Part shown: positions 1-64,000 of the stretch, piece after piece
Numbering within the stretch: position 1 is the stretch's first letter
Layout of the letters: each line of letters starts with the position of its first letter
The notes under the pieces: generated by a model
Told to the model about the DNA's origin: nothing
The model's input: the letters and a program-made list of their open reading frames with translations, nothing else
Database searches by the model: none
Origin: Arenicellales bacterium
Lineage (GTDB): Bacteria > Pseudomonadota > Gammaproteobacteria > Arenicellales > JAJDZL01
Assembly: GCA_965202615.1 (NCBI GenBank)
Contig: OZ241837.1
Span: 59,656-123,655, forward strand
Direction: 5' to 3'
Length of the DNA: 64,000 bases
Program-made: the position numbers and the translations under genes

Positions 1-2052
1 TGAGTATTCCGGCGAATACTCCCGGCCCCAACTGCCGTATCCCTTCTCCAGTCTGAGTGAAAGCAAGGCCCTGGATCCGATCAGAGCAAGCCCATACTCC
101 TTTCCCTTTTCCATGACCAGCTGAACCACCTCGGTTTGATGTTCACTCGGGAAATAAATCTCATAGCCAAGCTCACCGGTAAACGCCACTCGCAATACCC
201 AAGCGAGCGCAGGACCCACGCGCATCTGGCGTATGGTCATAAACCGTTGCGCTTCGCGGGAAAAGTCCTCGCCCGTCAATGACTCCATCAATTCCCTGGA
301 ACGCGGACCTGAAACCGATAACCCGACCCAGTCGACAGACATGCTGGCAATTTCAACGCCGCTGGCAAACCCGTTCTTTCTGAACCATCGATGATGATGG
401 TTTTCCGCAACGCCTGCACCGATCAACAGGAACTCATCGTCTTCGAGGCGAGCGACTGTAAAGTCAGCGACAACTCCGCCCATTTTGTGTACCATCGGCG
501 CCAACGCCATTCTGCGAAGTCCCGGCAACGTGTTGGTCGACAGGTGGTCAAGCCATTCCGCCGCTCTTGGGCCTTTGACGATGAATTTCGCATAGGCTGA
601 GGTGTCAAGCAGCCCGACTGCGGATCGAATGGTCCGGCACTCCTCCCCCACGGGCTCGAACGATTCAGTCCTTCGAAACGAGAAGTTCTCGATCGGCAGC
701 GTGCCTTCAGGCGCGAACCACATCGGCACCTCCCAACCATACTGCGCGCCAAACATCGCACCCCTGGTTTTCTGGAATTCATATACCGGCCTGGTCCGCA
801 CAGGACGGCCTGCCAGTCGTTCTTCGTATGGGAAGAAAATCCGAAACCTCGTCTCGTAGTTGTCTGCGGTCGTCTCAAGGACATAGTCGCGCGTCACCCA
901 GTCTCCGAAGCGGGCCACATCAATGGGCCAAAGATCAAGACTCGGCTGACCGTCCAGTATCCACTCGGCCATCATCAAGCCGAGGCCACCGCCAATGCTG
1001 AATCCGGGAATCAGGCCTCCGATCACAAAATAATTATGCAGTTGGGGGACCTCGCCAAACAGTGGGGACAGGTCCGGTGTCCAGATCATCGGTCCGTTGA
1101 CAATCCGTTTGATCCCGGCGGTTTCCATACACGGCATCCGATGCATTGCCCGCTCGACATTTTCCACGATTCGGTCGAGATCGTTGGGCAGCAGGTCGTG
1201 CCCGAAATCGAGCGGCGTGCCATCCTGGGCCCAGTGCCGTCCGGCTTTTTCATATGCCCCGACCAGCAGGCCTTTGCCCTCCTGGCGCATATAGTATTCG
1301 CCATCGTTGTCATGAATGAGCGGGAACTCCCTGCCCAATGCCTCGATTTCAGGTATGCTTTCAGTGACCAGATATTGATGCTCCATCGGCATCAGGGGCA
1401 AATCGAGACCGGCGAGTTTGCCCACTTCCCGGCCCCATAAGCCTGCGCAGTTAACCACGTAGCGAGACTCGATTTTGCCTTGCGGCGTCTCCACCAGCCA
1501 ACCTCCATTGGGTTGCTGGGTGGTGGCGGTTACGGGCGTATTTCGGTAAATCGTCGCGCCGTTCATGCGCGCGCCTGCGGCATAGGCATTCGTAACACCG
1601 CTTGGATCAATATGCGCTTCGTTATGTTCGAACATCGCGCTCAATACGCCGTCAAGGTTGAGCAGCGGATTCATTTCGCGCACATCATCGAGCGAAATCG
1701 TCTCAAATTCAAGACCCAGATATTTTGCTTTGGAAGCCTGGATTCGAATCTGGTCGTGCCGTTCCTGCGTTGTCGCAAGATAAATTCCGCCCACCGGATG
1801 GATTCCGCAGGACTGACCGGTCTCTTCCTCCAGCTGCGGGTATAGTTTGATCGTGTAGTAGTGAAGTTTGGAAAGATTGGCATTGTCCTGAAGCACATGG
1901 GTATTGCCGGCGGCATGCCAGGTCGAACCCGATGTCAGTTCCGAACGTTCCAGCAAAACAACATCCCTGCAACCCCTTTTTGCCAGGTGATAGGCCACGC
2001 TGCATCCGGCAACCCCGCCACCGATGATCGCGACTTCCGCAGTATTCCGCAC
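1..2052 (-). CDS. Dimethylglycine/sarcosine dehydrogenase-like FAD oxidoreductase (GcvT family); 3' end runs off the window
   Basis: Not in the ORF track. Manual translation from GTG at 2052 (AGGAGG RBS upstream) gives MRNTAEVAIIGGGVAGCSVAYHLAKRG...ERSELTSGSTWHAAG, with the GcvT-like RVAFTGELGYE motif near the window start. Confidence 0.9.
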   Translation of the reverse strand, partial: MRNTAEVAIIGGGVAGCSVAYHLAKRGCRDVVLLERSELTSGSTWHAAGNTHVLQDNANLSKLHYYTIKLYPQLEEETGQSCGIHPVGGIYLATTQERHDQIRIQASKAKYLGLEFETISLDDVREMNPLLNLDGVLSAMFEHNEAHIDPSGVTNAYAAGARMNGATIYRNTPVTATTQQPNGGWLVETPQGKIESRYVVNCAGLWGREVGKLAGLDLPLMPMEHQYLVTESIPEIEALGREFPLIHDNDGEYYMRQEGKGLLVGAYEKAGRHWAQDGTPLDFGHDLLPNDLDRIVENVERAMHRMPCMETAGIKRIVNGPMIWTPDLSPLFGEVPQLHNYFVIGGLIPGFSIGGGLGLMMAEWILDGQPSLDLWPIDVARFGDWVTRDYVLETTADNYETRFRIFFPYEERLAGRPVRTRPVYEFQKTRGAMFGAQYGWEVPMWFAPEGTLPIENFSFRRTESFEPVGEECRTIRSAVGLLDTSAYAKFIVKGPRAAEWLDHLSTNTLPGLRRMALAPMVHKMGGVVADFTVARLEDDEFLLIGAGVAENHHHRWFRKNGFASGVEIASMSVDWVGLSVSGPRSRELMESLTGEDFSREAQRFMTIRQMRVGPALAWVLRVAFTGELGYEIYFPSEHQTEVVQLVMEKGKEYGLALIGSRALLSLRLEKGYGSWGREYSPEYS

Positions 2053-2074
2053 TTTTGAATTCCTCCTTTATGGG

Positions 2075-3610
2075 CTAAAGAGGCGCGCTGGAGCGCTCCT
2101 TTTTTGTTATTTCGATAAACTCGTCAAGCTCTTGCAGGATTGCCGGATCAAGGTCCGGTTGCTGATATTCTGCAAGCAGCTGCTGATAGATTCGGTTCGC
2201 GCGTTGCGTCGAATCGACCGCACCGTCTTCAAACCATGTTTCAAAATTTCTCCAATCCGAGAGGATTGGACGATAGAACTCGGTCTCAAATCGTTCCATC
2301 GTCTGTTGTGTCGAGAAGTAGTGTCCGCCTGGTCCGACTTCTCGCATCGCGTCAATGCCGATCGTATCGTCGTCAACGACGACCGGCTTCATGACTTCTA
2401 CCATCCCCTGCAGCATCTCCGCATCAATAATGAATTTTTCAAACGATGCGCAAAGCCCGCCTTCCAGCCAGCCAAGCGCATGATGCACCAGGTTGGCATG
2501 ACCCATGACCGAACTCCAGATTGCCATTTGCGATTCATACGCGGCCTGTACATCCGGCGCATTGGAAGCGTTGACATTGGAGGATCGATAGGGGATCTTG
2601 TAAAACCGGGCAAACTGTCCGCCAATCAGCGTCGCCTTGACATATTCAGGTGTGCCAAATGCCGGCGAGCCGGTTTTCATGTCAACGTTCGAGGTAAACC
2701 CTCCATACATGACAGGTGCGCCGGGATTGACGATCTGGGAAAATGCAAGTCCTGCCAGCGCTTCGGCGTTTTGCTGGGTGATCGCACCGGCGAGCGTGAT
2801 CGGAGCCATTGCACCGGCCAGGGTAAATGGCGTAATGACAACCACCTGGTTCGTCTTGGCGAGTTCGATAATTCCCCACAGCATCGGGATGTCATACTGC
2901 AAGGGAGAGTTAACGTTCACCACGGTGTAAAGGCTTGGGTGTTCGGCCAGTCCTTTCCAGTCCAGCATGTGACTGATTCGGGTGATTTCGAGCAGGTCCA
3001 TCACGCGTTCCCGGCCAAGGGAATAGCACCTGAACACTTTGTCGGTCAGTGTCAGACTCATCCTCGCGGTATCCAGGTGGCGGGTCCGGGGGTCCAGATC
3101 AAGCGGTTCAACCGGATGACCGGAGATCGCGTGAACGGCGTTGACGCATTGCGCAAGTCGTATGAAGTTGCAGTAATCCTTGAAATTTCCGGAACGCCGG
3201 CCACCCTGGATGTCGCTCGCGTTCGGAGGACCGGCGACGGTCGAAAATGCCACCCATCGTCCGCCTATCTTGATGTTTCGGGCCGGGTTTCGTGCGTGAA
3301 TGGTAAATTCTGATGGGGCTTTGGCGATTGATTCAAGAATCAGGTCGCGGTCAAATCGGACCCGCGTCCCGTCTTCTTCAACGTCGGCACCGGCTTTTTT
3401 CAATATTTCCCGCGCTTCGTCCAGCAGGAAATTAATCCCGATCTCTTCCAGAACAGTGAGAGAAGCGTCGTGAATTCGATGCAGCTGTTCCTCTGACAGT
3501 ACTTCAACGGGTGAGAATGGATTCTCGACTTGCTGAAACGGCAGCTGATCAATACTCGCTTGACTTGGCTTGTCCCGTCGCCGTCTTGGATTGCGAGACC
3601 GGTTCGCCAT
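2075..3610 (-). CDS. Trimethylamine methyltransferase family protein (non-pyrrolysine MttB/MtgB-like, probable betaine methyltransferase)
   Basis: Motifs IHDASLTVLEEIG, NVNSPLQYD, TPFTLAGAMAP, FTSNVDMKTGSPAFGTPE, GWLEGGL, VGPGGHY; no in-frame amber codon; start taken at MANRSR. Confidence 0.9.
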   Translation of the reverse strand: MANRSRNPRRRRDKPSQASIDQLPFQQVENPFSPVEVLSEEQLHRIHDASLTVLEEIGINFLLDEAREILKKAGADVEEDGTRVRFDRDLILESIAKAPSEFTIHARNPARNIKIGGRWVAFSTVAGPPNASDIQGGRRSGNFKDYCNFIRLAQCVNAVHAISGHPVEPLDLDPRTRHLDTARMSLTLTDKVFRCYSLGRERVMDLLEITRISHMLDWKGLAEHPSLYTVVNVNSPLQYDIPMLWGIIELAKTNQVVVITPFTLAGAMAPITLAGAITQQNAEALAGLAFSQIVNPGAPVMYGGFTSNVDMKTGSPAFGTPEYVKATLIGGQFARFYKIPYRSSNVNASNAPDVQAAYESQMAIWSSVMGHANLVHHALGWLEGGLCASFEKFIIDAEMLQGMVEVMKPVVVDDDTIGIDAMREVGPGGHYFSTQQTMERFETEFYRPILSDWRNFETWFEDGAVDSTQRANRIYQQLLAEYQQPDLDPAILQELDEFIEITKKERSSAPL

Positions 3611-4290
3611 TACACAACTGCGCAATTCATAGGTGACGGAAATTGAGAGTGCGGCAGCATTCGACCTGATGCACTGGAGACAGGGGGACTAGTTGGTTTC
3701 CAGAATTCGAACGATTCGAGTTATCGAAATTTTCTACCAGGGATTGCCAGCAAAATTCAACCGGTCGAAACTAAGCAGTCCAAATTTGCCGACATCGCAC
3801 ATACCAGAACATTAATATAAATTCTTTTTCGCTGACGGTTTAAAGTTTCTGCAAGAAAAACGGCATTTCTGTTGGCGTGAATTTACAATTCCAGGGGAGT
3901 AGGACAAAAAAATCGAACCATCAAATATTGACCGCCAAGCGGTGTTAATTTCGATGAATTGATGTCGCTTTTTCAAACCCGGAGACATTCGTCATGCACC
4001 GAAAGGATGCCTTGCGACGAATTTCGGAGCCGAGCGGTCAGTTGATTGATCCACATTGGAAGCCGATCGACAAACCCCTTGCCGTAGCCGGATCGGCGCC
4101 TGCGTCATCCGAGCCGGGATTGTCAGGCGATGCGGCTGCGATGAACAGCCTGTGACATTCATTGATCCTGTCGGGCCGCGTACATTGCATTCCGTGAAGT
4201 GATCAATTGCACTTTGCCACTTGAATTTTCTGCCGCTACAACCATATCTGAACGCACATCGTGACCATTCATTATGCCGGAGGACAAAGC

Positions 4291-5217
4291 ATGACCGAAT
4301 ACGACCCCCAGTATAAGTTGCTGGTATCCAATCGCTGGATAATGCAGCAGCTTGTCGAAGCGTTCCTGGATACCTCCGTGACCGACATCATGGACCTTGA
4401 CTCACTTGAGTTGTTTCCGACAGAGTCAATCAGTAAGAATGCAAAATCAAAAAAATTTAAGGTCCGACACAATGACGTGATGTGGAAGATCAGGCTCAGG
4501 GATGGTTCGCAGGCGTATGTGCTGCTGATGGTGGAGGCGCAGTCAAGCGTTGACCCTGCGATGGCGTTAAGAGTCGGAGAATATATTCTAAACTGGTATC
4601 TCTATCTGATGGCGACAGAGGGTCTTGAGGTGTTGCCTCTGATCGTGCCGATGGTCATATACAACGGCGATAGTGCCTGGAACGCTGAGACGCGGCTGCA
4701 CAACATGATCGATGCGCCAGAGGCGTTTCGCAAAATGGGCGTTGTGATGGATGGCGGTTATATCCTGATTGACGAGAAGCGCCTGTATGATTCCGGCCAA
4801 TTGCCTTCGGGCAATATTTTTGCACCGCTCATTACGGCGTTGCACACAAGCAATTTCGGCGAGTTTCGTGACAGTATTAAAATGACGGATCAGATGCTTG
4901 AGAAGTCGGGAGAGAATCAAGAATATATAGAACACGTCAATTCGTTTATACTTAATTTGAAGAGAATTGAGAACGACGTAAGATTGGCACAAATCATTCA
5001 GCAGCGAGGTATGCAGGACATGACAACGACCATTGCGGACTTTGAAAAGCAGATCATGGAGAGAGGCAAGCAGGAAGGTATGCTGGAAAAAGCGCATGAG
5101 TTTGCCAAACGCATGCTTGGCGATGGCAGACCTGAGCAGGAGGTCCGGCGCTATACGGATCTGTCATCCGAAGAAATCCGCCAGATCAAGAGTGAGATTG
5201 AGAATTCCAGGCGCTGA
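4291..5217 (+). CDS. Rpn/YhgA-like recombination-promoting nuclease (PD-(D/E)XK, putative transposase_31)
   Basis: YDPQYKLL N-terminus, RHNDVMWKI...VEAQSSVDPAMALR, P-VIYNG-W, C-terminal GKQEG...AKRML...YTDLS tail; GGAGG RBS before ATG 4291. Confidence 0.85.
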   Translation: MTEYDPQYKLLVSNRWIMQQLVEAFLDTSVTDIMDLDSLELFPTESISKNAKSKKFKVRHNDVMWKIRLRDGSQAYVLLMVEAQSSVDPAMALRVGEYILNWYLYLMATEGLEVLPLIVPMVIYNGDSAWNAETRLHNMIDAPEAFRKMGVVMDGGYILIDEKRLYDSGQLPSGNIFAPLITALHTSNFGEFRDSIKMTDQMLEKSGENQEYIEHVNSFILNLKRIENDVRLAQIIQQRGMQDMTTTIADFEKQIMERGKQEGMLEKAHEFAKRMLGDGRPEQEVRRYTDLSSEEIRQIKSEIENSRR

Positions 5218-5692
5218 CTTGGGCACTTGGAAGCGGTTCTTTTCGTAACTCAAGAATTCCACGTCGGTGAGAATCAACTCCGAAACGTAACTCGGGCGGT
5301 TTGAGCAAGCGGCCCGGCAGTCAATGCGTTTCATTCGTTGCCAGTAAGGGTGTCTGCGCCTTGGTTTTGCAGTGCGATGTGAATGGCAGCAAGCGGCGGC
5401 ATGGTTCGGCACAGTTTACGTACCACTGACTTTTTGCTTGATTATTGAACTGCGATTTAAGCGCCACATGATTTGGCAAAGCGCAGGAATTCAACTTTAT
5501 TGGTTTCGAAAGCCTCCAGCGGATTTTGTGCATGAAGGCATCCCTGAAATACAGTTCGCCGCATTCGCCGAAATTGTCAAAAACTATATTTTTACGCAGG
5601 TAAGGCCTATTTATTCATATTTATCAAACCTATAAGTCAATTTATTCGTCGTTTTTCAATTCCAAAACACGAGAAAATAAAAGAAGAACAAT

Positions 5693-7735
5693 ATGTCTAG
5701 TCGAACGGACCCCCTGCTCCAGCCTTTTCGTCTCAAATATCTTGAGCTGAAAAACCGAATCATCAGCACCAGTCATGAACCGGCGTATTCCGAAGATATG
5801 CTGCCTAAATTGCGTTACCAGTTGTACCACGAGGAAAAAGCCAAGGGCGGCATTTCGCTGACAATGTTCGGCGGTTCAACACTGGTTGACCGCGACTCTC
5901 CGCCGGCGTTTGGGAACCTGTATGCGGGGAGCGACGAAATCATTCCCTATTTCAGGCAGTTGTCAGAGCGGGTGCATCAGCACGGCGCGGCATTAATGTG
6001 CCAAATCACGCACCTGGGACGTCGAACCTCCCCCTATGTCGAAGACTGGCTGCCAACCGTCGCCGCGTCCTGCGTGCGAGAGCCCGCACATCGTGCCTTT
6101 CCCAAAGAGCTGGAATTTGAAGATATGGCACGCATTGCCAAAGCCTATGGTTCTGCCGCACGCAGATGTATGGAAGGTGATATCGATGGAGTCGAAATCG
6201 AAGGATATGGGCATCTGCTTGACGGGTTCTGGTCACCGATGACCAATCGAAGGACCGATGAATATGGCGGCAGCCTGGAAAATCGCGTGCGTTTCACGCG
6301 CGAGGTGATCAGCGAGATTCGCAATCAGGTCGGCAGCGACTTTATCATTGGAATCCGCATGGTGGTCGACGAGGACCTGGATGGCGGGCTTGACTTTGAC
6401 GAAGGCATGACCATCGCCAAAATTCTCACGGATACGGGCCAGCTTGACTTCATCAATGTAATCAAGGGTCACGTCGATACCGACGAAGGGCTTTCTCACG
6501 TCATCCCGAATATGGGGACCCCTTCCGGCCCTCACCTTGAGTTCACCTCGGCCGTTCGTTCGGAACTCGAACTGCCCGTACTTCATGCCGCCAGAATTGC
6601 CGATGTGGCAACGGCCAGGCACGCGGTCGCGAGCGGCTGCGTTGATCTGGTCGGCATGACCCGGGCGCATATGGCCGACCCGCATATCGTGAAAAAGATC
6701 GAGGACGGTCACGAAGATCAAATCCGACCCTGCGTCGGTGCAGGTTACTGTATCGACCGCATCTACGTCGGCGGCGAGGCGCTATGTATCCACAACCCGT
6801 CAACCGGGCGCGAAGAAACCACCCCCCACATGATCAGTCCATCACGAAAATCGAAGCGTGCTGTTGTCGTAGGCGCTGGCCCGGCTGGCCTGGAAGCTGC
6901 CCGCGTTCTGGCCGAACGAGGTCATGATGTTGTGCTTTTCGAAGCTGCAGACCAACCCGGCGGCCAAATCGCAATCGCGGCAAAAGTAGAGCGAAGACGA
7001 GAGATTCTTGGGATTGTCGATTGGCGTTACGGGCAGCTGCAGCGGCTAAGCGTCGATATGAGATTCAATGTTTTTGCTGAAGCTGGCGACATCGCGGCCG
7101 AACGGCCTGATATTGTAATCGTGGCCACCGGCGGGCTGCCAAACGTGTCGTTCCTTCGTTCCGGCCATGAGTTGGCAACGACAACCTGGGACATACTCAC
7201 CGGAATCACGTCGCCTCAGTCCAATGTGCTCATGTACGACGATAACGGGCAACATCAGGGAGTTTCCTGTGCGGAATTTGTCGCCCTCAAGGGAAGCTCG
7301 ATCACGATCGCCACACCGGACCGAAGCATCGCCCAGGAAGTCGGCGGTACGAACTATCCGGTCTATCTCAAACTCTTTTATCAGCTCGGCGTTGAAATGA
7401 TGCCCAATCAGAGGCTGATCGATATCAAGCGCAAGAACGGCCGCCTCAGCGGCTCGTTCTATAACGAGTATGACCACAGCACATCAGCGATCGAAGCGGA
7501 CCAGATCATCGTTGAACACGGTACATTGCCGAACGATGAAATCTACTTTGACCTAAAGCCCGATTCATCCAATCTGGGGGTTGTTGATATTGATTCCCTG
7601 GTTGCCGGGAAACCTCAGAATCACATCTCCAATCCGGACGGCAGCTATCGGCTTTTCCGGGTTGGAGATGCGGTCGCAAGTCGCAATATTCACGCCGCCA
7701 TATACGATTCATTGAGACTGTGTCAGCATCTCTAG
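5693..7735 (+). CDS. NADH:flavin oxidoreductase (OYE family), N-methylproline demethylase StcD/HpbA-like
   Basis: DPLLQPF-LK-LELKNRI-STSHEPAY, QITHLGRRT, HRAFPK, GMTRAHMADPH, IRPCVGAGYCIDRIY Fe-S motif, GAGPAG; ends RNIHAAIYDSLRL. Confidence 0.85.
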   Translation: MSSRTDPLLQPFRLKYLELKNRIISTSHEPAYSEDMLPKLRYQLYHEEKAKGGISLTMFGGSTLVDRDSPPAFGNLYAGSDEIIPYFRQLSERVHQHGAALMCQITHLGRRTSPYVEDWLPTVAASCVREPAHRAFPKELEFEDMARIAKAYGSAARRCMEGDIDGVEIEGYGHLLDGFWSPMTNRRTDEYGGSLENRVRFTREVISEIRNQVGSDFIIGIRMVVDEDLDGGLDFDEGMTIAKILTDTGQLDFINVIKGHVDTDEGLSHVIPNMGTPSGPHLEFTSAVRSELELPVLHAARIADVATARHAVASGCVDLVGMTRAHMADPHIVKKIEDGHEDQIRPCVGAGYCIDRIYVGGEALCIHNPSTGREETTPHMISPSRKSKRAVVVGAGPAGLEAARVLAERGHDVVLFEAADQPGGQIAIAAKVERRREILGIVDWRYGQLQRLSVDMRFNVFAEAGDIAAERPDIVIVATGGLPNVSFLRSGHELATTTWDILTGITSPQSNVLMYDDNGQHQGVSCAEFVALKGSSITIATPDRSIAQEVGGTNYPVYLKLFYQLGVEMMPNQRLIDIKRKNGRLSGSFYNEYDHSTSAIEADQIIVEHGTLPNDEIYFDLKPDSSNLGVVDIDSLVAGKPQNHISNPDGSYRLFRVGDAVASRNIHAAIYDSLRLCQHL

Positions 7736-8862
7736 CGAACTCCGGGAAAAATTTTGACGCGATCGTAATCGGCGGGGGTATCGCCGGCGCTTCGGTTGGC
7801 GCGTTCTTGGCCGAAGACGGGCTGAACATTGCCCTGCTGGAAAAAGAAAGTTCTCTGGCCTATCACACGACCGGGCGAAGTGCGGCGCTTCTCACACCCT
7901 ATTACGGTCCGGAATCAATGCGAGCGTTCGGAGCGATCGGAAAGCCGTTCCTTGAATCTCCCGCCTTTGACACCGACTTGCAGGTTCTGAGTCACCGACT
8001 GACGCTTACTTTGGTCGAAAAAGCGGATGCGATACGAGTCGAACGACCGCCGAAGAGCATCTGGCTGGACGAGCAGGATTGTCTGCAGCAAGTGCCTTTC
8101 TTGAAACCCGGAAGATACATTGGCGGTGTGGTTGACACACAGGTTGCATCAATTGATGTGCACGCGTTGCACACCATCTATGTCAAGGCGCTGACAAGTC
8201 GCGGCGGACAGGTTTTGCGGGATTCTCCGGTGACTGATTTGAAGGTGTCTCCATCCGGTGTGTGGGAAGTCATCACCGATTCCGCATCATACCACTCTCC
8301 AACCGTAATCAACGCAGCGGGCGCCTGGGGCGATCACCTTGCGCAAGCTGCCGGAATCAGTCCGGTGGGGCTGGTGCCGAAGCGACGGACTGTGATTGTT
8401 GTTGACAGCGATCAATTCGACAACGTCAGTTTCGACGACCTGCCGTTCGTCATTGTCGAACCCGACTACCTGTATTTTCAACCGTTCGGAATTGGACAAT
8501 TGATGATTTCTCCAATTGACCAGACACCAAGTCTGCCATGCGACGCACAGCCCGACGAACTCGACAAGGCAGTAACGGTTTCACGCTTTGAAGAGGTTTC
8601 AACGCTGAACGTAAAACGCATCGGCCACAGTTGGGCCGGGCTTCGAACATTTTCACCGGACGGGGACCCGGTGATTGGCTGGGAACCGCACCAACCGGGA
8701 TTCTTCTGGCTGGTTGGACAAGGCGGTTATGGGATATTCACCTCGCCGGCAATCGGCCGCTATGCAGCATCGTTGATTTCCGGAACGGACTTGCCAAGTA
8801 CTTATCGCGATGCAGGATTTCCTTTCAGCAAGCTGGCGCCAGACAGGTTCCGTCTGAATTGA
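7720..8862 (+). CDS. FAD-dependent oxidoreductase, DAO family (D-amino acid dehydrogenase/DauA-like)
   Basis: GGGIAG, YHTTGRSAA, NAAGAWGD, WAGLRTFSPD, GQGGYGI-TSPA; overlaps the upstream stop codon. Confidence 0.85.
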   Translation: MSASLANSGKNFDAIVIGGGIAGASVGAFLAEDGLNIALLEKESSLAYHTTGRSAALLTPYYGPESMRAFGAIGKPFLESPAFDTDLQVLSHRLTLTLVEKADAIRVERPPKSIWLDEQDCLQQVPFLKPGRYIGGVVDTQVASIDVHALHTIYVKALTSRGGQVLRDSPVTDLKVSPSGVWEVITDSASYHSPTVINAAGAWGDHLAQAAGISPVGLVPKRRTVIVVDSDQFDNVSFDDLPFVIVEPDYLYFQPFGIGQLMISPIDQTPSLPCDAQPDELDKAVTVSRFEEVSTLNVKRIGHSWAGLRTFSPDGDPVIGWEPHQPGFFWLVGQGGYGIFTSPAIGRYAASLISGTDLPSTYRDAGFPFSKLAPDRFRLN

Positions 8863-9145
8863 GGGGCGCTGATTACCGTCCATATGAACCTCCTAAACGC
8901 GAGAGAGTGCCAGTCCATTGCGAGCAACGGGCTATCAAGATCACTTCACAGAGTTCATTTAAGCGTCCTGTCCATTTCCTTTTATGTTTAGGAAACCTCT
9001 ATTTTCCCCGAAAATTGATGTGAATCAGGTGCCGGTTGCCTGATTGCTGAGAATCTTGCCTGGCCTTGGGCAAAACTTTCGGACTTTTCGCAATGCCCAG
9101 ACAATTTTTAGTAACAATCGGCTGAATCTGACAGTTTTGCGGCTT

Positions 9146-9790
9146 TTAAGCCCCTAATCCCCCATCAGGGCACAATTGTCCCGATGCCGCTACCGAGGAT
9201 GCCTCCAAGGACTTCAATCGCCGAATGTTGTAACACAGATTCCGCAAGCCGATCCACGCACTAGCTCGCTTCCTACCGCTACAGCGCATGCGATGCTCCG
9301 GCATCTCCATCCGCATCGCACCGAACACATGCTCGACTCTCGAGCGCACCTTCGAATACGCCCGCATCAGGTCAGCCTGCCTCTTCGTCAGCTCTTTCGA
9401 GCGCGTCCCCCTTGTCATTGATGCGCGGCTTGAAACCGAGTTGGCGCAACTCCTCAACCCCATCCTGCGAGCGATACGCACTGTCCGCCCAAACCTGAGG
9501 GTCCCCAGCCGGACTGTCGGGCAGAAACTGCCCGAATCCCTGACTGTCGTGGCGGCTCGACGCCGTCACCTCATACCGGTCAATGAGTTTCGTGTCACGG
9601 TCCGCCGACACATGATTCTTGCAGCCGTAACAGGACTGTCTGCGCTTCTTCGTCCAGCGCGCATCGGTGTCTTTTTGCCGCAACTTGTTCGGCTGCCCCT
9701 TTCGCTCCTTCGGCACCTCGCCCGACTTCACAGTCGCATGGTCCTCGCGACTGTTGCGCTGGCGCGGCACCTCCACGATCAACGAGGCCT
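9146..9790 (-). pseudogene. IS5-family transposase remnant (frameshifted, 5'-truncated)
   Basis: IVEVPRQRNSRE...KDTDARWTKK...YGCKNHVSAD...RHDSQ...WADSAY in one frame, SKVRSRVEHVFG...IGLRNLCYNIRR in another. Confidence 0.85.
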
Positions 9791-9950
9791 TTGAAAATGA
9801 TGCTGGATGGATGACCCGGTTGCTGTCGCGCCGCGGCAACCGCCGGTCAATCATTGAAGGCAGCCTCAGGCGCTTGATCAACTCGGCGAGTGCCACCAAG
9901 CCGGCACGGGCAGTCAAAGTTGGGGAAGTGTCGAATTTTTTTATACAATA
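9790..9950 (-). pseudogene. IS1380-family transposase N-terminal fragment abutting the IS5 remnant
   Basis: TLTARAGLVALAELIKRLRLPSMIDRRLP..SNR resembles the IS1380 N-terminal LTxRAGL...LP-PGSNRGY pattern. Confidence 0.55.
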
Positions 9951-10162
9951 TACACCCGTAGAAACAGCGGTGAGTTTCCAGAACTGGAATCTCGGCCGCA
10001 TTTGTCAGGTTTATGCATGTGCCTGAAATCGGGAGTGTCGAAATCTCGCAAGGCAGGCCATAGGATGGTAAAAGAATGCTACAAGGATGTAGCGCGCGTG
10101 CGGGATTTGGTGCGGACGCTCCCGCATTCGGGCGTGTTGGTGGCCTTGATGTCTGCCATAAT

Positions 10163-13100
10163 GTGACAGCGACCCTGCGGGGGGGGGAACGGGCAAGTTA
10201 GCTCCCTCGACATCGACAGGCTCGCGACGGCCTGACGCCCGCACCGGGCGCTTCCGCCGCCTCTCCCTACTCCTCCCCGTCCTCGCGCTGCTGCTCGGCG
10301 CACTCGGCCTGTTCGCCCCGCCGCCCGCGCATGCCCAAGCACCCGAAAACCCCACGAACTTCCAGGTTCAGATCACCGCTGTAGGGTCATACACGGCAAC
10401 GTGGACCCGCTCGGCCAGCGCCGACTCCTATAGAATCGATGTGCAAAGTTCTTGTAGTGGCAGCTTCCAAACCAGGACGGTGAATGGCGGCACTACCGAA
10501 ACCGCCTCCGGGTCGGGGTTCGGCGGCGCTACTTTTTGTTTCAGGGTTCGGGCGTGCGCGGGCAGTTCATGCAGTGCCGGCACCCAGTGGCTGAATGTCA
10601 ACACGGGCCAAGTGGGCACGTACCCGAACACCGCCGCCAACGCCAACCTGTCCGCCCTGTCGGCGTCGACCCACACGAGTTCGACGGGCACGTTCACGTC
10701 GCTGACGCTCACGCCCTCGACCTTCTCGGCAACCACCACGTCGTACACGGCGTCGGTGGGGAACGCGAGGACGCACCTGAAGATCACCCCGACGGTGGCG
10801 GCCACCGGCGCCACGGTGAAGGTGGGCAAGCAGGGGACCACGCTGGCCACGGTCACCAGCGGCTCGGCGAGCGCCGCCATCGAGCTCTCGGTGGGCGCGA
10901 ACGCCATCACGGTCGAGGTCACCGCCGCGGACACCACCACGAAGAAGACCTACACCGTGACGGTGACGCGGGCTCCCGCCACCGTCTGGTCGGCGACGTT
11001 GAACGTGCAGAACATACCTGGAATTGGGCTGGGTTGTCACAGCAGTGCAACTTCACCAGCACTTCGGTGCACTGATGCTTCTGTACTCTCGGATGACGAT
11101 TTCAGCATAGGTGAACACGATTACCCGATTCATGTGATACGACTTCTTAGCGACGGCACGCTACGGCTGAGATTTGCCTCGAATATTCAAGCTGCCCCGC
11201 TGGCAGGATATAAATTCTGTGTCGGCTCGACTGCGTTTGACATACCGAACAACGCAGGCCAAACCTTGATCTGGTCCAACTCCGGACTCTCCTGGACAGC
11301 CAATACCGAGAAGCAACTCAGCATCGGCACGTCCTGCACTACGCAGACCATGACACCGACGCAGTCCACCGACGCGACCCTGTCCGCCCTGTCGGCGTCG
11401 AGCAGCACGAGCGCCTCGGGCTCGTTCACTTCGCTGAGCATCGGCACCTTCGCCGCGGGCACCACGACCTACACGGTGTCGGTGGCCAATTCCAGAACCC
11501 ACGTGAAGCTCACCCCGACGGTCAACGAATCCAACGCCACGGTGAAGGTGGGCAAGGGGTCGAGCCTCACCACGGTCGCGAGCGGCTCGGCGAGCGGCGC
11601 CATCGCACTCGCGGTGGGCGCGAACGCCCTCAAGGTCGAGGTCACCGCCCAGGACGGCTCCACAACGCAAACCTACACCGTGACGGTAACGCGCGCGCAG
11701 GCGCAGTCCACCGACGCGACCCTGTCCGCCCTGTCGGCGTCGAGCAGCACGAGCGCCTCGGGCTCGTTCACTTCGCTGAACATCGGCACCTTCGCCTCAG
11801 GCACCACGTCCTACTCGGTCTCGGTGGCCAATTCCATCACCCACGTGAAGCTCACCCCGACGGTCAACGAATCCAACGCCACGGTGAAGGTGGGCAAGGG
11901 GTCGAGCCTGACCTCAGTCACCAGCGGCTCGGCGAGCGGCGCCATCGCACTCGCGGTGGGCGCGAACGCCCTCAAGGTCGAGGTCACCGCCCAGGACGGC
12001 AGCACCACGCAGACCTACACCGTGACGGTGACGCGCGCGCAGGCGCAGTCCACCGATGCGACCCTGTCCGCCCTGTCGGCGTCTAGCAGCACGAGCGCCT
12101 CGGGCTCGTTCACTGCGCTGAGCATCGGCACGTTCGCCTCGGGCACCACGACCTACACGGTGTCGGTGGCCAATTCCAGAACCCACGTGAAGCTCACCCC
12201 GACGGTCAACGAATCCAACGCCACGGTGAAAGTGGGCAAGGGGTCGAGCCTGACCACGGTCAACAGCGGCACAGCGAGCGGCGCCATCGCACTCACGGTG
12301 GGCTCGAACGCCATCACGGTCGAGGTCACCGCCCAGGACGGCACCACGACGCAGACCTACACCGTGACGGTGACGCGCCTCGCGCCGCCGACGCAGTCCA
12401 ACGACGCGGCCCTGTCCGGACTGACGGCGACAAGCAGCACGAGCGCCTCGGGCTCGTTCACGACACTGAACATCGGCACCTTCGCCGCGGGCACCACGTC
12501 CTACTCCGCCTCGGTGACCAATTCCGTCACCCACGTGAAACTGACCCCGACGGTGAACAGCTCCAACGCAACAGTGAAGGTGGGCAAGGGGTCGAGCCTG
12601 ACCGCGGTCACCAGCGGTCAGCCGAGCGCCGCCATCGCACTCTCGGTGGGCGCGAACGCCCTCAAGGTCGAGGTCACCGCCCAGGACGGCACCACAACAC
12701 AGACCTACACCGTGACGGTGACACGCGCGCAGGCGCAACAGACGCAGTCCACCGACGCGACCCTGTCCGGACTGATGGCGACAAGCAGCACGAGTTCCGG
12801 GGGCTCGTTCACGACGCTGAACATCGGCACCTTCGCCGCGGGTACCACGTCCTACTCCGCCTCGGTGACCAATTCCGTCACCCGCGTGAAACTGACCCCG
12901 ACGGTGAACCACTCCAACGCAACAGTGAAGGTGGGCAAGGGATCGAGCCTGACCACGGTCACCAGCGGTCAGCCGAGCGTCGCCATCGCGCTCACGGTGG
13001 GCGCGAACGCCCTCAAGGTCGAGGTCACCGCCCAGGACGGCACCACAACACAGACCTACACCGTGACGGTGACACGCGCGTCGCAGCAGACGCAGTCCAC

Positions 13101-14838
13101 CGACGCGACCCTGTCCGCCCTGACGGCGACAAGCAGCACGAGTGCCTCGGGCTCATTCACGACGCTGAACATCGGCGCATTCGCCGCGGGCACCACGTCC
13201 TACTCGGCCTCGGTGGGCAATTCCGTCACCCACGTGAAGCTGACCCCGACAGTGAACCACTCCAACGCCACGGTGAAAGTGGGCAGGCAAGGGACCACGC
13301 TGGCCACGGTCCCCAGCGGCACGGCGAGTTCGGCGATCGCGCTCAGCGTGGGGTCGAACACGCTCGTGGTACGGGTGACGGCCGAGGACACAACCACGAC
13401 CAGGAACTACACGGTCACCGTCGCGCGGCAGACGACGGCGACCGAAGCGGAATCGGCGGCGCTGAACCTGTCGCTGGACGGTCTCTCGCGCACGCTGCTG
13501 AGCCGCGCTGTCGGTGTCATCGGCGAGCGCATCGCGGCCTCGGATGAACCGGCGCCGGCAATGCCGGAGTCCGCCGACGCTGACGCCTGGATGTCGGCGA
13601 CCGGCTTGCGGTTAAGCCCGGCCGCCACCTCGCCGAAGACGGATTCGTGGCGGGACCCGCATGCGCAGAACCCGGACTGGATAACGGGCGACCTCAGCTG
13701 GAAGCGCTCTTTTGCGTTCTCGCTGGATGCGCCGAACGGCAGTCGGTCGCAGACGGACGATTCGCAATGGAGGGTGTGGGGCACCGGCGACCTGCAGAAG
13801 TTCAGGCGCAAGCAGACATCGACCACCAGCCAGGGTGGCTGGAACACCGTCTATCTGGGGCTTGAGCGGCGCGTTGCCGGACACTGGCTGGGCGGACTGG
13901 CGCTTGCCTCCGGTCGCGGCAAGGCCGATTACAGCTACAGTGAGGGGGCGGCTGAAGGTCGTCTCGAGTTGCGTCTCAAAGCGGCTTATCCGTATTTCAG
14001 AACCGTCACTGCAGAAGGTTTCGAGATCTGGGCGATGGCCGGTGCCGGCCAAGGCCGCGCGACCAACTCAATCAACGCTCAGGAGCCGCACCGCGGAAGA
14101 TTGCACATGCGCATGGCGGCGGCGGGATTGCGCGTGAAGATGGCGGATTGGCCCTCGGTGCAGCTGTCGGCGCTGGCCGATGCGAGTGCCGAGACACTCA
14201 TCATCCGCGGCGAGCAGTCGCTGGCGAACCTGAAGTCGTCAGTGCGGCGGGTGCGGGCCGGACTGGAGCTGTCCGGCCATCAGGGCCAGTGGTCACCCTA
14301 TATGCGGCTGAACGTACGCCATGAGGGCGGCGGCTTGTCGGCTGCCGGACTGGAGAGCGAGGCCGGCGCACGCTATTCACACGGACGCCTGGGCATGGAT
14401 GTGCGCATGCGGTGGATGAGACTCAAGGGCAGCGGGAAATATCGGGAATCGGGCGCCGCTGCAACGCTGCGGATCAGTCCGGCGGCGGACGGCACCGGCC
14501 TGAGCCTGACGCTGACACCAAGCCGGGGGCGCCCGGACGGGACCGACCTGGTGTGGGGCGCGAGTCCCCTGCCTTCGGAAACGCCTGCCGGAGCCGGCAA
14601 CGGGCTGGCGATGACGGTCCAGGTCGGCTACGGCATCCGGCCCTTGCAGCTGCCGGGGCTGGTAACGCCGACACTCGGGTATGCGCGCGGCGCACAGGGT
14701 GACGAACGGCTGCGGGTCGGCGCGGATTACGCGACCGAACTGCCGTATGATCTCAGGCTCGGATTCGGACTGGAACGGCGCAAAACTCTCGGCAATACCG
14801 ACCGGAACATCCGCCTGGATGCGCAAATGCGCTGGTGA
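10163..14838 (+). CDS. Large surface adhesin/autotransporter-like protein: signal peptide, FN3-like domain, 7 cadherin-like beta-sandwich repeats, C-terminal beta-barrel; start out of frame at a G9 tract
   Basis: Frame is open from 10162 (upstream of the ORF-track start at 10441) and encodes RFRRLSLLLPVLALLLGALGLFAPPPAHA|QAPENPTNF..WTR..SYRI. Repeats read STDATLSAL...VTAQDG-TTQTYTVTVTR. C-terminus ends in aromatic W (MRW). GC is much higher than the flanks. Confidence 0.8.
10179..10187 (+). repeat. G9 homopolymer, candidate slipped-strand phase-variation switch
   Basis: GTG 10163 (and ATG 10076) lie in a frame that stops at TAG 10199; one extra G joins them to the signal-peptide frame. Confidence 0.6.
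11362..13430 (+). repeat. Six tandem 342-351 bp coding repeats (cadherin-like domains); a seventh, more diverged copy at about 10636-10970
   Basis: Units begin CAGTCCA(C/A)CGA at 11362, 11704, 12046, 12394, 12745 and 13093. Confidence 0.95.
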
Positions 14839-14933
14839 GCCCAAAGCCTGTCTCATTCGCGGTTGCAACTCCCCACTTTTAACGGTTGAAAATCCCCTCC
14901 TGCCGTCAGGGCGAAAGCGCTGAACCTGAAAAC

Positions 14934-14970
14934 GAAAAGCGCTCAGAAACTTAAACTTTGAGCGCTTTTC
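14934..14970 (+). terminator. Hairpin downstream of the adhesin gene, possible intrinsic terminator
   Basis: GAAAAGCGCTCA-N13-TGAGCGCTTTTC perfect 12-bp stem. Confidence 0.5.
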
Positions 14971-15195
14971 TATGACACTGAAGCACTGACTCGATGTGGT
15001 GGTTTCACAGACTTGAATCATTATTGCCCCGAGAAAATTGCTGAAATTCGGTTTGCAACTAATTTTCGACTTGATTCCTGAAGACTCCCGCATCACTGCC
15101 CCAATGCCCAACGTTCGGAACAACTGGAAATTGCCCAAACTGATGGACAGGCAAGCGAATTTCGGATCAGACTGCGTATATTGCAAATCGAAAAT

Positions 15196-15451
15196 CGGAG
15201 TCTGTGTTATGACTTCCGGCGATTGAAGTCCTTGGAGGCATCCTCGGTAGCGGCATGGGGACAATTGTGCCCTTATGGGCGGGATTAGGGGCTGAAAGCC
15301 GTAAAACTGTCAAAATCAGCCGATTGTTGCCAAAAAATTGTCACAGAATGGTGAAAAATCCGAAAGCTTTGCCGAAAGCCAGACAAGATTCTCGGCAATC
15401 AGGCAACTGGCACCTGATTCACATTAATTTTCGGGGGAAATAGAGACTCCC
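15196..15451 (+). mobile_element. Isolated IS5-family right-end fragment
   Basis: Inverted homolog of 8991-9244, including the last transposase codons (..RRLKSLEASSVAA). Confidence 0.8.
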
Positions 15452-15814
15452 TTTAATCGAACAGCCCCGTCGATATCCGCATCGGACGAATTTTTCGGGC
15501 TGAATCTCAACTGCCAAGGTCAAAATACATGGCAAATTGAGGGGCTCGCATTTGGGCTATACTAATAGCAGAAGTCGGTGCCTCGCCTTCCGGGGCAGCA
15601 GGTATGATGAGTGGTTAAGTGGTTGACAATACCGTACGCTTTCTCAGCAAAAAACTGGCACGCGCTTGTCGAACTCGATAGTTTGTCCGAACGGGCTGCT
15701 CACCATGCGATGTAATTCCGCCGGGGCGGCAATTCTTTCAGCAACACCTGTATTGGTCGCAAGCATTCTGATCCTGTTGTTCTCACCGTTCGTTTACAAC
15801 ACGCTCAACTAAGC

Positions 15815-18220
15815 ATGGCAACAACAGCCGCAGTTTCCAAGAAACCGGTCCTTGAATCGTCACTCTGGAATGCGATTCCGCATTTCCTGCCGATTACCGT
15901 TTTCCCCCTGATTTTCGCCGCTGCAATTTACGGAGGCTGGTGGCTCCTGTTGCCCTTTGTTTTTTTCGGGATAGTCGGCCCGCTGGATCTTGCCTTCGGC
16001 AATGAAACGCGAAACATGGACCCAAAGACCACGTCCAAAGAACGCTTGATCTGGTACAGCATACCAGTGTGGCTATGGGCATTGCTCTGGCCGGTGACGT
16101 TCGTGTTCACGCTGTGGCAAATATTCATGGGCGGTCATCTGGTCTGGTGGGAGTCCGCATTGCTCGCGTTCATTCTGGCGGTTGAAGGTCAGGCGATATT
16201 CATCGTCGGACACGAACTGATTCACCGCCGAGCGCCATGGGAGCGATATATTGGCGAATTCCTGCTCGCTTCAGGTTCCTATCCGCACTACGCGACAGAA
16301 CACTTTTATATCCATCACGCGTATGCCGGCACGCCGATGGATGTTGGTTCCGCACCGAAGGGACTGACATTCTGGCGCTATTTTCCGCGCGAACTGGTGA
16401 ACAATCTGCGCCATTCATGGATTCTGGTTCGCAAGCGACTGGCAAGGCGTAAACTGCCAATCTGGCACTATAGCAATCCATTTTGGCGCTACAGCACTGA
16501 AATGGCTGCATGCTACCTTTTTGTCTTTTTTATGGGTGGGTGGTGGTCTGTTCTGATTTACATAATTTTGTGTCTCGGGATCGTCATGTCGATGAAGATC
16601 AGCAATTACATCCAACACTACGGCTTGCGCAGGATTCGTCTGCCGCATGGTCGATTCGAAACAGTCAAGCCACATCATGCGTGGACCGCCAGCCAGCGCT
16701 TCAGTGGCTGGATGTTTTTCAATATGCAGCGTCACGCGGATCACCACATGACGGCCAGTCGCATTTATCCCCTGCTGCAGTACTATGACGAAACTGAATC
16801 ACCGCAGCTGCCCGGAAGCTACGGCAAGATGTTTAACCTGGCGGTGCGGCCCAAACGCTGGTTCGAAACGATGGACCCGTTGGTTGACCAGTGGCGAGCC
16901 CGCTTTTACCCGGAAATCGAGGACTGGAGCGCCTACGATAGCGAGATTTCAGAAACGTATCCGGAAGCATTCGATACGATCGTCGAGATTTTTGAATCTT
17001 CACCCCGTATGGCTAAAGCAATAGAAAAACAACCGTATTTGCTTGAGAGCCTGCAAAGCCAGGAATACACAGATCTCGAAGTCCCTAAAGGATACAGTCA
17101 GGATTCTGAAATGGAGAGAATTGCCCAGAGCGGGCTTGTACGCGTCTACTGGACTTACGAATTCGCAGTTGCCGAAATGAAACAGCAACTCAATGAGGTT
17201 CCTGCACAAGATTCTGCAGATGCCGCAGAAATCATACGTTTCTGGATGAACGACAAGGTGTTTCAAATCGGCATGCACACCATACGCGGCTACCTGTCAC
17301 CGCTCGAAGCACAGGTTGCGTTCTCGAATGTTGCAGAAGCCTCTGTCGCCTCCATCCTCAGTGCGGTCGTGGAAGACAGTGTCGATCGTTTCTATCAATC
17401 CGATGAAGGCGCAATCGCAGCGATTGCACTCGGTGACCTGGCCACCAAAGAGGTGGTTCCCGGTACACAGGTCGAAATCGTTTACCTTTGTGAAAACGCT
17501 CTTGAAGACAGCCATAGAGACTTGTGCAATCGTTTTCACGAGGCCATCAGGATTTTGACGCAGGACAATCTGCTGTTTACTCCGCTTTCAGACGACCGAC
17601 AGGAACCTCAAATTTTTGCTTTTGATGAATTCGTGTCGCAAAACCGTGCCACGCGCTCGACTCGTGAACTGCTGGACCTGGCCCGCGCGCGGTGTATCTT
17701 CACAAGAAATGGTTCCGAGTTCGAACAGAGATTTGATGAGGCGCGCCGCGATATCCTGCTGAAAGGGTTGACTTACGATTCGCTTGTTGCAGAATTGAGT
17801 GCAACGACTGCAACCGCTGGCGAATCTGATCTTTCTGTCGGTCTCACTGCGGAACGGAAATTGGAACAAATCGAGCGCGGCGCAAGGTACCTGCAATTGA
17901 AGCACATCTCCAGCATGCCCGAAGATCTGGATTCCTGCAATGCCATGGCGGTTATTAAAGCAGTAAAATCAAAAGACCTGATCCCGGATGCAGTCGCGGA
18001 GCAACTGATTGAGGCAACTCAACTGTGGCAGAATCTAAGGGGTATCAACAGAGTGGTTCTGGACGAAGGCACTGATGTAGAAAACGCGACCGGCAGTGTC
18101 AAAAGGACGGTCGCAAAAGCCTGCAAGTCGACCGATTTCGCCACTCTGAACGAGACAGTTGAAAAAACAATCGTCACCACCGAAAGCGCATTGGCGGCAG
18201 TATTTGGACCGTCCGCTTGA
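15815..18220 (+). CDS. AlkB-type membrane diiron monooxygenase/desaturase fused to a degenerate GlnE-like nucleotidyltransferase domain
   Basis: TM helices plus His boxes HELIH, EHFYIHH, NYIQHYG, QRHADHH. C-terminal half has FQIGMH..G..SP.EA..AFSNVAEA and ALGDLATKEVVPGTQVEIVYL, matching the GlnE GKLGxxE..xSDLD region but without the aspartates. Confidence 0.75.
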   Translation: MATTAAVSKKPVLESSLWNAIPHFLPITVFPLIFAAAIYGGWWLLLPFVFFGIVGPLDLAFGNETRNMDPKTTSKERLIWYSIPVWLWALLWPVTFVFTLWQIFMGGHLVWWESALLAFILAVEGQAIFIVGHELIHRRAPWERYIGEFLLASGSYPHYATEHFYIHHAYAGTPMDVGSAPKGLTFWRYFPRELVNNLRHSWILVRKRLARRKLPIWHYSNPFWRYSTEMAACYLFVFFMGGWWSVLIYIILCLGIVMSMKISNYIQHYGLRRIRLPHGRFETVKPHHAWTASQRFSGWMFFNMQRHADHHMTASRIYPLLQYYDETESPQLPGSYGKMFNLAVRPKRWFETMDPLVDQWRARFYPEIEDWSAYDSEISETYPEAFDTIVEIFESSPRMAKAIEKQPYLLESLQSQEYTDLEVPKGYSQDSEMERIAQSGLVRVYWTYEFAVAEMKQQLNEVPAQDSADAAEIIRFWMNDKVFQIGMHTIRGYLSPLEAQVAFSNVAEASVASILSAVVEDSVDRFYQSDEGAIAAIALGDLATKEVVPGTQVEIVYLCENALEDSHRDLCNRFHEAIRILTQDNLLFTPLSDDRQEPQIFAFDEFVSQNRATRSTRELLDLARARCIFTRNGSEFEQRFDEARRDILLKGLTYDSLVAELSATTATAGESDLSVGLTAERKLEQIERGARYLQLKHISSMPEDLDSCNAMAVIKAVKSKDLIPDAVAEQLIEATQLWQNLRGINRVVLDEGTDVENATGSVKRTVAKACKSTDFATLNETVEKTIVTTESALAAVFGPSA

Positions 18221-18329
18221 ACAGGCGATCAAGCATATTTTTGCTGCAATCTTCGTGACATTGGCCCGGTTCAACGCAACCGCGGGAATCACTACCGTAC
18301 AACGATTTTCACCAACGCCTGATTGAACA

Positions 18330-20633
18330 ATGAGTCCACGCGAACGCCTGGAATCGATTGCCGCTAAAAATGGCGAGATAAAACAACCGATACTGACACC
18401 GCATCTTGAATTTCGTCCGATCGGTGACGGACAGGTGCTCCTGGTCTCCGAGACGTTCAATACCCTTTTGCACGGGCAGGTTTACCCGGATCTCCTGGCA
18501 CTGCTTGTCGGTGGGCGTTCGACAAATGAAATCGTCGAATCGCTATCGACAGCACATGCAAAGACGGAAATAAAAGCAGCATTGACCTCAATGGCCGCCA
18601 AGGGATACATCGTTTCCGGCGAATACGAGATGGATCAAGGCAACGCGGCATTTTGGTCTTCACTCGGTGTCCCTCCATGCCAGGTCGAGGAAAAATTGTG
18701 CTCTGCAGCGGTGGCAGTTCACGGTGATGACGATAACCGGCTCAAAGCGAGTCTGGAAACCAAGGGGATCAGTGTCAGTTCGAAACAGGCAGCCCTTTCG
18801 ATTTACTTCTCAAACAACTATCTCGACAGTCGGCATCATGCAGTCAATCGGCAACATATCGATTCAGGTACCCCTTGGCTATTGATTCAGCCGCAAGGCA
18901 TGCATCCATTGTTTGGCCCTGTCTTTGAACCGGCTGATGAAGGGCCTTGTTGGGCGTGCCTCGCGTACCGTATCGGCAATAACAACGAGGTCCATTCCTT
19001 TGTCCGAAATTTTTGCGGTGAAGCAGCTGCTTTCCGACCCATTGCGGCCGACCCCGCTGCGCTGGATGTAATCTACGGGATCATTTCAATCGAGATCGCC
19101 AAATGGCTGGTGCTGGGTGATGCAGCTGCGCTTGGTCACCAAGCATTCTCGCTTGATGTGGCAGATATGAAAAGCCGACACCACCCCGTCATGCGTCGGC
19201 CGCAGTGCGAAGTCTGCGGCGACGAGGCGCTTAGAAACAAAAATCGCCCGGCGCTTCCGATACGCTTGCAGGCGAGCCCGAATAATCTAAGCAACAGTGG
19301 CGGCTCTCGTGCAATTCCGCCCGCTCAAACGCACGAGCGATATCGGCATCTGATCAGCCCGGTCAGCGGAATTGTTTCCTGGGTCACGCGCACGAGCCCT
19401 GAAGCTGATCCGTGGTTGCATGTTCACTGGGCCGGCAGCAACCTGGCGCTCAGAATCAGGAGCCTCAGTTCGCTGCGGCGCAGTTTACGGAGCAAATCCG
19501 CAGGCAAAGGCAACACCGCGGAACAGTCCGAGGTCAGCGCGCTGTGCGAGGCAATCGAACGTTATTCCGGTGCTTTCCACGGCGACGAGATACGCAGCCG
19601 GAAACGATATTCCGAGTTTTCAATGGACGGGGACGGGCAGGCGATTCACCCAAACGATGTTCAGCTGTTCAGCGACTGGCAATTCGCGCATGCCGATCAA
19701 ATCAATGCTCGCGGCCACCCGTATAACCTCGTTCCACCGCGATTCGATCCGGACCGAGAAATCGAATGGTCCCCGATATGGTCATTCACAGAGAATAGAC
19801 ATCGCTATTTGCCGACCGCGATGCTTTATGGCATGACACCGGAGCAGCGCGGCAACGCGGGACTTTGGGCAGACTCCAACGGCTGTGCCGCGGGGAATAC
19901 ACTTGAAGAGGCGATATTACAGGGATTTTTCGAGCTGGTCGAACGCGATGCGTTCGCGCTTTGGTGGTACAACCGGATTTCTCGACCCGAAGTTCACCTG
20001 GAAAGCTTTGGCGACGAGTACCTGGCTTGTGCACAGGACTACTACCGCAAGTATGATCGAGACCTGTGGGTGTTGGACATTACCAGCGACCTCGGCATAC
20101 CGACATTCGTCGCGTTGTCCCATCGAACCGACGGTGATGCTCAAGACATCATTTACGGTGCAGGCGCACACACTGACCCGAAAATCGCTGTGTTGCGCGC
20201 CGTGTGTGAAATGAACCAGTGCCTGACGTGGGTGCCTCACCCTGGCAAAGAATCTTCAGGATATGGAGTCGACGATCCAATGTGCCTATGGTGGTGGAAG
20301 AATGGAAAACTCGAGGATCACCCTTTTCTCACCCCATCCCGTGTAATCGAGCCACTCAAATTTTCAGACTATGCGGTCCCAAGTACTGACGATTTGTACG
20401 ACGAAGTGAAACGGTGTCAGGAGTTGGTCGAAAACAAGGGCATGCATTTGTTGGTTCTTGACCAGACGCGCCCCGATATCGGAATGCCTGTCGTACGCGT
20501 GATCGTGCCTGGACTGCGGCATTTTTGGCCTCGATTCGCACCGGGACGCCTGTTTGATGTGCCGGTTGAAATGGGCTGGCGGCAAACCGCAATCGAGGAG
20601 CAAGACCTGAACCCCGTCCCCGTGATTGCCTAG
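18330..20633 (+). CDS. srpC: Fused RRE/E1-YcaO cyclodehydratase (TOMM C-D fusion), SrpC-like
   Basis: GPCWACL and RRPQCEVCG in the E1-like part; SALCEAIERYS, SNGCAAGNTLEEAILQGFFELVERDA, RAVCEMNQ; Pro-rich C-terminus LNPVPVIA typical of azoline-forming YcaOs. Confidence 0.92.
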   Translation: MSPRERLESIAAKNGEIKQPILTPHLEFRPIGDGQVLLVSETFNTLLHGQVYPDLLALLVGGRSTNEIVESLSTAHAKTEIKAALTSMAAKGYIVSGEYEMDQGNAAFWSSLGVPPCQVEEKLCSAAVAVHGDDDNRLKASLETKGISVSSKQAALSIYFSNNYLDSRHHAVNRQHIDSGTPWLLIQPQGMHPLFGPVFEPADEGPCWACLAYRIGNNNEVHSFVRNFCGEAAAFRPIAADPAALDVIYGIISIEIAKWLVLGDAAALGHQAFSLDVADMKSRHHPVMRRPQCEVCGDEALRNKNRPALPIRLQASPNNLSNSGGSRAIPPAQTHERYRHLISPVSGIVSWVTRTSPEADPWLHVHWAGSNLALRIRSLSSLRRSLRSKSAGKGNTAEQSEVSALCEAIERYSGAFHGDEIRSRKRYSEFSMDGDGQAIHPNDVQLFSDWQFAHADQINARGHPYNLVPPRFDPDREIEWSPIWSFTENRHRYLPTAMLYGMTPEQRGNAGLWADSNGCAAGNTLEEAILQGFFELVERDAFALWWYNRISRPEVHLESFGDEYLACAQDYYRKYDRDLWVLDITSDLGIPTFVALSHRTDGDAQDIIYGAGAHTDPKIAVLRAVCEMNQCLTWVPHPGKESSGYGVDDPMCLWWWKNGKLEDHPFLTPSRVIEPLKFSDYAVPSTDDLYDEVKRCQELVENKGMHLLVLDQTRPDIGMPVVRVIVPGLRHFWPRFAPGRLFDVPVEMGWRQTAIEEQDLNPVPVIA

Positions 20634-20780
20634 GTATTCGTAGATGATGTGACGGGCGCCAGCTAGCTCCTGGTCTGATCATTGGCTTCCGGAACATCGG
20701 CTTGCATTGAATCAGAAAAAGGCATACCGGGGAATCAAGGTAAAATCTGTAATCAAAATAGTCATTGTGAATCGATTTCA

Positions 20781-21590
20781 ATGCGCATTCGGATTGCCTC
20801 AATCAGCACCTTAGTTGTGGCGCTGATCTGCTTGTACTCTACCCATTCGACTCTCCTTGCTCAACAACAGACACCTGAAGAGAAGGGGCTGGCGATTGCG
20901 CGTGAAGCCAGCGCGCGCAATGACGGTTTTGGGGACTTCACCGCCCAGATGACGATGATTCTGCTTGACCGGCTAGGTCAGGAGACGGTCCGTCAGATGC
21001 GCTTCAAGGTGCTGGAGGTTCAAGGGGATGGTGACAAGAGTCTGTTTGTGTTCGATCAACCGAAAGACGTCAAGGGGACCGCCTTGCTGACCCATGTTCA
21101 CATCAACTCACCGGACGACCAGTGGCTGTATCTGCCGGCCCTCAAAAGAGTGAAGCGCATCAATGCCGCGAAGCGTTCGGGATCATTCATGGGCAGCGAA
21201 TTTTCCTACGAAGACATGAGTTCTCCAGAGGTGGATGAATTCACTTATAAGTATCTTCGCGACGAGTCATGTGGGGAGTTGACTTGCACCGTGACCGAGC
21301 AATTCCCCCTGGACAAGAAATCGGGCTACAGTCGCAAGGTCGTGTGGCAAGATTCGGTTGAGCTTCGTACCTGGAAAATGGAACTTTACGATCGAGGGGG
21401 ATCCCATCGAAAAACGCTCACGTTTGCAAACTATCAACAATATCTGGATCAGTACTGGCGAGCGGGAGAGCAGACGATGGTCAATCACCTGACCGGTGCG
21501 AGCACGGTACTCGAATGGACCGATTTCAAGTTCCGCACCAACCTTGACGAAAGAGAATTCACACAAACCGGACTGAAGCGAGTGCGCTGA
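20781..21590 (+). CDS. Outer-membrane lipoprotein-sorting (LolA-like) protein
   Basis: Signal peptide; F-QPKDVKGTALL, DDQWLYLPALKRVKRI, FMGSEFSYEDM. Confidence 0.88.
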   Translation: MRIRIASISTLVVALICLYSTHSTLLAQQQTPEEKGLAIAREASARNDGFGDFTAQMTMILLDRLGQETVRQMRFKVLEVQGDGDKSLFVFDQPKDVKGTALLTHVHINSPDDQWLYLPALKRVKRINAAKRSGSFMGSEFSYEDMSSPEVDEFTYKYLRDESCGELTCTVTEQFPLDKKSGYSRKVVWQDSVELRTWKMELYDRGGSHRKTLTFANYQQYLDQYWRAGEQTMVNHLTGASTVLEWTDFKFRTNLDEREFTQTGLKRVR

Positions 21591-21674
21591 TGCAACTTGG
21601 CGGCCTGTCCAGTAACCCCCATTTCTCCATGCCCAGTAAAATACTGTTATCAACACTTGTAGAGAGAATGTGCA

Positions 21675-22952
21675 ATGATAGCGCCGGGCAGCAAATCCCT
21701 GAAAAAGATCGCTGTGATCGGACGAGGAACAGCGGGGTCCTTGGCAGCTGCCAACGTATCTCGTTTACTCTCCAATAACGACTGCGAATTACACCATATC
21801 TACGACTCTCGCATCCCCATCATTGGTGTTGGCGAAGGGAGTTGGCCAAGTCTCGTTCAACATTTGCAGCACCTGACGAATCTACCTGACGATACGGTTC
21901 AACAGAACTTGAACGCAACCCGTAAATACGGTGTCGCGTTCGAAGGATGGGGCGAGAACAAACACGACTTCATCCACTATTTCATGCCCCGGGATAAGTC
22001 CTACGCCTACCATTTGTCTGCCGATCTCATGGGAGACCTCCTGCAAGAGTGCACGCACGCCCAACACATCGACGCGCAGGTGCTGAATATCACCCGAGTC
22101 GAAAACGGTGCGCAGGTGGAATTTGAAGGCCGGATTCCAGAGCGCTATGACCTGGTTTTTGATGCTCGCGGGTTCCCCAAAGAACTCGACTCGAAACAGC
22201 ATATCGACATCAATTTCATCCCCACCAACACGGCTGTCATCCGACGTTGTCCGGCAATTGTCAAGGCAGAGCAGAACGGGGGACCGGTTATTCAACACAC
22301 CTACACCCGTGCAGTGGCGCGTCCGCACGGATGGATATTTGTGATTCCACTGACGGTGCACACATCCTATGGGTACATCTTCAACGGCGATGTATCCACT
22401 CTTGCCGATGTCGAATCGGATTTTGACGCGTTTTTTGAAGCCGATGGCGTGGTGGAATTTGAGAAACGGGCCGTGATTCAATTCCCGAATTTCATTCATC
22501 GCCAGATATACGATGGAACGGTTGCCCGCATCGGCAACGCGGCGGCTTTCATGGAGCCACTCGAAGCAACCGCAATCGTATCCGCCCAGTTGCAGATCGG
22601 CATGGTGCTTCAAACCCGATATCACCGCCCGATAGAATATCTTGAGCGCGATGCGCCAATGGTCAATCGATTTCTGGTCAACAACATGGTCTGCTACGGC
22701 CTGTTCGTCGGCTGGCACTATTGCCGCGGCTCCATTTTCGAAAGCGAATTTTGGCGTCGTGCCCGTGACCACGTCTGGCCGCAACACCGTGAAGCCGCGA
22801 TCCCTGAGCTTGTCGATTGCGATGCACTTCGCAAGTTCGACGAGATGATCAAACTGATCGGCCAGCCGAACCTCGACTCGGCGGACTTGAACAGGATGTG
22901 CGGAGTTCCCGCTACCAGTTACACCCAAATGTCCCAAGGCCTCGGTTGTTGA
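21675..22952 (+). CDS. srpI: Flavin-dependent tryptophan-halogenase family enzyme (peptidyl brominase SrpI-like)
   Basis: GRGTAG, IGVGEGS, catalytic-Lys region ATRKYGVAFEGW, GWIFVIP (WxWxIP variant), FMEPLEAT; clustered with the LCCCW precursor. Confidence 0.85.
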   Translation: MIAPGSKSLKKIAVIGRGTAGSLAAANVSRLLSNNDCELHHIYDSRIPIIGVGEGSWPSLVQHLQHLTNLPDDTVQQNLNATRKYGVAFEGWGENKHDFIHYFMPRDKSYAYHLSADLMGDLLQECTHAQHIDAQVLNITRVENGAQVEFEGRIPERYDLVFDARGFPKELDSKQHIDINFIPTNTAVIRRCPAIVKAEQNGGPVIQHTYTRAVARPHGWIFVIPLTVHTSYGYIFNGDVSTLADVESDFDAFFEADGVVEFEKRAVIQFPNFIHRQIYDGTVARIGNAAAFMEPLEATAIVSAQLQIGMVLQTRYHRPIEYLERDAPMVNRFLVNNMVCYGLFVGWHYCRGSIFESEFWRRARDHVWPQHREAAIPELVDCDALRKFDEMIKLIGQPNLDSADLNRMCGVPATSYTQMSQGLGC

Positions 22953-22977
22953 GTCGCGCATTGCAGGCAGTTGCGCA

Positions 22978-25293
22978 ATGACAAATGAACAATTCGCAAA
23001 GCGATTTATCGAACGAGTGCTCGCTGCTCGGTGGTGGGTTATTCTAGCCACGCTGGCCTTGGTTGCAATAGCCGCCAGTGGTATTGTCAAGCTCGAATTC
23101 TCCGCCAACTATCGAATTTTTTTCGACGACGACAATCCGCAGCTGCTGGCGCTGGAAAAGCTGGAACAGACTTATGGCAAAAATGAAAACATCGTATTCC
23201 TGATTGTTCCGCACGACGGCGACGCCACCTCGCAAAACGCGCTGTCGGCCGCAACCTGGCTGACAGACGCCGCTTGGTTTGCGCCCTACGCGAGACGCGT
23301 TGACTCGCTCGCCAATTTTCAGCACACAACCGCCGAGGGTGACGATCTTTACGTGCGAGATCTCGTGGACCCGCAAGAACTGGACCGGCCCGAAGTGCGG
23401 TTGCTGGTTCGTGAAATCGGGTTGTCGGACCCGCGTATTGCTGGCAGTGTTCTGGGCAGGAACGGCGACGTGAGTGTTGTAAACGTCACAGTTGAACTGC
23501 CGCAGGAAGGTCTTTTGGACGCGGTCGCCGAGGTTTCCCAGTTTGCGAGATCACTGGCTGCAGAGGCGGAACAGCAGTTTTCCGGCATCGATCTTCGCAT
23601 CGTCGGTACGGTCATGATCAACCAAACCTTCGTGGAAGCTTCGATCAGCAGCCAGAAGATTTTTCTGCCGGTCAGTCTCGTGCTCATGGCCCTGATCCTT
23701 GGAATCCTTACCCGCAGCTGGGCCGGGGTTCTGTCAACAGGAATGGTCATCGTGTTTTCCATTCTTGCATCTATGGGTCTTGGCGCATGGGTTGGCTTGC
23801 CCTTCTCCCCGCCTATTTCACCGGCACCGACGATCGTGCTGATGATCGTCGTGGCCAACTGCGTACACCTGCTTGTGGCATTGCGACAGCGTCTGCAAGC
23901 GGGTGAACCCAAGCACGATGCCATCGTCGAGGCGATTAAGCTTAACCTGTACCCGATTTTCCTGGCAAGTCTGACGACAACGCTTGGATTTTTGAGCATG
24001 AACTTCTCCGAAGTGCCGCCTTATCGACATCTCGGCAACTTTGTCGCCTTCGGCATCGTCTCCTCTTTCATTCTCTCCGTCACATTTTTGCCGGCCCTGC
24101 TTTCACTTCTTCCCGCGGGTTCTGCCAAGAAACGCCAGCTGCGCGGGCCAAAAATGCGCCTGATTGCCGAGTTTTCCATGCACCACCGGAAGTTCCTGTT
24201 TTGGGGATGGCTGGTGTTTGTGATTGCAATGATTGCGGCCATTCCGCGCAACGAACTTAACGATGTTCTTGTGCATTTCTTCAACGAGAGCGTTGAGTTT
24301 CGACAGGACACCGATTTCATGGACGAGCACCTGAGCGGAAACACGCTGCTGGAGTATTCGCTGCGAGCATCAGCCGAAGGGGGAGTGACGGACCCGCTTT
24401 TTCTTGCCGAGGTTTCGAGCTTTGCCAAGTGGTATCGTCAGCAACCGCCTGTGCGCCATGTATCGGTTATTACCGATACCTTTCGGCAACTCAACATGAG
24501 CATGCATGGCGATGACCCGGATTTCTACCGACTGCCGGAAAGTCAGGAACTGACAGCGCAGTATCTGCTCCTTTATGAACTCTCGCTGCCCGAGGGTTTG
24601 AATTTGAACAACCAGATAGACAGGTCCCGTTCGGCCACGCGGGTGTCGGTCTCTGCCGAGACACTTGATTCGCAAGAACTGCTTGAACTGAATGCGCGGG
24701 CCGAAGCCTGGTTGAACGAAAACGCCACGCATGTCGCCAGCGTCAACAGCACCGGACCTGCAGCGCTGTTCGCCTACATTGGCCAACGCAACATTCGCGC
24801 GATGCTGATCGGAACGGTGGTCGTACTCATCGCCATTTCCACGATTCTCCTTTTCGCCTTGCGATCACTGCGAATCGGTTTGATCAGCATCATTCCCAAC
24901 TTGATTCCCGCAGCGGCAGGCTTTGGAATCTGGGGGCTGACGGTTGGACAGGTGGGACTGTCGCTATCTGTTGTCGTGGCCATGACCGTCGGCATTGTTG
25001 TGGATGATACGGTGCATTTTCTCAGCAAGTATCTCCGTGCGAGACGCGAATACGGCCGGAGTGTTGAACAAGCGGTGTTTTATGCCTTTGAAACTGCGGG
25101 GCAAGCCCTGTTCACGACGACGATCGTTTTAGTTGCGGGATTTCTGATTTTCGCATTTTCTCCATTCATCCCGACCGCGCAGGTCGGAGTGTTGACCGCA
25201 ATGATCATTGCCTTTGCGCTCGTCGCAGACCTGACACTCCTGCCTGCATTGCTAATTACGATAGACCGGGGTTCCAGGTCGCCTAAGCAATAA
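22978..25293 (+). CDS. MMPL/RND-family transporter
   Basis: Two repeats of periplasmic domain plus TM bundle; SLTTTLGFLS, GIVVDDTVHFL, ALVADLTLLPALL. Confidence 0.9.
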   Translation: MTNEQFAKRFIERVLAARWWVILATLALVAIAASGIVKLEFSANYRIFFDDDNPQLLALEKLEQTYGKNENIVFLIVPHDGDATSQNALSAATWLTDAAWFAPYARRVDSLANFQHTTAEGDDLYVRDLVDPQELDRPEVRLLVREIGLSDPRIAGSVLGRNGDVSVVNVTVELPQEGLLDAVAEVSQFARSLAAEAEQQFSGIDLRIVGTVMINQTFVEASISSQKIFLPVSLVLMALILGILTRSWAGVLSTGMVIVFSILASMGLGAWVGLPFSPPISPAPTIVLMIVVANCVHLLVALRQRLQAGEPKHDAIVEAIKLNLYPIFLASLTTTLGFLSMNFSEVPPYRHLGNFVAFGIVSSFILSVTFLPALLSLLPAGSAKKRQLRGPKMRLIAEFSMHHRKFLFWGWLVFVIAMIAAIPRNELNDVLVHFFNESVEFRQDTDFMDEHLSGNTLLEYSLRASAEGGVTDPLFLAEVSSFAKWYRQQPPVRHVSVITDTFRQLNMSMHGDDPDFYRLPESQELTAQYLLLYELSLPEGLNLNNQIDRSRSATRVSVSAETLDSQELLELNARAEAWLNENATHVASVNSTGPAALFAYIGQRNIRAMLIGTVVVLIAISTILLFALRSLRIGLISIIPNLIPAAAGFGIWGLTVGQVGLSLSVVVAMTVGIVVDDTVHFLSKYLRARREYGRSVEQAVFYAFETAGQALFTTTIVLVAGFLIFAFSPFIPTAQVGVLTAMIIAFALVADLTLLPALLITIDRGSRSPKQ

Positions 25294-25581
25294 CTATGCA
25301 GATTCAGGCATTTTGAAAGCAGGACTTATACGACCGCGAAATGCTGACAACTGGAAGCGGTTGTGACTTGAATTTCGGCAACCTTGAGCCACTTCTTCCG
25401 TTGCAGTGCATGCGGCTTAGCCAAACCTGGCCGGAATTTGGAATATTGACCTTGGTCGGACTGACCTGAGCGCAATTTCAGGAAAGCGCCAATCAGTCGG
25501 CCAAGAGATGCCCGCAAAATTCTCCCTTTTTGCCAATGCTTATAATCTATTCATACAAATTATCAGCACTTTGACACGACT

Positions 25582-26133
25582 GTGTTCAACAACCCGTTAA
25601 ATTCTTTCCATGACACAGTTGCCGAAGCCAAGGACGAGCGTGAGCAACTTGACCGATTACTGACTATCTCCACACCGCGGGAACGTCTGCTTATCGTTGT
25701 TATCGCGATTTTTCTTGCCCTCTTCACAGCATGGCTCTTGCTCGGGAATGCCGCCCGCAGCCTGGCGGTTGACGGTGTCGTGGTCGGGCCCGGTGACAAC
25801 CTGTCAGAGAACCGCCCGGCTGTGCAGGTGCTTATCGCAAGCAAGACAGAGGATGTATCGCATTTCAAGGTCGGAACGTCGGCACAAATAGAACTGAGCC
25901 TGTCCGACGGCAAAGTTAAAACACTGGTTGGAGAGGTCATTTCCATAACCGCTGCACACTTGTCTGAGGATTTGGCCGCGTTTGACTCCTCGGTACCGTT
26001 GTCTTTGCACCGGATAAACATGTCAATTGATGAAATCCTTGATTTTGCTTCAATTTCTGGCCTGAAGTGCCGGATTGTCTTTCAACTTGAAGAACAATCT
26101 CCAATCTCTGTGCTGCTGAATCGGCAAAATTAA
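25582..26133 (+). CDS. Short NHLP-system secretion accessory (HlyD/MFP-like) protein
   Basis: EQLDRLLTISTPRERL plus TM helix and C-terminal SPISVLL are typical of NHLP secretion proteins; the central coiled coil is absent. Confidence 0.65.
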   Translation: MFNNPLNSFHDTVAEAKDEREQLDRLLTISTPRERLLIVVIAIFLALFTAWLLLGNAARSLAVDGVVVGPGDNLSENRPAVQVLIASKTEDVSHFKVGTSAQIELSLSDGKVKTLVGEVISITAAHLSEDLAAFDSSVPLSLHRINMSIDEILDFASISGLKCRIVFQLEEQSPISVLLNRQN

Positions 26134-26174
26134 GTTGCTCCGAACACCCCTGGTGTAGCAGGGATCATGCTATC

Positions 26175-28343
26175 TTGAACAACTTGAAACGAAAAATCAC
26201 GACGCCAATACTGTTGCAGATGCATGCATCCGAATGCGGTGCTGCCTGCCTGGGAATTGTTTTGGCGTACTTCGGCCGCTGGGTGACGCTGACCGAATTG
26301 CGAGAAAAGTGTGAAGTCAGCCGAGATGGCAGCAGTGCGGCGAGCATCGTGCGCGCCGCCAGACACTATGGTCTGAACTGCTCCGGACTGAGCGTGAGAG
26401 CTGAGTGGCTGAAAAAGCTGGAGTTGCCGCTTATTGTGTTCTGGCAATTCAGTCATTTCGTGGTGCTCGAAGGGTTCGATGGAAATCATTTTTTTATCAA
26501 TGACCCGGCCACGGGGCGGCGCAGCCTTTCCGCCGAAGAGTTTCTGACGAGCTACAGCGGCATTGCCCTTCGATTCGAGCGCACCGACGATTTCACCCCC
26601 GGCGGTAAGCCATCGAGTTTGTTCAAACAACTGCAAAAGTTGCTTGCGGGAACAACGGGTGCGCTGACTTGGGTCATTGCCTGTGGAGTTATGTTGACAT
26701 TGCTGGCGCTTGTCATCCCCGCAACGCTCAGTGTTTTCGTGGACGATGTGCTGGAAAACCATGGACCTTGGGGTGGCTTGGTGACCGCCCTGCTTGGCGG
26801 TGGGGTGCTTGCATACATCCTGTCTTTGCTCAAGCACCGATTTCTGAAACGTCTTCAAATTCGAATTTCAGTGATCGGCTACACCCGCAATTTATCGCGG
26901 CTGCTGCGGTTGCCGGTTGATTTTTTTCAGCACAGACTGGTCGGTGACCTGACTGACCGGGTATCTTCAATAGACAGAATTTCGAAGAACCTGACGGAAC
27001 AGTTTCTGGTGCTGATGATCGACATGGCAATGAGTGTGGTGTTGCTGGTCGTCATGTTCACATACGATGTCCTGCTCACGGCGGTTGTGCTGCTGCTGGC
27101 CGTCATACACGGGTTGCTGGCTCATTTTCTCAACGCGCCTCGCACGGTACGAAGTCAGACGATGAGACGCGAGCAGGGATTGCTGATTGGACTTGGCATG
27201 CAGATGCTGAGTCATATAGACAATCTGCGCATGACGGGGGCGGATGACCGATTCTATTCTCGCTGGTGCGGTCAGCAGGCCCGTGAACTGCATGCCCGTC
27301 AGCTTTTTTCGGAACTCGGTTCCGTCTATTCCGCACTGCCGGGTACGATAGAAATTTTTCGCAGTGCCGCAGTCTGCGGCATCGGCGGGAGCCTGGTCCT
27401 GGCAGGGCACATGACCCTGGGGACATTGGTTGCATTCTATATCCTGGCAGAGTTGTTTCTGACACCAGTCGGACGTTTTGTGGAGCTGGCCACCAAACGT
27501 CGGGCGCTTGAAACCGATTTGCAAAGACTGGACGACATTTCCAAATCCACACAAGATCCCGTCTACAGCCGTCGAAGCGAGCAGCTTGAGTCAATCCAAA
27601 CACTCGATGGCCGTCTCCAGCTGACCGGTCAGCTCGAACTGAAAAACGTGACATTCGGGTTCAACAAGAGCCGGCAGCCGTTGATCAAGGACTTTAATCT
27701 CGCGATTAAACCGGGGCAGCGAGTGGCCTTGATTGGTCCCAGCGGGTCCGGCAAGTCAACCTTGGCGCGTCTTATCTCGGGAGCGTATCAGCCTTGGTCA
27801 GGCGAAATCCTTTTCGATGGCTATCCAAGGGATGAGGTTCCAGAGGAAGTCATGCGACAGTCCATATCCATGGTGGATCAGGAAATTGCGTTATTTGCAG
27901 CGTCTTTGCGCGACAACATTACCTTGTGGAACTCCGCCATTCCGGATGAAGCCATTTTCGCGGCGACACGCGATGCCCAGATTCATGACGAAATCCTGCT
28001 GAGAGCGCAGGGATACTCGACACTCGTAGAGGAAGGCGGGTTGAATTTCAGTGGCGGTCAGCGACAGCGGCTGGAAATTGCCCGCGCATTGGTGGGAAAC
28101 CCGACAATGCTGATTCTCGATGAGGCCACCAGCGCCCTTGATGCCGCTACCGAGGAGCATGTCGACGATGCCTTGCGACGCCGCGGGATCACCTGCCTGA
28201 TCGTAGCACACCGTCTGAGCACCGTACGAGACTGCGATGAAATCATCGTTCTTGAGAAAGGTGTCACCGTGCAACGAGGCACGCACGACGAATTGATTGG
28301 CGATCGCGACGGCGTCTACTGCAAGTTGGTCAAGTCAAGCTGA
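26175..28343 (+). CDS. NHLP export ABC transporter with C39 peptidase (PCAT)
   Basis: LQMHASECGAACL (catalytic Cys), HFVVLEG..NDP, Walker [26 protein letters not shown]. Confidence 0.93.
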   Translation: MNNLKRKITTPILLQMHASECGAACLGIVLAYFGRWVTLTELREKCEVSRDGSSAASIVRAARHYGLNCSGLSVRAEWLKKLELPLIVFWQFSHFVVLEGFDGNHFFINDPATGRRSLSAEEFLTSYSGIALRFERTDDFTPGGKPSSLFKQLQKLLAGTTGALTWVIACGVMLTLLALVIPATLSVFVDDVLENHGPWGGLVTALLGGGVLAYILSLLKHRFLKRLQIRISVIGYTRNLSRLLRLPVDFFQHRLVGDLTDRVSSIDRISKNLTEQFLVLMIDMAMSVVLLVVMFTYDVLLTAVVLLLAVIHGLLAHFLNAPRTVRSQTMRREQGLLIGLGMQMLSHIDNLRMTGADDRFYSRWCGQQARELHARQLFSELGSVYSALPGTIEIFRSAAVCGIGGSLVLAGHMTLGTLVAFYILAELFLTPVGRFVELATKRRALETDLQRLDDISKSTQDPVYSRRSEQLESIQTLDGRLQLTGQLELKNVTFGFNKSRQPLIKDFNLAIKPGQRVALIGPSGSGKSTLARLISGAYQPWSGEILFDGYPRDEVPEEVMRQSISMVDQEIALFAASLRDNITLWNSAIPDEAIFAATRDAQIHDEILLRAQGYSTLVEEGGLNFSGGQRQRLEIARALVGNPTMLILDEATSALDAATEEHVDDALRRRGITCLIVAHRLSTVRDCDEIIVLEKGVTVQRGTHDELIGDRDGVYCKLVKSS

Positions 28344-31285
28344 TGCAGGGTTCAAATCCTAAACCGACCTCAATCGCGCAAGTTGCAGCTCGCACCGGCG
28401 AATCGGTGCTCTGTGCCGGAAACCTGCCGATCAGTCTTGATGATCCGGACAGTGTCTGGTTCATTGACCAGGGCCGCGTCAATATTTTCCTGATCGAACT
28501 CAAAGACGGAACGGAACAGGCGGCGCCGCAACACCTGATGACCCGAGAGTCCGGCTGGCTGCTGCCGGGTGTCGCACCGGACAGGCAAACCAAAGACGGC
28601 GGCACTACACTCCACCTGGTGGCTAAGGGACAAAGAGGCACACTGTTGAAACGGATGCCGGCAGCCGCATTATCGGAGGTCGATTCTGCAGAACTGGGGG
28701 AACAAATCGATACCTGGCTGACCGAATTTACCGACACTCTTTCGCGTCTGACCAAGCCGCTTCCGCGTCCGACTGAACTGGCTGAACCCGGTGAGATGCA
28801 GGTGTCTGCCCCCTGCACGCTGTCTGTACGGCGCGGCGTAGTCTGGACTTCCGTACCGCCTCCGAGTACGGTCCTGTTCATGGACCTCGTCAGCCAGGCG
28901 GACATTTCCCAAGCCAGTGGACCAGAAGAAGCCATGCTGCCGCTAACACGGACAAGTTGGATCAAACTGTTCGAGTGCGCAACGCTGACCGGCCAATCAT
29001 CTGAAACACTGGCGCAACAGAACATGCTGATGCCAGCACTTGCTGCCTTTCACACGGTCGCATTGAAGTTGGAACGCTTGAATCGCCGGCTTGCGGTGGC
29101 TGATGATGTGAACCTGGAACGTGCGCGGACGGCCAGTCGCCGAACCGCAGAGAAGGCCGCGCGGCAACGGCTGTACAACATTTATGACCTGCCGATTGAT
29201 CAAGATTTCAAGGTTGAAGATACGACTTTGGCGGACGCCCTGCAAGTGATTGGTCGACATGAAAAAATAGACTTCAAATTCCCGACTCGATCAGAAGATG
29301 CCAATGATCTGATGGGGCTTTTTGACGTGCTGACTGCCTCAGGGGTCCGCGCTCGACGCGTTAGATTCAAAGCCGAGGGCAAGTGGTGGTGGAGCGACAG
29401 CAACGCATTGCTGGCATTTCGCGCGGAAAACAATCAGCCCGTCGCATTGCTGCCAGGAAGATTCGGGCGTTACCGGGCATTCGATCCTGTAAGCCAACGC
29501 ACGGTTCGGGTTACGGCCGAACGCGCCGCCACGCTGAAGGATGAAGCGTGGATGTTCTATCGCCCGTTGCCGGCAGGCCACATGGAACCATCAGAACTGT
29601 TGAAATTCGCACTGCACGGTTCGGCCGCAGATATTCTACGGTTGATATGTGTTGGACTCCCTTACGGCCTGATCAGGCTGTTGCCGGCACTCGCACTCGG
29701 AGTTGTTGCAAACCAGTTAACCGCGGGAGGAGGCTCTGAAACGCTCTACATGCTGGCTATGGTGCTGGCCGGTTTCGGCCTCCTTGGCGGACTGCTGCAT
29801 ATGCTGCAAAGCATGACAATGGCACGCCTTGAAGGACGTGCAGCTTCCCGCATCGAAGCGGCTTTCTGGGATTATCTCATGCGCCTTCCATCAAGCGTGC
29901 TAAACCGCTATCCGGCCGGTGACCTGGCCATGTCCGGCATGTCCTTCCAAAATATCCGTGATGGCTTGCAAGGTGTGGTCGCCGACAGTTTCCTATCGAT
30001 AATATTTTTGCTTCCGGTGTTTGGCGTCATCTTTTTCTACGACGCCACCCTTGGAAGCGTTGCTCTCGCATTCAGTCTGGTTTCGCTGCTTGTCACGGTT
30101 GTCATTGGACTGCGTCAAATTTCACCTTATGCGAGAATGGCCGGTGCAAGTCGCCGCGTCGCGGGTCGTTTGTTCCAGATCATCGGCGGCATCACCAAGT
30201 TGCGTGTGGAAAACGCGGAAGGCTCCGCTTTCGCGAACTGGGCCAAAGATTACCGCGAGCAGAAACACGCCGAAATCGAACTCGGCGCGCTCGACGTGCA
30301 TTCCCGGGCATTCAGTGCCGCACTTCCGTTTCTGGCTGGTGCAGTATTGCTCTTCGCGGTGATGGCGGGAGGCAATCGAAATGTACCGGTTGGTGATTTT
30401 CTCGTCGTTTACACGGTCTTCATCATTTTTCAATCGTCCATCGCCCGGCTCGGTGAGTCTTTCGGCATCATTGCTTCCATGCTGCCGGTGTTCGATCAAA
30501 TGCGACCGCTGCTGACAGCAGCTCGCGAAACTCAATCCGAAGGAGAACCCGTTGATTATCTGGGCGGTGATGTTCTATTCGATCGCATTTCATTCCGTTA
30601 CGAATCCGACGGTCCGATGGTTCTGGATGATGTGACCATTCATGCCCGTCGTGGCGAGTTCATTGCAATTGCAGGCGAGTCCGGTGCCGGCAAAAGCACC
30701 TTGTTCCGACTCGCGCTGGGAATAGACCGGCCGGCAGCCGGCGCAGTCTTTTACGACGGACGGGATCTGCGGCACCTCAATTTGAAACAGGTGCGCCAGA
30801 AAATTGGTGCGGTACCGCAGTCGGTTGGTCTCCATCCCCAGGATCTTTGGGACAATATCGTCAGTCACCACGAGGACGTGACGAATAACGACGTATGGTA
30901 TGCGACCCGAATTGCCGAAGTTGAAAAAGAGATCAAAAGCATGCCAATGGGCATGATGACCATGGTCGGCACCAGCGGTTCGGTTCTGTCCGGCGGCGAA
31001 AGGCAGCGGGTCACGATTGCCCGTTCAGTGCTCGGCAATCCGCAAATCATGCTGTTTGACGAAGCGACCAACTGGCTGGATAACGAAAACCAGGCCCAGG
31101 TTATGAAAAATCTCACCACATTGACCTCCACTCGAATCGTCATTGCCCACCGGCTGTCAACGCTGGAACAGGCTGATCGAATTTACGTGATGCAGGCCGG
31201 AAGCGTGGTTCAATGCGGCCCCTTCAAAGAACTCATGGCGGTCGAAGGCGTATTCAAAGAACTCGTCAAAAGGCAGATCGCCTGA
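28343..31285 (+). CDS. NHLP export ABC transporter permease/ATPase (second subunit)
   Basis: N-terminal LDDPDSVWFI cNMP-like region, GESGAGKST, LSGGERQR, FDEATNWLD; TGATG overlap with the upstream gene. Confidence 0.9.
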   Translation: MQGSNPKPTSIAQVAARTGESVLCAGNLPISLDDPDSVWFIDQGRVNIFLIELKDGTEQAAPQHLMTRESGWLLPGVAPDRQTKDGGTTLHLVAKGQRGTLLKRMPAAALSEVDSAELGEQIDTWLTEFTDTLSRLTKPLPRPTELAEPGEMQVSAPCTLSVRRGVVWTSVPPPSTVLFMDLVSQADISQASGPEEAMLPLTRTSWIKLFECATLTGQSSETLAQQNMLMPALAAFHTVALKLERLNRRLAVADDVNLERARTASRRTAEKAARQRLYNIYDLPIDQDFKVEDTTLADALQVIGRHEKIDFKFPTRSEDANDLMGLFDVLTASGVRARRVRFKAEGKWWWSDSNALLAFRAENNQPVALLPGRFGRYRAFDPVSQRTVRVTAERAATLKDEAWMFYRPLPAGHMEPSELLKFALHGSAADILRLICVGLPYGLIRLLPALALGVVANQLTAGGGSETLYMLAMVLAGFGLLGGLLHMLQSMTMARLEGRAASRIEAAFWDYLMRLPSSVLNRYPAGDLAMSGMSFQNIRDGLQGVVADSFLSIIFLLPVFGVIFFYDATLGSVALAFSLVSLLVTVVIGLRQISPYARMAGASRRVAGRLFQIIGGITKLRVENAEGSAFANWAKDYREQKHAEIELGALDVHSRAFSAALPFLAGAVLLFAVMAGGNRNVPVGDFLVVYTVFIIFQSSIARLGESFGIIASMLPVFDQMRPLLTAARETQSEGEPVDYLGGDVLFDRISFRYESDGPMVLDDVTIHARRGEFIAIAGESGAGKSTLFRLALGIDRPAAGAVFYDGRDLRHLNLKQVRQKIGAVPQSVGLHPQDLWDNIVSHHEDVTNNDVWYATRIAEVEKEIKSMPMGMMTMVGTSGSVLSGGERQRVTIARSVLGNPQIMLFDEATNWLDNENQAQVMKNLTTLTSTRIVIAHRLSTLEQADRIYVMQAGSVVQCGPFKELMAVEGVFKELVKRQIA

Positions 31286-31324
31286 TCCGACCCTAAGACA
31301 TGGCCAACAGAAGCAGGCTTTTCA

Positions 31325-32620
31325 ATGAAAAAAACGGTTGACAGCGTGGAGACTCTGATATCAAGGGCTAGTAAAGATGACAATTTTCGCGAACGGCTTC
31401 TAGCGAATCCAAAAGAAACGATCGAGGCAGAACTCGCAATCAAGCTGGACGACGATCACAAAGTCTTCGTACACGAAGAAACCGACGCAGCAATACATGT
31501 GGTGCTTCCGCCGCGCAGCAAATACAGTGAGTCTGAACGGCAGGAGGCCAAAACCGGGGCCTCGTCGCTTGAATTTCTTCGAAAAACACTCTACGACCCG
31601 GCACCGCCCCTGCGTCCCCCCGCACCGGAACAGGTTGGAGCGCCGGCGAACATTCCGAGCCCCGCGGCACTCGTCAAGGCAGCCACAGAATGCGTCCGCC
31701 GCGGTCTTGTTTTCCTGGAATCCGCCATTGACGAGAACGGGGCCTGGCACTGCATTCGTTTCAACACCGCTGATGCGAACATTCCGCGGCATTTTGAAAA
31801 GCCTCCTTTCATTTCAGCTTTTTGCGCATTGGCCCTGGAAAGCAGCAAACAAGCGCAAGCTAAAGCCCTGTGCGCCGCCACCAAGGCTTATCTTGCAAGC
31901 ACCATTGAATATCCCGGATTGTGGCGCTACTACCGCCATTTGCCCCAGGACCTTGACAGTACAACACTCTGTTCACTAGTCATCAAGACCCACCCTTGGA
32001 TACTGCTGCGAAGAAACGTTGCGCCGATCTTGGCGAACCGAAACGAGGAAGGCTGTTTCTCGACCTGGATTTTGGACGAAGACGAACCTGATGTGGTGTC
32101 AACATTTCGTATCGAAGCTGATCCTGTCGTTAATGCGAACGTCATCGCCTACCTCGGCGACCGACCGGAAACCAGGGATGCACAGCAATGGCTGAAAAGG
32201 TTGCTCGAAAAAGGCAGCCTCGAAAACACATCCAAATGGTACCCCGATACAGTCGCAATCTGCCATGCAATCAGCCGTGCCGTCAAACTCGCGCGACCCG
32301 CTCTCGATGAACTCCCCCCGATACTCGTTGATCACATCCAAGGCATGTACAGCGAAAAAGCACAGTTTGGCAACATTCTGCAGACTGCGCAGGCCGTATC
32401 GGCGCTCTACAACATCGGGAGTCTTGAAACCATCGACACCAAACGCCAAGTGGAAAGACTCATCGGTTCGCAACGAGACGATGGAAGCTGGCCTGAGCTT
32501 CTCGCGTTTGGCGACCAATCGATGAAATGGGGTACGTTCGGAAATATCGGACATGGCTCCGAATCGGTGACGACTGCATTTTGCATTGAAGCTTTGGAAC
32601 GACTTGTTGAGACACTGTAA
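31325..32620 (+). CDS. NHLP-leader-like domain fused to a class II terpene cyclase/prenyltransferase-squalene oxidase-like domain
   Basis: Residues 1-78 align without gaps to the precursor leader. The remainder has GLWRYY..LPQDLDST (DxDD-like), DPVVNANV, QW-like SQRDDGSW and GSESVTTAFCIEAL. Confidence 0.7.
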   Translation: MKKTVDSVETLISRASKDDNFRERLLANPKETIEAELAIKLDDDHKVFVHEETDAAIHVVLPPRSKYSESERQEAKTGASSLEFLRKTLYDPAPPLRPPAPEQVGAPANIPSPAALVKAATECVRRGLVFLESAIDENGAWHCIRFNTADANIPRHFEKPPFISAFCALALESSKQAQAKALCAATKAYLASTIEYPGLWRYYRHLPQDLDSTTLCSLVIKTHPWILLRRNVAPILANRNEEGCFSTWILDEDEPDVVSTFRIEADPVVNANVIAYLGDRPETRDAQQWLKRLLEKGSLENTSKWYPDTVAICHAISRAVKLARPALDELPPILVDHIQGMYSEKAQFGNILQTAQAVSALYNIGSLETIDTKRQVERLIGSQRDDGSWPELLAFGDQSMKWGTFGNIGHGSESVTTAFCIEALERLVETL

Positions 32621-32632
32621 TCGGGATATTGC

Positions 32633-33751
32633 ATGCATATCGACGAAGCAATTACACTGACGCAGGAATGTCTCGCAGAAGAAGGCCGCTCCATGGGTGA
32701 ATTGCTCAGGTTTTTTCGAGACAGGGTTTCGCCGGTCCTTATCGGAGATTCGCAGTGGGAGCACGTACTTGAATGTGCCGGGGAACTTCCGATTACGATG
32801 GCTGCCTTCCCATTTGGCTTCGAGTTGCCGTTACATACACCCAACCCGACTGCAGATTTCGGTGCCTCGCTGGCGAGCGGGACCAGAAGCGCAGAATTTT
32901 TCCGGGAGCGAGCGTTGGGTAACGAGGCGGATGAAGTCGCAAGCGTGATCACGCGGCTATTCAAACAAATGGATGTCGAAGACTCGCCCCTGCGTGAAAT
33001 TGTCGGTCGCAAACTAATGCTGGAATTCGACATCGGCTCGAAGAAACAAGCTGGAATTACGTTTCCTGGGATGTTCCTGCGACCTAACGAACGCCCGATT
33101 GTCGGGGTTCAGGATCAGGCCAGCGATGTCGGCACGGTGGTTAACGCACTGGCTTCTTCCCTTGGTTGGGAGATTAGTGTTCCCCAACTCAATCACGTCA
33201 AGCGAGTTTATCTGGCGCAACCGGAAAAGACGCGCCTGGATTCGTTTGGGGTCTTCCCGTCCCGATCGCGTGCAATCCGTCTGGCAATCATGGGTTTCAA
33301 ATCTCAGCGGGACGTGTGCGGTTTTCTTCAAAAGACGGGTTGGCCAGGACAGACGTCGGCTGTCGATTCGCTGATTGCCCGTTTCAAGGAACGCGTGAAC
33401 ATCGCCCGGGTCGGGTTAAATGTTGATGTACGGGACAATGGTCTCAGCCCGACACTTGGCCTCACGCTGATTGTCAAGCAACGGTATACAAAAGATTCCC
33501 GCTATTGGCTCGATGGCCTGACCGATTGGGACCCGTTTTTGGAGGTGCTGGGCCATGAAGAGATAGTCGTTCAGGAAAAACTTTCGGAGCTTGCGCATTG
33601 GGTTGCGAAACCAACAATACTGTATGCCAAGTCCGGGCGTTTCATACTGCTGCGCGGCATTCACCACATCAAGCTGGTCATTTCGGAAAACGAGCTCCAA
33701 AATGCCAAAGCCTATGTGTTCATGGTGCTTTCCGCAGCGGTCGTCAATTGA
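32633..33751 (+). CDS. Putative ABBA-fold RiPP prenyltransferase
   Basis: GFELPL..ADF, LMLEFD, SRSRAIRL, GWPG, NVDV..LSPTLGL, HIKLV..AKAY resemble NHLP-cluster prenyltransferase domains as recalled; adjacent to the cyclase-like gene. Confidence 0.55.
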   Translation: MHIDEAITLTQECLAEEGRSMGELLRFFRDRVSPVLIGDSQWEHVLECAGELPITMAAFPFGFELPLHTPNPTADFGASLASGTRSAEFFRERALGNEADEVASVITRLFKQMDVEDSPLREIVGRKLMLEFDIGSKKQAGITFPGMFLRPNERPIVGVQDQASDVGTVVNALASSLGWEISVPQLNHVKRVYLAQPEKTRLDSFGVFPSRSRAIRLAIMGFKSQRDVCGFLQKTGWPGQTSAVDSLIARFKERVNIARVGLNVDVRDNGLSPTLGLTLIVKQRYTKDSRYWLDGLTDWDPFLEVLGHEEIVVQEKLSELAHWVAKPTILYAKSGRFILLRGIHHIKLVISENELQNAKAYVFMVLSAAVVN

Positions 33752-33977
33752 TTAGACCTCAAGAGGGACATGCGTATTCAGACGCGGCACACCTGCGCAA
33801 CTAATTGATCCGACGACCGCGGGCACTGGAATCGAACCAACTATGGCAGCACACGCCACGTCTCGCGCGAGTAGACATCGCGGCGGAGGCGCTTCCGCCG
33901 TCTCAATTCATCCGGCTACTTCGTGTATGCCGGCCTGATACCGTTTCCCGCCGTATCAGCTATCGGCTAACCAGGAG

Positions 33978-34229
33978 TCACCAGCAGCAACAAAGTCCGG
34001 CCGAAACAGCTTCGAGTTGTTCTTCAGTAATATTAGGGTCCGGTGGCAAGGCAATATGCACGGTTTGCATATCGCTCTCATGGACCACTATATTCATTGA
34101 TTCGGGCATGGTGATGCCCAACTCTCCACAAATTGTAGATTTCGGGTCTTCAATAAGACTTCGCTTGAACTCTGAATCCAGAGCCGATTTCTCGACAATT
34201 TGTCTGAGCATGTCATCTCCGCTTCTCAT
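33978..34229 (-). CDS. srpE: NHLP/proteusin precursor peptide, leader 78 aa, core LCCCW (SrpE-like)
   Basis: DSEFKRSLIEDPK..VHE..HIALPP leader, ITEEQLEAVSAG double-glycine-type site, core LCCCW; GAGGGAG RBS. Confidence 0.95.
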   Translation of the reverse strand: MRSGDDMLRQIVEKSALDSEFKRSLIEDPKSTICGELGITMPESMNIVVHESDMQTVHIALPPDPNITEEQLEAVSAGLCCCW

Positions 34230-34270
34230 AAATACACTCCCTCACGCAGATGTTATTGAATTTTAAAAAC

Positions 34271-34299
34271 AATTTACCACAATACCCGTTTCAAATCAA
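34271..34299 (-). promoter_or_regulatory. Candidate sigma70 promoter for the precursor gene, overlapped by an inverted repeat
   Basis: Minus strand TTGATT-N17-TAAATT with TG extension; CAATTTACCA (34270-34279) and TGGTAAATTG (34307-34316) form a perfect 10-bp inverted repeat. Confidence 0.5.
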
Positions 34300-34335
34300 A
34301 TTTTTATGGTAAATTGCCAGTTGGCGCTTTGTCGC

Positions 34336-35469
34336 TCACAGGTGCAACAGACTCTGGCGCAAATCTTCTATCAGGTCTTCAACGTCCTCAATTCCTACGG
34401 AAATCCGAATTAAATTAACCGGTACTTTGCTATGCGGACCCTCAACCGTTCGCCTGTGTTCAATCAAACTCTCAACCCCGCCTAGAGAGGTTGCCCGAAC
34501 GAAAAGTTTCGTCGCAGAAACAAACTGACGTGCGGCCTCTCGGCCTCCTTTCATCTGTACTGACATCATCCCGCCGAATCCGTTTGTCATTTGCCGTCTT
34601 GCAATCGGATAAGAAGGATGACTCGGAAGGCCGGGATACAACACTCTTTCAACCGCCGGATGGGATTGCAGAAATTCAGCAATTTTCATGGCATTTTTCG
34701 AACACCGTTCCCATCGAATTGCCAGGGTGCGCATACCGCGCAGCAGCAGCCAGGCTTCGAACGAACCGAGGATTCCTCCGGTCAGACGACGTACCTCGTC
34801 AATTTCATCCCAGCGAGCATCGACCATTCTGGTCGCCAGCACCCCCGCATTGAGGTCGCTGTGCCCATTGAGGTACTTTGTTGCTGAATGAAACACGATA
34901 TCCGCACCGAGTTCCAGCGACTGCGTCGATATCGGCGCGGCAGCGGTGCAATCAACTGCCAGAATCGCTCCGGCCGCGTGTGCGTCCCGAGCCGCTCTTT
35001 CAATGTCGATCACATCCCACGACGGATTGATCGGCGATTCAATCCAGACGATGGAGGTTTTTCCGCGAATCACAGAACGCGCCAGATTGTCCGGGTCAGA
35101 GGGATCAAACAGTGTCAATTCGATATTGCGTCTTTCAGAAATTCGCTTGAGCCAGTCCACAGTCCCGTGATACATCACTTTGGGGGCAGCGATGTGTTCA
35201 CTCATTTTCACGGTTTCAAAAACCGCTGCGATGGCCGCGAGTCCCGAGGCAAAGAACAGGGCCTTTTTTGCGCCTTCGAGTTCGCAAACAATGTTTTCGA
35301 GTTGTTCATAGGTCGGGTTCGAATACCTGCCATACACATAATCGCCAATCAACTCAAGGTCATCGTCTCGGGCGAATGTAACGGATGGATCAATCGGCGG
35401 AACAATTCCGCCGCTCGACGGGTTGATGTAGTGATTGGCCTGCGCCAACAAGGTTTTTCTGTTTTTCAT
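34336..35469 (-). CDS. Cys/Met metabolism PLP enzyme (cystathionine gamma-synthase/lyase family)
   Basis: YGRYSNPT, FASGLAA, ESPINP, HSATKYLNGHSD, ATSLGGVESL, RISVGIED. Confidence 0.92.
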   Translation of the reverse strand: MKNRKTLLAQANHYINPSSGGIVPPIDPSVTFARDDDLELIGDYVYGRYSNPTYEQLENIVCELEGAKKALFFASGLAAIAAVFETVKMSEHIAAPKVMYHGTVDWLKRISERRNIELTLFDPSDPDNLARSVIRGKTSIVWIESPINPSWDVIDIERAARDAHAAGAILAVDCTAAAPISTQSLELGADIVFHSATKYLNGHSDLNAGVLATRMVDARWDEIDEVRRLTGGILGSFEAWLLLRGMRTLAIRWERCSKNAMKIAEFLQSHPAVERVLYPGLPSHPSYPIARRQMTNGFGGMMSVQMKGGREAARQFVSATKLFVRATSLGGVESLIEHRRTVEGPHSKVPVNLIRISVGIEDVEDLIEDLRQSLLHL

Positions 35470-35485
35470 TTCGATTTGATTTGAT

Positions 35486-36160
35486 TTACAACTCGATTGA
35501 CTCAAGCGGCATGTGCCAATTCGGCAATATGTGCTTTTTGATGAGACTGACCAGCTCTTCGGGGTGATGAGCCTCGTAGTTGGGACCTGCGGTACGAAGC
35601 CACTCGATACTGTGCCATCCCCAGCTCACCGCGATTGAAATGACACCTGCATCCCGGCTTTGCTCAATATCGCTGACAGTATCACCGATCATGCAAGTTT
35701 GGGATTCGGTTGAACCGTTGCGCGACATTATTGTCCTGATTTTTTCCGCTTTCGTGCCCGGCACATCGCCACCGACAATCGTCTGAAAACACTCACGCAA
35801 CCGATGGTTCTTCATCACCCCGTCAATGACTGCAACCGACGACGCTGAGACGATTCCGACTTTTCCGAGATCGTACACCTGTCGGATCAAGTCATCCATT
35901 TCTGGAAACATATGGATTTCATTTCGGCGGCGATACAGCTCACGATCAATTTCGATGATAAATTCCATCGACAGATCGGGGTCAACGTTGGCTTTGTGGA
36001 CAATTTCCGGGATTGACATTCGCCTGATGGCGCGCAAATCATCGGGTGCGAACGAAACAGGCTGTTCCAGTTTTCTGCCTGCGACATTAACCGCTTCAGA
36101 GAATATTTCGATGGAATCAACCAATACTCCATCAAAGTCAAACAGAATTGTCGCAGTCAT
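35486..36160 (-). CDS. HAD-family hydrolase (phosphoglycolate phosphatase-like)
   Basis: LFDFDGVLVDS, MIGDTVSDI, AVSWGW. Confidence 0.88.
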   Translation of the reverse strand: MTATILFDFDGVLVDSIEIFSEAVNVAGRKLEQPVSFAPDDLRAIRRMSIPEIVHKANVDPDLSMEFIIEIDRELYRRRNEIHMFPEMDDLIRQVYDLGKVGIVSASSVAVIDGVMKNHRLRECFQTIVGGDVPGTKAEKIRTIMSRNGSTESQTCMIGDTVSDIEQSRDAGVISIAVSWGWHSIEWLRTAGPNYEAHHPEELVSLIKKHILPNWHMPLESIEL

Positions 36161-36455
36161 TTTGTTGAACCGTATCGGTTAAATTTTGCGGGTTAATTAC
36201 ACTTTGCAGTCTGCCGGCCAGACAAGGACCGGCGTATTGCGCTAAGCGCCGTGCTCCCAGTCATCTGAACCTCTGTCAGCGCCTTGTGCTGCCAATCGTG
36301 ATGATCCGTCGTGTTTTGAAGCTGCCAAGCGGACGCGATTGCAACCTCATCACTGCGACCAACAACGCAGATTGAAAAAAGACCTCTTCGACGATCAGCA
36401 AGCGCCTGGCTTAAGTTTGGTAAATTTTTTCGACCAGATTATAGAAATTGCCTGA

Positions 36456-36989
36456 CTATCCAAGAGGTTTTCCGGCACCGGACGGGACAGATTTTAACCC
36501 GCAAAGGTTGATTCGATGCCACACATAGTCGAAATAGCTGCGATCAACATAAACTGAATAGGATCGGTCCGATTCATGAAACACGATTGCGCTTAGTGAA
36601 AATATGGCCGTAGCAGTTCCGCTCCCCGGGGGAAATTCGTGAAGATCGATTGGGATCGCGTGGGCGAGCGCTTCAGCCGCGTCCATGCCCGCGATTCGGA
36701 TTCCAAGATACATGTCAGACAGGTTGACCACGCTCGTTTGTCTCGCGTCTGCGAGAGCGCTGTTCAATTTTTCCTCAATTTGAACCTCGTTGTTCAGTGT
36801 CGATTTGATCAGCGCTCGCCTGGGTCCGAGCTTCAGAATCTGCAGCCCGTTCGTACCCGCGATGCGATCTTTTTCGAATGGTCCGCCGACATCGAGTCGG
36901 AGCAGGCAATCATCGATGATCGGTTTGGCGGTCCTGATATCAAATACCGCCTGTTGCTCCAGAGGGGTGATTTCGACTGCGTATCCCAT
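36456..36989 (-). CDS. soxG: Sarcosine oxidase subunit gamma-like
   Basis: Position after soxA; LGP, VVNLSD, PIDLH, VDRSYFDY. Confidence 0.75.
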   Translation of the reverse strand: MGYAVEITPLEQQAVFDIRTAKPIIDDCLLRLDVGGPFEKDRIAGTNGLQILKLGPRRALIKSTLNNEVQIEEKLNSALADARQTSVVNLSDMYLGIRIAGMDAAEALAHAIPIDLHEFPPGSGTATAIFSLSAIVFHESDRSYSVYVDRSYFDYVWHRINLCGLKSVPSGAGKPLG

Positions 36990-36991
36990 GC

Positions 36992-39952
36992 TTACATCCG
37001 AAGTTTTTCGCCTTCAGCGTCATAGAAGACGGGTTGCGTTGCAACACAGGGAACAGGTTTGCCATTGTCCCAGGCCATCACCGTTTCCCCGATTCTGGAC
37101 CGCCCGTCATTCAAGAGCCCAAGCGCAATGGTTCGATTGCAGGTGTTGCTCCACACGCAAGCGGAAACAAAGCCTTCAGACAGGTTCTGGTCGCGAGCAG
37201 CCGCGATAGGTGCGCCTTCCGAAATCAGTGTTTTGGAATCTTGAGGCAGCAAACCGACAAGCTCTTGTCGGAGCGGGTGATGGCGCCGGCGGATTTCCAT
37301 CGCTCGTTTGCCGACAAAGTCCTGTTTTTCACCGCTGATCAGCCACCCTAGTCCCAGGTCAATGGGGTCGACAGACCCGTCAGCCTCGTGCGCGAGCGAC
37401 AGGAAGCCTTTTTCTACCCGCAGCACATGGTTCGCTTCTGAGCCAACCGGGCAGATTTCCCATTTTTTCCCGATCTCCACCAGGTATTCCCAAAGGGCGA
37501 GTCCATACCGTGAAGGAACGTTCAGTTCGAAACTCAGCTCTCCGGTGAAACTCACCCGAAAAACCCTGACAGGAATACCGGCGATTGTTCCTTGCTGCAT
37601 ATGCATGAACGGCAAGGCTTCACGCGACCAGTCCATGTCTGAATCGGAGGATTCGAGCATCGCCCTTGCCATAGGACCGCACACCGTCGCATTGGCCCAT
37701 TGAGACGTTACGGGAGTGATCACTGCATCCAGTCCCGGGTATTCGACGTTGACCAGCTTGTCCAGCTTGCTTTCAACGGCGGGAGCGCCGCCCGTCGAAC
37801 ACGACAGCAAATACTCGTCTTCCCGCATGCAAAATGTAACACCGTCATCAAATACCAGGCCTTCTTCGTTCAGCATCACACCGTAGCGGCCCCGTCCGGG
37901 CTGAAGACCGTCAAATCGGTTGGTGTACAGGACATTCAGCAACTTCAGGGAATCGAAACCGCGCAGAACAAACTTTCCAAGCGGAGAACCGTCATAAATT
38001 CCGACCTGATTTCGCACCGCCCGGCATTCTCGTTCAACCGCGACATTCATTGACTCACCTGGTTTGAGATAGTAGCCGGGCCGCCGCCATCGGGCCCCCG
38101 CTTCATACATAACGGCGCCATTCGCCTTGTGCCATGCGGTCATGGGTGTATGTCGAAAAGGCAATACGGTCTCACCCGACTGGCTGCCGGCAATGGAACC
38201 GAACTCAACCGGCGCATATGGCGGGCGAAATGTCGTGGTGCCGATTTCAGACGGATGACATTGAAACGTATCCGCAAGTATGCCGATTGCATTCACGTTG
38301 GCGGTCTTCCCCTGGTCGAGTCCCATACCGGTTGTCGTGTACCGTTTCAAATGTTCGATTTCGTCAAATCCTTCACGAAGCGCCAGTTTCAGATCAAAAA
38401 CAGTCACATCGCCCGCCATGTCGACAAATGCCTTGTCTGCGCGATTCCCGTCCGCCGCACTCCAAAACGGTTCGATTTGATAATCCGGCGACAAAGCCTC
38501 ACTGAATTCCGGAACTGACACCGGATCAGAACGGTAACCGAGATACGTCAGTGCATCCGAAGCGACTCGCGCACCTTCGGCAAGACTGCGACTGATTGAC
38601 AAAGTTCCGTTTGCACCACCCGCACACCGGATTTGCTGCACGGCTTCATGCGGAACGAACGCAGCGATTCGGTCATCGAACCGAATTGAACCCCGCGACT
38701 GGGAGAACAAATGCACACAGGGGTTCCAGCCGCCTGAAACACAAACCAGATCACAGTCAATTCGGAATGGATTGCCGCCTTCGCGCGACGATACCTCGAC
38801 ACCGGAAACCCGCTTTCGGCTGAAAAACGCTTTGTTGATCACCGTTGCCTGCCGCACCTGGGTCCCGGCATTTTCCGCCAGCGCATGCATTTCGGCGGGT
38901 ACCGTTTCCCGGGTGTCAATAATCGCCGCGACTTCCACATCGGCCGCGCAAAGATGGGCAAGCACCTGGTAAGCGCAATTGTTATTGGCGAACAGAACTG
39001 CCCGTCTGCCCGGGACTGCCGCGTACACGTGAATCAGTTCGCTGACTGCAGATGTCATCATCACACCGGGCAGATCATTGTTGGCAAATACGATTGGACG
39101 TTCGATCGCACCGCTGGTCAATATCACCTGCTTTGCCCAGATTTTCCAATTGCGACCCAACACCCCGGCATGACCCGGTGTCCGTTCCTCGACACCAACC
39201 ATATTCCCTTCGAAATAACCCCAGGCGGTCGCGTTCCAAAGACAGGTCACGTGTTCCAGGCTCTGCAACTCATCGATCGTTTGCTGCAACCAGCTTGCTG
39301 AGGGTTGCTCGGAGCAATCCACGCGGGCATGACGCAGACAGCCGCCAGGTTCAGTCATCTCGTCGACCAGGACGGTTCGTGCGCCTGACCTGGCCGCGAC
39401 CAGCGCCGCCATCAAACCTGCCGGACCTGCCCCGACGATGAGGACTTCGCAGTGCGCAAATCGACTGAGATAAAGACCTTGCGGCGCCTCTTTCGGCGCG
39501 GTTCCAAATCCGGCTGCCTGTCGAATCGCAGGCTCGAATGCATGCCAGGACGGCCACATGAATGTCTTGTAGTAGAATCCCGATGGAATAATCGGAGACA
39601 GTCCCCGGAGTATTGACCCAAGATCGAACTCGACACTGGGCCAGCAATTGACGCTGCGTGCGTCCAGGCCTTCGTACAGCGGCTGCACGCTCGCAAGAAT
39701 GTTCGGCGCTTCGTTGCTGCCACACAGTTGAACCATGGAATTCACATCGGCATAGCCGCGGTTCTGAATCCCCCGCGGCCGGTGATACTTGAAACTGCGC
39801 GCGATGACGTCCACACCGTTCGCCATCAATGCGGAGGCCAGCGTATCTCCGTAAAATCCACTCAATTTCCTGCCGTTGAATTGAAACGACAGGGGTTGGT
39901 TTCGATCGATTCGCCCGCCGTCCGTCAGTCTTCGCAGGTTCGAGCGCTTCAT
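36992..39952 (-). CDS. soxA: Sarcosine oxidase subunit alpha
   Basis: GDTLASAL, RSFKYHRPRG, GFYYKTFMWP, HLKRYTTTGMG-DQGKT, RVSFTGELSFE. Confidence 0.93.
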   Translation of the reverse strand: MKRSNLRRLTDGGRIDRNQPLSFQFNGRKLSGFYGDTLASALMANGVDVIARSFKYHRPRGIQNRGYADVNSMVQLCGSNEAPNILASVQPLYEGLDARSVNCWPSVEFDLGSILRGLSPIIPSGFYYKTFMWPSWHAFEPAIRQAAGFGTAPKEAPQGLYLSRFAHCEVLIVGAGPAGLMAALVAARSGARTVLVDEMTEPGGCLRHARVDCSEQPSASWLQQTIDELQSLEHVTCLWNATAWGYFEGNMVGVEERTPGHAGVLGRNWKIWAKQVILTSGAIERPIVFANNDLPGVMMTSAVSELIHVYAAVPGRRAVLFANNNCAYQVLAHLCAADVEVAAIIDTRETVPAEMHALAENAGTQVRQATVINKAFFSRKRVSGVEVSSREGGNPFRIDCDLVCVSGGWNPCVHLFSQSRGSIRFDDRIAAFVPHEAVQQIRCAGGANGTLSISRSLAEGARVASDALTYLGYRSDPVSVPEFSEALSPDYQIEPFWSAADGNRADKAFVDMAGDVTVFDLKLALREGFDEIEHLKRYTTTGMGLDQGKTANVNAIGILADTFQCHPSEIGTTTFRPPYAPVEFGSIAGSQSGETVLPFRHTPMTAWHKANGAVMYEAGARWRRPGYYLKPGESMNVAVERECRAVRNQVGIYDGSPLGKFVLRGFDSLKLLNVLYTNRFDGLQPGRGRYGVMLNEEGLVFDDGVTFCMREDEYLLSCSTGGAPAVESKLDKLVNVEYPGLDAVITPVTSQWANATVCGPMARAMLESSDSDMDWSREALPFMHMQQGTIAGIPVRVFRVSFTGELSFELNVPSRYGLALWEYLVEIGKKWEICPVGSEANHVLRVEKGFLSLAHEADGSVDPIDLGLGWLISGEKQDFVGKRAMEIRRRHHPLRQELVGLLPQDSKTLISEGAPIAAARDQNLSEGFVSACVWSNTCNRTIALGLLNDGRSRIGETVMAWDNGKPVPCVATQPVFYDAEGEKLRM

Positions 39953-40203
39953 TGGTCCCCGTCCGAATCGATGAATTCGTGGGTGACGGTATGCCGTTTG
40001 AGTTTAAACCATTCGCCACAGCCCTTTTCGTGACACCAGTACTCTTCGAGCACACCCTGGTAATTGTCCGCCTGGTAGAGGTACTCCATCCACGTCTCGT
40101 CGTCGCTGTCGAGCATTTCGCCACGCGGCGGTTTGACCTGACCCGCACACCTGAACTCGATCTCGGCGCGCTGGCCGCACCAGGGACAGGGGATTAACAA
40201 CAT
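39949..40203 (-). CDS. soxD: Sarcosine oxidase subunit delta
   Basis: MLLIPCPWCGQR-E-EF, W-H--GCGEWF--KRHTVTHE zinc motif. Confidence 0.92.
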   Translation of the reverse strand: MLLIPCPWCGQRAEIEFRCAGQVKPPRGEMLDSDDETWMEYLYQADNYQGVLEEYWCHEKGCGEWFKLKRHTVTHEFIDSDGDQ

Positions 40204-40268
40204 CGGCTGGCCTTCATGTTTTGTTACCCTGAATGAATCGATTTTCGATGGGATTTCGTGAACCTGGA

Positions 40269-41540
40269 CTAATGGATTGGCACGGTCGTGCCACCCTCAA
40301 GCAGGTAGTTCAAAGTCGAAAAACGTTCCAGTCCGTATCCTGTCGCCAGTGGATGAGGCTCATTGTTTGCAATCAAATGCGCGAACGTCATCCCGCCAGC
40401 CGGAATCGCCTTGAAACCACCCCACCAACCCGCACTGACGTAGAGTCCTCCAACCGATGTCGCGGATATGATCGGGCTGCCGTCCTGCGCAAATTCCAGT
40501 CCGCCTCCCCACTGTCTTAACAACTTCAGACGTCTGAATGAGGGGAATAGCTCAAGCAATCCCGACACGGTATCTTCCAGAACCGGTATCTTGCCGCCCT
40601 TTCTGAACGAGATTTGCTGCGCATCGGTCACGCCGCCGATCACCAGCTCCCCCTTGTCAGAATGGCTGAGGTAGACGCCGAGGTCGGGGCAGTTCACAAC
40701 GACATCAAGCACGGGTTTGATCGGCTCCGATACGAAGGCCTGCAAGTTGAAGGTCCTGAGCGGCAGGCTCAAATCCACAAAACCCGCCAGACGCGCATTT
40801 TCGTTGCCCGTTGCAATCGCGACTTTGTTCGTCGAAATGGTCCCGCGACTGGTCTCGAGTGCCGTCACACCCCCTGCACCATCCCGTCGGATGGCAGTAA
40901 CCTCAGCGTTTTGGATGATGTCCACCCCGTAGGCATCGGCGCCTCGCGCGTAGCCCCAAACGATCGCATCATGACGGGCTATTCCCGCCCGTTTTTGCAC
41001 TGAACCGCCCAGAATGGGCAAGCGGCAATTTTCCAGTGGCGCAAGTACCGGAATCCGTCGACGAACCTCATCAGCCGACAACATGCTGAACTCCACTCCC
41101 AACCGGCTCATGTTAAGCTGGCGCCGTCGCATGTTGCGCATGCTTGTATTGGTCAGCAACACGTCGACTTCACTGCGCTGACTGAGCATGATGTTGTAGT
41201 TGAGTTCCCGACTCAACCCCTCATAGAGACGCAATGACTCGTCAAAAAAACGAATGCTGGTGTCTCGCAGATAGTTGGATCGGACGACACCCGTGTTGCG
41301 GCCGCTGTTGCCACCGCCGATCCAGCTGCGCTCAAGTACCGCGACGTTGCGGATCCCGTGATTTTTTGCCAGGTAATAGGCGCTCGCCAGGCCGTGTCCG
41401 CCACCGCCGACAATGACAACGTCATAGTGAGATTTCGGTTCGGGATTGCGCCATGCTCTTTGCCAGTTGCGGTGACCGTCAAGCGCGCCACCGATCAAGC
41501 TGAATATGGAATAGCGCTGCTGCGGTTTCACAGCAATCAA
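40269..41540 (-). CDS. soxB: Sarcosine oxidase subunit beta-like (divergent)
   Basis: [52 protein letters not shown]. Confidence 0.88.
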
Positions 41541-42313
41541 TGCTGCAGGATCTGACTCAGGAAGAGCTCGGTTCGATCGCTCTTGGGATTGTTGAAGAAT
41601 TCCGCTGGCGGTGCGATTTCGACAATCTCGCCATGGTCCATGAAGACCATCGTGTCTGCAACCTGCTTGGCGAACCCCATCTCGTGCGTAACCACCATCA
41701 TGGTCATTCCGCCTTCGGCAAGCTCGACCATGATGTCCAGCACGCCGGAGATCATCTCCGGGTCCAGCGCGGAGGTCGGCTCATCGAAAAGCATGATCTC
41801 CGGTTGCATGCACAACGCGCGGGCAATGGCCACCCGTTGCTGCTGACCGCCGGAAAGCTGGCTCGGGTACTTCTTTGCCTGCTCGGCGATGCGCACTTTC
41901 TCAAGGTATTCCATCGCGGTTTCTTCGGCTTGTTTTTTTGAGACTTTCAAGTTGCGGATCGGACCCAGCATCAAGTTCTGAACCACGGTAACGTGAGGAA
42001 ACAGATTGAAATTCTGAAACACCATGCCGACTTTGCGACGAATGGACTGCATCGACTTTGGATCATTCTTGACGGGTTCGCCGTCGATCAGAATCTCTCC
42101 CGCCTCAAATGTCTCAAGCAGGTTGACACATCGGATCATTGTTGATTTGCCCGATCCCGAAGGACCGCAAACCACCACCCGTTCGCGCGCATGAACCGTC
42201 AGATTGATGTCCCACAAGGCACAAAAATCACCATACCATTTTCCAACACCGGAAAACTTAAGAAGCTCTTCTCGACCCAAATTGGGGTTTCTAATTTCAC
42301 TCGTGTCAGACAC
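41537..42313 (-). CDS. Polar amino-acid ABC transporter ATP-binding protein
   Basis: [35 protein letters not shown]. Confidence 0.95.
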
Positions 42314-42322
42314 TTGAAACTC

Positions 42323-43234
42323 CTAGTGATTTTGAATTCCCAGTCCCACCCGTTCGAATCTCTGAAACAGAATGGCCAAGGGAAAGCACATCATGAAATA
42401 CAGTGCCGCAGTAATCATCCACGCTTCAAAAAAGTGTGTGGTCGTATTGGATACGTCCTGGGTCAGAAAGGTCAGCTCCTGCACAGAAATCAGCGAGACG
42501 ATGCTTGAATCCTTGACCAGCGTGATGAATTGTCCGGCAAGCGGCGGCAAAATGGTTTTCAGCGCCTGCGGCATAATCACATCGCGCAATACAAAAAACC
42601 GGGAAAGTCCAATCGCACGGGCCGCCTCCCACTGCCCTTTGCCAATCGATTGAATTCCGGCTCTTACAATCTCTGTAATATAGGCCCCTTCAAATACGGC
42701 AAGGCAGATCAGGCCGGCAAGAAAGTTGGTGAACAGATCGATCGGACCAAACAGCAATTCCATGACCGCAAGGGTGCCAGGTGAGACATTTCTACCCACC
42801 TGGTCAAGTCCCAGCAGTGGAATGATCTGGCCGCTGATGAAGAAATAAAAGACGAAGATAAAGACAACCGGCGGGATATTCCTGATCAATTCAACATACA
42901 GGCGGCTGCCGACCTTGAGAAACAGGTTGTTGCTGACTCGGCACAGTCCCATGACGATTCCGATTACGGCAGCAATCAAGGTCCCCCAGAAGGCCAGCCG
43001 CAACGTCATCGCGACGCCTTTCAGAAACAGGTTGGGGAATATTTCACCGGTTATTTCATCAACTCGAATGACGTACTCGAAAACCAGCGCCCAATCCCAG
43101 GTATAGACCAGGACATGCTCCACCCGGTAGTAGGTGTATACCACCACCGCAATCACAATGCTCAATATCGCAATATCAAGCAACGTGACCCGCCTGGTTT
43201 TTTCCACCGGAGGCGGCAGTCGAGCTTCACTCAT
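42323..43234 (-). CDS. Polar amino-acid ABC transporter permease
   Basis: YVELIRNIP, EIVRAGIQSI-KGQWEAA, KDSS. Confidence 0.93.
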   Translation of the reverse strand: MSEARLPPPVEKTRRVTLLDIAILSIVIAVVVYTYYRVEHVLVYTWDWALVFEYVIRVDEITGEIFPNLFLKGVAMTLRLAFWGTLIAAVIGIVMGLCRVSNNLFLKVGSRLYVELIRNIPPVVFIFVFYFFISGQIIPLLGLDQVGRNVSPGTLAVMELLFGPIDLFTNFLAGLICLAVFEGAYITEIVRAGIQSIGKGQWEAARAIGLSRFFVLRDVIMPQALKTILPPLAGQFITLVKDSSIVSLISVQELTFLTQDVSNTTTHFFEAWMITAALYFMMCFPLAILFQRFERVGLGIQNH

Positions 43235-43257
43235 GTCAAACCGTCAATTCAAAGTTA

Positions 43258-43289
43258 TGTGTTTCCCCGGCCAGTGCCGGGGAAACACA
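43258..43289 (-). terminator. Stem-loop after the substrate-binding protein gene (terminator or mRNA stabiliser)
   Basis: TGTGTTTCCCCGGC-CAGT-GCCGGGGAAACACA perfect 14-bp stem. Confidence 0.65.
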
Positions 43290-43304
43290 AAAGATCATGC
43301 AACC

Positions 43305-44129
43305 TTACTGTTCTTCTACCTGGTCTTTCCAAGTTTGCGCTTTGAACCAGAAGTCATGGCGCTCTTTCAGCCAACCGTTGCTCGTGTTCACGACAATCCA
43401 GTTGCTGAAGAAGTTGAGCGCATCCGGGTCTCCCTTGCGCAGTGCAAACGCTTCATCTCCAGTCGTCAAGTTCTCATCAGTCGGCATGAACAGCTTGCCT
43501 GGATAGTTGCCCATCCAGAAGCGAGGCTTTGGCGCCGATGAAATCATTGCATGCGCATTTCCATTGACGACCTCTTGAAATGCCTGGGCATCATCATCGA
43601 ATCGAGCAAGACTGGCCTTCGGGAAAATCTCCTGTGCCGCGTTGCAGGGTGTCGCGCCGCGACGACATGCAATGGTTACGTCTGCCGCATTGAAGTCTTC
43701 GACTGCGAACCCTTCTGCCAACTCAATACTGGCAACCATCTGTTGTCCTGAGTGCGCATAGGGCGCGGTGAAATTGACAGTCAGATTACGCCCCGGCGTG
43801 ATTGACATGCCGCCAATGATGACATCAAATTTTCGAGCGATCAAAGCGGGGATGATTCCAGACCACGCAGTGGGTACGAATTCGACTTCAACACCCATGT
43901 CTTTGGCGACTTTAGTCGCAACGTCGATTTCGAATCCGATCAGATTTCCCTGTTTGTCTCGCATGGCCCAAGGTACGAATGTGGACATGCCCACTCGAAG
44001 CGACCCGCGTTTTTTGATCTCTTCCAAAACGCTTTCAGCAGCAAGTTCCTGCGAAGCAGCGCCGGCCAGCGCGGAAAACGCGAGGGCAAACGCAGCAAAC
44101 ATAGTAACAATAGAGTTTTTAAGTTTCAT
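43305..44129 (-). CDS. Amino-acid ABC transporter substrate-binding protein (family 3)
   Basis: Signal peptide; LRVG..FVPW, GFEID, WSGIIPAL, GMSITPGR. Confidence 0.93.
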   Translation of the reverse strand: MKLKNSIVTMFAAFALAFSALAGAASQELAAESVLEEIKKRGSLRVGMSTFVPWAMRDKQGNLIGFEIDVATKVAKDMGVEVEFVPTAWSGIIPALIARKFDVIIGGMSITPGRNLTVNFTAPYAHSGQQMVASIELAEGFAVEDFNAADVTIACRRGATPCNAAQEIFPKASLARFDDDAQAFQEVVNGNAHAMISSAPKPRFWMGNYPGKLFMPTDENLTTGDEAFALRKGDPDALNFFSNWIVVNTSNGWLKERHDFWFKAQTWKDQVEEQ

Positions 44130-44159
44130 AGATTTATCTCTCCAATAAAGTGAATACCG

Positions 44160-45032
44160 TTATCGCCCGCGCATAGCTCTTGACTCCATCCACGAAACAA
44201 ATAACGAAAGTGATACAGTCACGACGAGATATATCCCGGCAACCGTAAACCAAATTTCGAAAGCCATAAATGTTTCCGAAATAATGTTCAATCCTTCGGT
44301 CGTCAAATCGGCGACCGCAATCACACTGACAATTGCCGAATGCTTGATCAAATTAATGATCAGCCCGGTCATTGGCGGCAGAATGATTGGAACCGCCTGC
44401 GGCAAAATGATGTCCCGATAGGTGTTGAAGCGTCCGAATCCCAGCGCTTTCGCCGCTTCCGACTGGCCGCGGGGAACCGATTGTATTCCCGCCCGTATGA
44501 TCTCAGCCGCAAACGACCCTTCAAAAAAACTCAAACACAACACTCCGGTCCAGAACCTGTCTATGCCTGCGATGGGGGCGACGATGAAATAGAACAGGAA
44601 CAGCTGCACCAGCAACGGCGTGTTTCGAATCATCTCAAGGTAGATGTTCGCAAGCAATTTTCCTGAAAAAGAATTAGACATCCGCAATAGTGCAGTCACC
44701 AGCCCGATCAACACGGTCAGCACCATACTGACCGCTGTAATTTCGAAGGTAACCATGAGCCCTTTCATCAACTGGCCCCAGATCAACTCACCGTCGATGA
44801 CGCGATAAATGAACTGGTCAACCCGATACCACTGCCAGTTGTACTGCATCGCCTGTGCACCTTTATAAATGACCCAGACGGTCAAACCCCCCAATAACAA
44901 TAACTGGGCGATATCAATCAGGGGCGACTTGCGGGTAAAAATCAAGCCCGGTGCAGGTGGGCGAATTTTATGGCCTGCCGAAGTAGGAGCGGGTTTCTTA
45001 AACATGAAGTCGAGGAATTGAACGACAGACAA
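44160..45032 (-). CDS. Polar amino-acid ABC transporter permease
   Basis: IRNTPLLVQ, EIIRAGIQSVPRGQSEAA. Confidence 0.92.
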   Translation of the reverse strand: MSVVQFLDFMFKKPAPTSAGHKIRPPAPGLIFTRKSPLIDIAQLLLLGGLTVWVIYKGAQAMQYNWQWYRVDQFIYRVIDGELIWGQLMKGLMVTFEITAVSMVLTVLIGLVTALLRMSNSFSGKLLANIYLEMIRNTPLLVQLFLFYFIVAPIAGIDRFWTGVLCLSFFEGSFAAEIIRAGIQSVPRGQSEAAKALGFGRFNTYRDIILPQAVPIILPPMTGLIINLIKHSAIVSVIAVADLTTEGLNIISETFMAFEIWFTVAGIYLVVTVSLSLFVSWMESRAMRGR

Positions 45033-45140
45033 TAATTGCTGGTATTCTCAGAACCTTTGCAAATGGGACTACAAAGTATCTTATTTATTGAGCGTTAATG
45101 CAAGTTGCGAAAATTGGATGGTTTTCAGAAGCGATTCAGC

Positions 45141-45728
45141 TCAATTCGATGATCCTTCTTGCAATCGCTTCGTCAGCGCTTCTCGGAAAATGGACCGGGA
45201 CTCTTCGCTGTGAAGTGCGGCGTAGTTCAGCGGGTAGAATTCACCGGGTTCGACGTGCATGCATACAAATACCGGACCGGTCAAAGTCAATATCCCGCCA
45301 ATTTCCGAATCAAAGTCGGCAAGATCACTGAACGAAAACGCATGTCGGTAACCGGCTGCCAGCGCCATCTTGTCGAATTCAATGCGGTCTGCCCCTGGAA
45401 TCGGAAACGCGCCATTGACTTCGTACATGTCGTTTTGGCTGACGAAATGACACAAATTCTTTGGCGCAATGTTGGCGATTGTAACCAGCGAACCGAGGTT
45501 CATCAGCAGACTGCCGTCGCCGTCGAGAACGACCACTTTCTCATGCGGTGCGCCAAGTGCCAGTCCCAAGCCGTGCGAGGATGCCTGCCCCATCGCTCCG
45601 GTACAGAAATAGTTCAACGGATGCGGACGGATCTTCATCCAGTCAAATGCGGTCTGATAAACAGCCACGGCGATTCCGTCCGGATAGTGCCGAGCCAAAA
45701 CCCGCAGCGCTTCATCGCGTTTCATCAT
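45141..45728 (-). CDS. TPP-dependent decarboxylase beta subunit (sulfopyruvate/phosphonopyruvate decarboxylase ComE-like)
   Basis: GAMGQASSHGLGLAL, DGDGSLLMNLGSL, N..Y. Confidence 0.85.
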   Translation of the reverse strand: MMKRDEALRVLARHYPDGIAVAVYQTAFDWMKIRPHPLNYFCTGAMGQASSHGLGLALGAPHEKVVVLDGDGSLLMNLGSLVTIANIAPKNLCHFVSQNDMYEVNGAFPIPGADRIEFDKMALAAGYRHAFSFSDLADFDSEIGGILTLTGPVFVCMHVEPGEFYPLNYAALHSEESRSIFREALTKRLQEGSSN

Positions 45729-45735
45729 CTTGCAG

Positions 45736-46242
45736 TCAGACCGGCGGGCGGGAAACAAAAATAACACATGGGGATGATGTCTCGTACGCTTGATCAATGA
45801 AATCCCGAATTAGAGCCGCATCTCCTTCACCGTCGATTTCCGCGTGTTTCAGCGTTAACGCATTGCAGATCGGAACGAGCGAACGGATGCCGATAATTCG
45901 CGACTCAGTGGAACGGACTTCGGGTTCAATTCCCTGCAAACCGACGATCATCACAACCGGCAACTGGTAATTCACTGCAATCGCGCGAATCGCATTGATC
46001 GAATCCAGGAATCCTGTATGCTGAATCAGCAGTACTGCCCGATGCCCGCAATAGGAAAGGCTGGCACAGATGGATACCCCTTCATCTTCCTTGCATACCG
46101 GAATGAACATGAACTTGGATTGCGATGAGATCGGCCAAAGCACTGTCTCACAAGTAACAATGTCGGGCAGTGCGACAACCGACTGGACGCTGGCCGCCTC
46201 GAATGCTTCAATAATGGACGAACCTTTAAGCACAGATGACAT
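45736..46242 (-). CDS. TPP-dependent decarboxylase alpha subunit (ComD-like)
   Basis: VALPD, VCKEDEGVSICA, LIQHTGFLDSINA. Confidence 0.8.
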   Translation of the reverse strand: MSSVLKGSSIIEAFEAASVQSVVALPDIVTCETVLWPISSQSKFMFIPVCKEDEGVSICASLSYCGHRAVLLIQHTGFLDSINAIRAIAVNYQLPVVMIVGLQGIEPEVRSTESRIIGIRSLVPICNALTLKHAEIDGEGDAALIRDFIDQAYETSSPCVIFVSRPPV

Positions 46243-46261
46243 GTTCAATTGGGGCCGAAAA

Positions 46262-47350
46262 TTACGAACGACTGAACAGTGTGAGAATGGTTTGGGCAAC
46301 TTCGTCCATTTGTGATTCCGTTCCGATTGTAAAACGAATGCAGTCCGAGAATGCTTTCGCTGTCTGCCTGCGGGCAAAGATTCCGTGATTGATCAACTGG
46401 CGGTGCAACTCAGCAGCGGATAGCCCGTCGCCAGAAAATTTCGCAAGTAAAAAGTTGGTTTGCGATGGATAAACGAGTGCACCGACTTGATCAAGCGTTG
46501 ACTTGAACTCAGTCCTGCCGTTTCTATTGCGATCAAAAACATCCTGCAGGTGCGTCTTGTCCGCAAGCGCAAGCTTGCCGCACTCAAATGCAATATTGGA
46601 CAATGGGAAAGTCAAGCCAATCCGCCGAATCGCATCAGCGATTCTGTGTGGCGCATAGAGCCATCCCAATCGAATTCCTGCCAGCCCGTATATTTTGGAA
46701 AAAGTACGAGTCATCGCGACGTTTTCAAATTCTTCAACGAGCGCAGCGGGGTTCTCAAATTCAGGGTCATCAACATATTCCAGGTATGCTGAATCCAGTA
46801 TCAGCAGTACGTTTTCAGGCAGTCCTGCGTGCAATTGCCTGATTTCCCGGCCTTTCAGCCAAGTGCCAGTGGGATTGTCCGGGTTGGCAATCATCACGAT
46901 ACGGGTGCGTTCGGTAACGCAATTCAAAATTCCATCAACATCGACTCTGAATTCATCATCAGGCGCCAGAATCGGCACGGCATCGTTGGCCAAGGCATAG
47001 TTTGGGAATTTTTGGTATCCGTTGACACTGCATATCAATTCATCCCCAGGTTGAAGAAATGCCCGGGCCAGTCGGGCAAGCAAATCATCCGAGCCATTGC
47101 CGCATACAACTCCCGCGGGATCAAGCGCGTTGTTATCTGCGATATGTCGGCTCAGCGAGATTTCTGCGCCATCCGCGTATCGTTCCATGCAGCTGGCACC
47201 CTCAATGGCAATCGAAATGGCTGAGGGACTCGGACCGAATGCGCTTTCGTTCGACCCGATGTTGATACGAATACTCGCGAGCGCAGCGGGGTCCGCCGAA
47301 AGCATGTGGGGCCTGATATTCAGCAGACCGGGACGCAATTCTGGGTTCAT
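46262..47350 (-). CDS. Class I/II PLP aminotransferase (HisC-like)
   Basis: SNESAFGPSP, GNGSDDL, ANPDNPTG, D-AY-EY, RTFSKIYGLAGIRLG. Confidence 0.9.
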   Translation of the reverse strand: MNPELRPGLLNIRPHMLSADPAALASIRINIGSNESAFGPSPSAISIAIEGASCMERYADGAEISLSRHIADNNALDPAGVVCGNGSDDLLARLARAFLQPGDELICSVNGYQKFPNYALANDAVPILAPDDEFRVDVDGILNCVTERTRIVMIANPDNPTGTWLKGREIRQLHAGLPENVLLILDSAYLEYVDDPEFENPAALVEEFENVAMTRTFSKIYGLAGIRLGWLYAPHRIADAIRRIGLTFPLSNIAFECGKLALADKTHLQDVFDRNRNGRTEFKSTLDQVGALVYPSQTNFLLAKFSGDGLSAAELHRQLINHGIFARRQTAKAFSDCIRFTIGTESQMDEVAQTILTLFSRS

Positions 47351-47592
47351 GTCAAACAGCAGCTGGAAATGAGAAACAACTGAATTGCAGTATTTGAAAG
47401 CACGTTTTGCCAAGTAGTGTTGGAATCGCACGACGGTCGCATCGACCGCGCACTGCGGCAATTTTACAACCTCAACAAATCAGGCGTTTTCAAAACATTC
47501 CGATCCAAATTGGGTTGGCCAGTGTCACGGCATCAACGATCTTCGGTGCAATCAGTCATAGAATCTTCACAAGACTGCGCATGTATCAAGGC

Positions 47593-48750
47593 TCAATAGG
47601 ACCTTGGCAAACCCAGAACATGCTCGGCAATATAACTCAGAATCAGATTGGTGGAGATCGGGGCGATTTGATAGAGCCTGGTTTCGCGGAATTTCCGTTC
47701 CACATCGAATTCTTCCGCAAAGCCGAAGCCACCATGGGTTTGCAGACAGGTTTCCGCCGCTTCCCACGACGCGTCGGCTGCCAGCATTTTAGCCATGTTG
47801 GCCTCCTCACCAGGGTTTTCACCGTCATCGTAAAGTCTTGCCGCTTCCTTGAGCATCAGTTCAGCTGCACGCATTCCGGCATAGGCTTTGGCAATCGGAA
47901 ACTGAATTCCCTGGTTTTGTCCGATCGGTCGATTGAAGACGTTGCGGTCCTTGGCATACGAAACCGATTTTTCTATAAACCATTTCGCATCCCCAATACA
48001 TTCGGCTGCAATCAGTATGCGTTCGGCATTCATGCCGGACAGAATATATTGAAAGCCTTTGCCTTCCTCACCGATCAAGGCATCTGTCGGCACTTCCATA
48101 TCCTCAAAAAACACCTCGGTAGTGGAGTGGTTCATCATGGTACGAACTGGGCGAATTGTCAGTTGCGACTCAGGGATGGCTCGCATGTCGATCAGCATGA
48201 CGGATAACCCGTCTGAACGCTTTTTGACTTGAGTCATTGAAGTAGTGCGGCAAAGCAACAGCAGCAGGTCAGAGTGTTCAATTCGTGATGTCCAAATTTT
48301 CTGGCCGTTGATGATGTAGCGGTCATCTGTGCGTACCGCAGTGGTACGCAATGAAGACATGTCAGTGCCACTGGTTGGCTCGGTTACCCCGAATGCTTGC
48401 AGCCGAATTGAACCGTCTGCGATACCGGGAAGGTATTTCGCCATCTGTTGTTCTGAGCCGTGGCGCAAAATTGTACCCATGGTATACATCTGGGCATGGC
48501 AAGCGGCTGCATTGCCGCCTGAACGGTGAATCTCCTCAAGTATGGCGGCCGCGGCAGCAATCGGCAATTCGAATCCATCGTATCGCCGCGGGATGAGTAC
48601 TGCAAGATATCCGGATTGCGTCAGCGCCTTGACGAATTCATGGGGGTATTCACGGTTTCGATCACAATTTCGCCAATATTCGGAATTGAATTTGCGGCAC
48701 AGTTTGCGGACACCATCGCGAATGTCCCGATGATCAGTTTTGTAGTTCAT
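47593..48750 (-). CDS. Acyl-CoA dehydrogenase family protein
   Basis: AFGVTEPTSGTD, INGQKIWTS, MNAERI, QTHGGFGFA-E-DVERKFRE. Confidence 0.93.
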   Translation of the reverse strand: MNYKTDHRDIRDGVRKLCRKFNSEYWRNCDRNREYPHEFVKALTQSGYLAVLIPRRYDGFELPIAAAAAILEEIHRSGGNAAACHAQMYTMGTILRHGSEQQMAKYLPGIADGSIRLQAFGVTEPTSGTDMSSLRTTAVRTDDRYIINGQKIWTSRIEHSDLLLLLCRTTSMTQVKKRSDGLSVMLIDMRAIPESQLTIRPVRTMMNHSTTEVFFEDMEVPTDALIGEEGKGFQYILSGMNAERILIAAECIGDAKWFIEKSVSYAKDRNVFNRPIGQNQGIQFPIAKAYAGMRAAELMLKEAARLYDDGENPGEEANMAKMLAADASWEAAETCLQTHGGFGFAEEFDVERKFRETRLYQIAPISTNLILSYIAEHVLGLPRSY

Positions 48751-49273
48751 TCAAATTGATACTTAAGGTGCCTGAATTTCTATTTCAGGTCGAATTGTAT
48801 TTTGTCGTGGCAGAGATTCAATTTACATCTCTTGCTTGTTCAGCAATCGCGCCGGCCGTGCCCTGGACCGATACTGGAGCACGCTATACCGACAATGGCC
48901 AAACGACAAATATGAATTGACTGGTTCGTCCTTTCAATGTCAATATGGTTGAATCATCGTTGACTTCCTAAACCTCGCTAACATGGACAACGTAAGGATA
49001 GTGGCGCCGCGAAAGTATCTGCTTGAATCTTGCTGGATGATCCGGTATGCAACAAGAAGGTCTTTTTCTGGTCGTCAAGCCATTGATTTTAAGCGCAAAT
49101 TTCAGAGCCAGAATGTTTGGTTACCCCACAATTTCGCGCTCAAAGCTTACTGCATGTGCGGCTGGATGAAGGTGAGTCTATGGTGTGATATACCTGCCGC
49201 AATTCGCTTGCCTGTGCTCGCTGAACCCTTCCTGAACTATGGAAAATATCGTCCAGCGAAAATGTCACGGAAA

Positions 49274-49489
49274 TTAGTTTGAATTCTTATTTCCGTTTTC
49301 CAGCTCTTCGACCTCTTTCGCACTCATTTGGGTATATTTGCAGATGAAATCCTGACTCATCCCGTCCCGCAGCATTCGCTCGGCAGTTTCCTGGCAACCT
49401 TCCCGCCAGCCTTCCCGCCAGCCTTCCTGCCAGCCTTCCTGCCAACCTAACTGTTTAGGAATATCCCATCCTTCCAATGCTTCAACCAT
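49274..49489 (-). CDS. Orphan Rpn C-terminal small protein (RpnS-like), 71 aa
   Basis: MVEALEGWDIPKQLG(W-EG)4..AERMLRDG..ICKYTQMS; GAGGAAGG RBS upstream of ATG 49489. Confidence 0.7.
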   Translation of the reverse strand: MVEALEGWDIPKQLGWQEGWQEGWREGWREGCQETAERMLRDGMSQDFICKYTQMSAKEVEELENGNKNSN

Positions 49490-49652
49490 GACTTTACCTT
49501 CCTCTAAAAATTGCATAACCAAAGATTGCCGCATGAGCAGCTGGATCAAGGTAAGTGCAGGGTGCGAAATACCTGCTGCAATTCACTTGCCTGTGCTCGC
49601 TGAACTCACCCTGAACTATGGAAGATATCGCCCAGCGAAAATATCTCGGAAT

Positions 49653-50720
49653 CTAGTTTGAGTTTTTATTTCCGTTTTCCAGATCTTCGATTTCCTCTGC
49701 GCTCATTTGGGTATATTTGCAGATGAAATCCTGATCAATCCCGTCCCGCAACATTCGCTCGGCAATCTCCTGCCTGGATTCGATGAGACCTTTTTGGAGA
49801 CCTTCCTGGAGACCTTCCTGGAGACCTTTTCGGAGACCTTTTCGGAGACCTTTTTGGAGACCTTCCTGGAGACCTTCTTGGCGACCTAACTGTTTAGGAA
49901 TATCCCATCCTTCCAATGCTTCAACCATGACTTTGCCTTCCTGTAAATATTGCATACCCAATTCTTTCAGTTTGTTAATTGTAACCTCGTTGTGATAGTG
50001 GTGCAAGTAACCCAGTACCGGCACCAATACCTTGTCGAGCGTTTTGTCGTCAAATTTAGAACACAATTTAACTAGGTTGTGCGCGGTTTTCCGATCAATG
50101 TGTCGGGACGCTTTGCCCATCGCATACCAGCCCAGCGCCGAGGGATAGTTCGACTTCAACAGTCGCTTCTGTACCTGTGGATCGCGCAGATTCAAAATCA
50201 CCACATTGAAATTCATCACCGAGTCGCCGTAAACTCGCCAAAACTCATCATTCGAATCCGTCAGCCAGTTGCGAAATTGCAACACACCATTTTTTCCAGC
50301 TGGCTGGCCATTGTTGATCAGCACCGTGACCACCGGGGAATTTTGTCGTTCGTACAAGCCGACCTGATAGCGTAACAATTGAAGCATCAGTTCGTGTTCG
50401 TCGATGCGTGATTTGTGCTCAAGCAAAAACCGTACTGTCAGCTTGTCTCGTGTATTCAGCCGCGGAACCTGAATCACCGTGTCCGCCACTTGGATTCGCA
50501 ATTCGTGTGAGCGTAAATCAGTGGACAGCAGTGTCGTTTCATCCGGGTTAATGAAACTCAGATGCTCTTCCGAAAACGTCAGCTTCAGCACATCACCCTG
50601 GCACTGCTGCCATCCAATCAGTGTGCCAAACAGCCAGTTATGGTTACAAACGACAGGATTATCGGAACCCGCTGCCGATGGTTGATCTCGCAAATCTACT
50701 ACCTCCTGATTGGATCTCAT
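49653..50720 (-). CDS. Rpn/YhgA-like PD-(D/E)XK nuclease, full length, with probable internal RpnS start at 49928
   Basis: ADTVIQV..FLLEHKS..LQLLRY; C-terminal (LxEG/LxKG) repeats and IAERML; AGGAAGG before the internal ATG. Confidence 0.82.
   Translation of the reverse strand: MRSNQEVVDLRDQPSAAGSDNPVVCNHNWLFGTLIGWQQCQGDVLKLTFSEEHLSFINPDETTLLSTDLRSHELRIQVADTVIQVPRLNTRDKLTVRFLLEHKSRIDEHELMLQLLRYQVGLYERQNSPVVTVLINNGQPAGKNGVLQFRNWLTDSNDEFWRVYGDSVMNFNVVILNLRDPQVQKRLLKSNYPSALGWYAMGKASRHIDRKTAHNLVKLCSKFDDKTLDKVLVPVLGYLHHYHNEVTINKLKELGMQYLQEGKVMVEALEGWDIPKQLGRQEGLQEGLQKGLRKGLRKGLQEGLQEGLQKGLIESRQEIAERMLRDGIDQDFICKYTQMSAEEIEDLENGNKNSN
49785..49880. repeat. Eight tandem 12-bp units GAGACCTTYYYG encoding the Rpn xQEG/xxKG repeats
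   Basis: Read directly from the sequence. Confidence 0.95.
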
Positions 50721-51347
50721 TCAATCTGTGTGCAGTCGTTGCAACGCGCCGCCGGTGCGCATCAGGCACCAAAGCTAAGCGCTTGGCAACGGACTCAGAA
50801 TAATGTCGATCTGCCAGTTTCGATTAACGAGCTGTGAGGGTGGCAGCTAGAGGCCCGCAATTGGGCGCGACACTTTTTTGTCAAAGCAAATATGTCCAAC
50901 AGACAACTGAACCCTTAACCATCCGCGTTCAGCCTGTCGGTTGTCGGTTGACGAGTTGATCTGAAACAACAAGACAAACTCAGCAATTAACATGGGTTCG
51001 TTTTCGTTATATTCAAGTTGTGATTGGCAACCATTTCGATTTTTTTTGTCACGTGAAATTCAAATTTCCGCTTACGGAAACTCGTGAACCAGAAACTATG
51101 CCTCGAAGAATCTGTATCCAGATCGGAAATGAGGTCTTTTCCAGGTAATCAAGCCATTGATTTTCGGCGTGAATCACAGAGCCTCAATGTTCGGTTAACC
51201 CGCAATTTCGCGTAAAAAAGCTTGCTGTATGTGCGGCTGGATCAAGGTGAGTGTGGGGTGAGATATACCGCCGCAATTCGATTGCCAGAGTTCGCTGAAC
51301 CCACCCTGAACCATGGAAGATATCGCCCAGCTAAAATGTCTCGGAAT

Positions 51348-51563
51348 CTAGTTTGAATTCTTATTTCCGTTTTCCAGCTCTTCGACTTCCTCAGTACTCA
51401 TTTGGGTATATTTGCAGATCAAATCCTGATCAATCCCGTCCCGCAACATTAGCTCGGCAGTCTCCTGGCGACCTTTCCGCCAACCTTCCTGCCAGCCTTC
51501 CTGCCAGCCTTCCTGCCAACCTAACTGTTTAGGAATATCCCTTCCTTCCAATGCTTCAACCAT
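51348..51563 (-). CDS. Second orphan RpnS-like small protein, 71 aa (remnant of an IS-truncated rpn)
   Basis: MVEALEGRDIPKQLG(WQEG)3WRKG..; homology to full rpn continues upstream to about 51639, with an in-frame TAA just before the RBS. Confidence 0.7.
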   Translation of the reverse strand: MVEALEGRDIPKQLGWQEGWQEGWQEGWRKGRQETAELMLRDGIDQDLICKYTQMSTEEVEELENGNKNSN

Positions 51564-51639
51564 GACTTTGCCTTCCTCTAAAGATTACATACCCAATTCT
51601 TTCGGTCTGTTTATTGTAACCTCGTCGCGATAGTGGTAG

Positions 51640-51955
51640 TGTAGTCCAATGAGAAATGAGTCTGAAAAACCGAGGGGACCGGGTTCACCATAGGAGGATG
51701 AAGACGATTATGAAACTCGAAGGTTTCAGGACTCTGGAAGACATGGGAGCGTTTCCGGATGGCACTGAAGCGGCAGGGTTCGAATTGGCAGAAGCAAAAG
51801 CGGTTCGCTGCCGATGAATTGAGCGCATATTGATTCGATTCAGCAATTCGAAGCTGTCGAAGAAACAGCGCGGTTGGGTGTTCCCCTGCTGATGAAGACC
51901 AGCGGTTATTCTCGCCAGCAGGTGATTCGATTGATCCAGCGCTACCGAACCGATG
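51640..51955 (+). mobile_element. IS481/ISNCY-like integrase-type IS remnant (left end plus decayed transposase N-terminus)
   Basis: End begins TGTAGTCCAATGAGAAATGAGTCTGA; AGGAGG then MKTIMKLEGFRTLEDMGAF..*IERILIRF..; frameshifted KTSGYSRQQVIRLIQRY. Confidence 0.6.
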
Positions 51956-52229
51956 ATCGGGTGAGTTGTATTGATTAGCCGTATTGGCGATTGAATTTGT
52001 TGCGAAAATAGAACTTTGCGTCGTTAAACAAATTGTAAATTGCATAATTTCTGTCAGAATATGTCGTATCAAATGAATTTGAAATTACATGCGAGAATTT
52101 TTTGGAAAAATTCAGCAAACAACAAGGTGTTGAAGTCATCACGGTATGTTGATGCTTATAATCCCTTTCGTCCTAAACTCACTTCTAATGCTCTGATTCA
52201 AAATTATTTTTCGCACCTGGAATTCAAAA

Positions 52230-53027
52230 ATGAACACTGATCAATACGAAACACTGGTCATCGAGGTAGTCGACCACCACGTATTGGTGATTACCCTGAA
52301 TCGCCCCGAGGTGGCCAATGCGTTCAATACCGTTATGGCACGTGAGCTGTATCAGCTGTTTGAGCAGACCGCCCTGGAAAATCGTGATCTCAGATGCATC
52401 GTTGTTACCGGTGCGGGCAACCGCGCATTTTGTGCCGGCGGCGATCTCAAGGAACGCAACCAAATGAATGACGACCAATGGAGCCGGCAGCACCTAGTTT
52501 ATGAACGTATGGTAAGAGCCATCAGGGATTGTCCAATACCGACAATCGGCGCAATCAATGGTGCTGCTTATGCAGGCGGCTGCGAAATTGCCTGTTTACT
52601 CGATTTTTTGTATGCCGCCGAGAACGCCCGATTCGCGCTGACCGAAACGACCCTGGGCATTATTCCCGGCGCGGGAGGAACACAAACGCTGCCGCGGGCC
52701 ATTGGCGAACGACGGGCGAAAGAAGTCATCCTGACCGGAAAGCCGTTTACAGCCGGCGAGGCGCACGAGTGGGGGCTCGTCAATCGAGTGATTCCATCCG
52801 ACCAATTGCTGTCGGTTGCAATTGAAACCGCAAAGGTCATCGCTGGCAATGCGCCTGTCGCGATCAAACAAGCCAAGCAGTCGATCCAGAGGGGGTTGCA
52901 AATGTCACTGTCCGATGGACTTGCATTTGAACTTGAAGCTTACTATCGAACCGTACCTACGCGTGACCGAAAGGAAGGCGTCCTGGCCTTCAATGAAAAA
53001 CGAAAGCCCAAGTTCGAAGGGCGGTAG
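52230..53027 (+). CDS. Enoyl-CoA hydratase/isomerase
   Basis: TLNRPEVANA, AFCAGGDLKE, GGCEIA, E-TLGIIPGAGGTQ-LPR. Confidence 0.93.
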   Translation: MNTDQYETLVIEVVDHHVLVITLNRPEVANAFNTVMARELYQLFEQTALENRDLRCIVVTGAGNRAFCAGGDLKERNQMNDDQWSRQHLVYERMVRAIRDCPIPTIGAINGAAYAGGCEIACLLDFLYAAENARFALTETTLGIIPGAGGTQTLPRAIGERRAKEVILTGKPFTAGEAHEWGLVNRVIPSDQLLSVAIETAKVIAGNAPVAIKQAKQSIQRGLQMSLSDGLAFELEAYYRTVPTRDRKEGVLAFNEKRKPKFEGR

Positions 53028-53076
53028 TAACCGAATAACTGCGTTTGCAAACACGATGTCTTCCGGACATCACCGG

Positions 53077-55965
53077 TTAAAGCGCCGAGTGCAGCAAACG
53101 GGCGACATGGATTGCCTGTCTGCCAGTACCCAATTCGATCTGCTGCCGACAAGAGGTGCCGTCGGCAACGATGATCGTATCGACTGGTGAGTTTCGAACT
53201 GCAGGAAACAGATCAAGTTCCGCCATTTGTTCCGAGATTTCGAATGTCTCGCGATCGTAGCCAAACGCACCGGCCATCCCGCAGCATCCCGACTCTATCG
53301 CACTGAATGCCAGACCGGGAACACGTTCAAGTGCCTGCTCCACGTATTCCATTTGGGCAAATGACTTCTGATGGCAATGTCCATGAACGAGGACGTTGGA
53401 AATTGATGGTTTGAATTTAATGCTCGGACCTTCTTTCTGAATAATTTCTTCGAACAGGTACGATGATTCGGCGAGCTGTTCAGAACGACGGTCGCGTATC
53501 AATACGGGAAGTTCGTCACGCATTCCCAGTACGCAGCTCGGCTCCAGTCCAACTATCGGAATGCCTTCATTCAGATAGGGTTCCAGCGTATTCAGCAACC
53601 GGCTCACTTCCCGCTTTGCCTGATCAACGAAACCGCTTGTGAGATAGGTTCGACCGCAGCAAAGCGGTTTACGTCTTTCAGAAGCAGACGCGAAGATCAC
53701 ACGATATCCAGCGGCAGCTAACACGGCTTGAGCAGCCCGCAAGTTTTCAGGTTCAAACCACGTATTGAAGGTGTCAGCGAACAATACTACAGGCCTGCCG
53801 TCGGCGGGTCCGGCCGGTTGTGGGTCTGCAAATGGAAAGCGATGCCATTTCGGCAGCGGTCGATGTCGACTAAATCCGGTGAACGGCTCTAGAGCAGACC
53901 GTATCAGCTTTGACCCCGCTGCCAAGTTAGTGAGCCAGGGTGCGCGAGCGGCGTATGGGGCATACGCTGGCAGGTGTGCAATCAGCTTTTGATGTAACGT
54001 CGCGCCGGATCCAGCATGGTGAGCTGCGGTAACTTCAATTTTCATTCTTGCCATATCGACACCGGTTGGACATTCGCGTCGACAAGCCTTGCAACTCACG
54101 CAAAGTTTCATCGATTCTTTCATGGAGCTGGAAATCATCGCGTTTTCACCAAGTTGTCCGGAAATCGCAAGACGCAATGCATTCGCCCGACCCCGTGTAA
54201 CATGTTTTTCATCCCGTGTCGCACGGTAGGAGGGGCACATGACCCCGCCGGTGAGTTTGCGACAGGCTCCATTGTTGTTGCACATCTCGACCGCGCCCTG
54301 AAAACCACCGCCTGCGCCAGTCCACCCGCGCCAATCCAGTACGGTCTCGATTGCCGGTACGGAATAATCCGGCGGGAAACGAAACAACTCTGAATCGTCC
54401 ATTTTTGGAGGATTGACGATCTTGCCGGGATTCATGATTCCATCGGGATCAAACAGTCGTTTGACCTCGGCGAACCTATCGGTCATTCTTTTTCCGAACA
54501 TCTTTTCGTGGAATTCCGAGCGACACAAGCCATCGCCATGTTCTCCGGAATGGGAGCCCCTGTATTCCAGAACCATGTCGAAGCACTCTTCCGCGATCGC
54601 TCGCATGGCTTTGATATCTTTCCTGTCCCGCAAATTCAGCACCGGTCTTACATGCAGACATCCAACTGAAGCATGCGCGTACCATGTTCCCCGAGTCCCG
54701 TGTTTGTGGAATATCTCGGTGAGTCGGGCGGTGTATTCAGCGAGATCTTCAAGTTCTACCGCGCAGTCCTCAACAAACGAAACCGGCTTTCTGTCATCAC
54801 GCATTGACATCATGATGTTCAAGCCGGCTTTTCGAACTTCAAACACCGAACTTTGAAACTCTGAATCTATCGCTTCGACAACGCCACCCCGAGACCTTTC
54901 GGGATTCGAGAACCGGAACCCGAGATCGGACATCAATTCACCCAGCGCCCTGAGTCTTCGAAAATTTTCATCCTGGCTTTCTTCGGCAAACTCAACCAAG
55001 AGCAGGGCCTCCGGTTCACCTTTCACCATATTGGTGATGGTTCGCTCAAAGAGCGGGATTTTACGCGACAAGTCGATCATGGTCCGGTCAATCAGCTCCA
55101 CCGCGACCGGACCCAGCTTTACCAAGTGCTGGGCGCAGTCCATGGCCGCGTGGAAACTCGGAAAATGACAAATGCCAAGCAGTTTGTTTTTGGGAACTGG
55201 CGAGAGTTTGAGCTCTATGCTTCTGGTACAGGCGAGCGTGCCTTCAGACCCAACCAGCAGATGCGCCATGTTCACCGTACCGTCTGCCGAAACCAGCGCG
55301 TCAATGTTGTAACCCCCAACTCGTCTCAGGACTTTCGGAAATCGCGCTGAAATTTCGTCGCGTTCGCGCTCCCCGATACCAAGCAAAGCACCAAAAATTG
55401 GATGGAGGTTTTTTGAAGCGGAATTTGTTGCACCAAAGTCGAGCGTTTCACCATTTGGCAGCACAGCGTCAATCGAAGCGACGTGATCGCGCATGAGTCC
55501 GTAACGGATGGAGCGGCTGCCGCAGGAGTTGTTCCCGGCCATCCCGCCGATGGTCGCTCGACTCGCGGTGGAGATATCTACCGGGAACCAGACCCCATGT
55601 GGTTTCAGATGCCTGTTCAATTCGTCAAGAACGATTCCACTTTCAACGCGACAGCGAGAATTTTCGAGATCGAGTTCGATTACCCGATTCATATATTTGC
55701 TGTAGTCCAGCACTATGGCGTGATTAACGGTTTGTCCGCATTGCGAGGTTCCGCCGCCGCGGGGCAGCACCGGGATACCTTGACTTCTCGCGTAGCCCAG
55801 TGTGGCAGCGACATCGTGCTCATTCTTCGCCACGACAACCGCCAAGGGCATCATCTGGTAGCTGGAAGCATCCGTTGCATACCGGCCGCGATCAAATTCA
55901 CCCGTCAAGAGCTGACCCTGTATCTTTTCAGCCAGATCTTTGTGAATTGCGGACGGGAGCTGCAT
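53077..55965 (-). CDS. FAD-linked oxidase with Fe-S and CCG domains (YdiJ/D-2-hydroxyacid dehydrogenase-like)
   Basis: PRGGGTSQCGQ, GSEGTL, SGEHGDG, CNNNGAC, CVSCKACRRECP, HGHCHQK, CCGMAG. Confidence 0.9.
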   Translation of the reverse strand: MQLPSAIHKDLAEKIQGQLLTGEFDRGRYATDASSYQMMPLAVVVAKNEHDVAATLGYARSQGIPVLPRGGGTSQCGQTVNHAIVLDYSKYMNRVIELDLENSRCRVESGIVLDELNRHLKPHGVWFPVDISTASRATIGGMAGNNSCGSRSIRYGLMRDHVASIDAVLPNGETLDFGATNSASKNLHPIFGALLGIGERERDEISARFPKVLRRVGGYNIDALVSADGTVNMAHLLVGSEGTLACTRSIELKLSPVPKNKLLGICHFPSFHAAMDCAQHLVKLGPVAVELIDRTMIDLSRKIPLFERTITNMVKGEPEALLLVEFAEESQDENFRRLRALGELMSDLGFRFSNPERSRGGVVEAIDSEFQSSVFEVRKAGLNIMMSMRDDRKPVSFVEDCAVELEDLAEYTARLTEIFHKHGTRGTWYAHASVGCLHVRPVLNLRDRKDIKAMRAIAEECFDMVLEYRGSHSGEHGDGLCRSEFHEKMFGKRMTDRFAEVKRLFDPDGIMNPGKIVNPPKMDDSELFRFPPDYSVPAIETVLDWRGWTGAGGGFQGAVEMCNNNGACRKLTGGVMCPSYRATRDEKHVTRGRANALRLAISGQLGENAMISSSMKESMKLCVSCKACRRECPTGVDMARMKIEVTAAHHAGSGATLHQKLIAHLPAYAPYAARAPWLTNLAAGSKLIRSALEPFTGFSRHRPLPKWHRFPFADPQPAGPADGRPVVLFADTFNTWFEPENLRAAQAVLAAAGYRVIFASASERRKPLCCGRTYLTSGFVDQAKREVSRLLNTLEPYLNEGIPIVGLEPSCVLGMRDELPVLIRDRRSEQLAESSYLFEEIIQKEGPSIKFKPSISNVLVHGHCHQKSFAQMEYVEQALERVPGLAFSAIESGCCGMAGAFGYDRETFEISEQMAELDLFPAVRNSPVDTIIVADGTSCRQQIELGTGRQAIHVARLLHSAL

Positions 55966-56090
55966 TGAATAGAGCGCGATTGAAGCAAATGATCGTGGGA
56001 GATTTTTCCAGTTTTCACAAATTCGAGAATTATTGATCCGCAGGGATGGACAATCTGGGGGTCAACTGCAGGATTTTTTGGCGATGGAGC

Positions 56091-56717
56091 CTAGCCTGTA
56101 CCGTAAATTCTGTCCCCTGCATCTCCCAATCCGGGAAGAATGTAACCACGATCATTCAACTGACGGTCAACTGCGCAGGTATAGAGCTTTACGTCGGGAT
56201 GTGCGTCATTGACTGCTGAGACACCTTCAGGTGCGGCAAGAAGGCAGACAAAAACGATGTCTTTTGCACCGTGCTGTTTCAAGCGTTCGATTGCAGCGGT
56301 CGCAGTATTGGCGGTTCCAAGCATCGGGTCCACCACGATTGTTGTGCGATTACCAATATCGTTCGGAAGTTTGCAGTAATATTCGATCGCGATTAGAGTC
56401 TGAGGGTCTCTGTACAGACCAATGTGCCCCACTTTAACCGCAGGCATCAGCGATAGCATTCCATCAAGCAGTCCATTGCCTGCGCGAAGTACGGATACAA
56501 CGCACAATTTCTTTCCGGAAATAAATGGAGCCTCCATCGTCTCAAGCGGGGTTTCAATGGTGCGTTTTTCACAAGGCAAATCTCGAGTTACTTCATACGC
56601 CAGCAACATCGCGATTTCCTTAGTGAGTTGACGAAACACATTTGTGGGTGTTTCTTTTTGGCGCATCAAGCTGAGTTTATGCGTAATCAGTGGGTGTTCT
56701 AAAATGCTGACGTTCAA
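56091..56717 (-). CDS. upp: Uracil phosphoribosyltransferase
   Basis: [45 protein letters not shown]. Confidence 0.95.
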
Positions 56718-56944
56718 TGGGGCTAACGAAGTGTTTGATAATTGACAGGAAGTTCATTGTAAACTTTTGTTGTTTCACCAAGACATTGTTATCGTATTGC
56801 CGGAAAATACCAAAGATACTGGAATAGATCAAAAGTGTGCGCTACGGGCAGATCGCCGAAAAAGAGACAAAAATAAGTGAGCGGCGAGGTGGCAAAAAAT
56901 CTGCCGCCAACTTGGTGCTGGCAGGCAATGTCAATCACGAGAGA

Positions 56945-57355
56945 GTCGTGCAGTTTCACAAACTTTCCCAGTGATTGTGCGATTCGTTGACTGAGCCACT
57001 GCAATGGGCGAATGTGTAGGCAGACAATCAAGACACTCTCACTGCCCTGCCGGAATGCAGAAATGGCGGTGTGTTACTGGATACGGGGGTCATTCGCCCA
57101 AAGAATCCGGACCTGCCTCCACAACTTGCCTGATCTGCGATCAAAGCCGGTTTTCGAGTGGCGGCATTGACAGTCAGGCTGATGGATGATTTAGCTGCAA
57201 AAGTGCGGTCGCTGCTTGACAAATATGCAGTCCAACATCCGCTTGGCAACATCCTTCAGGGGGCAACCTGGTCAGCGGGTCGCAAAATTGCTCGACAATT
57301 TCGTCGAGACGTGTTACCACCAATACGGACCACATTTGAGGGCACGAATTTTGAG
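56945..57355 (+). pseudogene. Decayed URC4/Urg3 (DUF1688) uracil-catabolism protein, C-terminal part
   Basis: FHKLSQ*LCDSLTEPLQW..*..LTALPECRNGGVLLDTGVI, then EWR/frameshift ALTV..ILQGATWSAGRKIA..PPI..GTNF; internal stops. Confidence 0.75.
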
Positions 57356-57455
57356 GGCCTTTACGTCTTTAACCTAGGGATATCAGATTGAATTTGGGCA
57401 AATTAATTCACTTTGCATGATTCACTGTACTTTTAATCCATTAATTTGATTAAGA

Positions 57456-57697
57456 AAATCCCAATCAATTGACATGTTTTGCAATCTGGGAATATAATTC
57501 CCAATTTGCATAATATTGCAAATATGAATTGTAAAAGTGTTGGAAACTGCACCAGTAGTTGCTATCTTGGGATTGTGAAAAGTCGACAAGACAACACTCA
57601 AGCACGAAATTGCAGAACATCAAACTATTAATTTCATTATGTAAATCCCAAACAATAGACATGTTTTGCAATCTGGGAATCAAATTCCCAGATTACA
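57456..57697. repeat. Two ~55-bp direct repeats, each containing a palindrome, upstream of an AAA ATPase gene
   Basis: 57456-57510 and 57643-57697 share AAATCCCAA..GACATGTTTTGCAATCTGGGAAT..ATTCCCA; stem TGCAATCTGGGAAT/ATTCCCAGATTACA. Confidence 0.85.
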
Positions 57698-57700
57698 ACA

Positions 57701-58891
57701 ATGATTTCTCGTTCGTTACAAAATCGGATTGTAAAAGCGCTGGCAACTGTGCCAGTCATCGCTATTCTGGGACCGCGTCAAGTCGGCAAAACAACGCTCG
57801 CGCGCGAAATTGCAAACCGATTTCTGGAAAAGGAGTCGTTTCATTTAGACTTGGAACGAAATTCCAACCTCGTTAAACTCGATGAACCGGAAGATTATCT
57901 TACCGGCTTCAACAACAAACTGCTGATCATTGATGAGGTGCAAAGGAAGACCGATCTATTCACGACTTTGCGCAGTCTGATTGACGAAAGAATACGTAAC
58001 GGAGAAAGAGGTGGACACTTCATTTTGCTGGGCTCCGCATCCAGGGACTTGATTCAGCATTCAACTGAAACACTGGCAGGACGAATACAGTATTTGGAAC
58101 TCTGTCCTTTTTCAATTCCTGAAATCTATCAGTCCAACCCACGACAGTTTGATACCAATCCACTTTGGTTGAGAGGTGGTTTCCCTGCCAGCTTCTTGGC
58201 ACAGGACAATGATGAAAGTTGGGACTGGCGAACAAATTTCATTGCTTCCTACGTGGAACGCGATATTCCGATAATGGGGCCGAGAGTTTCAAGTGTGAGA
58301 ATGCGACGAATTTGGAGCATGCTTGCTCATTTGAACGGTCAGCAAGTTAACCTCTCGAACTTGGGTAAAAGCCTTGAGGTCGATCATAAAACAATTCGAT
58401 CCTATATTGATCTGCTCTCGGACTTCTACATGGTCAGATATTTGACCCCTTGGTCCGGGAACACCAAAAAACGGTTGGTTAAATCACCGAAGGTGTATCT
58501 GCGTGACAGCGGTGTACTTCATCGCCTGTTGAATATTTCGGACTTTGAATCGTTATTGGGACACCCAGGTGTTGGCGCCAGCTGGGAGGGGTTCGTCGTG
58601 GAAAACATCATCACGAACCTGCCCGACACATGGCAGTTCAGTTATTACAGATCTTCCGCTGGCGCGGAAGTTGATTTGGTGATGGAGGGTCCCGGCAATT
58701 CAATTGTTGCAATTGAAATCAAGCGTTCGTCTTCACCCAGAGTTTCCAAGGAGTTTCACTCGGCTTGTGAAGATATGAAGGCTACCCGGAAACTGGTCAT
58801 TTACTCCGGGACTGACAGATTTTCAATGAGGAACAACACCGAAGCAATTGGGCTGACTCGATTCCTCTCCGAATTTGCTCAATTGGGCTGA
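57701..58891 (+). CDS. AAA_14 ATPase with DUF4143 (wHTH plus PD-(D/E)XK-like) domain
   Basis: GPRQVGKTT, IIDEVQ, GSAS, RGGFP, KSPKVYLRDSG, EVDLV..IEIK. Confidence 0.9.
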   Translation: MISRSLQNRIVKALATVPVIAILGPRQVGKTTLAREIANRFLEKESFHLDLERNSNLVKLDEPEDYLTGFNNKLLIIDEVQRKTDLFTTLRSLIDERIRNGERGGHFILLGSASRDLIQHSTETLAGRIQYLELCPFSIPEIYQSNPRQFDTNPLWLRGGFPASFLAQDNDESWDWRTNFIASYVERDIPIMGPRVSSVRMRRIWSMLAHLNGQQVNLSNLGKSLEVDHKTIRSYIDLLSDFYMVRYLTPWSGNTKKRLVKSPKVYLRDSGVLHRLLNISDFESLLGHPGVGASWEGFVVENIITNLPDTWQFSYYRSSAGAEVDLVMEGPGNSIVAIEIKRSSSPRVSKEFHSACEDMKATRKLVIYSGTDRFSMRNNTEAIGLTRFLSEFAQLG

Positions 58892-59010
58892 TCATCTGCC
58901 AAGAAACACGACCGAAAACCAAAATTAAGCGCTCGAAAAATCCGAATCAACCCAAACAATGTATACTTTTTAGTTCATTTGAAAATATTTTCGCAACTCC
59001 ACTCCGTCCT

Positions 59011-59940
59011 GTGCACTCATTCCCCATCATTGATATTTCTGTATTGCAGAACGAATCTGAGTCTGCGTTGCAATCGGTTGGAAAGGAGTTGCATGAAGCA
59101 GCTCAGAATCACGGATTCTTTTACATCAGTGGACACGGTATAGATCCTGAAACGATCGAGTCAACCTTTGAAGTCGCTGCAAGATTCTTTTCGTTGCCTG
59201 CCAAGCGAAAGGCCGAAGTCAGAATGTCGGGTTCCCATCGCGGGTTTCTCGCAATCGGCGAATCGACCATGGAGGGGTATAGCGACGCCGACCGAAAGGA
59301 AAGTTTTATTTGGGGGCTGGATCACGCATTGAGCCAAGATTTCACTGGCGACTCTGATCAACTGATAGCTCCGAACCGTTGGCCGGCAGAACCCGATAAG
59401 ATGCGCCTGTCGCTTAACGCCTATTTCGATGCTGTTCATACTTGCTCCGCAAAAATACTTCGCGCCCTCGCAGTTTCGTTAGACGTACCTGCTGATTATT
59501 TCACCAGAAATTTCAATCGACCGACATCCCGGGGTTCAATCATCTACTATCCGCCAAATGAGAATGTATCGGACGACTACGGGGTATCGCCCCATTCAGA
59601 TTTCGGATGCCTTTCCATGCTGATTCAGGGAGGTCCGGGCCTCAGCGCCCAGTCAGCAGATGGGCAATGGCGCGAAGTTCAGCCGATCCCCAATACTTTT
59701 GTCGTCAATGTCGGGGACTTGCTCTCGCGCTGGACTAACGGAAGATTCAGGTCAGTTCCTCATTTTGTCGTGAATAAAGGTACGAACGCAAGATATTCTG
59801 TTGTTGTATTCGTAGATCCGGACTCCGAAACAATCATTGACCCGATTGTTCAATGCGGTGAGTCCTCACAGTTTAGCCCGATCACCTGCAATGAGTATAT
59901 TAGTGGACGATTCAATCGTTCTTTCGCCTATCGAAATTAG
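59011..59940 (+). CDS. 2OG-Fe(II) oxygenase, isopenicillin N synthase family
   Basis: GFFYISGHG, HSDFG (HxD), VNVGD-L-RWTNG-F-S-PH, RYS. Confidence 0.9.
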   Translation: MHSFPIIDISVLQNESESALQSVGKELHEAAQNHGFFYISGHGIDPETIESTFEVAARFFSLPAKRKAEVRMSGSHRGFLAIGESTMEGYSDADRKESFIWGLDHALSQDFTGDSDQLIAPNRWPAEPDKMRLSLNAYFDAVHTCSAKILRALAVSLDVPADYFTRNFNRPTSRGSIIYYPPNENVSDDYGVSPHSDFGCLSMLIQGGPGLSAQSADGQWREVQPIPNTFVVNVGDLLSRWTNGRFRSVPHFVVNKGTNARYSVVVFVDPDSETIIDPIVQCGESSQFSPITCNEYISGRFNRSFAYRN

Positions 59941-59967
59941 TCTCACCGATGTCAAAATGGTAAGCCA

Positions 59968-60537
59968 ATGACCGCCTGGATTCACATGCTATCGGACGCT
60001 GAAGCAACCGGCGAGGCGAAAGCCGCATTGGAAGCGGCTCGGTCCCCGCATGGAACCGTAGACAACGTAATGCGAATTCACAGTCTTCGCCCCAAGACGA
60101 TGCATGGACACGTATCACTTTACCGCAGCGTGCTCCACAGCAGCGACAACTCCTTGCCTATTTGGTTTCTTGAAACTGCCGGAACCTATACCAGTCTTTT
60201 GAACCATTGCGACTACAGTGTCGCTCATCACAGTTCGAATCTGAGAAAACTGGTGGACAACGAGGAACGCTATACACAAATAATCTCGGCACTGAAAACC
60301 AACGAACCTGGAAAAATCTTTCAGGGCAAAGAACTGGCAATGCTGCGATATGTCGAAAAACTGACGGTCGCAGTCGGTGATATTGTCAAGAGCGATGTCG
60401 ACGCTCTTCGCGACGCGGGATGTGATGACGGAGAGATACTGGAACTGAACCAGGTTGTCGGTTACTTCTGCTACGTCAACCGTCTTCTGAACGGGTTGGG
60501 TGTAACCACCAAGGGCGATGTGATCGGTTACTATTGA
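59968..60537 (+). CDS. AhpD/carboxymuconolactone decarboxylase-like (peroxidase-related) protein
   Basis: VDNVMRIHSLRP, LNHCDYSVAHH, YVNRLLNGLG. Confidence 0.8.
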   Translation: MTAWIHMLSDAEATGEAKAALEAARSPHGTVDNVMRIHSLRPKTMHGHVSLYRSVLHSSDNSLPIWFLETAGTYTSLLNHCDYSVAHHSSNLRKLVDNEERYTQIISALKTNEPGKIFQGKELAMLRYVEKLTVAVGDIVKSDVDALRDAGCDDGEILELNQVVGYFCYVNRLLNGLGVTTKGDVIGYY

Positions 60538-60582
60538 CGTACTTGCCAATTGAGGGACACTGCTCCCCTGACAGCAAGTACA

Positions 60583-61320
60583 TCATTCATCCAGTTCCGC
60601 CAATTTCCGCTTCGCTTCTTCATCAAGCAGACCATCATAGGCGTTCCGCGACGGAATATTGATTGCGCGCACAAGAGTCTCGCGAGCCTTATCGCGATCC
60701 TTGCGCTTGCCCTTTATCAATAGACCTCGGGCATAATCAAACAGCACCTCCTTTGACTCCGGAGCCAGTTCCAGCGCCCTCTCGAAATGTTTGGCGCCAG
60801 TCTTATTCGATGCACCAAGGGTTGCACGAGCCAGAATCCCGGCTTTCTCAATGGCTTCCCAATGCCAGCTTGCCAAACTGGTATGTGCCTTAGGCAAGTC
60901 GGGATCAAGTGCAATTGCCGCTTCAAACTCGTCTCGGATCCGTTTTCCGTATCCTTCACCCAAAGCTTCCATGGTGCTGATAGTCTGCGCATAACGCCCC
61001 ATTGCCTGACCCCAGCGCAAGTGAGCCAACGCATTGCTGGAATCCAGGCTGACTGCCCTTTCTCCCAGTCCCATGGCACGTATAAAGATCGGTTGCTGAT
61101 CATCGTCTTGAGCGACATAAAAGCCGTAAATCACTAATGATGCAGTCGCCAACGTCAATGCCTCGGAGGTATTTAGCGCCTCACCCAGCTCAGCCGCTTC
61201 GAGAAACCGGCCATCATCGTATGCTGCCCGGGCAGATTCGATGGATTCGGCCGCTATGTGTGGCGATGCAAAAAATAGTGCTGCAAACACCCATACGCTC
61301 AATACTGTTTTCTTAACCAT
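60583..61320 (-). CDS. Secreted helical-repeat (TPR-like) hypothetical protein
   Basis: Signal peptide MVKKTVLSVWVFAALFF..IAA; repeats RAVSLD, AAIALDPD, RALELAP; GAGAAGG RBS before 61320. Confidence 0.7.
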   Translation of the reverse strand: MVKKTVLSVWVFAALFFASPHIAAESIESARAAYDDGRFLEAAELGEALNTSEALTLATASLVIYGFYVAQDDDQQPIFIRAMGLGERAVSLDSSNALAHLRWGQAMGRYAQTISTMEALGEGYGKRIRDEFEAAIALDPDLPKAHTSLASWHWEAIEKAGILARATLGASNKTGAKHFERALELAPESKEVLFDYARGLLIKGKRKDRDKARETLVRAINIPSRNAYDGLLDEEAKRKLAELDE

Positions 61321-61569
61321 AGCCTTCTCACAATAGATGTTCATTGCTCGTCTGACTTTGAGGCTATTGGATTTGATGTTCTCAGACCTCAAATAGAGAA
61401 GAGTTGTTTGTCGGTAAACCTGTAATTCCATACACGATACACCATGAATGCCATCGCGCTTCGAATATTCAAAAATCATGAATCGGTGATTTCTCAGACC
61501 ATGTCTACCCCGGACACACCCAGTCGATTGGAAATGCCTACGCGTTCCAGGTTTGTGCAATTCTCCCCA

Positions 61570-62802
61570 TTACGACCACAGTGTCGAAATCGGGGCAGCG
61601 AGCATACGGTCTCCAAAAGGCACTAACTGGTCGCCGTCGTACAATACCAGGCCCAAAACGAACTTTTCATCGCACGCGGTTGCGAGTTTACGCAATCCGG
61701 AAAAGTCTTTTTTGGTAACGGTCGCCGAGGCTTTTGCTTTGATCCCGACAATTCGGCTACGCCTGTCTTCAATAACGAAGTCCGCTTTATTTTGCTCCTT
61801 GTCCCGAAAGTGTGAGAACACATAACGCTCCTCAGACCAACTCGCATTCTTGAGTAATTCGCCGAATACGAAACTTTCCAGCAGTGGTCCGAACAGTACG
61901 CGTTCGTTGACCAGTCTATCCGGAGTGATATCTCTGAGTGCAGCAAGCAGCCCAGAGTCAAGAAAATGCAGTTTTGGAGTTTTTGTCAGACGCTTCAATT
62001 TGTTCGAAAACCATGGCTGTAATGTATAAACGACATACAGACTTTCAAAAATATCGACATACTTTTGCGTGGAAACATGGTTCATTTCCAGCCTTGAACC
62101 GACTCCCGAGTAATTGACAAGTTGCCCTGAATACTCAGCGAGGACTCGCAACAACCTTGACATGACACCCAACTTCTGAATCTGCGCAATGTCACGGACA
62201 TCTCGCTGAACTATTGCTTCAACATAGTCCTGATGCCAGTCCTGCCGGCGTCTCCAGCTGGAACGGGCCAACGCTTCGGGGTATCCACCTGCAAGCACTG
62301 TAGTGACCAGCTCATCACCCATAATCAAGTTAGCAGGTTTCGGAGCTTTGCCCAAGAACACCTGTTTCAGAAACGAGGACTGGTTCTCACGCAATTCTGC
62401 TTGGGACAGAGGCAGTAAGCGAATAATCGCTATGCGACCTGCAAGCGAGTCGGGGATGTGGGGAATCGTCATCAGATTCGCAGACCCGGTCAGCAAAAAC
62501 CGGCCCGCGCGCGGGTCTGTATCTACCGATGTCTTGATTGCCAGAATGAGATCCGGCACACGATGAACTTCGTCAATGACACCTCGATCAATGCCGCGGA
62601 CAAAACCGACGGGGTCATATATTGCACCTTCAAGCACATGGGGATTGTCAAGCGTGAAAATCGGAAAATTGTCACTTGCAATTTGCTTCGCAAGTGTCGT
62701 CTTGCCTGATTGCCGAGGACCACAAAGAAAAACAATCCTGGTATCAGACAATGCTTCATTGATTCGATTTGCAACGAATCGAGGATACAAAATGGCCTCC
62801 AA
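61570..62802 (-). CDS. AAA_14/DUF4143 ATPase with apparently degenerate nuclease motif
   Basis: GPRQSGKTT, IDEVH, LTGSAN, GGYP, KTPKLHFLDSG; C-terminal KADFV..IKAK instead of EVD..IEVK. Confidence 0.88.
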   Translation of the reverse strand: MEAILYPRFVANRINEALSDTRIVFLCGPRQSGKTTLAKQIASDNFPIFTLDNPHVLEGAIYDPVGFVRGIDRGVIDEVHRVPDLILAIKTSVDTDPRAGRFLLTGSANLMTIPHIPDSLAGRIAIIRLLPLSQAELRENQSSFLKQVFLGKAPKPANLIMGDELVTTVLAGGYPEALARSSWRRRQDWHQDYVEAIVQRDVRDIAQIQKLGVMSRLLRVLAEYSGQLVNYSGVGSRLEMNHVSTQKYVDIFESLYVVYTLQPWFSNKLKRLTKTPKLHFLDSGLLAALRDITPDRLVNERVLFGPLLESFVFGELLKNASWSEERYVFSHFRDKEQNKADFVIEDRRSRIVGIKAKASATVTKKDFSGLRKLATACDEKFVLGLVLYDGDQLVPFGDRMLAAPISTLWS

Positions 62803-62809
62803 TGGTTTT

Positions 62810-62919
62810 GACTGATCGAAAGTGATTAAGCGATCATTTACAAAAAATATATTGACTGATTGTAAGTATAAGCGCGACCAATTTAAAATAAAGGTCCGAC
62901 CAATTGAAGCGGATTGGCA
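62810..62919. repeat. Five iteron-like motifs at exact 22-bp periodicity upstream of the AAA ATPase start
   Basis: GACTGATCGAAAG (62810), GATCATTTACAAA (62832), GACTGATTGTAAG (62854), GACCAATTTAAAA (62876), GACCAATTGAAGC (62898). Confidence 0.7.
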
Positions 62920-63200
62920 GTCTTAAGGTGAGGTACTCGTCTTTATGGAAGCAGCGCCAAGCGACGATCAATCAAACTGAACCACTTCCGATGACAATTC
63001 TCCAACCGTCGCCACACTTCTCCAGCACCGCTGAAACCGCATCAACTATAGTGCTGTAGTCAATTCTAGGTCAATGAATTCGATTACTTATAATTTTCAA
63101 GAGATTGCAAAAAAGCATGAATTCTGGATCTGCACACTTGCACTTCCAGTGGTGAACAACTGATCTGTAACCTCTTGCCTGTTTAAGGAAATCGAAACTC

Positions 63201-64000
63201 ATGAACAAGCCCTATCGGGAACTCTATTGGTACCAGACCCGAATTCAATCAAACCTTGACTTTAAGTCACCCGGCAAGCGTTTTGGCGACTTGCAACTCA
63301 AATATTCAGACAACAGCATCGCACTCGGATACGTCCCGATTCCTGCTGGCGTGATCGCCAATGGTGTCGGACCAACAGTTCTTTTGACCGGCGGAGTGCA
63401 TGGCGACGAATTTGAAGGACCGATTTCGCTGATCAAGTTATTGCGCGAGACGAGTGTAGACGATGTTCAGGGGCGAATCATCGTGTTTCCAACTCTGAAT
63501 TCCCCTGCTGTGAACGCGTCTTCCAGAGTCTCACCGCTGGACGCCGGCAACTTGAATCGTGCGTTCCCGGGTGATCCCGACGGGACGCCAACCCAGATGA
63601 TCGCAAACTTCATCGAAAAAACTGTCATGCCTGTCTGCGATGCAGTGATCGACATTCACTCTGGCGGCAAAGCTGCCTGGTTCTCGCCTTGTGCAATGGC
63701 AACCTACCACGAAGATACTGAACTGCTGCGCAAGAACGTCGAACTTGCCACGGTATTCGGATGTCCATTTGTTTGGCTGATGGGTGATTTTAACGAAGAC
63801 CGAAGCGTAAATTCTGCCGCCGAAAGAAATGACCTGGTCGTAATTTCAGCTGAACTTGGAGGCGGCGGGCAAGTCACACCCGAAACACTGAAACTCAGTG
63901 AACGCGGCATTCGCAATTGTCTGCGACATTTGAAAGTGCTAACTGACGAGATTCAACCGCGCACGGAACCTGTAACCTTTCTGAAAATTGTTGATGCGAA
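63201..64000 (+). CDS. Succinylglutamate desuccinylase/aspartoacylase family (DoeB/EutE-like); runs off the window
   Basis: Not in the ORF track. Manual translation: GPTVLLTGGVHGDEFEG, NLNRAFPGDPDG, DIHSGG, ELGGG. Confidence 0.88.
   Translation, partial: MNKPYRELYWYQTRIQSNLDFKSPGKRFGDLQLKYSDNSIALGYVPIPAGVIANGVGPTVLLTGGVHGDEFEGPISLIKLLRETSVDDVQGRIIVFPTLNSPAVNASSRVSPLDAGNLNRAFPGDPDGTPTQMIANFIEKTVMPVCDAVIDIHSGGKAAWFSPCAMATYHEDTELLRKNVELATVFGCPFVWLMGDFNEDRSVNSAAERNDLVVISAELGGGGQVTPETLKLSERGIRNCLRHLKVLTDEIQPRTEPVTFLKIVDA

Follow-up and report, generated by a model that had tools for sequence, protein, structure and literature searches.

In the genome of an Arenicellales bacterium, a large adhesin gene is separated from its likely start codon by a run of nine guanines. 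As sequenced the gene is OFF; it is probably a functional contingency locus and belongs to an opa-like set. The preferred explanation, to which a probability of about 0.7 is given, is slipped-strand phase variation with the gene mostly OFF. Translation would begin at ATG 10076, and the nine G's would terminate the product at 41 residues; the gain of one G would yield the full protein of ~1587 residues. Most cells would carry the OFF form, and with 21 repeat-bearing autotransporter genes (17 OFF and 4 ON in the consensus) the population would display few adhesins at a time. The tract, the reading frames, the paralog set, the intact gene bodies and the alleles of other length are observed; in this model the start codon, the promoter, reversible switching, surface display, the adhesive function and a role in the interaction with host or phage are inferred. 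An earlier note on the same DNA had proposed a phase-variable adhesin that is OFF as sequenced, and the evidence below supports that proposal as an interpretation.

The tract, its leader and the predicted product

The window is the whole stretch of DNA that was analysed, 64 kb in length. The features that matter for the adhesin gene are the following.

9146..9960, - strand: broken insertion-sequence remnants, pieces of a DDE transposase (Pfam DDE_Tnp_1, paralog alignment, tblastn to other copies)
9906..10075, + strand: upstream region, presumed promoter and 5' UTR (common to all six paralogs)
10062..10069, + strand: Shine-Dalgarno-like site ahead of ATG 10076 (duplex of -7.8 kcal/mol with the anti-Shine-Dalgarno sequence)
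10076..10178, + strand: leader of 34 codons that runs from the likely start ATG up to the tract (open in 6/6 paralogs; the protein P0002 begins with this leader)
10154..10162, + strand: extended -10-like motif (aligned with homolog loci L085 and L088-L090 and with the sixth paralog)
10179..10187, + strand: G9 tract, putative slipped-strand switch (length 9 is out of frame)
10188..10335, + strand: basic N-region, hydrophobic h-region (from 10261) and A-H-A cleavage-like site (a module common to homologs in other phyla)
10199..10201, + strand: TAG, terminator of the 41-aa OFF product (OFF peptide P0003 on three contigs in a protein collection)
10336..10617, + strand: FN3-like domain (ESM Atlas neighbours, weak PDB matches; Pfam negative)
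10636..13428, + strand: seven beta-sandwich repeats of cadherin-like type, the first followed by one unrelated domain (PF12733, E 1.6e-111, seven stretches)
13670..14838, + strand: C-terminal autotransporter-like beta-barrel with a Trp end (ESM Atlas, 0.96 to PF03797 clusters; Pfam; paralog dN/dS)

The tract is the sole G/C run of at least 7 in the window, and its nine bases place it among the hypermutable repeats (G/C runs of at least 8); the available part of a published account sets the threshold of hypermutability for G/C tracts at 7-8 (PMC6321876). The long frame behind it opens at 10162, directly after TAA 10159-10161, and closes at TGA 14836-14838, a span of 1558 aa. Its first ATG, GTG or TTG is GTG 10441, which lies 3' of the signal peptide. 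ATG 10076 and GTG 10163 share another frame, which ends at TAG 10199-10201 and gives a 41-aa peptide when read from the ATG; one additional base in the tract fuses this frame to the 1558-codon frame. Translation thus bears out the architecture described in the earlier note: a frame from 10162 lacking a canonical start before the signal peptide, a G9 read from either upstream start into TAG 10199, and a junction of the two frames on the gain of one G. In the protein collection, OFF peptides of 41 aa occur on 3, 4, 1 and 1 contigs, four of them in the bacterium's own genome.

Translation probably starts at ATG 10076 rather than GTG 10163. The ATG is preferred because it has a strong Shine-Dalgarno site, because the changes in the leader are mostly silent in its frame, and because GTG 10163 is GTA in two paralogs. 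The Shine-Dalgarno duplex at the ATG beats 90% of 906 long-ORF starts and is equalled by 3% of 241 random ATGs; the corresponding value for GTG 10163 is -1.5 kcal/mol. The two had been offered together as candidate starts, GTG 10163 foremost: the ATG has held up, and the GTG is rejected for its missing Shine-Dalgarno site and its replacement by GTA in 2/6 paralogs. Leader substitutions are silent in 6/10 cases in the ATG 10076 frame and in 3/10 and 2/9 in the other two frames, a modest excess over the ~25% expected (p 0.02-0.09), and the leader of a second adhesin family shows no excess of silent changes (16 silent, 38 replacement). A long leader is normal for the family, since 11 repeat-free homologs in genome G047 carry long in-frame N-regions.

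Upstream of ATG 10076, the search for sigma-70-like consensus promoters in 9906..10075 returned none. Insertion-sequence remnant DNA from ~9906 onward is present in all six paralog cassettes; the remnants at 9146..9960 presumably belong to an IS1380/IS5-like element. That the leader is itself the end of an insertion sequence was considered and rejected: the DNA upstream of the transposase is different in its other copies. The leader DNA was found in 0/40 other genomes, and its exact motif had no match in the JGI metagenomes.

The product is predicted to be an autotransporter-like adhesin, one member of a genome-wide set. Its N-terminus has the basic region, the hydrophobic stretch (19 residues, starting at 10261) and the A-x-A site (A-H-A at 10327-10335) of the Sec signal peptide of a type Va autotransporter, called by eye from the translation and hydropathy. 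The ESM Atlas neighbours of the next domain are FN3 clusters at 0.92-0.93, and its weak PDB matches include FN3con, tenascin and chitinase A1; a Pfam search of the region gave no FN3 match. The signal peptide and FN3 start that the earlier note saw in the 10162 frame therefore stand in part, the first by inspection and the second by Atlas and PDB similarity though not by Pfam. The barrel scores E 2.6e-5 against Pfam PF03797, with 24.5 bits under a cut-off of 26, and an AlphaFold2 fold from the single sequence was uninformative (pLDDT 33). The cadherin-like and FN3-like repeats suggest surface display and adhesion.

The GC content of the adhesin gene is 66%, against 50% for the genome. Named genomes of Bryobacterales, Longimicrobiales and Ca. 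Poriferihabitaceae contain its modules as well, which suggests horizontal exchange. A sponge habitat is likely, to judge from these module-sharing genomes and from the matching domain mix of a sponge symbiont already described (PMC6506613, available in part); runs labelled as sponge metagenome share only 0.15-0.23 of words and were left out as habitat evidence. The RecA of the genome scores ~68% against Piscirickettsia, Legionella and Xanthomonas and 67% against Methylobacterium, a spread that does not point to one class.

Other genes in the window include two YhgA-like (PF04754) transposase/nuclease genes, at 4261-5217 (+) and 49653-50720 (-), and one at 15815-18220 (+) for an 801-aa protein in which an alkane-monooxygenase-like domain is fused, by eye, to an adenylyltransferase-like domain. 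The stretch 18330-33751 is presumably a ribosomal-peptide-pathway-like cluster, with a YcaO-like gene, a halogenase-like gene, an RND-type exporter, two peptide ABC transporters and a nitrile-hydratase-leader-like fusion.

Copies, alleles and the genome-wide repeat set

The tract has nine G's, with no indel, in contigs from six public runs (X1-X6) belonging to four studies. Contigs with at least 31 letters on each side of it occur in X1, X3 and X4 (three studies), and all show an ungapped G9. The X3 contig differs at one position over 367 bases from the adhesin copy's own flank; the bridging contigs of X1 and X4 carry the flank of a paralog and represent the family majority. Contigs from X1, X2, X5 and X6 have no indel at the tract, and the X2 contig is identical to the adhesin copy over 10160-10222. 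Among contigs from the six runs that span the tract, none has G8 or G10; because contigs lose rare variants, this establishes G9 as the majority form, not as uniform. X1 is possibly the source sample, which leaves three other studies, and the run technology is not on record. X5 also has a loose contig end at 10171 with a variant 8-nt unit, from another host's copy of the sixth paralog.

Repeat length varies among related genes. Copies of the same family with shared flanks carry G9 four times and G8 once, and the sixth paralog, likewise out of frame, has an 8-nt unit repeated ~7 times at the tract position. Elsewhere, one tandem pair of copies has C8 and C9 and, separately, of two twin copies the one with C9 is in frame and the one with C8 is not. 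Read-through of the tract is seen in two proteins from other assemblies. P0002 (1469 aa) starts with the leader, runs on via three glycines into the signal peptide, and has ~90% identity over the N-terminal domains; it is the one match of 39 candidates in a search for the leader peptide among longer proteins. P0006 (241 aa, on a 6.9-kb contig) shows the same read-through via three glycines and an apparent later loss of frame. Both are gene calls from assemblies of unknown accuracy, and a sequencing error is possible in either. The length variation in homologous 5' ends that the earlier note named as a check is thus present, as G8, G9 and octamer forms among paralogs and as read-through in P0002 and P0006. 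As expected of a contingency locus, length differs among copies and alleles, with in-frame and out-of-frame forms both present.

The gene bodies are intact. Each of the six family copies has 1321-1623 open codons and zero internal stops, and barrel dN/dS is 0.25-0.65 in 15/15 paralog pairs: another mark of a contingency locus, a reading frame kept under purifying selection (6/6 copies).

The genome (G000) is a single contig of 4.25 Mb. It contains 209 G/C runs of length 6, none of length 7 (~24.5 expected under geometric decay) and 28 of at least 8 (~3.3 expected). Nineteen of the 28 have length 9, a peak that resembles Campylobacter and is on that account counted in favour of phase variation. 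Twenty-five of the 28 lie either in the 5' part of genes for predicted secreted proteins or in the leader that these genes share; they trace to roughly seven leader types and do not count as 25 separate events. Autotransporter genes account for twenty, all in the 5' part; two are in the leader of the second family (one ahead of an interrupted gene, one ahead of a SecB gene), and other secreted-protein genes contain three. An integrase, a regulator-like gene and a peptidase-like fragment contain the remaining three. Labels of tract-bearing genes other than SecB were assigned by eye. When the octamer of the sixth paralog is included, 21 autotransporter genes have a 5' repeat; the 4 that are in frame do not differ significantly from one third (p 0.12). 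The second family has four further barrel matches without a tract, one of which is in frame from the family ATG; the start of this family is fixed by that tract-less member. The gene at G000:2629038 is in frame from its family ATG. Loss of mismatch repair as the cause of the long runs was rejected: the MutS and MutL frames are intact here and throughout the genomes searched (5/5).

Several further loci in the genome are of interest in their own right. The SecB gene (PF02556, E 2e-36; locus L083, G000:C1:333701-334347, - strand) lies behind a second-family leader with G10, one base out of frame, and is possibly a phase-variable export chaperone. At G000:C1:594597 a (GGCTC)x9 repeat in a restriction-modification-like gene (type IIG-like by eye) apparently shifts the frame and makes it a candidate phase-variable methylase. 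The repeat-protein region at G000:C1:2238282-2279299 (+) has a C9 in its signal peptide and successive frames of 3430, 1040, 2284 and 7199 codons: it may be a single giant adhesin whose frame is broken, or a series of genes. A tract-less second-family autotransporter at G000:C1:2188112 has its leader interrupted by a stop codon, and a G11 stands at the end of an integrase gene at G000:C1:2201407.

In many congeners, G9 runs equal or exceed G7 runs in number (59 vs 23 in G043, which has 103 G/C runs of at least 8). Of the first 30 runs of G043 by position, 23 lie ahead of signal-peptide-like frames, and the bases needed to join the frames are 0, +1 and +2 in 7, 8 and 8 cases, by an automatic best-Shine-Dalgarno rule that is able to choose a wrong ATG. 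Pairs of genes with the same leader, one ON and one OFF, are present in G043 and G020. The habit is uneven across the genus: in four other congeners, sampled at 7-8 runs each, the signal-peptide-like share is 1/8, 1/8, 2/7 and 5/7. G9 runs also occur in frame inside ordinary transporter genes, and the long runs of G008 are mostly in mobile or defence DNA. A long G run by itself is no proof of a switch, because the excess of G9 is genus-wide and extends to transporter genes and mobile DNA; G runs seem to expand where they are tolerated in the genus. At the G043 loci L112-L141 and further sites, tracts front small secreted proteins (~160-250 aa), which together form a very large group of candidates for phase variation. 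At G003 locus L045 a type III Mod-like gene (so labelled by eye) is present twice, with G10 in frame and with G9 out of frame. C11-C13 runs at G008 loci L011, L012 and L015 differ in length among copies of a group II intron-like element. Outside the genus, a repeat stands ahead of the signal peptide in 3/5 sponge-type homolog loci (eight copies of a 5-nt unit, C13 and C36), and all four homolog copies in G051 have tracts of C19-C36.

Alternative explanations

If translation starts at ATG 10076, the repeat separates the start codon from the functional coding sequence; the internal -10-like motif at 10154-10162 is also present. The first alternative builds on this motif: the tract would lie in a 5' UTR behind an internal promoter and tune expression, with a non-AUG start at ACG 10189 and the G run as ribosome-binding site. 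The G run does pair with the anti-Shine-Dalgarno sequence at -9.9 kcal/mol ahead of this ACG, and in homologs from other bacteria the repeat is often part of the 5' UTR. In 4/7 metagenome loci (L085, L088, L089 and L090) a TATAAT or TACAAT box is followed by a 7-nt repeat, an in-frame ATG and the same signal module, the repeat being untranslated. The window motif aligns with the box in these loci, and the sixth paralog keeps a perfect TATAAT in a layout that resembles the L085 type with its ATG lost. However, an in-frame downstream start of the hmw1A type is missing: no ATG, GTG or TTG precedes the signal peptide in 5/5 G-tract copies, the in-frame ACG right behind the tract belongs to the window copy only, and the other four have no near-cognate start before the hydrophobic region either. 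The -35 to -10 spacer is apparently 16 nt shorter than in the homologs, a comparison based on a short alignment and suggestive only; ATG 10076 has its strong Shine-Dalgarno site, and tracts lie clearly within coding sequence in other families of the genome. The cassette in this genome is read as a coding switch, and the motif as a likely relic of the promoter that precedes the 5'-UTR repeat in other bacteria's homologs, because the other four G-tract copies lack a usable start and the promoter spacer appears shortened. Expression tuning from the 5' UTR is on this evidence unlikely for the window copy. The refuting condition named in the earlier note, translation from a non-canonical in-frame codon behind the tract, keeps a small probability here through ACG 10189 and the -10-like motif.

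A somewhat less probable proposal is that the copies are effectively fixed OFF: silent recent acquisitions that are decaying or serve as recombination donors, with the G run grown by a genus-wide mutational bias. The constancy of G9 throughout contigs from four studies is consistent with this, as are the insertion-sequence debris upstream, the divergent GC content and the long G runs in mobile DNA of congeners. Fixed silence is harder to reconcile with six frames of 1321-1623 codons that are free of stops and have dN/dS below 1, with read-through alleles elsewhere, and with in-frame members of the set in the same genome.

In a third, improbable scenario, G9 is the standing state and a little full protein is made by recoding, either by RNA-polymerase slippage with the gain of one G or by a ribosomal shift of -1. 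The majority of out-of-frame tracts in G000 have length 9 exactly and require +1 (10/19 scored runs), and G9 is stable across hosts. A fixed rule of +1 at exactly 9, suggested by G000 and the first 12 G043 sites, failed when 30 sites were considered. Programmed recoding implies a constant length and offset; instead, offsets of 0, +1 and +2 and lengths of 8-13 occur in G000 and G043, with the even 7/8/8 spread in G043, and one copy has an 8-nt tandem repeat in place of the run. The shared +1 is explained by shared leader ancestry.

The weakest alternative, a true G10 under-called in the homopolymer, could appeal to long reads (implied by the single-contig assembly, with run technology not on record), to the drop from 34 A/T runs of 9 to one of 10 and to the single G/C run of 10, but is already largely refuted and very improbable, given the ungapped G9 in the bridging X1, X3 and X4 contigs and the shorter X2, X5 and X6 contigs, the G11 and G13 called in frame within the same assembly, the in-frame G10 and C10 in a congener and the 11/11 tract-less G047 homologs in frame. 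The frame shift of the sister copy is no homopolymer miscall either, because its repeat is an 8-nt unit. The caution in the earlier note that a homopolymer error would look the same accordingly finds no support in the majority G9 of the six runs or in the octamer copy, also out of frame.

Scope and comparison with known systems

Slippage is a textbook mechanism, established for adhesion genes of B. breve, Neisseria and Campylobacter, and the candidate locus would add another case of it. A broader reading is tentative, and held at somewhat less than even odds: that a genus of likely sponge symbionts practises large-scale, pathogen-style surface variation with OFF as the default. In the present adhesin family, a 5'-UTR dimmer seen in other phyla would have turned into a coding switch once its downstream start was lost and an upstream start was recruited. 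Its scale, put forward just as tentatively, would be ~20 repeat-switched autotransporters in this genome and up to ~100 G/C tracts in a congener, most of them fronting secreted proteins.

The FN3 and cadherin-like surface proteins of sponge symbionts are usually counted as genes present. If they are mostly out of frame and come ON at random in subpopulations, host recognition and phage evasion would have to be read differently, and counts of adhesin genes would describe the library that single cells draw from, not what is displayed on the surface. Gene callers shorten such genes and lose their signal peptides: the called ORF here begins at 10441.

A literature search, with subscription journals mostly outside its scope, had among its top matches no paper that describes phase variation by repeats in a sponge symbiont, and terms for repeats or phase variation have 0 occurrences in PMC11410982. 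The sponge symbiont 'Ca. Synechococcus feldmannii' has the same mix of FN3, cadherin-like and autotransporter domains, and 'phase variation' has 0 occurrences in the available main text of that paper (PMC6506613).

The comparisons that follow draw on portions of the cited papers. In Haemophilus influenzae hmw1A the repeat stands just behind the adhesin promoter, as in homologs L085 and L088-L090, and tunes expression without a frame shift (PMC12721329); it matches the 5'-UTR alternative and not the model preferred for the window copy. In Bifidobacterium breve UCC2003, replication slippage at intragenic G tracts joins the frames of the sortase-pilus genes bbr_0113 and bbr_1889 (PMC9187656). As at the present locus, a G tract parts a start ORF from the main adhesion ORF in a non-pathogen whose reference sequence is out of frame. 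B. breve differs in being a Gram-positive gut commensal with two pilus loci and a secretion signal in the first ORF (PMC9187656); the present set, known from sequence alone, comprises ~20 autotransporters with the tract ahead of the signal peptide.

Campylobacter capD likewise has a poly-G tract in autotransporter coding sequence, in genomes with 20-30 tracts each and a peak at G9 (PMC7168839, PMC6321876), length 9 accounting for 53% of tracts (PMC6321876); the lineage and the passenger domains here are different. Campylobacter capC adds a caution: its upstream tract fails to explain its inactivation, and gene decay can mimic switching (PMC7168839, PMC6321876). The opa genes of Neisseria share the overall organisation, multi-copy outer-membrane adhesins at scattered loci (up to 11 for opa) with a frame-shifting repeat in the region coding for the leader peptide (PMC3960869). 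The opa repeats are CTCTT pentamers and the product is a small barrel protein (PMC3960869), whereas the genes described here combine G/C homopolymers, and one octamer, with large modular autotransporters.

Follow-up and report, generated by a model that had tools for sequence, protein, structure and literature searches.

The srp gene clusters reportedly go back to a founding paper by Nguyen et al. in JACS in 2021, and NctPC and ChrPC are said to have been described as prenyltransferase-cyclase RiPP maturases by Hubrich et al. in Chem in 2024. In the passages of the srp accounts available to us (PMC10286304; PMC10858898; 10.1101/2023.06.09.544420), the clusters, which are spread over multiple phyla and include SrpE, SrpC, and SrpI, combine an LCCCW core on an NHLP leader with a YcaO that forms thiazolines, a halogenase that brominates Trp, and NHLP-type exporters. 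In sponge microbiomes, they occur widely and are transcribed at high levels (10.1101/2023.06.09.544420). Thiazolines and bromination are the only modifications in those passages of the three accounts, which mention no prenyltransferase, terpene cyclase, enzyme-borne leader-like domain, or prenylated srp product; the founding paper may annotate such genes. According to the available part of a review (PMC13290415), NctPC and ChrPC carry an ABBA-fold prenyltransferase and an MstE-like monodomain cyclase as two domains on one polypeptide, with Trp in the core. The same elements occur in the locus described here, whereas the prenyltransferase and the cyclase are encoded by separate genes, an NHLP-like domain is attached to the cyclase, and the core is a pentapeptide that forms thiazolines and is brominated; the systems are likened by description. 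In RceM, a type V split borosin methyltransferase (10.1101/2021.12.24.474128), a folded leader-type domain is predicted inside the modifying enzyme, as here. However, its domain (a borosin binding domain) and its chemistry are unrelated, and the precursor of RceM lacks the domain, whereas here both proteins have one.

The window, which is the whole 64,000-nucleotide stretch of DNA analyzed, contains an srp (LCCCW proteusin) cluster, a peptide-making locus common to many sponge-associated bacteria. The SrpE-type precursor was encoded on the minus strand (33978..34229) and comprised 83 aa, with a 78-aa NHLP leader, an Ala-Gly cleavage site, and the core LCCCW; all other genes named below were on the plus strand. 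A YcaO cyclodehydratase with a leader-binding domain (PF02624, E 1e-98; 18330..20633), SrpC-like, and a flavin-dependent tryptophan halogenase (PF04820, E 2e-41; 21675..22952), SrpI-like by context (PMC10286304), were both encoded. Genes for transport included a C39 peptidase ABC exporter (26175..28343; TIGR03796, above cut-off), a second, TIGR03797-like NHLP-type ABC exporter (28343..31285), a short HlyD-like secretion protein (25582..26133), and an MMPL/RND-type transporter (22978..25293). In addition, a LolA-like lipoprotein-sorting protein (20781..21590) and a fatty-acid-desaturase-like domain fused to a GlnE-like region (15815..18220) were identified, and the latter gene was found again in 61/80 loci. 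The gene under study (31325..32620) encodes a 431-aa fusion of an NHLP-like domain and a class II terpene-cyclase-like domain.

The original prediction that a tailoring enzyme of this cluster carries a leader-like domain was borne out: a real, conserved NHLP-like domain precedes a cyclase-type C-domain. Residues 1–78 of the fusion aligned without gaps to residues 1–78 of the precursor with 21/78 identities (BLASTP, E 6e-13), exactly as counted before, and none of 100,000 shuffled leaders reached 21 identities (mean 5.1, maximum 15). The NHLP leader model TIGR03793 matched residues 9–66 (E 2.9e-11), at 43.1 bits and thus below its cut-off of 50.9, and a profile match to 8TB1 was also obtained (E 1.1e-6). 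Helices were predicted at residues 2–17, 19–27, and 29–37, and strands at 49–51 and 59–61. By these profile matches and the predicted secondary structure, the N-domain is a nitrile-hydratase-like NHLP nucleus, its structured part (three predicted helices and a beta-hairpin) spanning residues 8–63 (31346..31513). NHLP leaders (TIGR03793; MprE7, 8TB1; DprE2) have the same nucleus of three helices and two strands, with Pro-Pro and Gly following at equal register, but the fusion lacks their L(X)4L motif and short core and is permanently joined to an enzyme domain of 320 aa.

A survey of how far the fusion has spread, called for in the original prediction, returned more than 1,000 relatives in many phyla; the gene is old, conserved, and part of the cluster core. 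The N-domain was present in 79/80 genome loci, the remaining locus ending at a contig edge, and in 13/13 metagenome loci that had been retrieved with cyclase-only patterns. In one case (P0124), the N-half of a YcaO was joined to the fusion on a single contig, which was regarded as a one-off. The dN/dS ratio was 0.33 for the nucleus, 0.22 for residues 64–96, 0.18 for residues 79–96, 0.74 for the linker (residues 97–112), and 0.20 for the cyclase domain; the N-domain of the fusion is under purifying selection and functional. This selection speaks against the N-domain being a functionless remnant, which we consider very unlikely together with its companion reading, in which the cyclase and the prenyltransferase produce a meroterpenoid, a small molecule that has nothing to do with the peptide. 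The latter would be in accordance with the small-molecule substrates of the closest solved folds and with the P450, sulfotransferase, or glycosyltransferase domains fused to many cyclase relatives, but 68/80 loci, and 56/58 of those with full flanks, contained an LCCCW or LSCCW precursor.

The idea that the leader of the precursor was copied into the enzyme was not supported. The N-domains of the fusion form one old clade (97/98 support) and are equidistant from SrpE-type leaders (33.7%) and the leaders of other clusters (34.0%). Across 68 loci, identity to the own-locus precursor (25.8/78) did not exceed that to the precursors of other loci (26.0/78; p 0.96), a comparison weakened by the high uniformity of the precursors. 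We also considered, and rejected, a recent origin by duplication of the local precursor or by gene conversion from it (DNA identity 97/234, no same-locus excess).

Behind the nucleus, residues 64–97 (31514..31615) constitute a remodeled leader tail and pseudo-core with predicted helices at 69–76 and 82–88. The fusion of this window has Arg72 at −7, Thr77 at −2, and Gly78 at −1, as originally noted. Positions were counted over 212 pooled, redundant homologues (effective number 99 at 90% identity). Among these, −1 was Gly in 212/212, −2 was Thr in 145, Ala in 53, and Gly in 4, and −12 was Phe, Leu, or Tyr in 202/212. The L(X)4L motif of leaders (−12 to −7) was absent, with Arg at −7 in 211/212 and Lys in 1/212. 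Of the altered C39 site that had been proposed, the Arg at −7 is thus a general feature, whereas the Thr at −2 is not. Likewise, the Pro-rich linker that had been placed after Gly78 is confined to about residues 98–112 (31616..31660), while residues 79–97 form a conserved segment in which Ser81, Leu85, Pro92-Ala93-Pro94, and Arg97 were invariant in 212/212. No short hypervariable core followed Gly78; instead, 353 more residues follow, the first 19 of which are strongly conserved.

With Leu at −7 replaced by Arg, the leader-like domain probably stays uncleaved, as had been suggested. The same replacement makes it highly improbable that the fusion is a giant precursor, which the C39 exporter would cut after Gly78 to export or activate the enzyme. 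The invariant Gly78 and the Ala-Gly or Gly-Gly at −2/−1 in 57/212 homologues would suit such processing, but C39 proteases bind the lost Leu, Thr occupies −2 in most homologues, and the conserved, predicted helical segment past Gly78 is not core-like. Similarly, there is little probability that the domain binds as a leader mimic to the YcaO RRE, the halogenase, or the C39 exporter, as the original prediction had preferred. The fold, the length register to Gly78, and in most homologues a hydrophobic residue at −12 were retained, the second ABC exporter is the immediate upstream neighbor of the gene in 69/80 loci, and the fusion has the same distribution within the genus as the halogenase. However, published binding of the leader by YcaO, the brominase, and C39 goes through L(X)4L, with YcaO also reading the alpha1 face. 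The loss of the motif therefore argues against these partners, and the alpha1 positions matching residues 7, 10, 11, 14, and 17 of MprE7 were variable or unlike SrpE.

The C-domain (residues 113–431; 31661..32617) was modeled as a monodomain (beta-only) class II terpene cyclase, i.e., a single beta-domain barrel without a gamma domain. Residues 112–431 matched the drimenol synthase AsDMS with Z 30.1 (rmsd 2.4, 284 residues aligned) and MstE with Z 27.9, compared with Z ≤18.9 for non-cyclase barrels; the corresponding Foldseek E values were 4e-11 and 1e-9. MstE (6SBB-6SBG) and the AsDMS cyclase domain (9MHS, 9M7F) share with the fusion the predicted barrel (Z 28–30), the aligned catalytic Asp in a DxD-type motif, and the lack of a gamma domain, but are only 15–21% identical, act on small molecules, and bear no leader-like domain. 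The acid motif Asp209-Leu-Asp211-Ser212 (31949..31960) was invariant in 212/212; it ends in Ser here and in Asp in most relatives. Asp211 aligned with the general acid Asp323, and Tyr306 with the cation-stabilizing Tyr417, of drimenol synthase, both being invariant in 212/212. Protonation-initiated cyclization of a prenyl chain is the predicted activity. We rejected a protein prenyltransferase beta subunit as the identity of the C-domain (profile E 0.23; no such entry among the best 50 fold matches). Leaderless cyclase relatives of about 310 aa were common, and other relatives were fused to UbiA-type or DMATS-like domains.

In the model of the fusion, confidence for residues 51–90 was only 56–64. 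The pTM of 0.83 nevertheless exceeded the 0.68–0.74 expected were residues 1–111 unplaced, suggesting that the N-part has a defined position on the barrel. Covariation analysis (MI with APC) of the 212 pooled fusions gave no usable contacts, since linker columns dominated (effective number 39–99). Such a placement would be in accordance with the leading explanation given below and also with a purely internal role, in which the leader-like domain and residues 64–97 serve their own enzyme alone, as an active-site lid or internal activator, without binding another protein. The constraint on residues 79–96 matches that on the catalytic domain, the fusion clade has cyclase loops of its own, including an insertion near residues 257–263, and in monodomain cyclases water has to be kept out by a cap (10.1101/2024.10.28.620730). 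We regard this role as a serious but unlikely alternative, because it does not account for the retention of a complete NHLP nucleus, in which Arg22, Arg24, Glu34, and His45 are invariant or nearly so, and leaderless relatives are common.

The prenyltransferase-like gene (32633..33751), which starts after a gap of 12 bases and was absent from the original prediction, is the likeliest partner of the cyclase. Its 372-aa product belonged to no Pfam or NCBIfam family and had no sequence match in PDB. The model of this protein (P0123; pLDDT 90.6) pointed to an ABBA aromatic prenyltransferase fold, as in NctPC-type maturases: all Foldseek matches listed were ABBA aromatic prenyltransferases, the best E among them being 3.6e-6 and the TM values 0.39–0.54. 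Further, Glu64, Arg216, Lys347, and Tyr361 were kept in 10/10 aligned relatives. The gene was present in 58/58 loci with full 10-kb flanks, while being the next gene downstream of the fusion in only 21/80 loci. In two proteins from a representative search (P0241 and P0261), a relative of the prenyltransferase was fused ahead of a cyclase relative (hhalign 95.8% and 94.0%); a search for relatives of greater length than the prenyltransferase gave none at E 0.001, which is a weak test. As relatives of the two proteins are fused elsewhere, the modeled cyclase and its neighbor look like a split NctPC. The prenyltransferase has an additional N-terminal helix, which was considered as a dedicated partner of the N-domain and rejected, since the extension was also matched in the prenyltransferases of clusters without the fusion.

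Our leading explanation, to which we give somewhat less than an even chance, is that the fusion, an NHLP domain minus L(X)4L on a class II cyclase, cyclizes a prenyl chain supplied by its neighbor at or near the terminal Trp of SrpE, with the N-domain as an uncleaved docking handle. YcaO forms the thiazolines and the halogenase brominates Trp, as published for srp; the ABBA-fold protein would move a prenyl group from a housekeeping diphosphate onto the peptide. Asp211 would then protonate the distal double bond and start ring formation, with the indole as its probable end point, as in MstE- and NctPC-type enzymes. Residues 64–97, formerly a recognition tail, may now clamp the NHLP domain onto its own barrel. 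In the weakest step, the prenyltransferase may grip the exposed NHLP nucleus as leader-dependent maturases grip the leader nucleus, which would stand in for the covalent prenyltransferase-cyclase link of relatives. Gripping of the nucleus has precedents in MppC Phe340 and DprM Trp203/Trp207 (PMC12715784; PMC12537861). Against this explanation, MppC requires L(X)4L as well as the nucleus, while the fusion lacks that motif, and a leader mimic and the true substrate would be competitors for one site. The likeliest role of the leader-like part would be that of an attached docking handle for the prenyltransferase or for the substrate.

Substrate recruitment might also proceed through pairing of the fused NHLP domain with the SrpE leader nucleus, in the manner of the two repeats of nitrile hydratase alpha (56–107, 127–175), both of which the fusion profile matched. 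His50, Glu51, and His58 of the hairpin were near-invariant in fusion and precursor alike, and according to the available srp passages the brominase does not need the SrpE nucleus, for which a use by other enzymes is suggested. Such pairing is nonetheless rather improbable: the shared residues may be structural, the fusion did not covary with the own-locus precursor, as far as the uniform precursors allow, and NHLP dimers are not reported in the literature passages on these leaders that were available.

In the genus of the window, the fusion and the halogenase were shared by the same 9 genomes, and 8 genomes with Trp-less sister clusters showed neither; this co-occurrence with Trp and the halogenase represents essentially one lineage rather than independent events. 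The Trp-less sister clusters keep the prenyltransferase without the fusion. Leaderless cyclase and prenyltransferase pairs were found in genomes whose NHLP cores have Trp in the last four residues (21/22 cores). Both these sister clusters and the leaderless cyclases serving other NHLP clusters are new here. The distribution of the cyclase tracks Trp-ending cores, whereas the prenyltransferase family also occurs in Trp-less clusters, including, after the srp orthologues, its nearest relatives, so the acceptor may be the terminus or another group. Judging from the split, leaderless pairs, such enzymes do not as a rule need a handle.

From the conservation of the cyclase and the prenyltransferase, an additional lipid modification of the srp peptide is predicted, with a defined mass shift. 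It is possible, if doubtful, that the NHLP domain, devoid of cleavage and RRE signals, is a permanent handle coupling the cyclase to a leader-binding prenyltransferase, and that the product of the most widespread RiPP cluster of sponge symbionts is a brominated, thiazoline-rich peptide bearing a polycyclic terpene. The fused domain also bears on the purpose of the folded half of NHLP leaders. If it is indeed a docking handle, it would represent a natural wiring of RiPP enzymes and a possible engineering tool.

The fusion gene (31325–32620, forward strand) encodes P0001, a 431-aa protein with an NHLP-like N-terminal domain and a class II terpene-cyclase-like C-terminal domain, and the precursor gene (33978–34229, reverse strand) encodes P0002, an 83-aa SrpE-type protein with the C-terminal end LCCCW. 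As the original prediction stated, residues 1–78 of the two proteins aligned without gaps (21/78 identities; BLASTP, E 6e-13), and 21 identities were reached in 0 of 100,000 shuffles (shuffled mean 5.1, maximum 15). TIGR03793 matched residues 9–66 of P0001 (E 2.9e-11, under the family cut-off). In the AlphaFold2 prediction, the N-domain has three helices and a hairpin arranged as in NHLP, with pLDDT of 78–89 at residues 11–50 and 56–64 at residues 51–90, and additional helices lie at residues 69–76 and 82–88. Thirteen positions, mostly in the nucleus, had the same residue in fusions and precursors with conservation of 90% or more. N-domain profile matches in the genome were confined to P0001, the precursor, and a 214-residue open frame that contains two repeats and resembles nitrile hydratase alpha. 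Two such repeats within nitrile hydratase alpha speak for a pairing of the fused domain with the SrpE leader, an arrangement that we regard as improbable.

Of 8000 candidates scored in a protein search with P0001, 1082 matched at E 0.001, and the best 120 of these were all 429–447 aa long with 98–100% query coverage. Eighty fusion loci were found in the genome scan, in Gamma- and Alphaproteobacteria, Gemmatimonadota, Nitrospirota, Nitrospinota, Acidobacteria, Chloroflexota, Latescibacterota, and others. The N-domain was present in 79 of them, the remaining locus beginning at a contig end, and was in frame in 13/13 metagenome loci retrieved by patterns drawn from the cyclase part alone. The leader-cyclase fusion is real. 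A precursor was found in 68/80 loci, ending in LCCCW in 67 and LSCCW in one. Of the 58 loci whose 10-kb flanks were complete, all 58 had a prenyltransferase-like gene, 56 a precursor, 54 YcaO, and 47 the halogenase. Neighbouring genes in the window encode a desaturase-like fusion, YcaO, a LolA-like protein, Trp halogenase, an MMPL transporter, a short HlyD, the C39 ABC exporter, and a second ABC exporter. In the literature on sponge microbiomes, srp clusters are defined by an NHLP precursor whose core is LCCCW, together with YcaO and a brominase (PMC10286304; 10.1101/2023.06.09.544420; PMC10858898), and a survey of sponge proteusin clusters mentions "several genes of unknown function" (PMC11832590).

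The desaturase-like fusion (15815–18220), a fatty-acid-desaturase-like membrane domain joined to a GlnE-like region, was kept in 61/80 srp loci and also in Trp-less sister clusters. Two srp loci (L051:18420–18665 and L056:18603–18848) carried a second NHLP precursor, 48% identical, beside a second MMPL gene. The window also encodes a 1465-aa repeat-rich, high-GC protein (10441–14838) with cadherin-like repeats and, by eye, an autotransporter-like C-terminus, beside transposase remnants at about 9146–10001.

The dN/dS ratio of the fusion, computed over 35 disjoint sequence pairs, was 0.33 (0.28–0.37) for residues 8–63, 0.27 for residues 64–78, 0.18 for residues 79–96, 0.74 (0.58–0.93) for residues 97–112, and 0.20 for residues 113–431. 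The N-domain is therefore maintained by selection, which argues against its being vestigial; this reading, taken together with that of a non-peptide product, has a small probability.

The original prediction that the enzyme carries its own copy of the precursor's leader was not borne out, since the fused domain was no closer to the precursor of its own locus than to those of other loci (25.8 vs 26.0 identities of 78; 68 loci, p 0.96). DNA identity between the fused domain and the local precursor was 97/234. When 58 NHLP domains were placed in a tree (74 columns, with many unresolved forks), the 17 fused domains formed a single group (support 97/98); on average they shared 33.7% identity with 14 SrpE-type leaders and 34.0% with 22 leaders from other clusters. 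A quick phylogeny covering 64 cyclase domains, midpoint-rooted for drawing only, placed the 14 fused cyclases in a single group amid leaderless relatives (SH-aLRT 100), and among the best 150 representatives the N-domain was confined to srp-type proteins and their fragments. A single ancient fusion event would be the simplest reading of these sequences. On one contig, an 811-aa protein (P0124) consists of the N-terminal half of YcaO continuing into the fusion protein at about residue 18, probably through a deletion or assembly join. A second, frameshifted fusion copy lies near the chromosome start of one genome (G411:C1:2296–3507), which has an intact copy elsewhere.

The leader-like tail was analyzed in 212 pooled, redundant fusion sequences. 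Position -7 was Arg in 211, position -2 was Thr in 145, Ala in 53, and Gly in 4, and Gly78 (-1) was invariant, as were Ser81, Leu85, Pro92-Ala93-Pro94, and Arg97. The L(X)4L motif at -12 to -7, which is used by the brominase SrpI and the C39 protease LahT (PMC10858898), is thus lost. The YcaO MprC uses this motif together with one face of helix alpha1 (PMC12455567); the corresponding fusion residues (6, 9, 10, 13, and 16, by alignment to 8TB1) were variable or unlike SrpE. These changes disfavor docking on the YcaO RRE, the C39 exporter, or the halogenase, the originally predicted partners, to which we give little probability. They likewise disfavor processing of the enzyme as a giant precursor, the alternative first offered and a very remote one: the tail is remodelled, although Gly78 is invariant and Ala-Gly or Gly-Gly occupies the site in 57/212, which would formally allow cleavage after Gly78.

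For the C-domain, drimenol synthase was matched by sequence (E 7e-5), with Asp211 and Tyr306 opposite its general acid Asp323 and cation-stabilising Tyr417 (PMC12232559). It was also the best fold match of the model (Z 30.1, rmsd 2.4 over 284), followed by MstE (Z 27.9, rmsd 3.2 over 306), whereas non-cyclase barrels gave Z 18.9 or less. MstE likewise employs a DxD motif (10.1101/2024.10.28.620730) and is a monodomain-type match, but the acid is followed by Ser in P0001; the commonest motif of 155 relatives has Asp there. From model and alignment, the C-domain is likely a working class II cyclase.

The prenyltransferase-like gene (32633–33751) encodes P0123, which had no match in Pfam, NCBIfam, or PDB sequences. 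A language-model search pointed to a Trp-DMAT-type cluster at 0.90, with low recognition value. Its model (pLDDT 90.6) matched ABBA aromatic prenyltransferases only, among the matches listed (best E 3.6e-6, TM 0.39–0.54). A P0123 relative and a cyclase relative are fused in two natural proteins, P0241 and P0261 (hhalign 95.8% and 94.0%), with a weak third case (P0269), and in other proteins a cyclase relative is fused to UbiA-type or DMATS-like domains. The architecture of P0241 and P0261 is that of NctPC, in which, according to a review, an ABBA prenyltransferase and an MstE-like cyclase form one protein that carries out both geranylgeranylation and cyclisation on Trp (PMC13290415). Two polyprenyl synthase genes were found in the genome, both outside the cluster; no second member of the P0001 cyclase or P0123 family was found there. 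Two tandem prenyltransferase-like copies occur in some srp clusters (L001, L066, L076; G407, G412, G441, G446) and could mean two prenylation sites.

Published work shows that SrpE undergoes thiazoline formation and bromination of its Trp (PMC10286304; PMC10858898). P0123 would then transfer a prenyl group, P0001 would carry out acid-initiated cyclisation with the leader still attached, and the C39 transporter would cleave and export the product. Because the monomer pTM (0.83) exceeded the 0.68–0.74 calculated for an unplaced N-part, and constraint equalled that of the enzyme, residues 64–97 probably pack on the barrel, and the NHLP nucleus would be displayed. Such packing could also serve an N-domain acting solely in cis, as a lid or activator of its own enzyme, which we consider rather unlikely. 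The leader-dependent ABBA prenyltransferase MppC and lanthionine synthetase DprM reportedly insert aromatic side chains into the leader nucleus (PMC12715784; PMC12537861), so the prenyltransferase is the likeliest trans partner. The combined reading, with prenyl transfer, cyclisation, a packed tail, and a nucleus docked by the prenyltransferase, is given somewhat less than an even chance; against it, MppC also needs L(X)4L (PMC12715784), and a leader mimic would compete with the substrate.

The srp cluster and prenyltransferase-cyclase chemistry are of already known kinds. Type V borosins are a precedent for a precursor-type domain within an enzyme (10.1101/2021.12.24.474128), as in the srp fusion. 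The consulted portions of the NHLP-defining paper (PMC2887384) do not mention NHLP fused to an enzyme, and those of PMC9426513, PMC12426817 (reference list only), 10.64898/2026.08.03.742642, and the PMC10858898 supplements contain nothing on an NHLP-cyclase fusion. Among the papers listed by full-text searches, none described such a fusion or srp prenylation in its title or abstract, and no paper was listed that combines a nitrile hydratase-like leader with a terpene cyclase; the founding srp, NctPC, and MstE papers or preprint supplements may note the gene.

Among 31 genomes of the genus, 29 of which were searched for the fusion, the full fusion and the halogenase occurred in the identical 9 genomes and the prenyltransferase family in 17. 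The other eight of these 17 had sister clusters in which YcaO is accompanied by one or two genes of the P0123 type and by cores lacking Trp (e.g., LCCC, RCCC, LCCCGG); neither fusion nor halogenase was found with these queries in the eight, one being only 63% complete. The prenyltransferase therefore does not need the core Trp, and its acceptor in srp is uncertain. Trp-less sister clusters (G401, G402, G403, G414, G415, G420, G421, G442, G445; L121–L123, L174–L185) had cores such as LCCC, RCCC, LCCCGV, and LCCCGG, with YcaO, often the desaturase-like fusion, and one or two P0123-type prenyltransferases; some add a methyltransferase, amine oxidase, or MpaB-like oxygenase. G403 had more than 30 scattered NHLP-domain matches (L120, L124, L125, L127–L143), three leaderless cyclases, and a distant prenyltransferase family; its fetched precursors had diverse acidic cores, nearly all with Trp at or near the end, possibly a combinatorial library of prenylated, cyclised peptides.

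Two of the eight genomes, G403 and G420, held four leaderless cyclases (308–328 aa), three adjoining a more distant prenyltransferase, and 21 of 22 non-srp NHLP precursors collected from them had Trp within the last four residues. The cyclase thus follows Trp-ending cores, a co-occurrence representing in effect one lineage. Given the leaderless cyclases of other clusters, the NHLP domain is an addition peculiar to srp, dispensed with elsewhere in the cyclase family.
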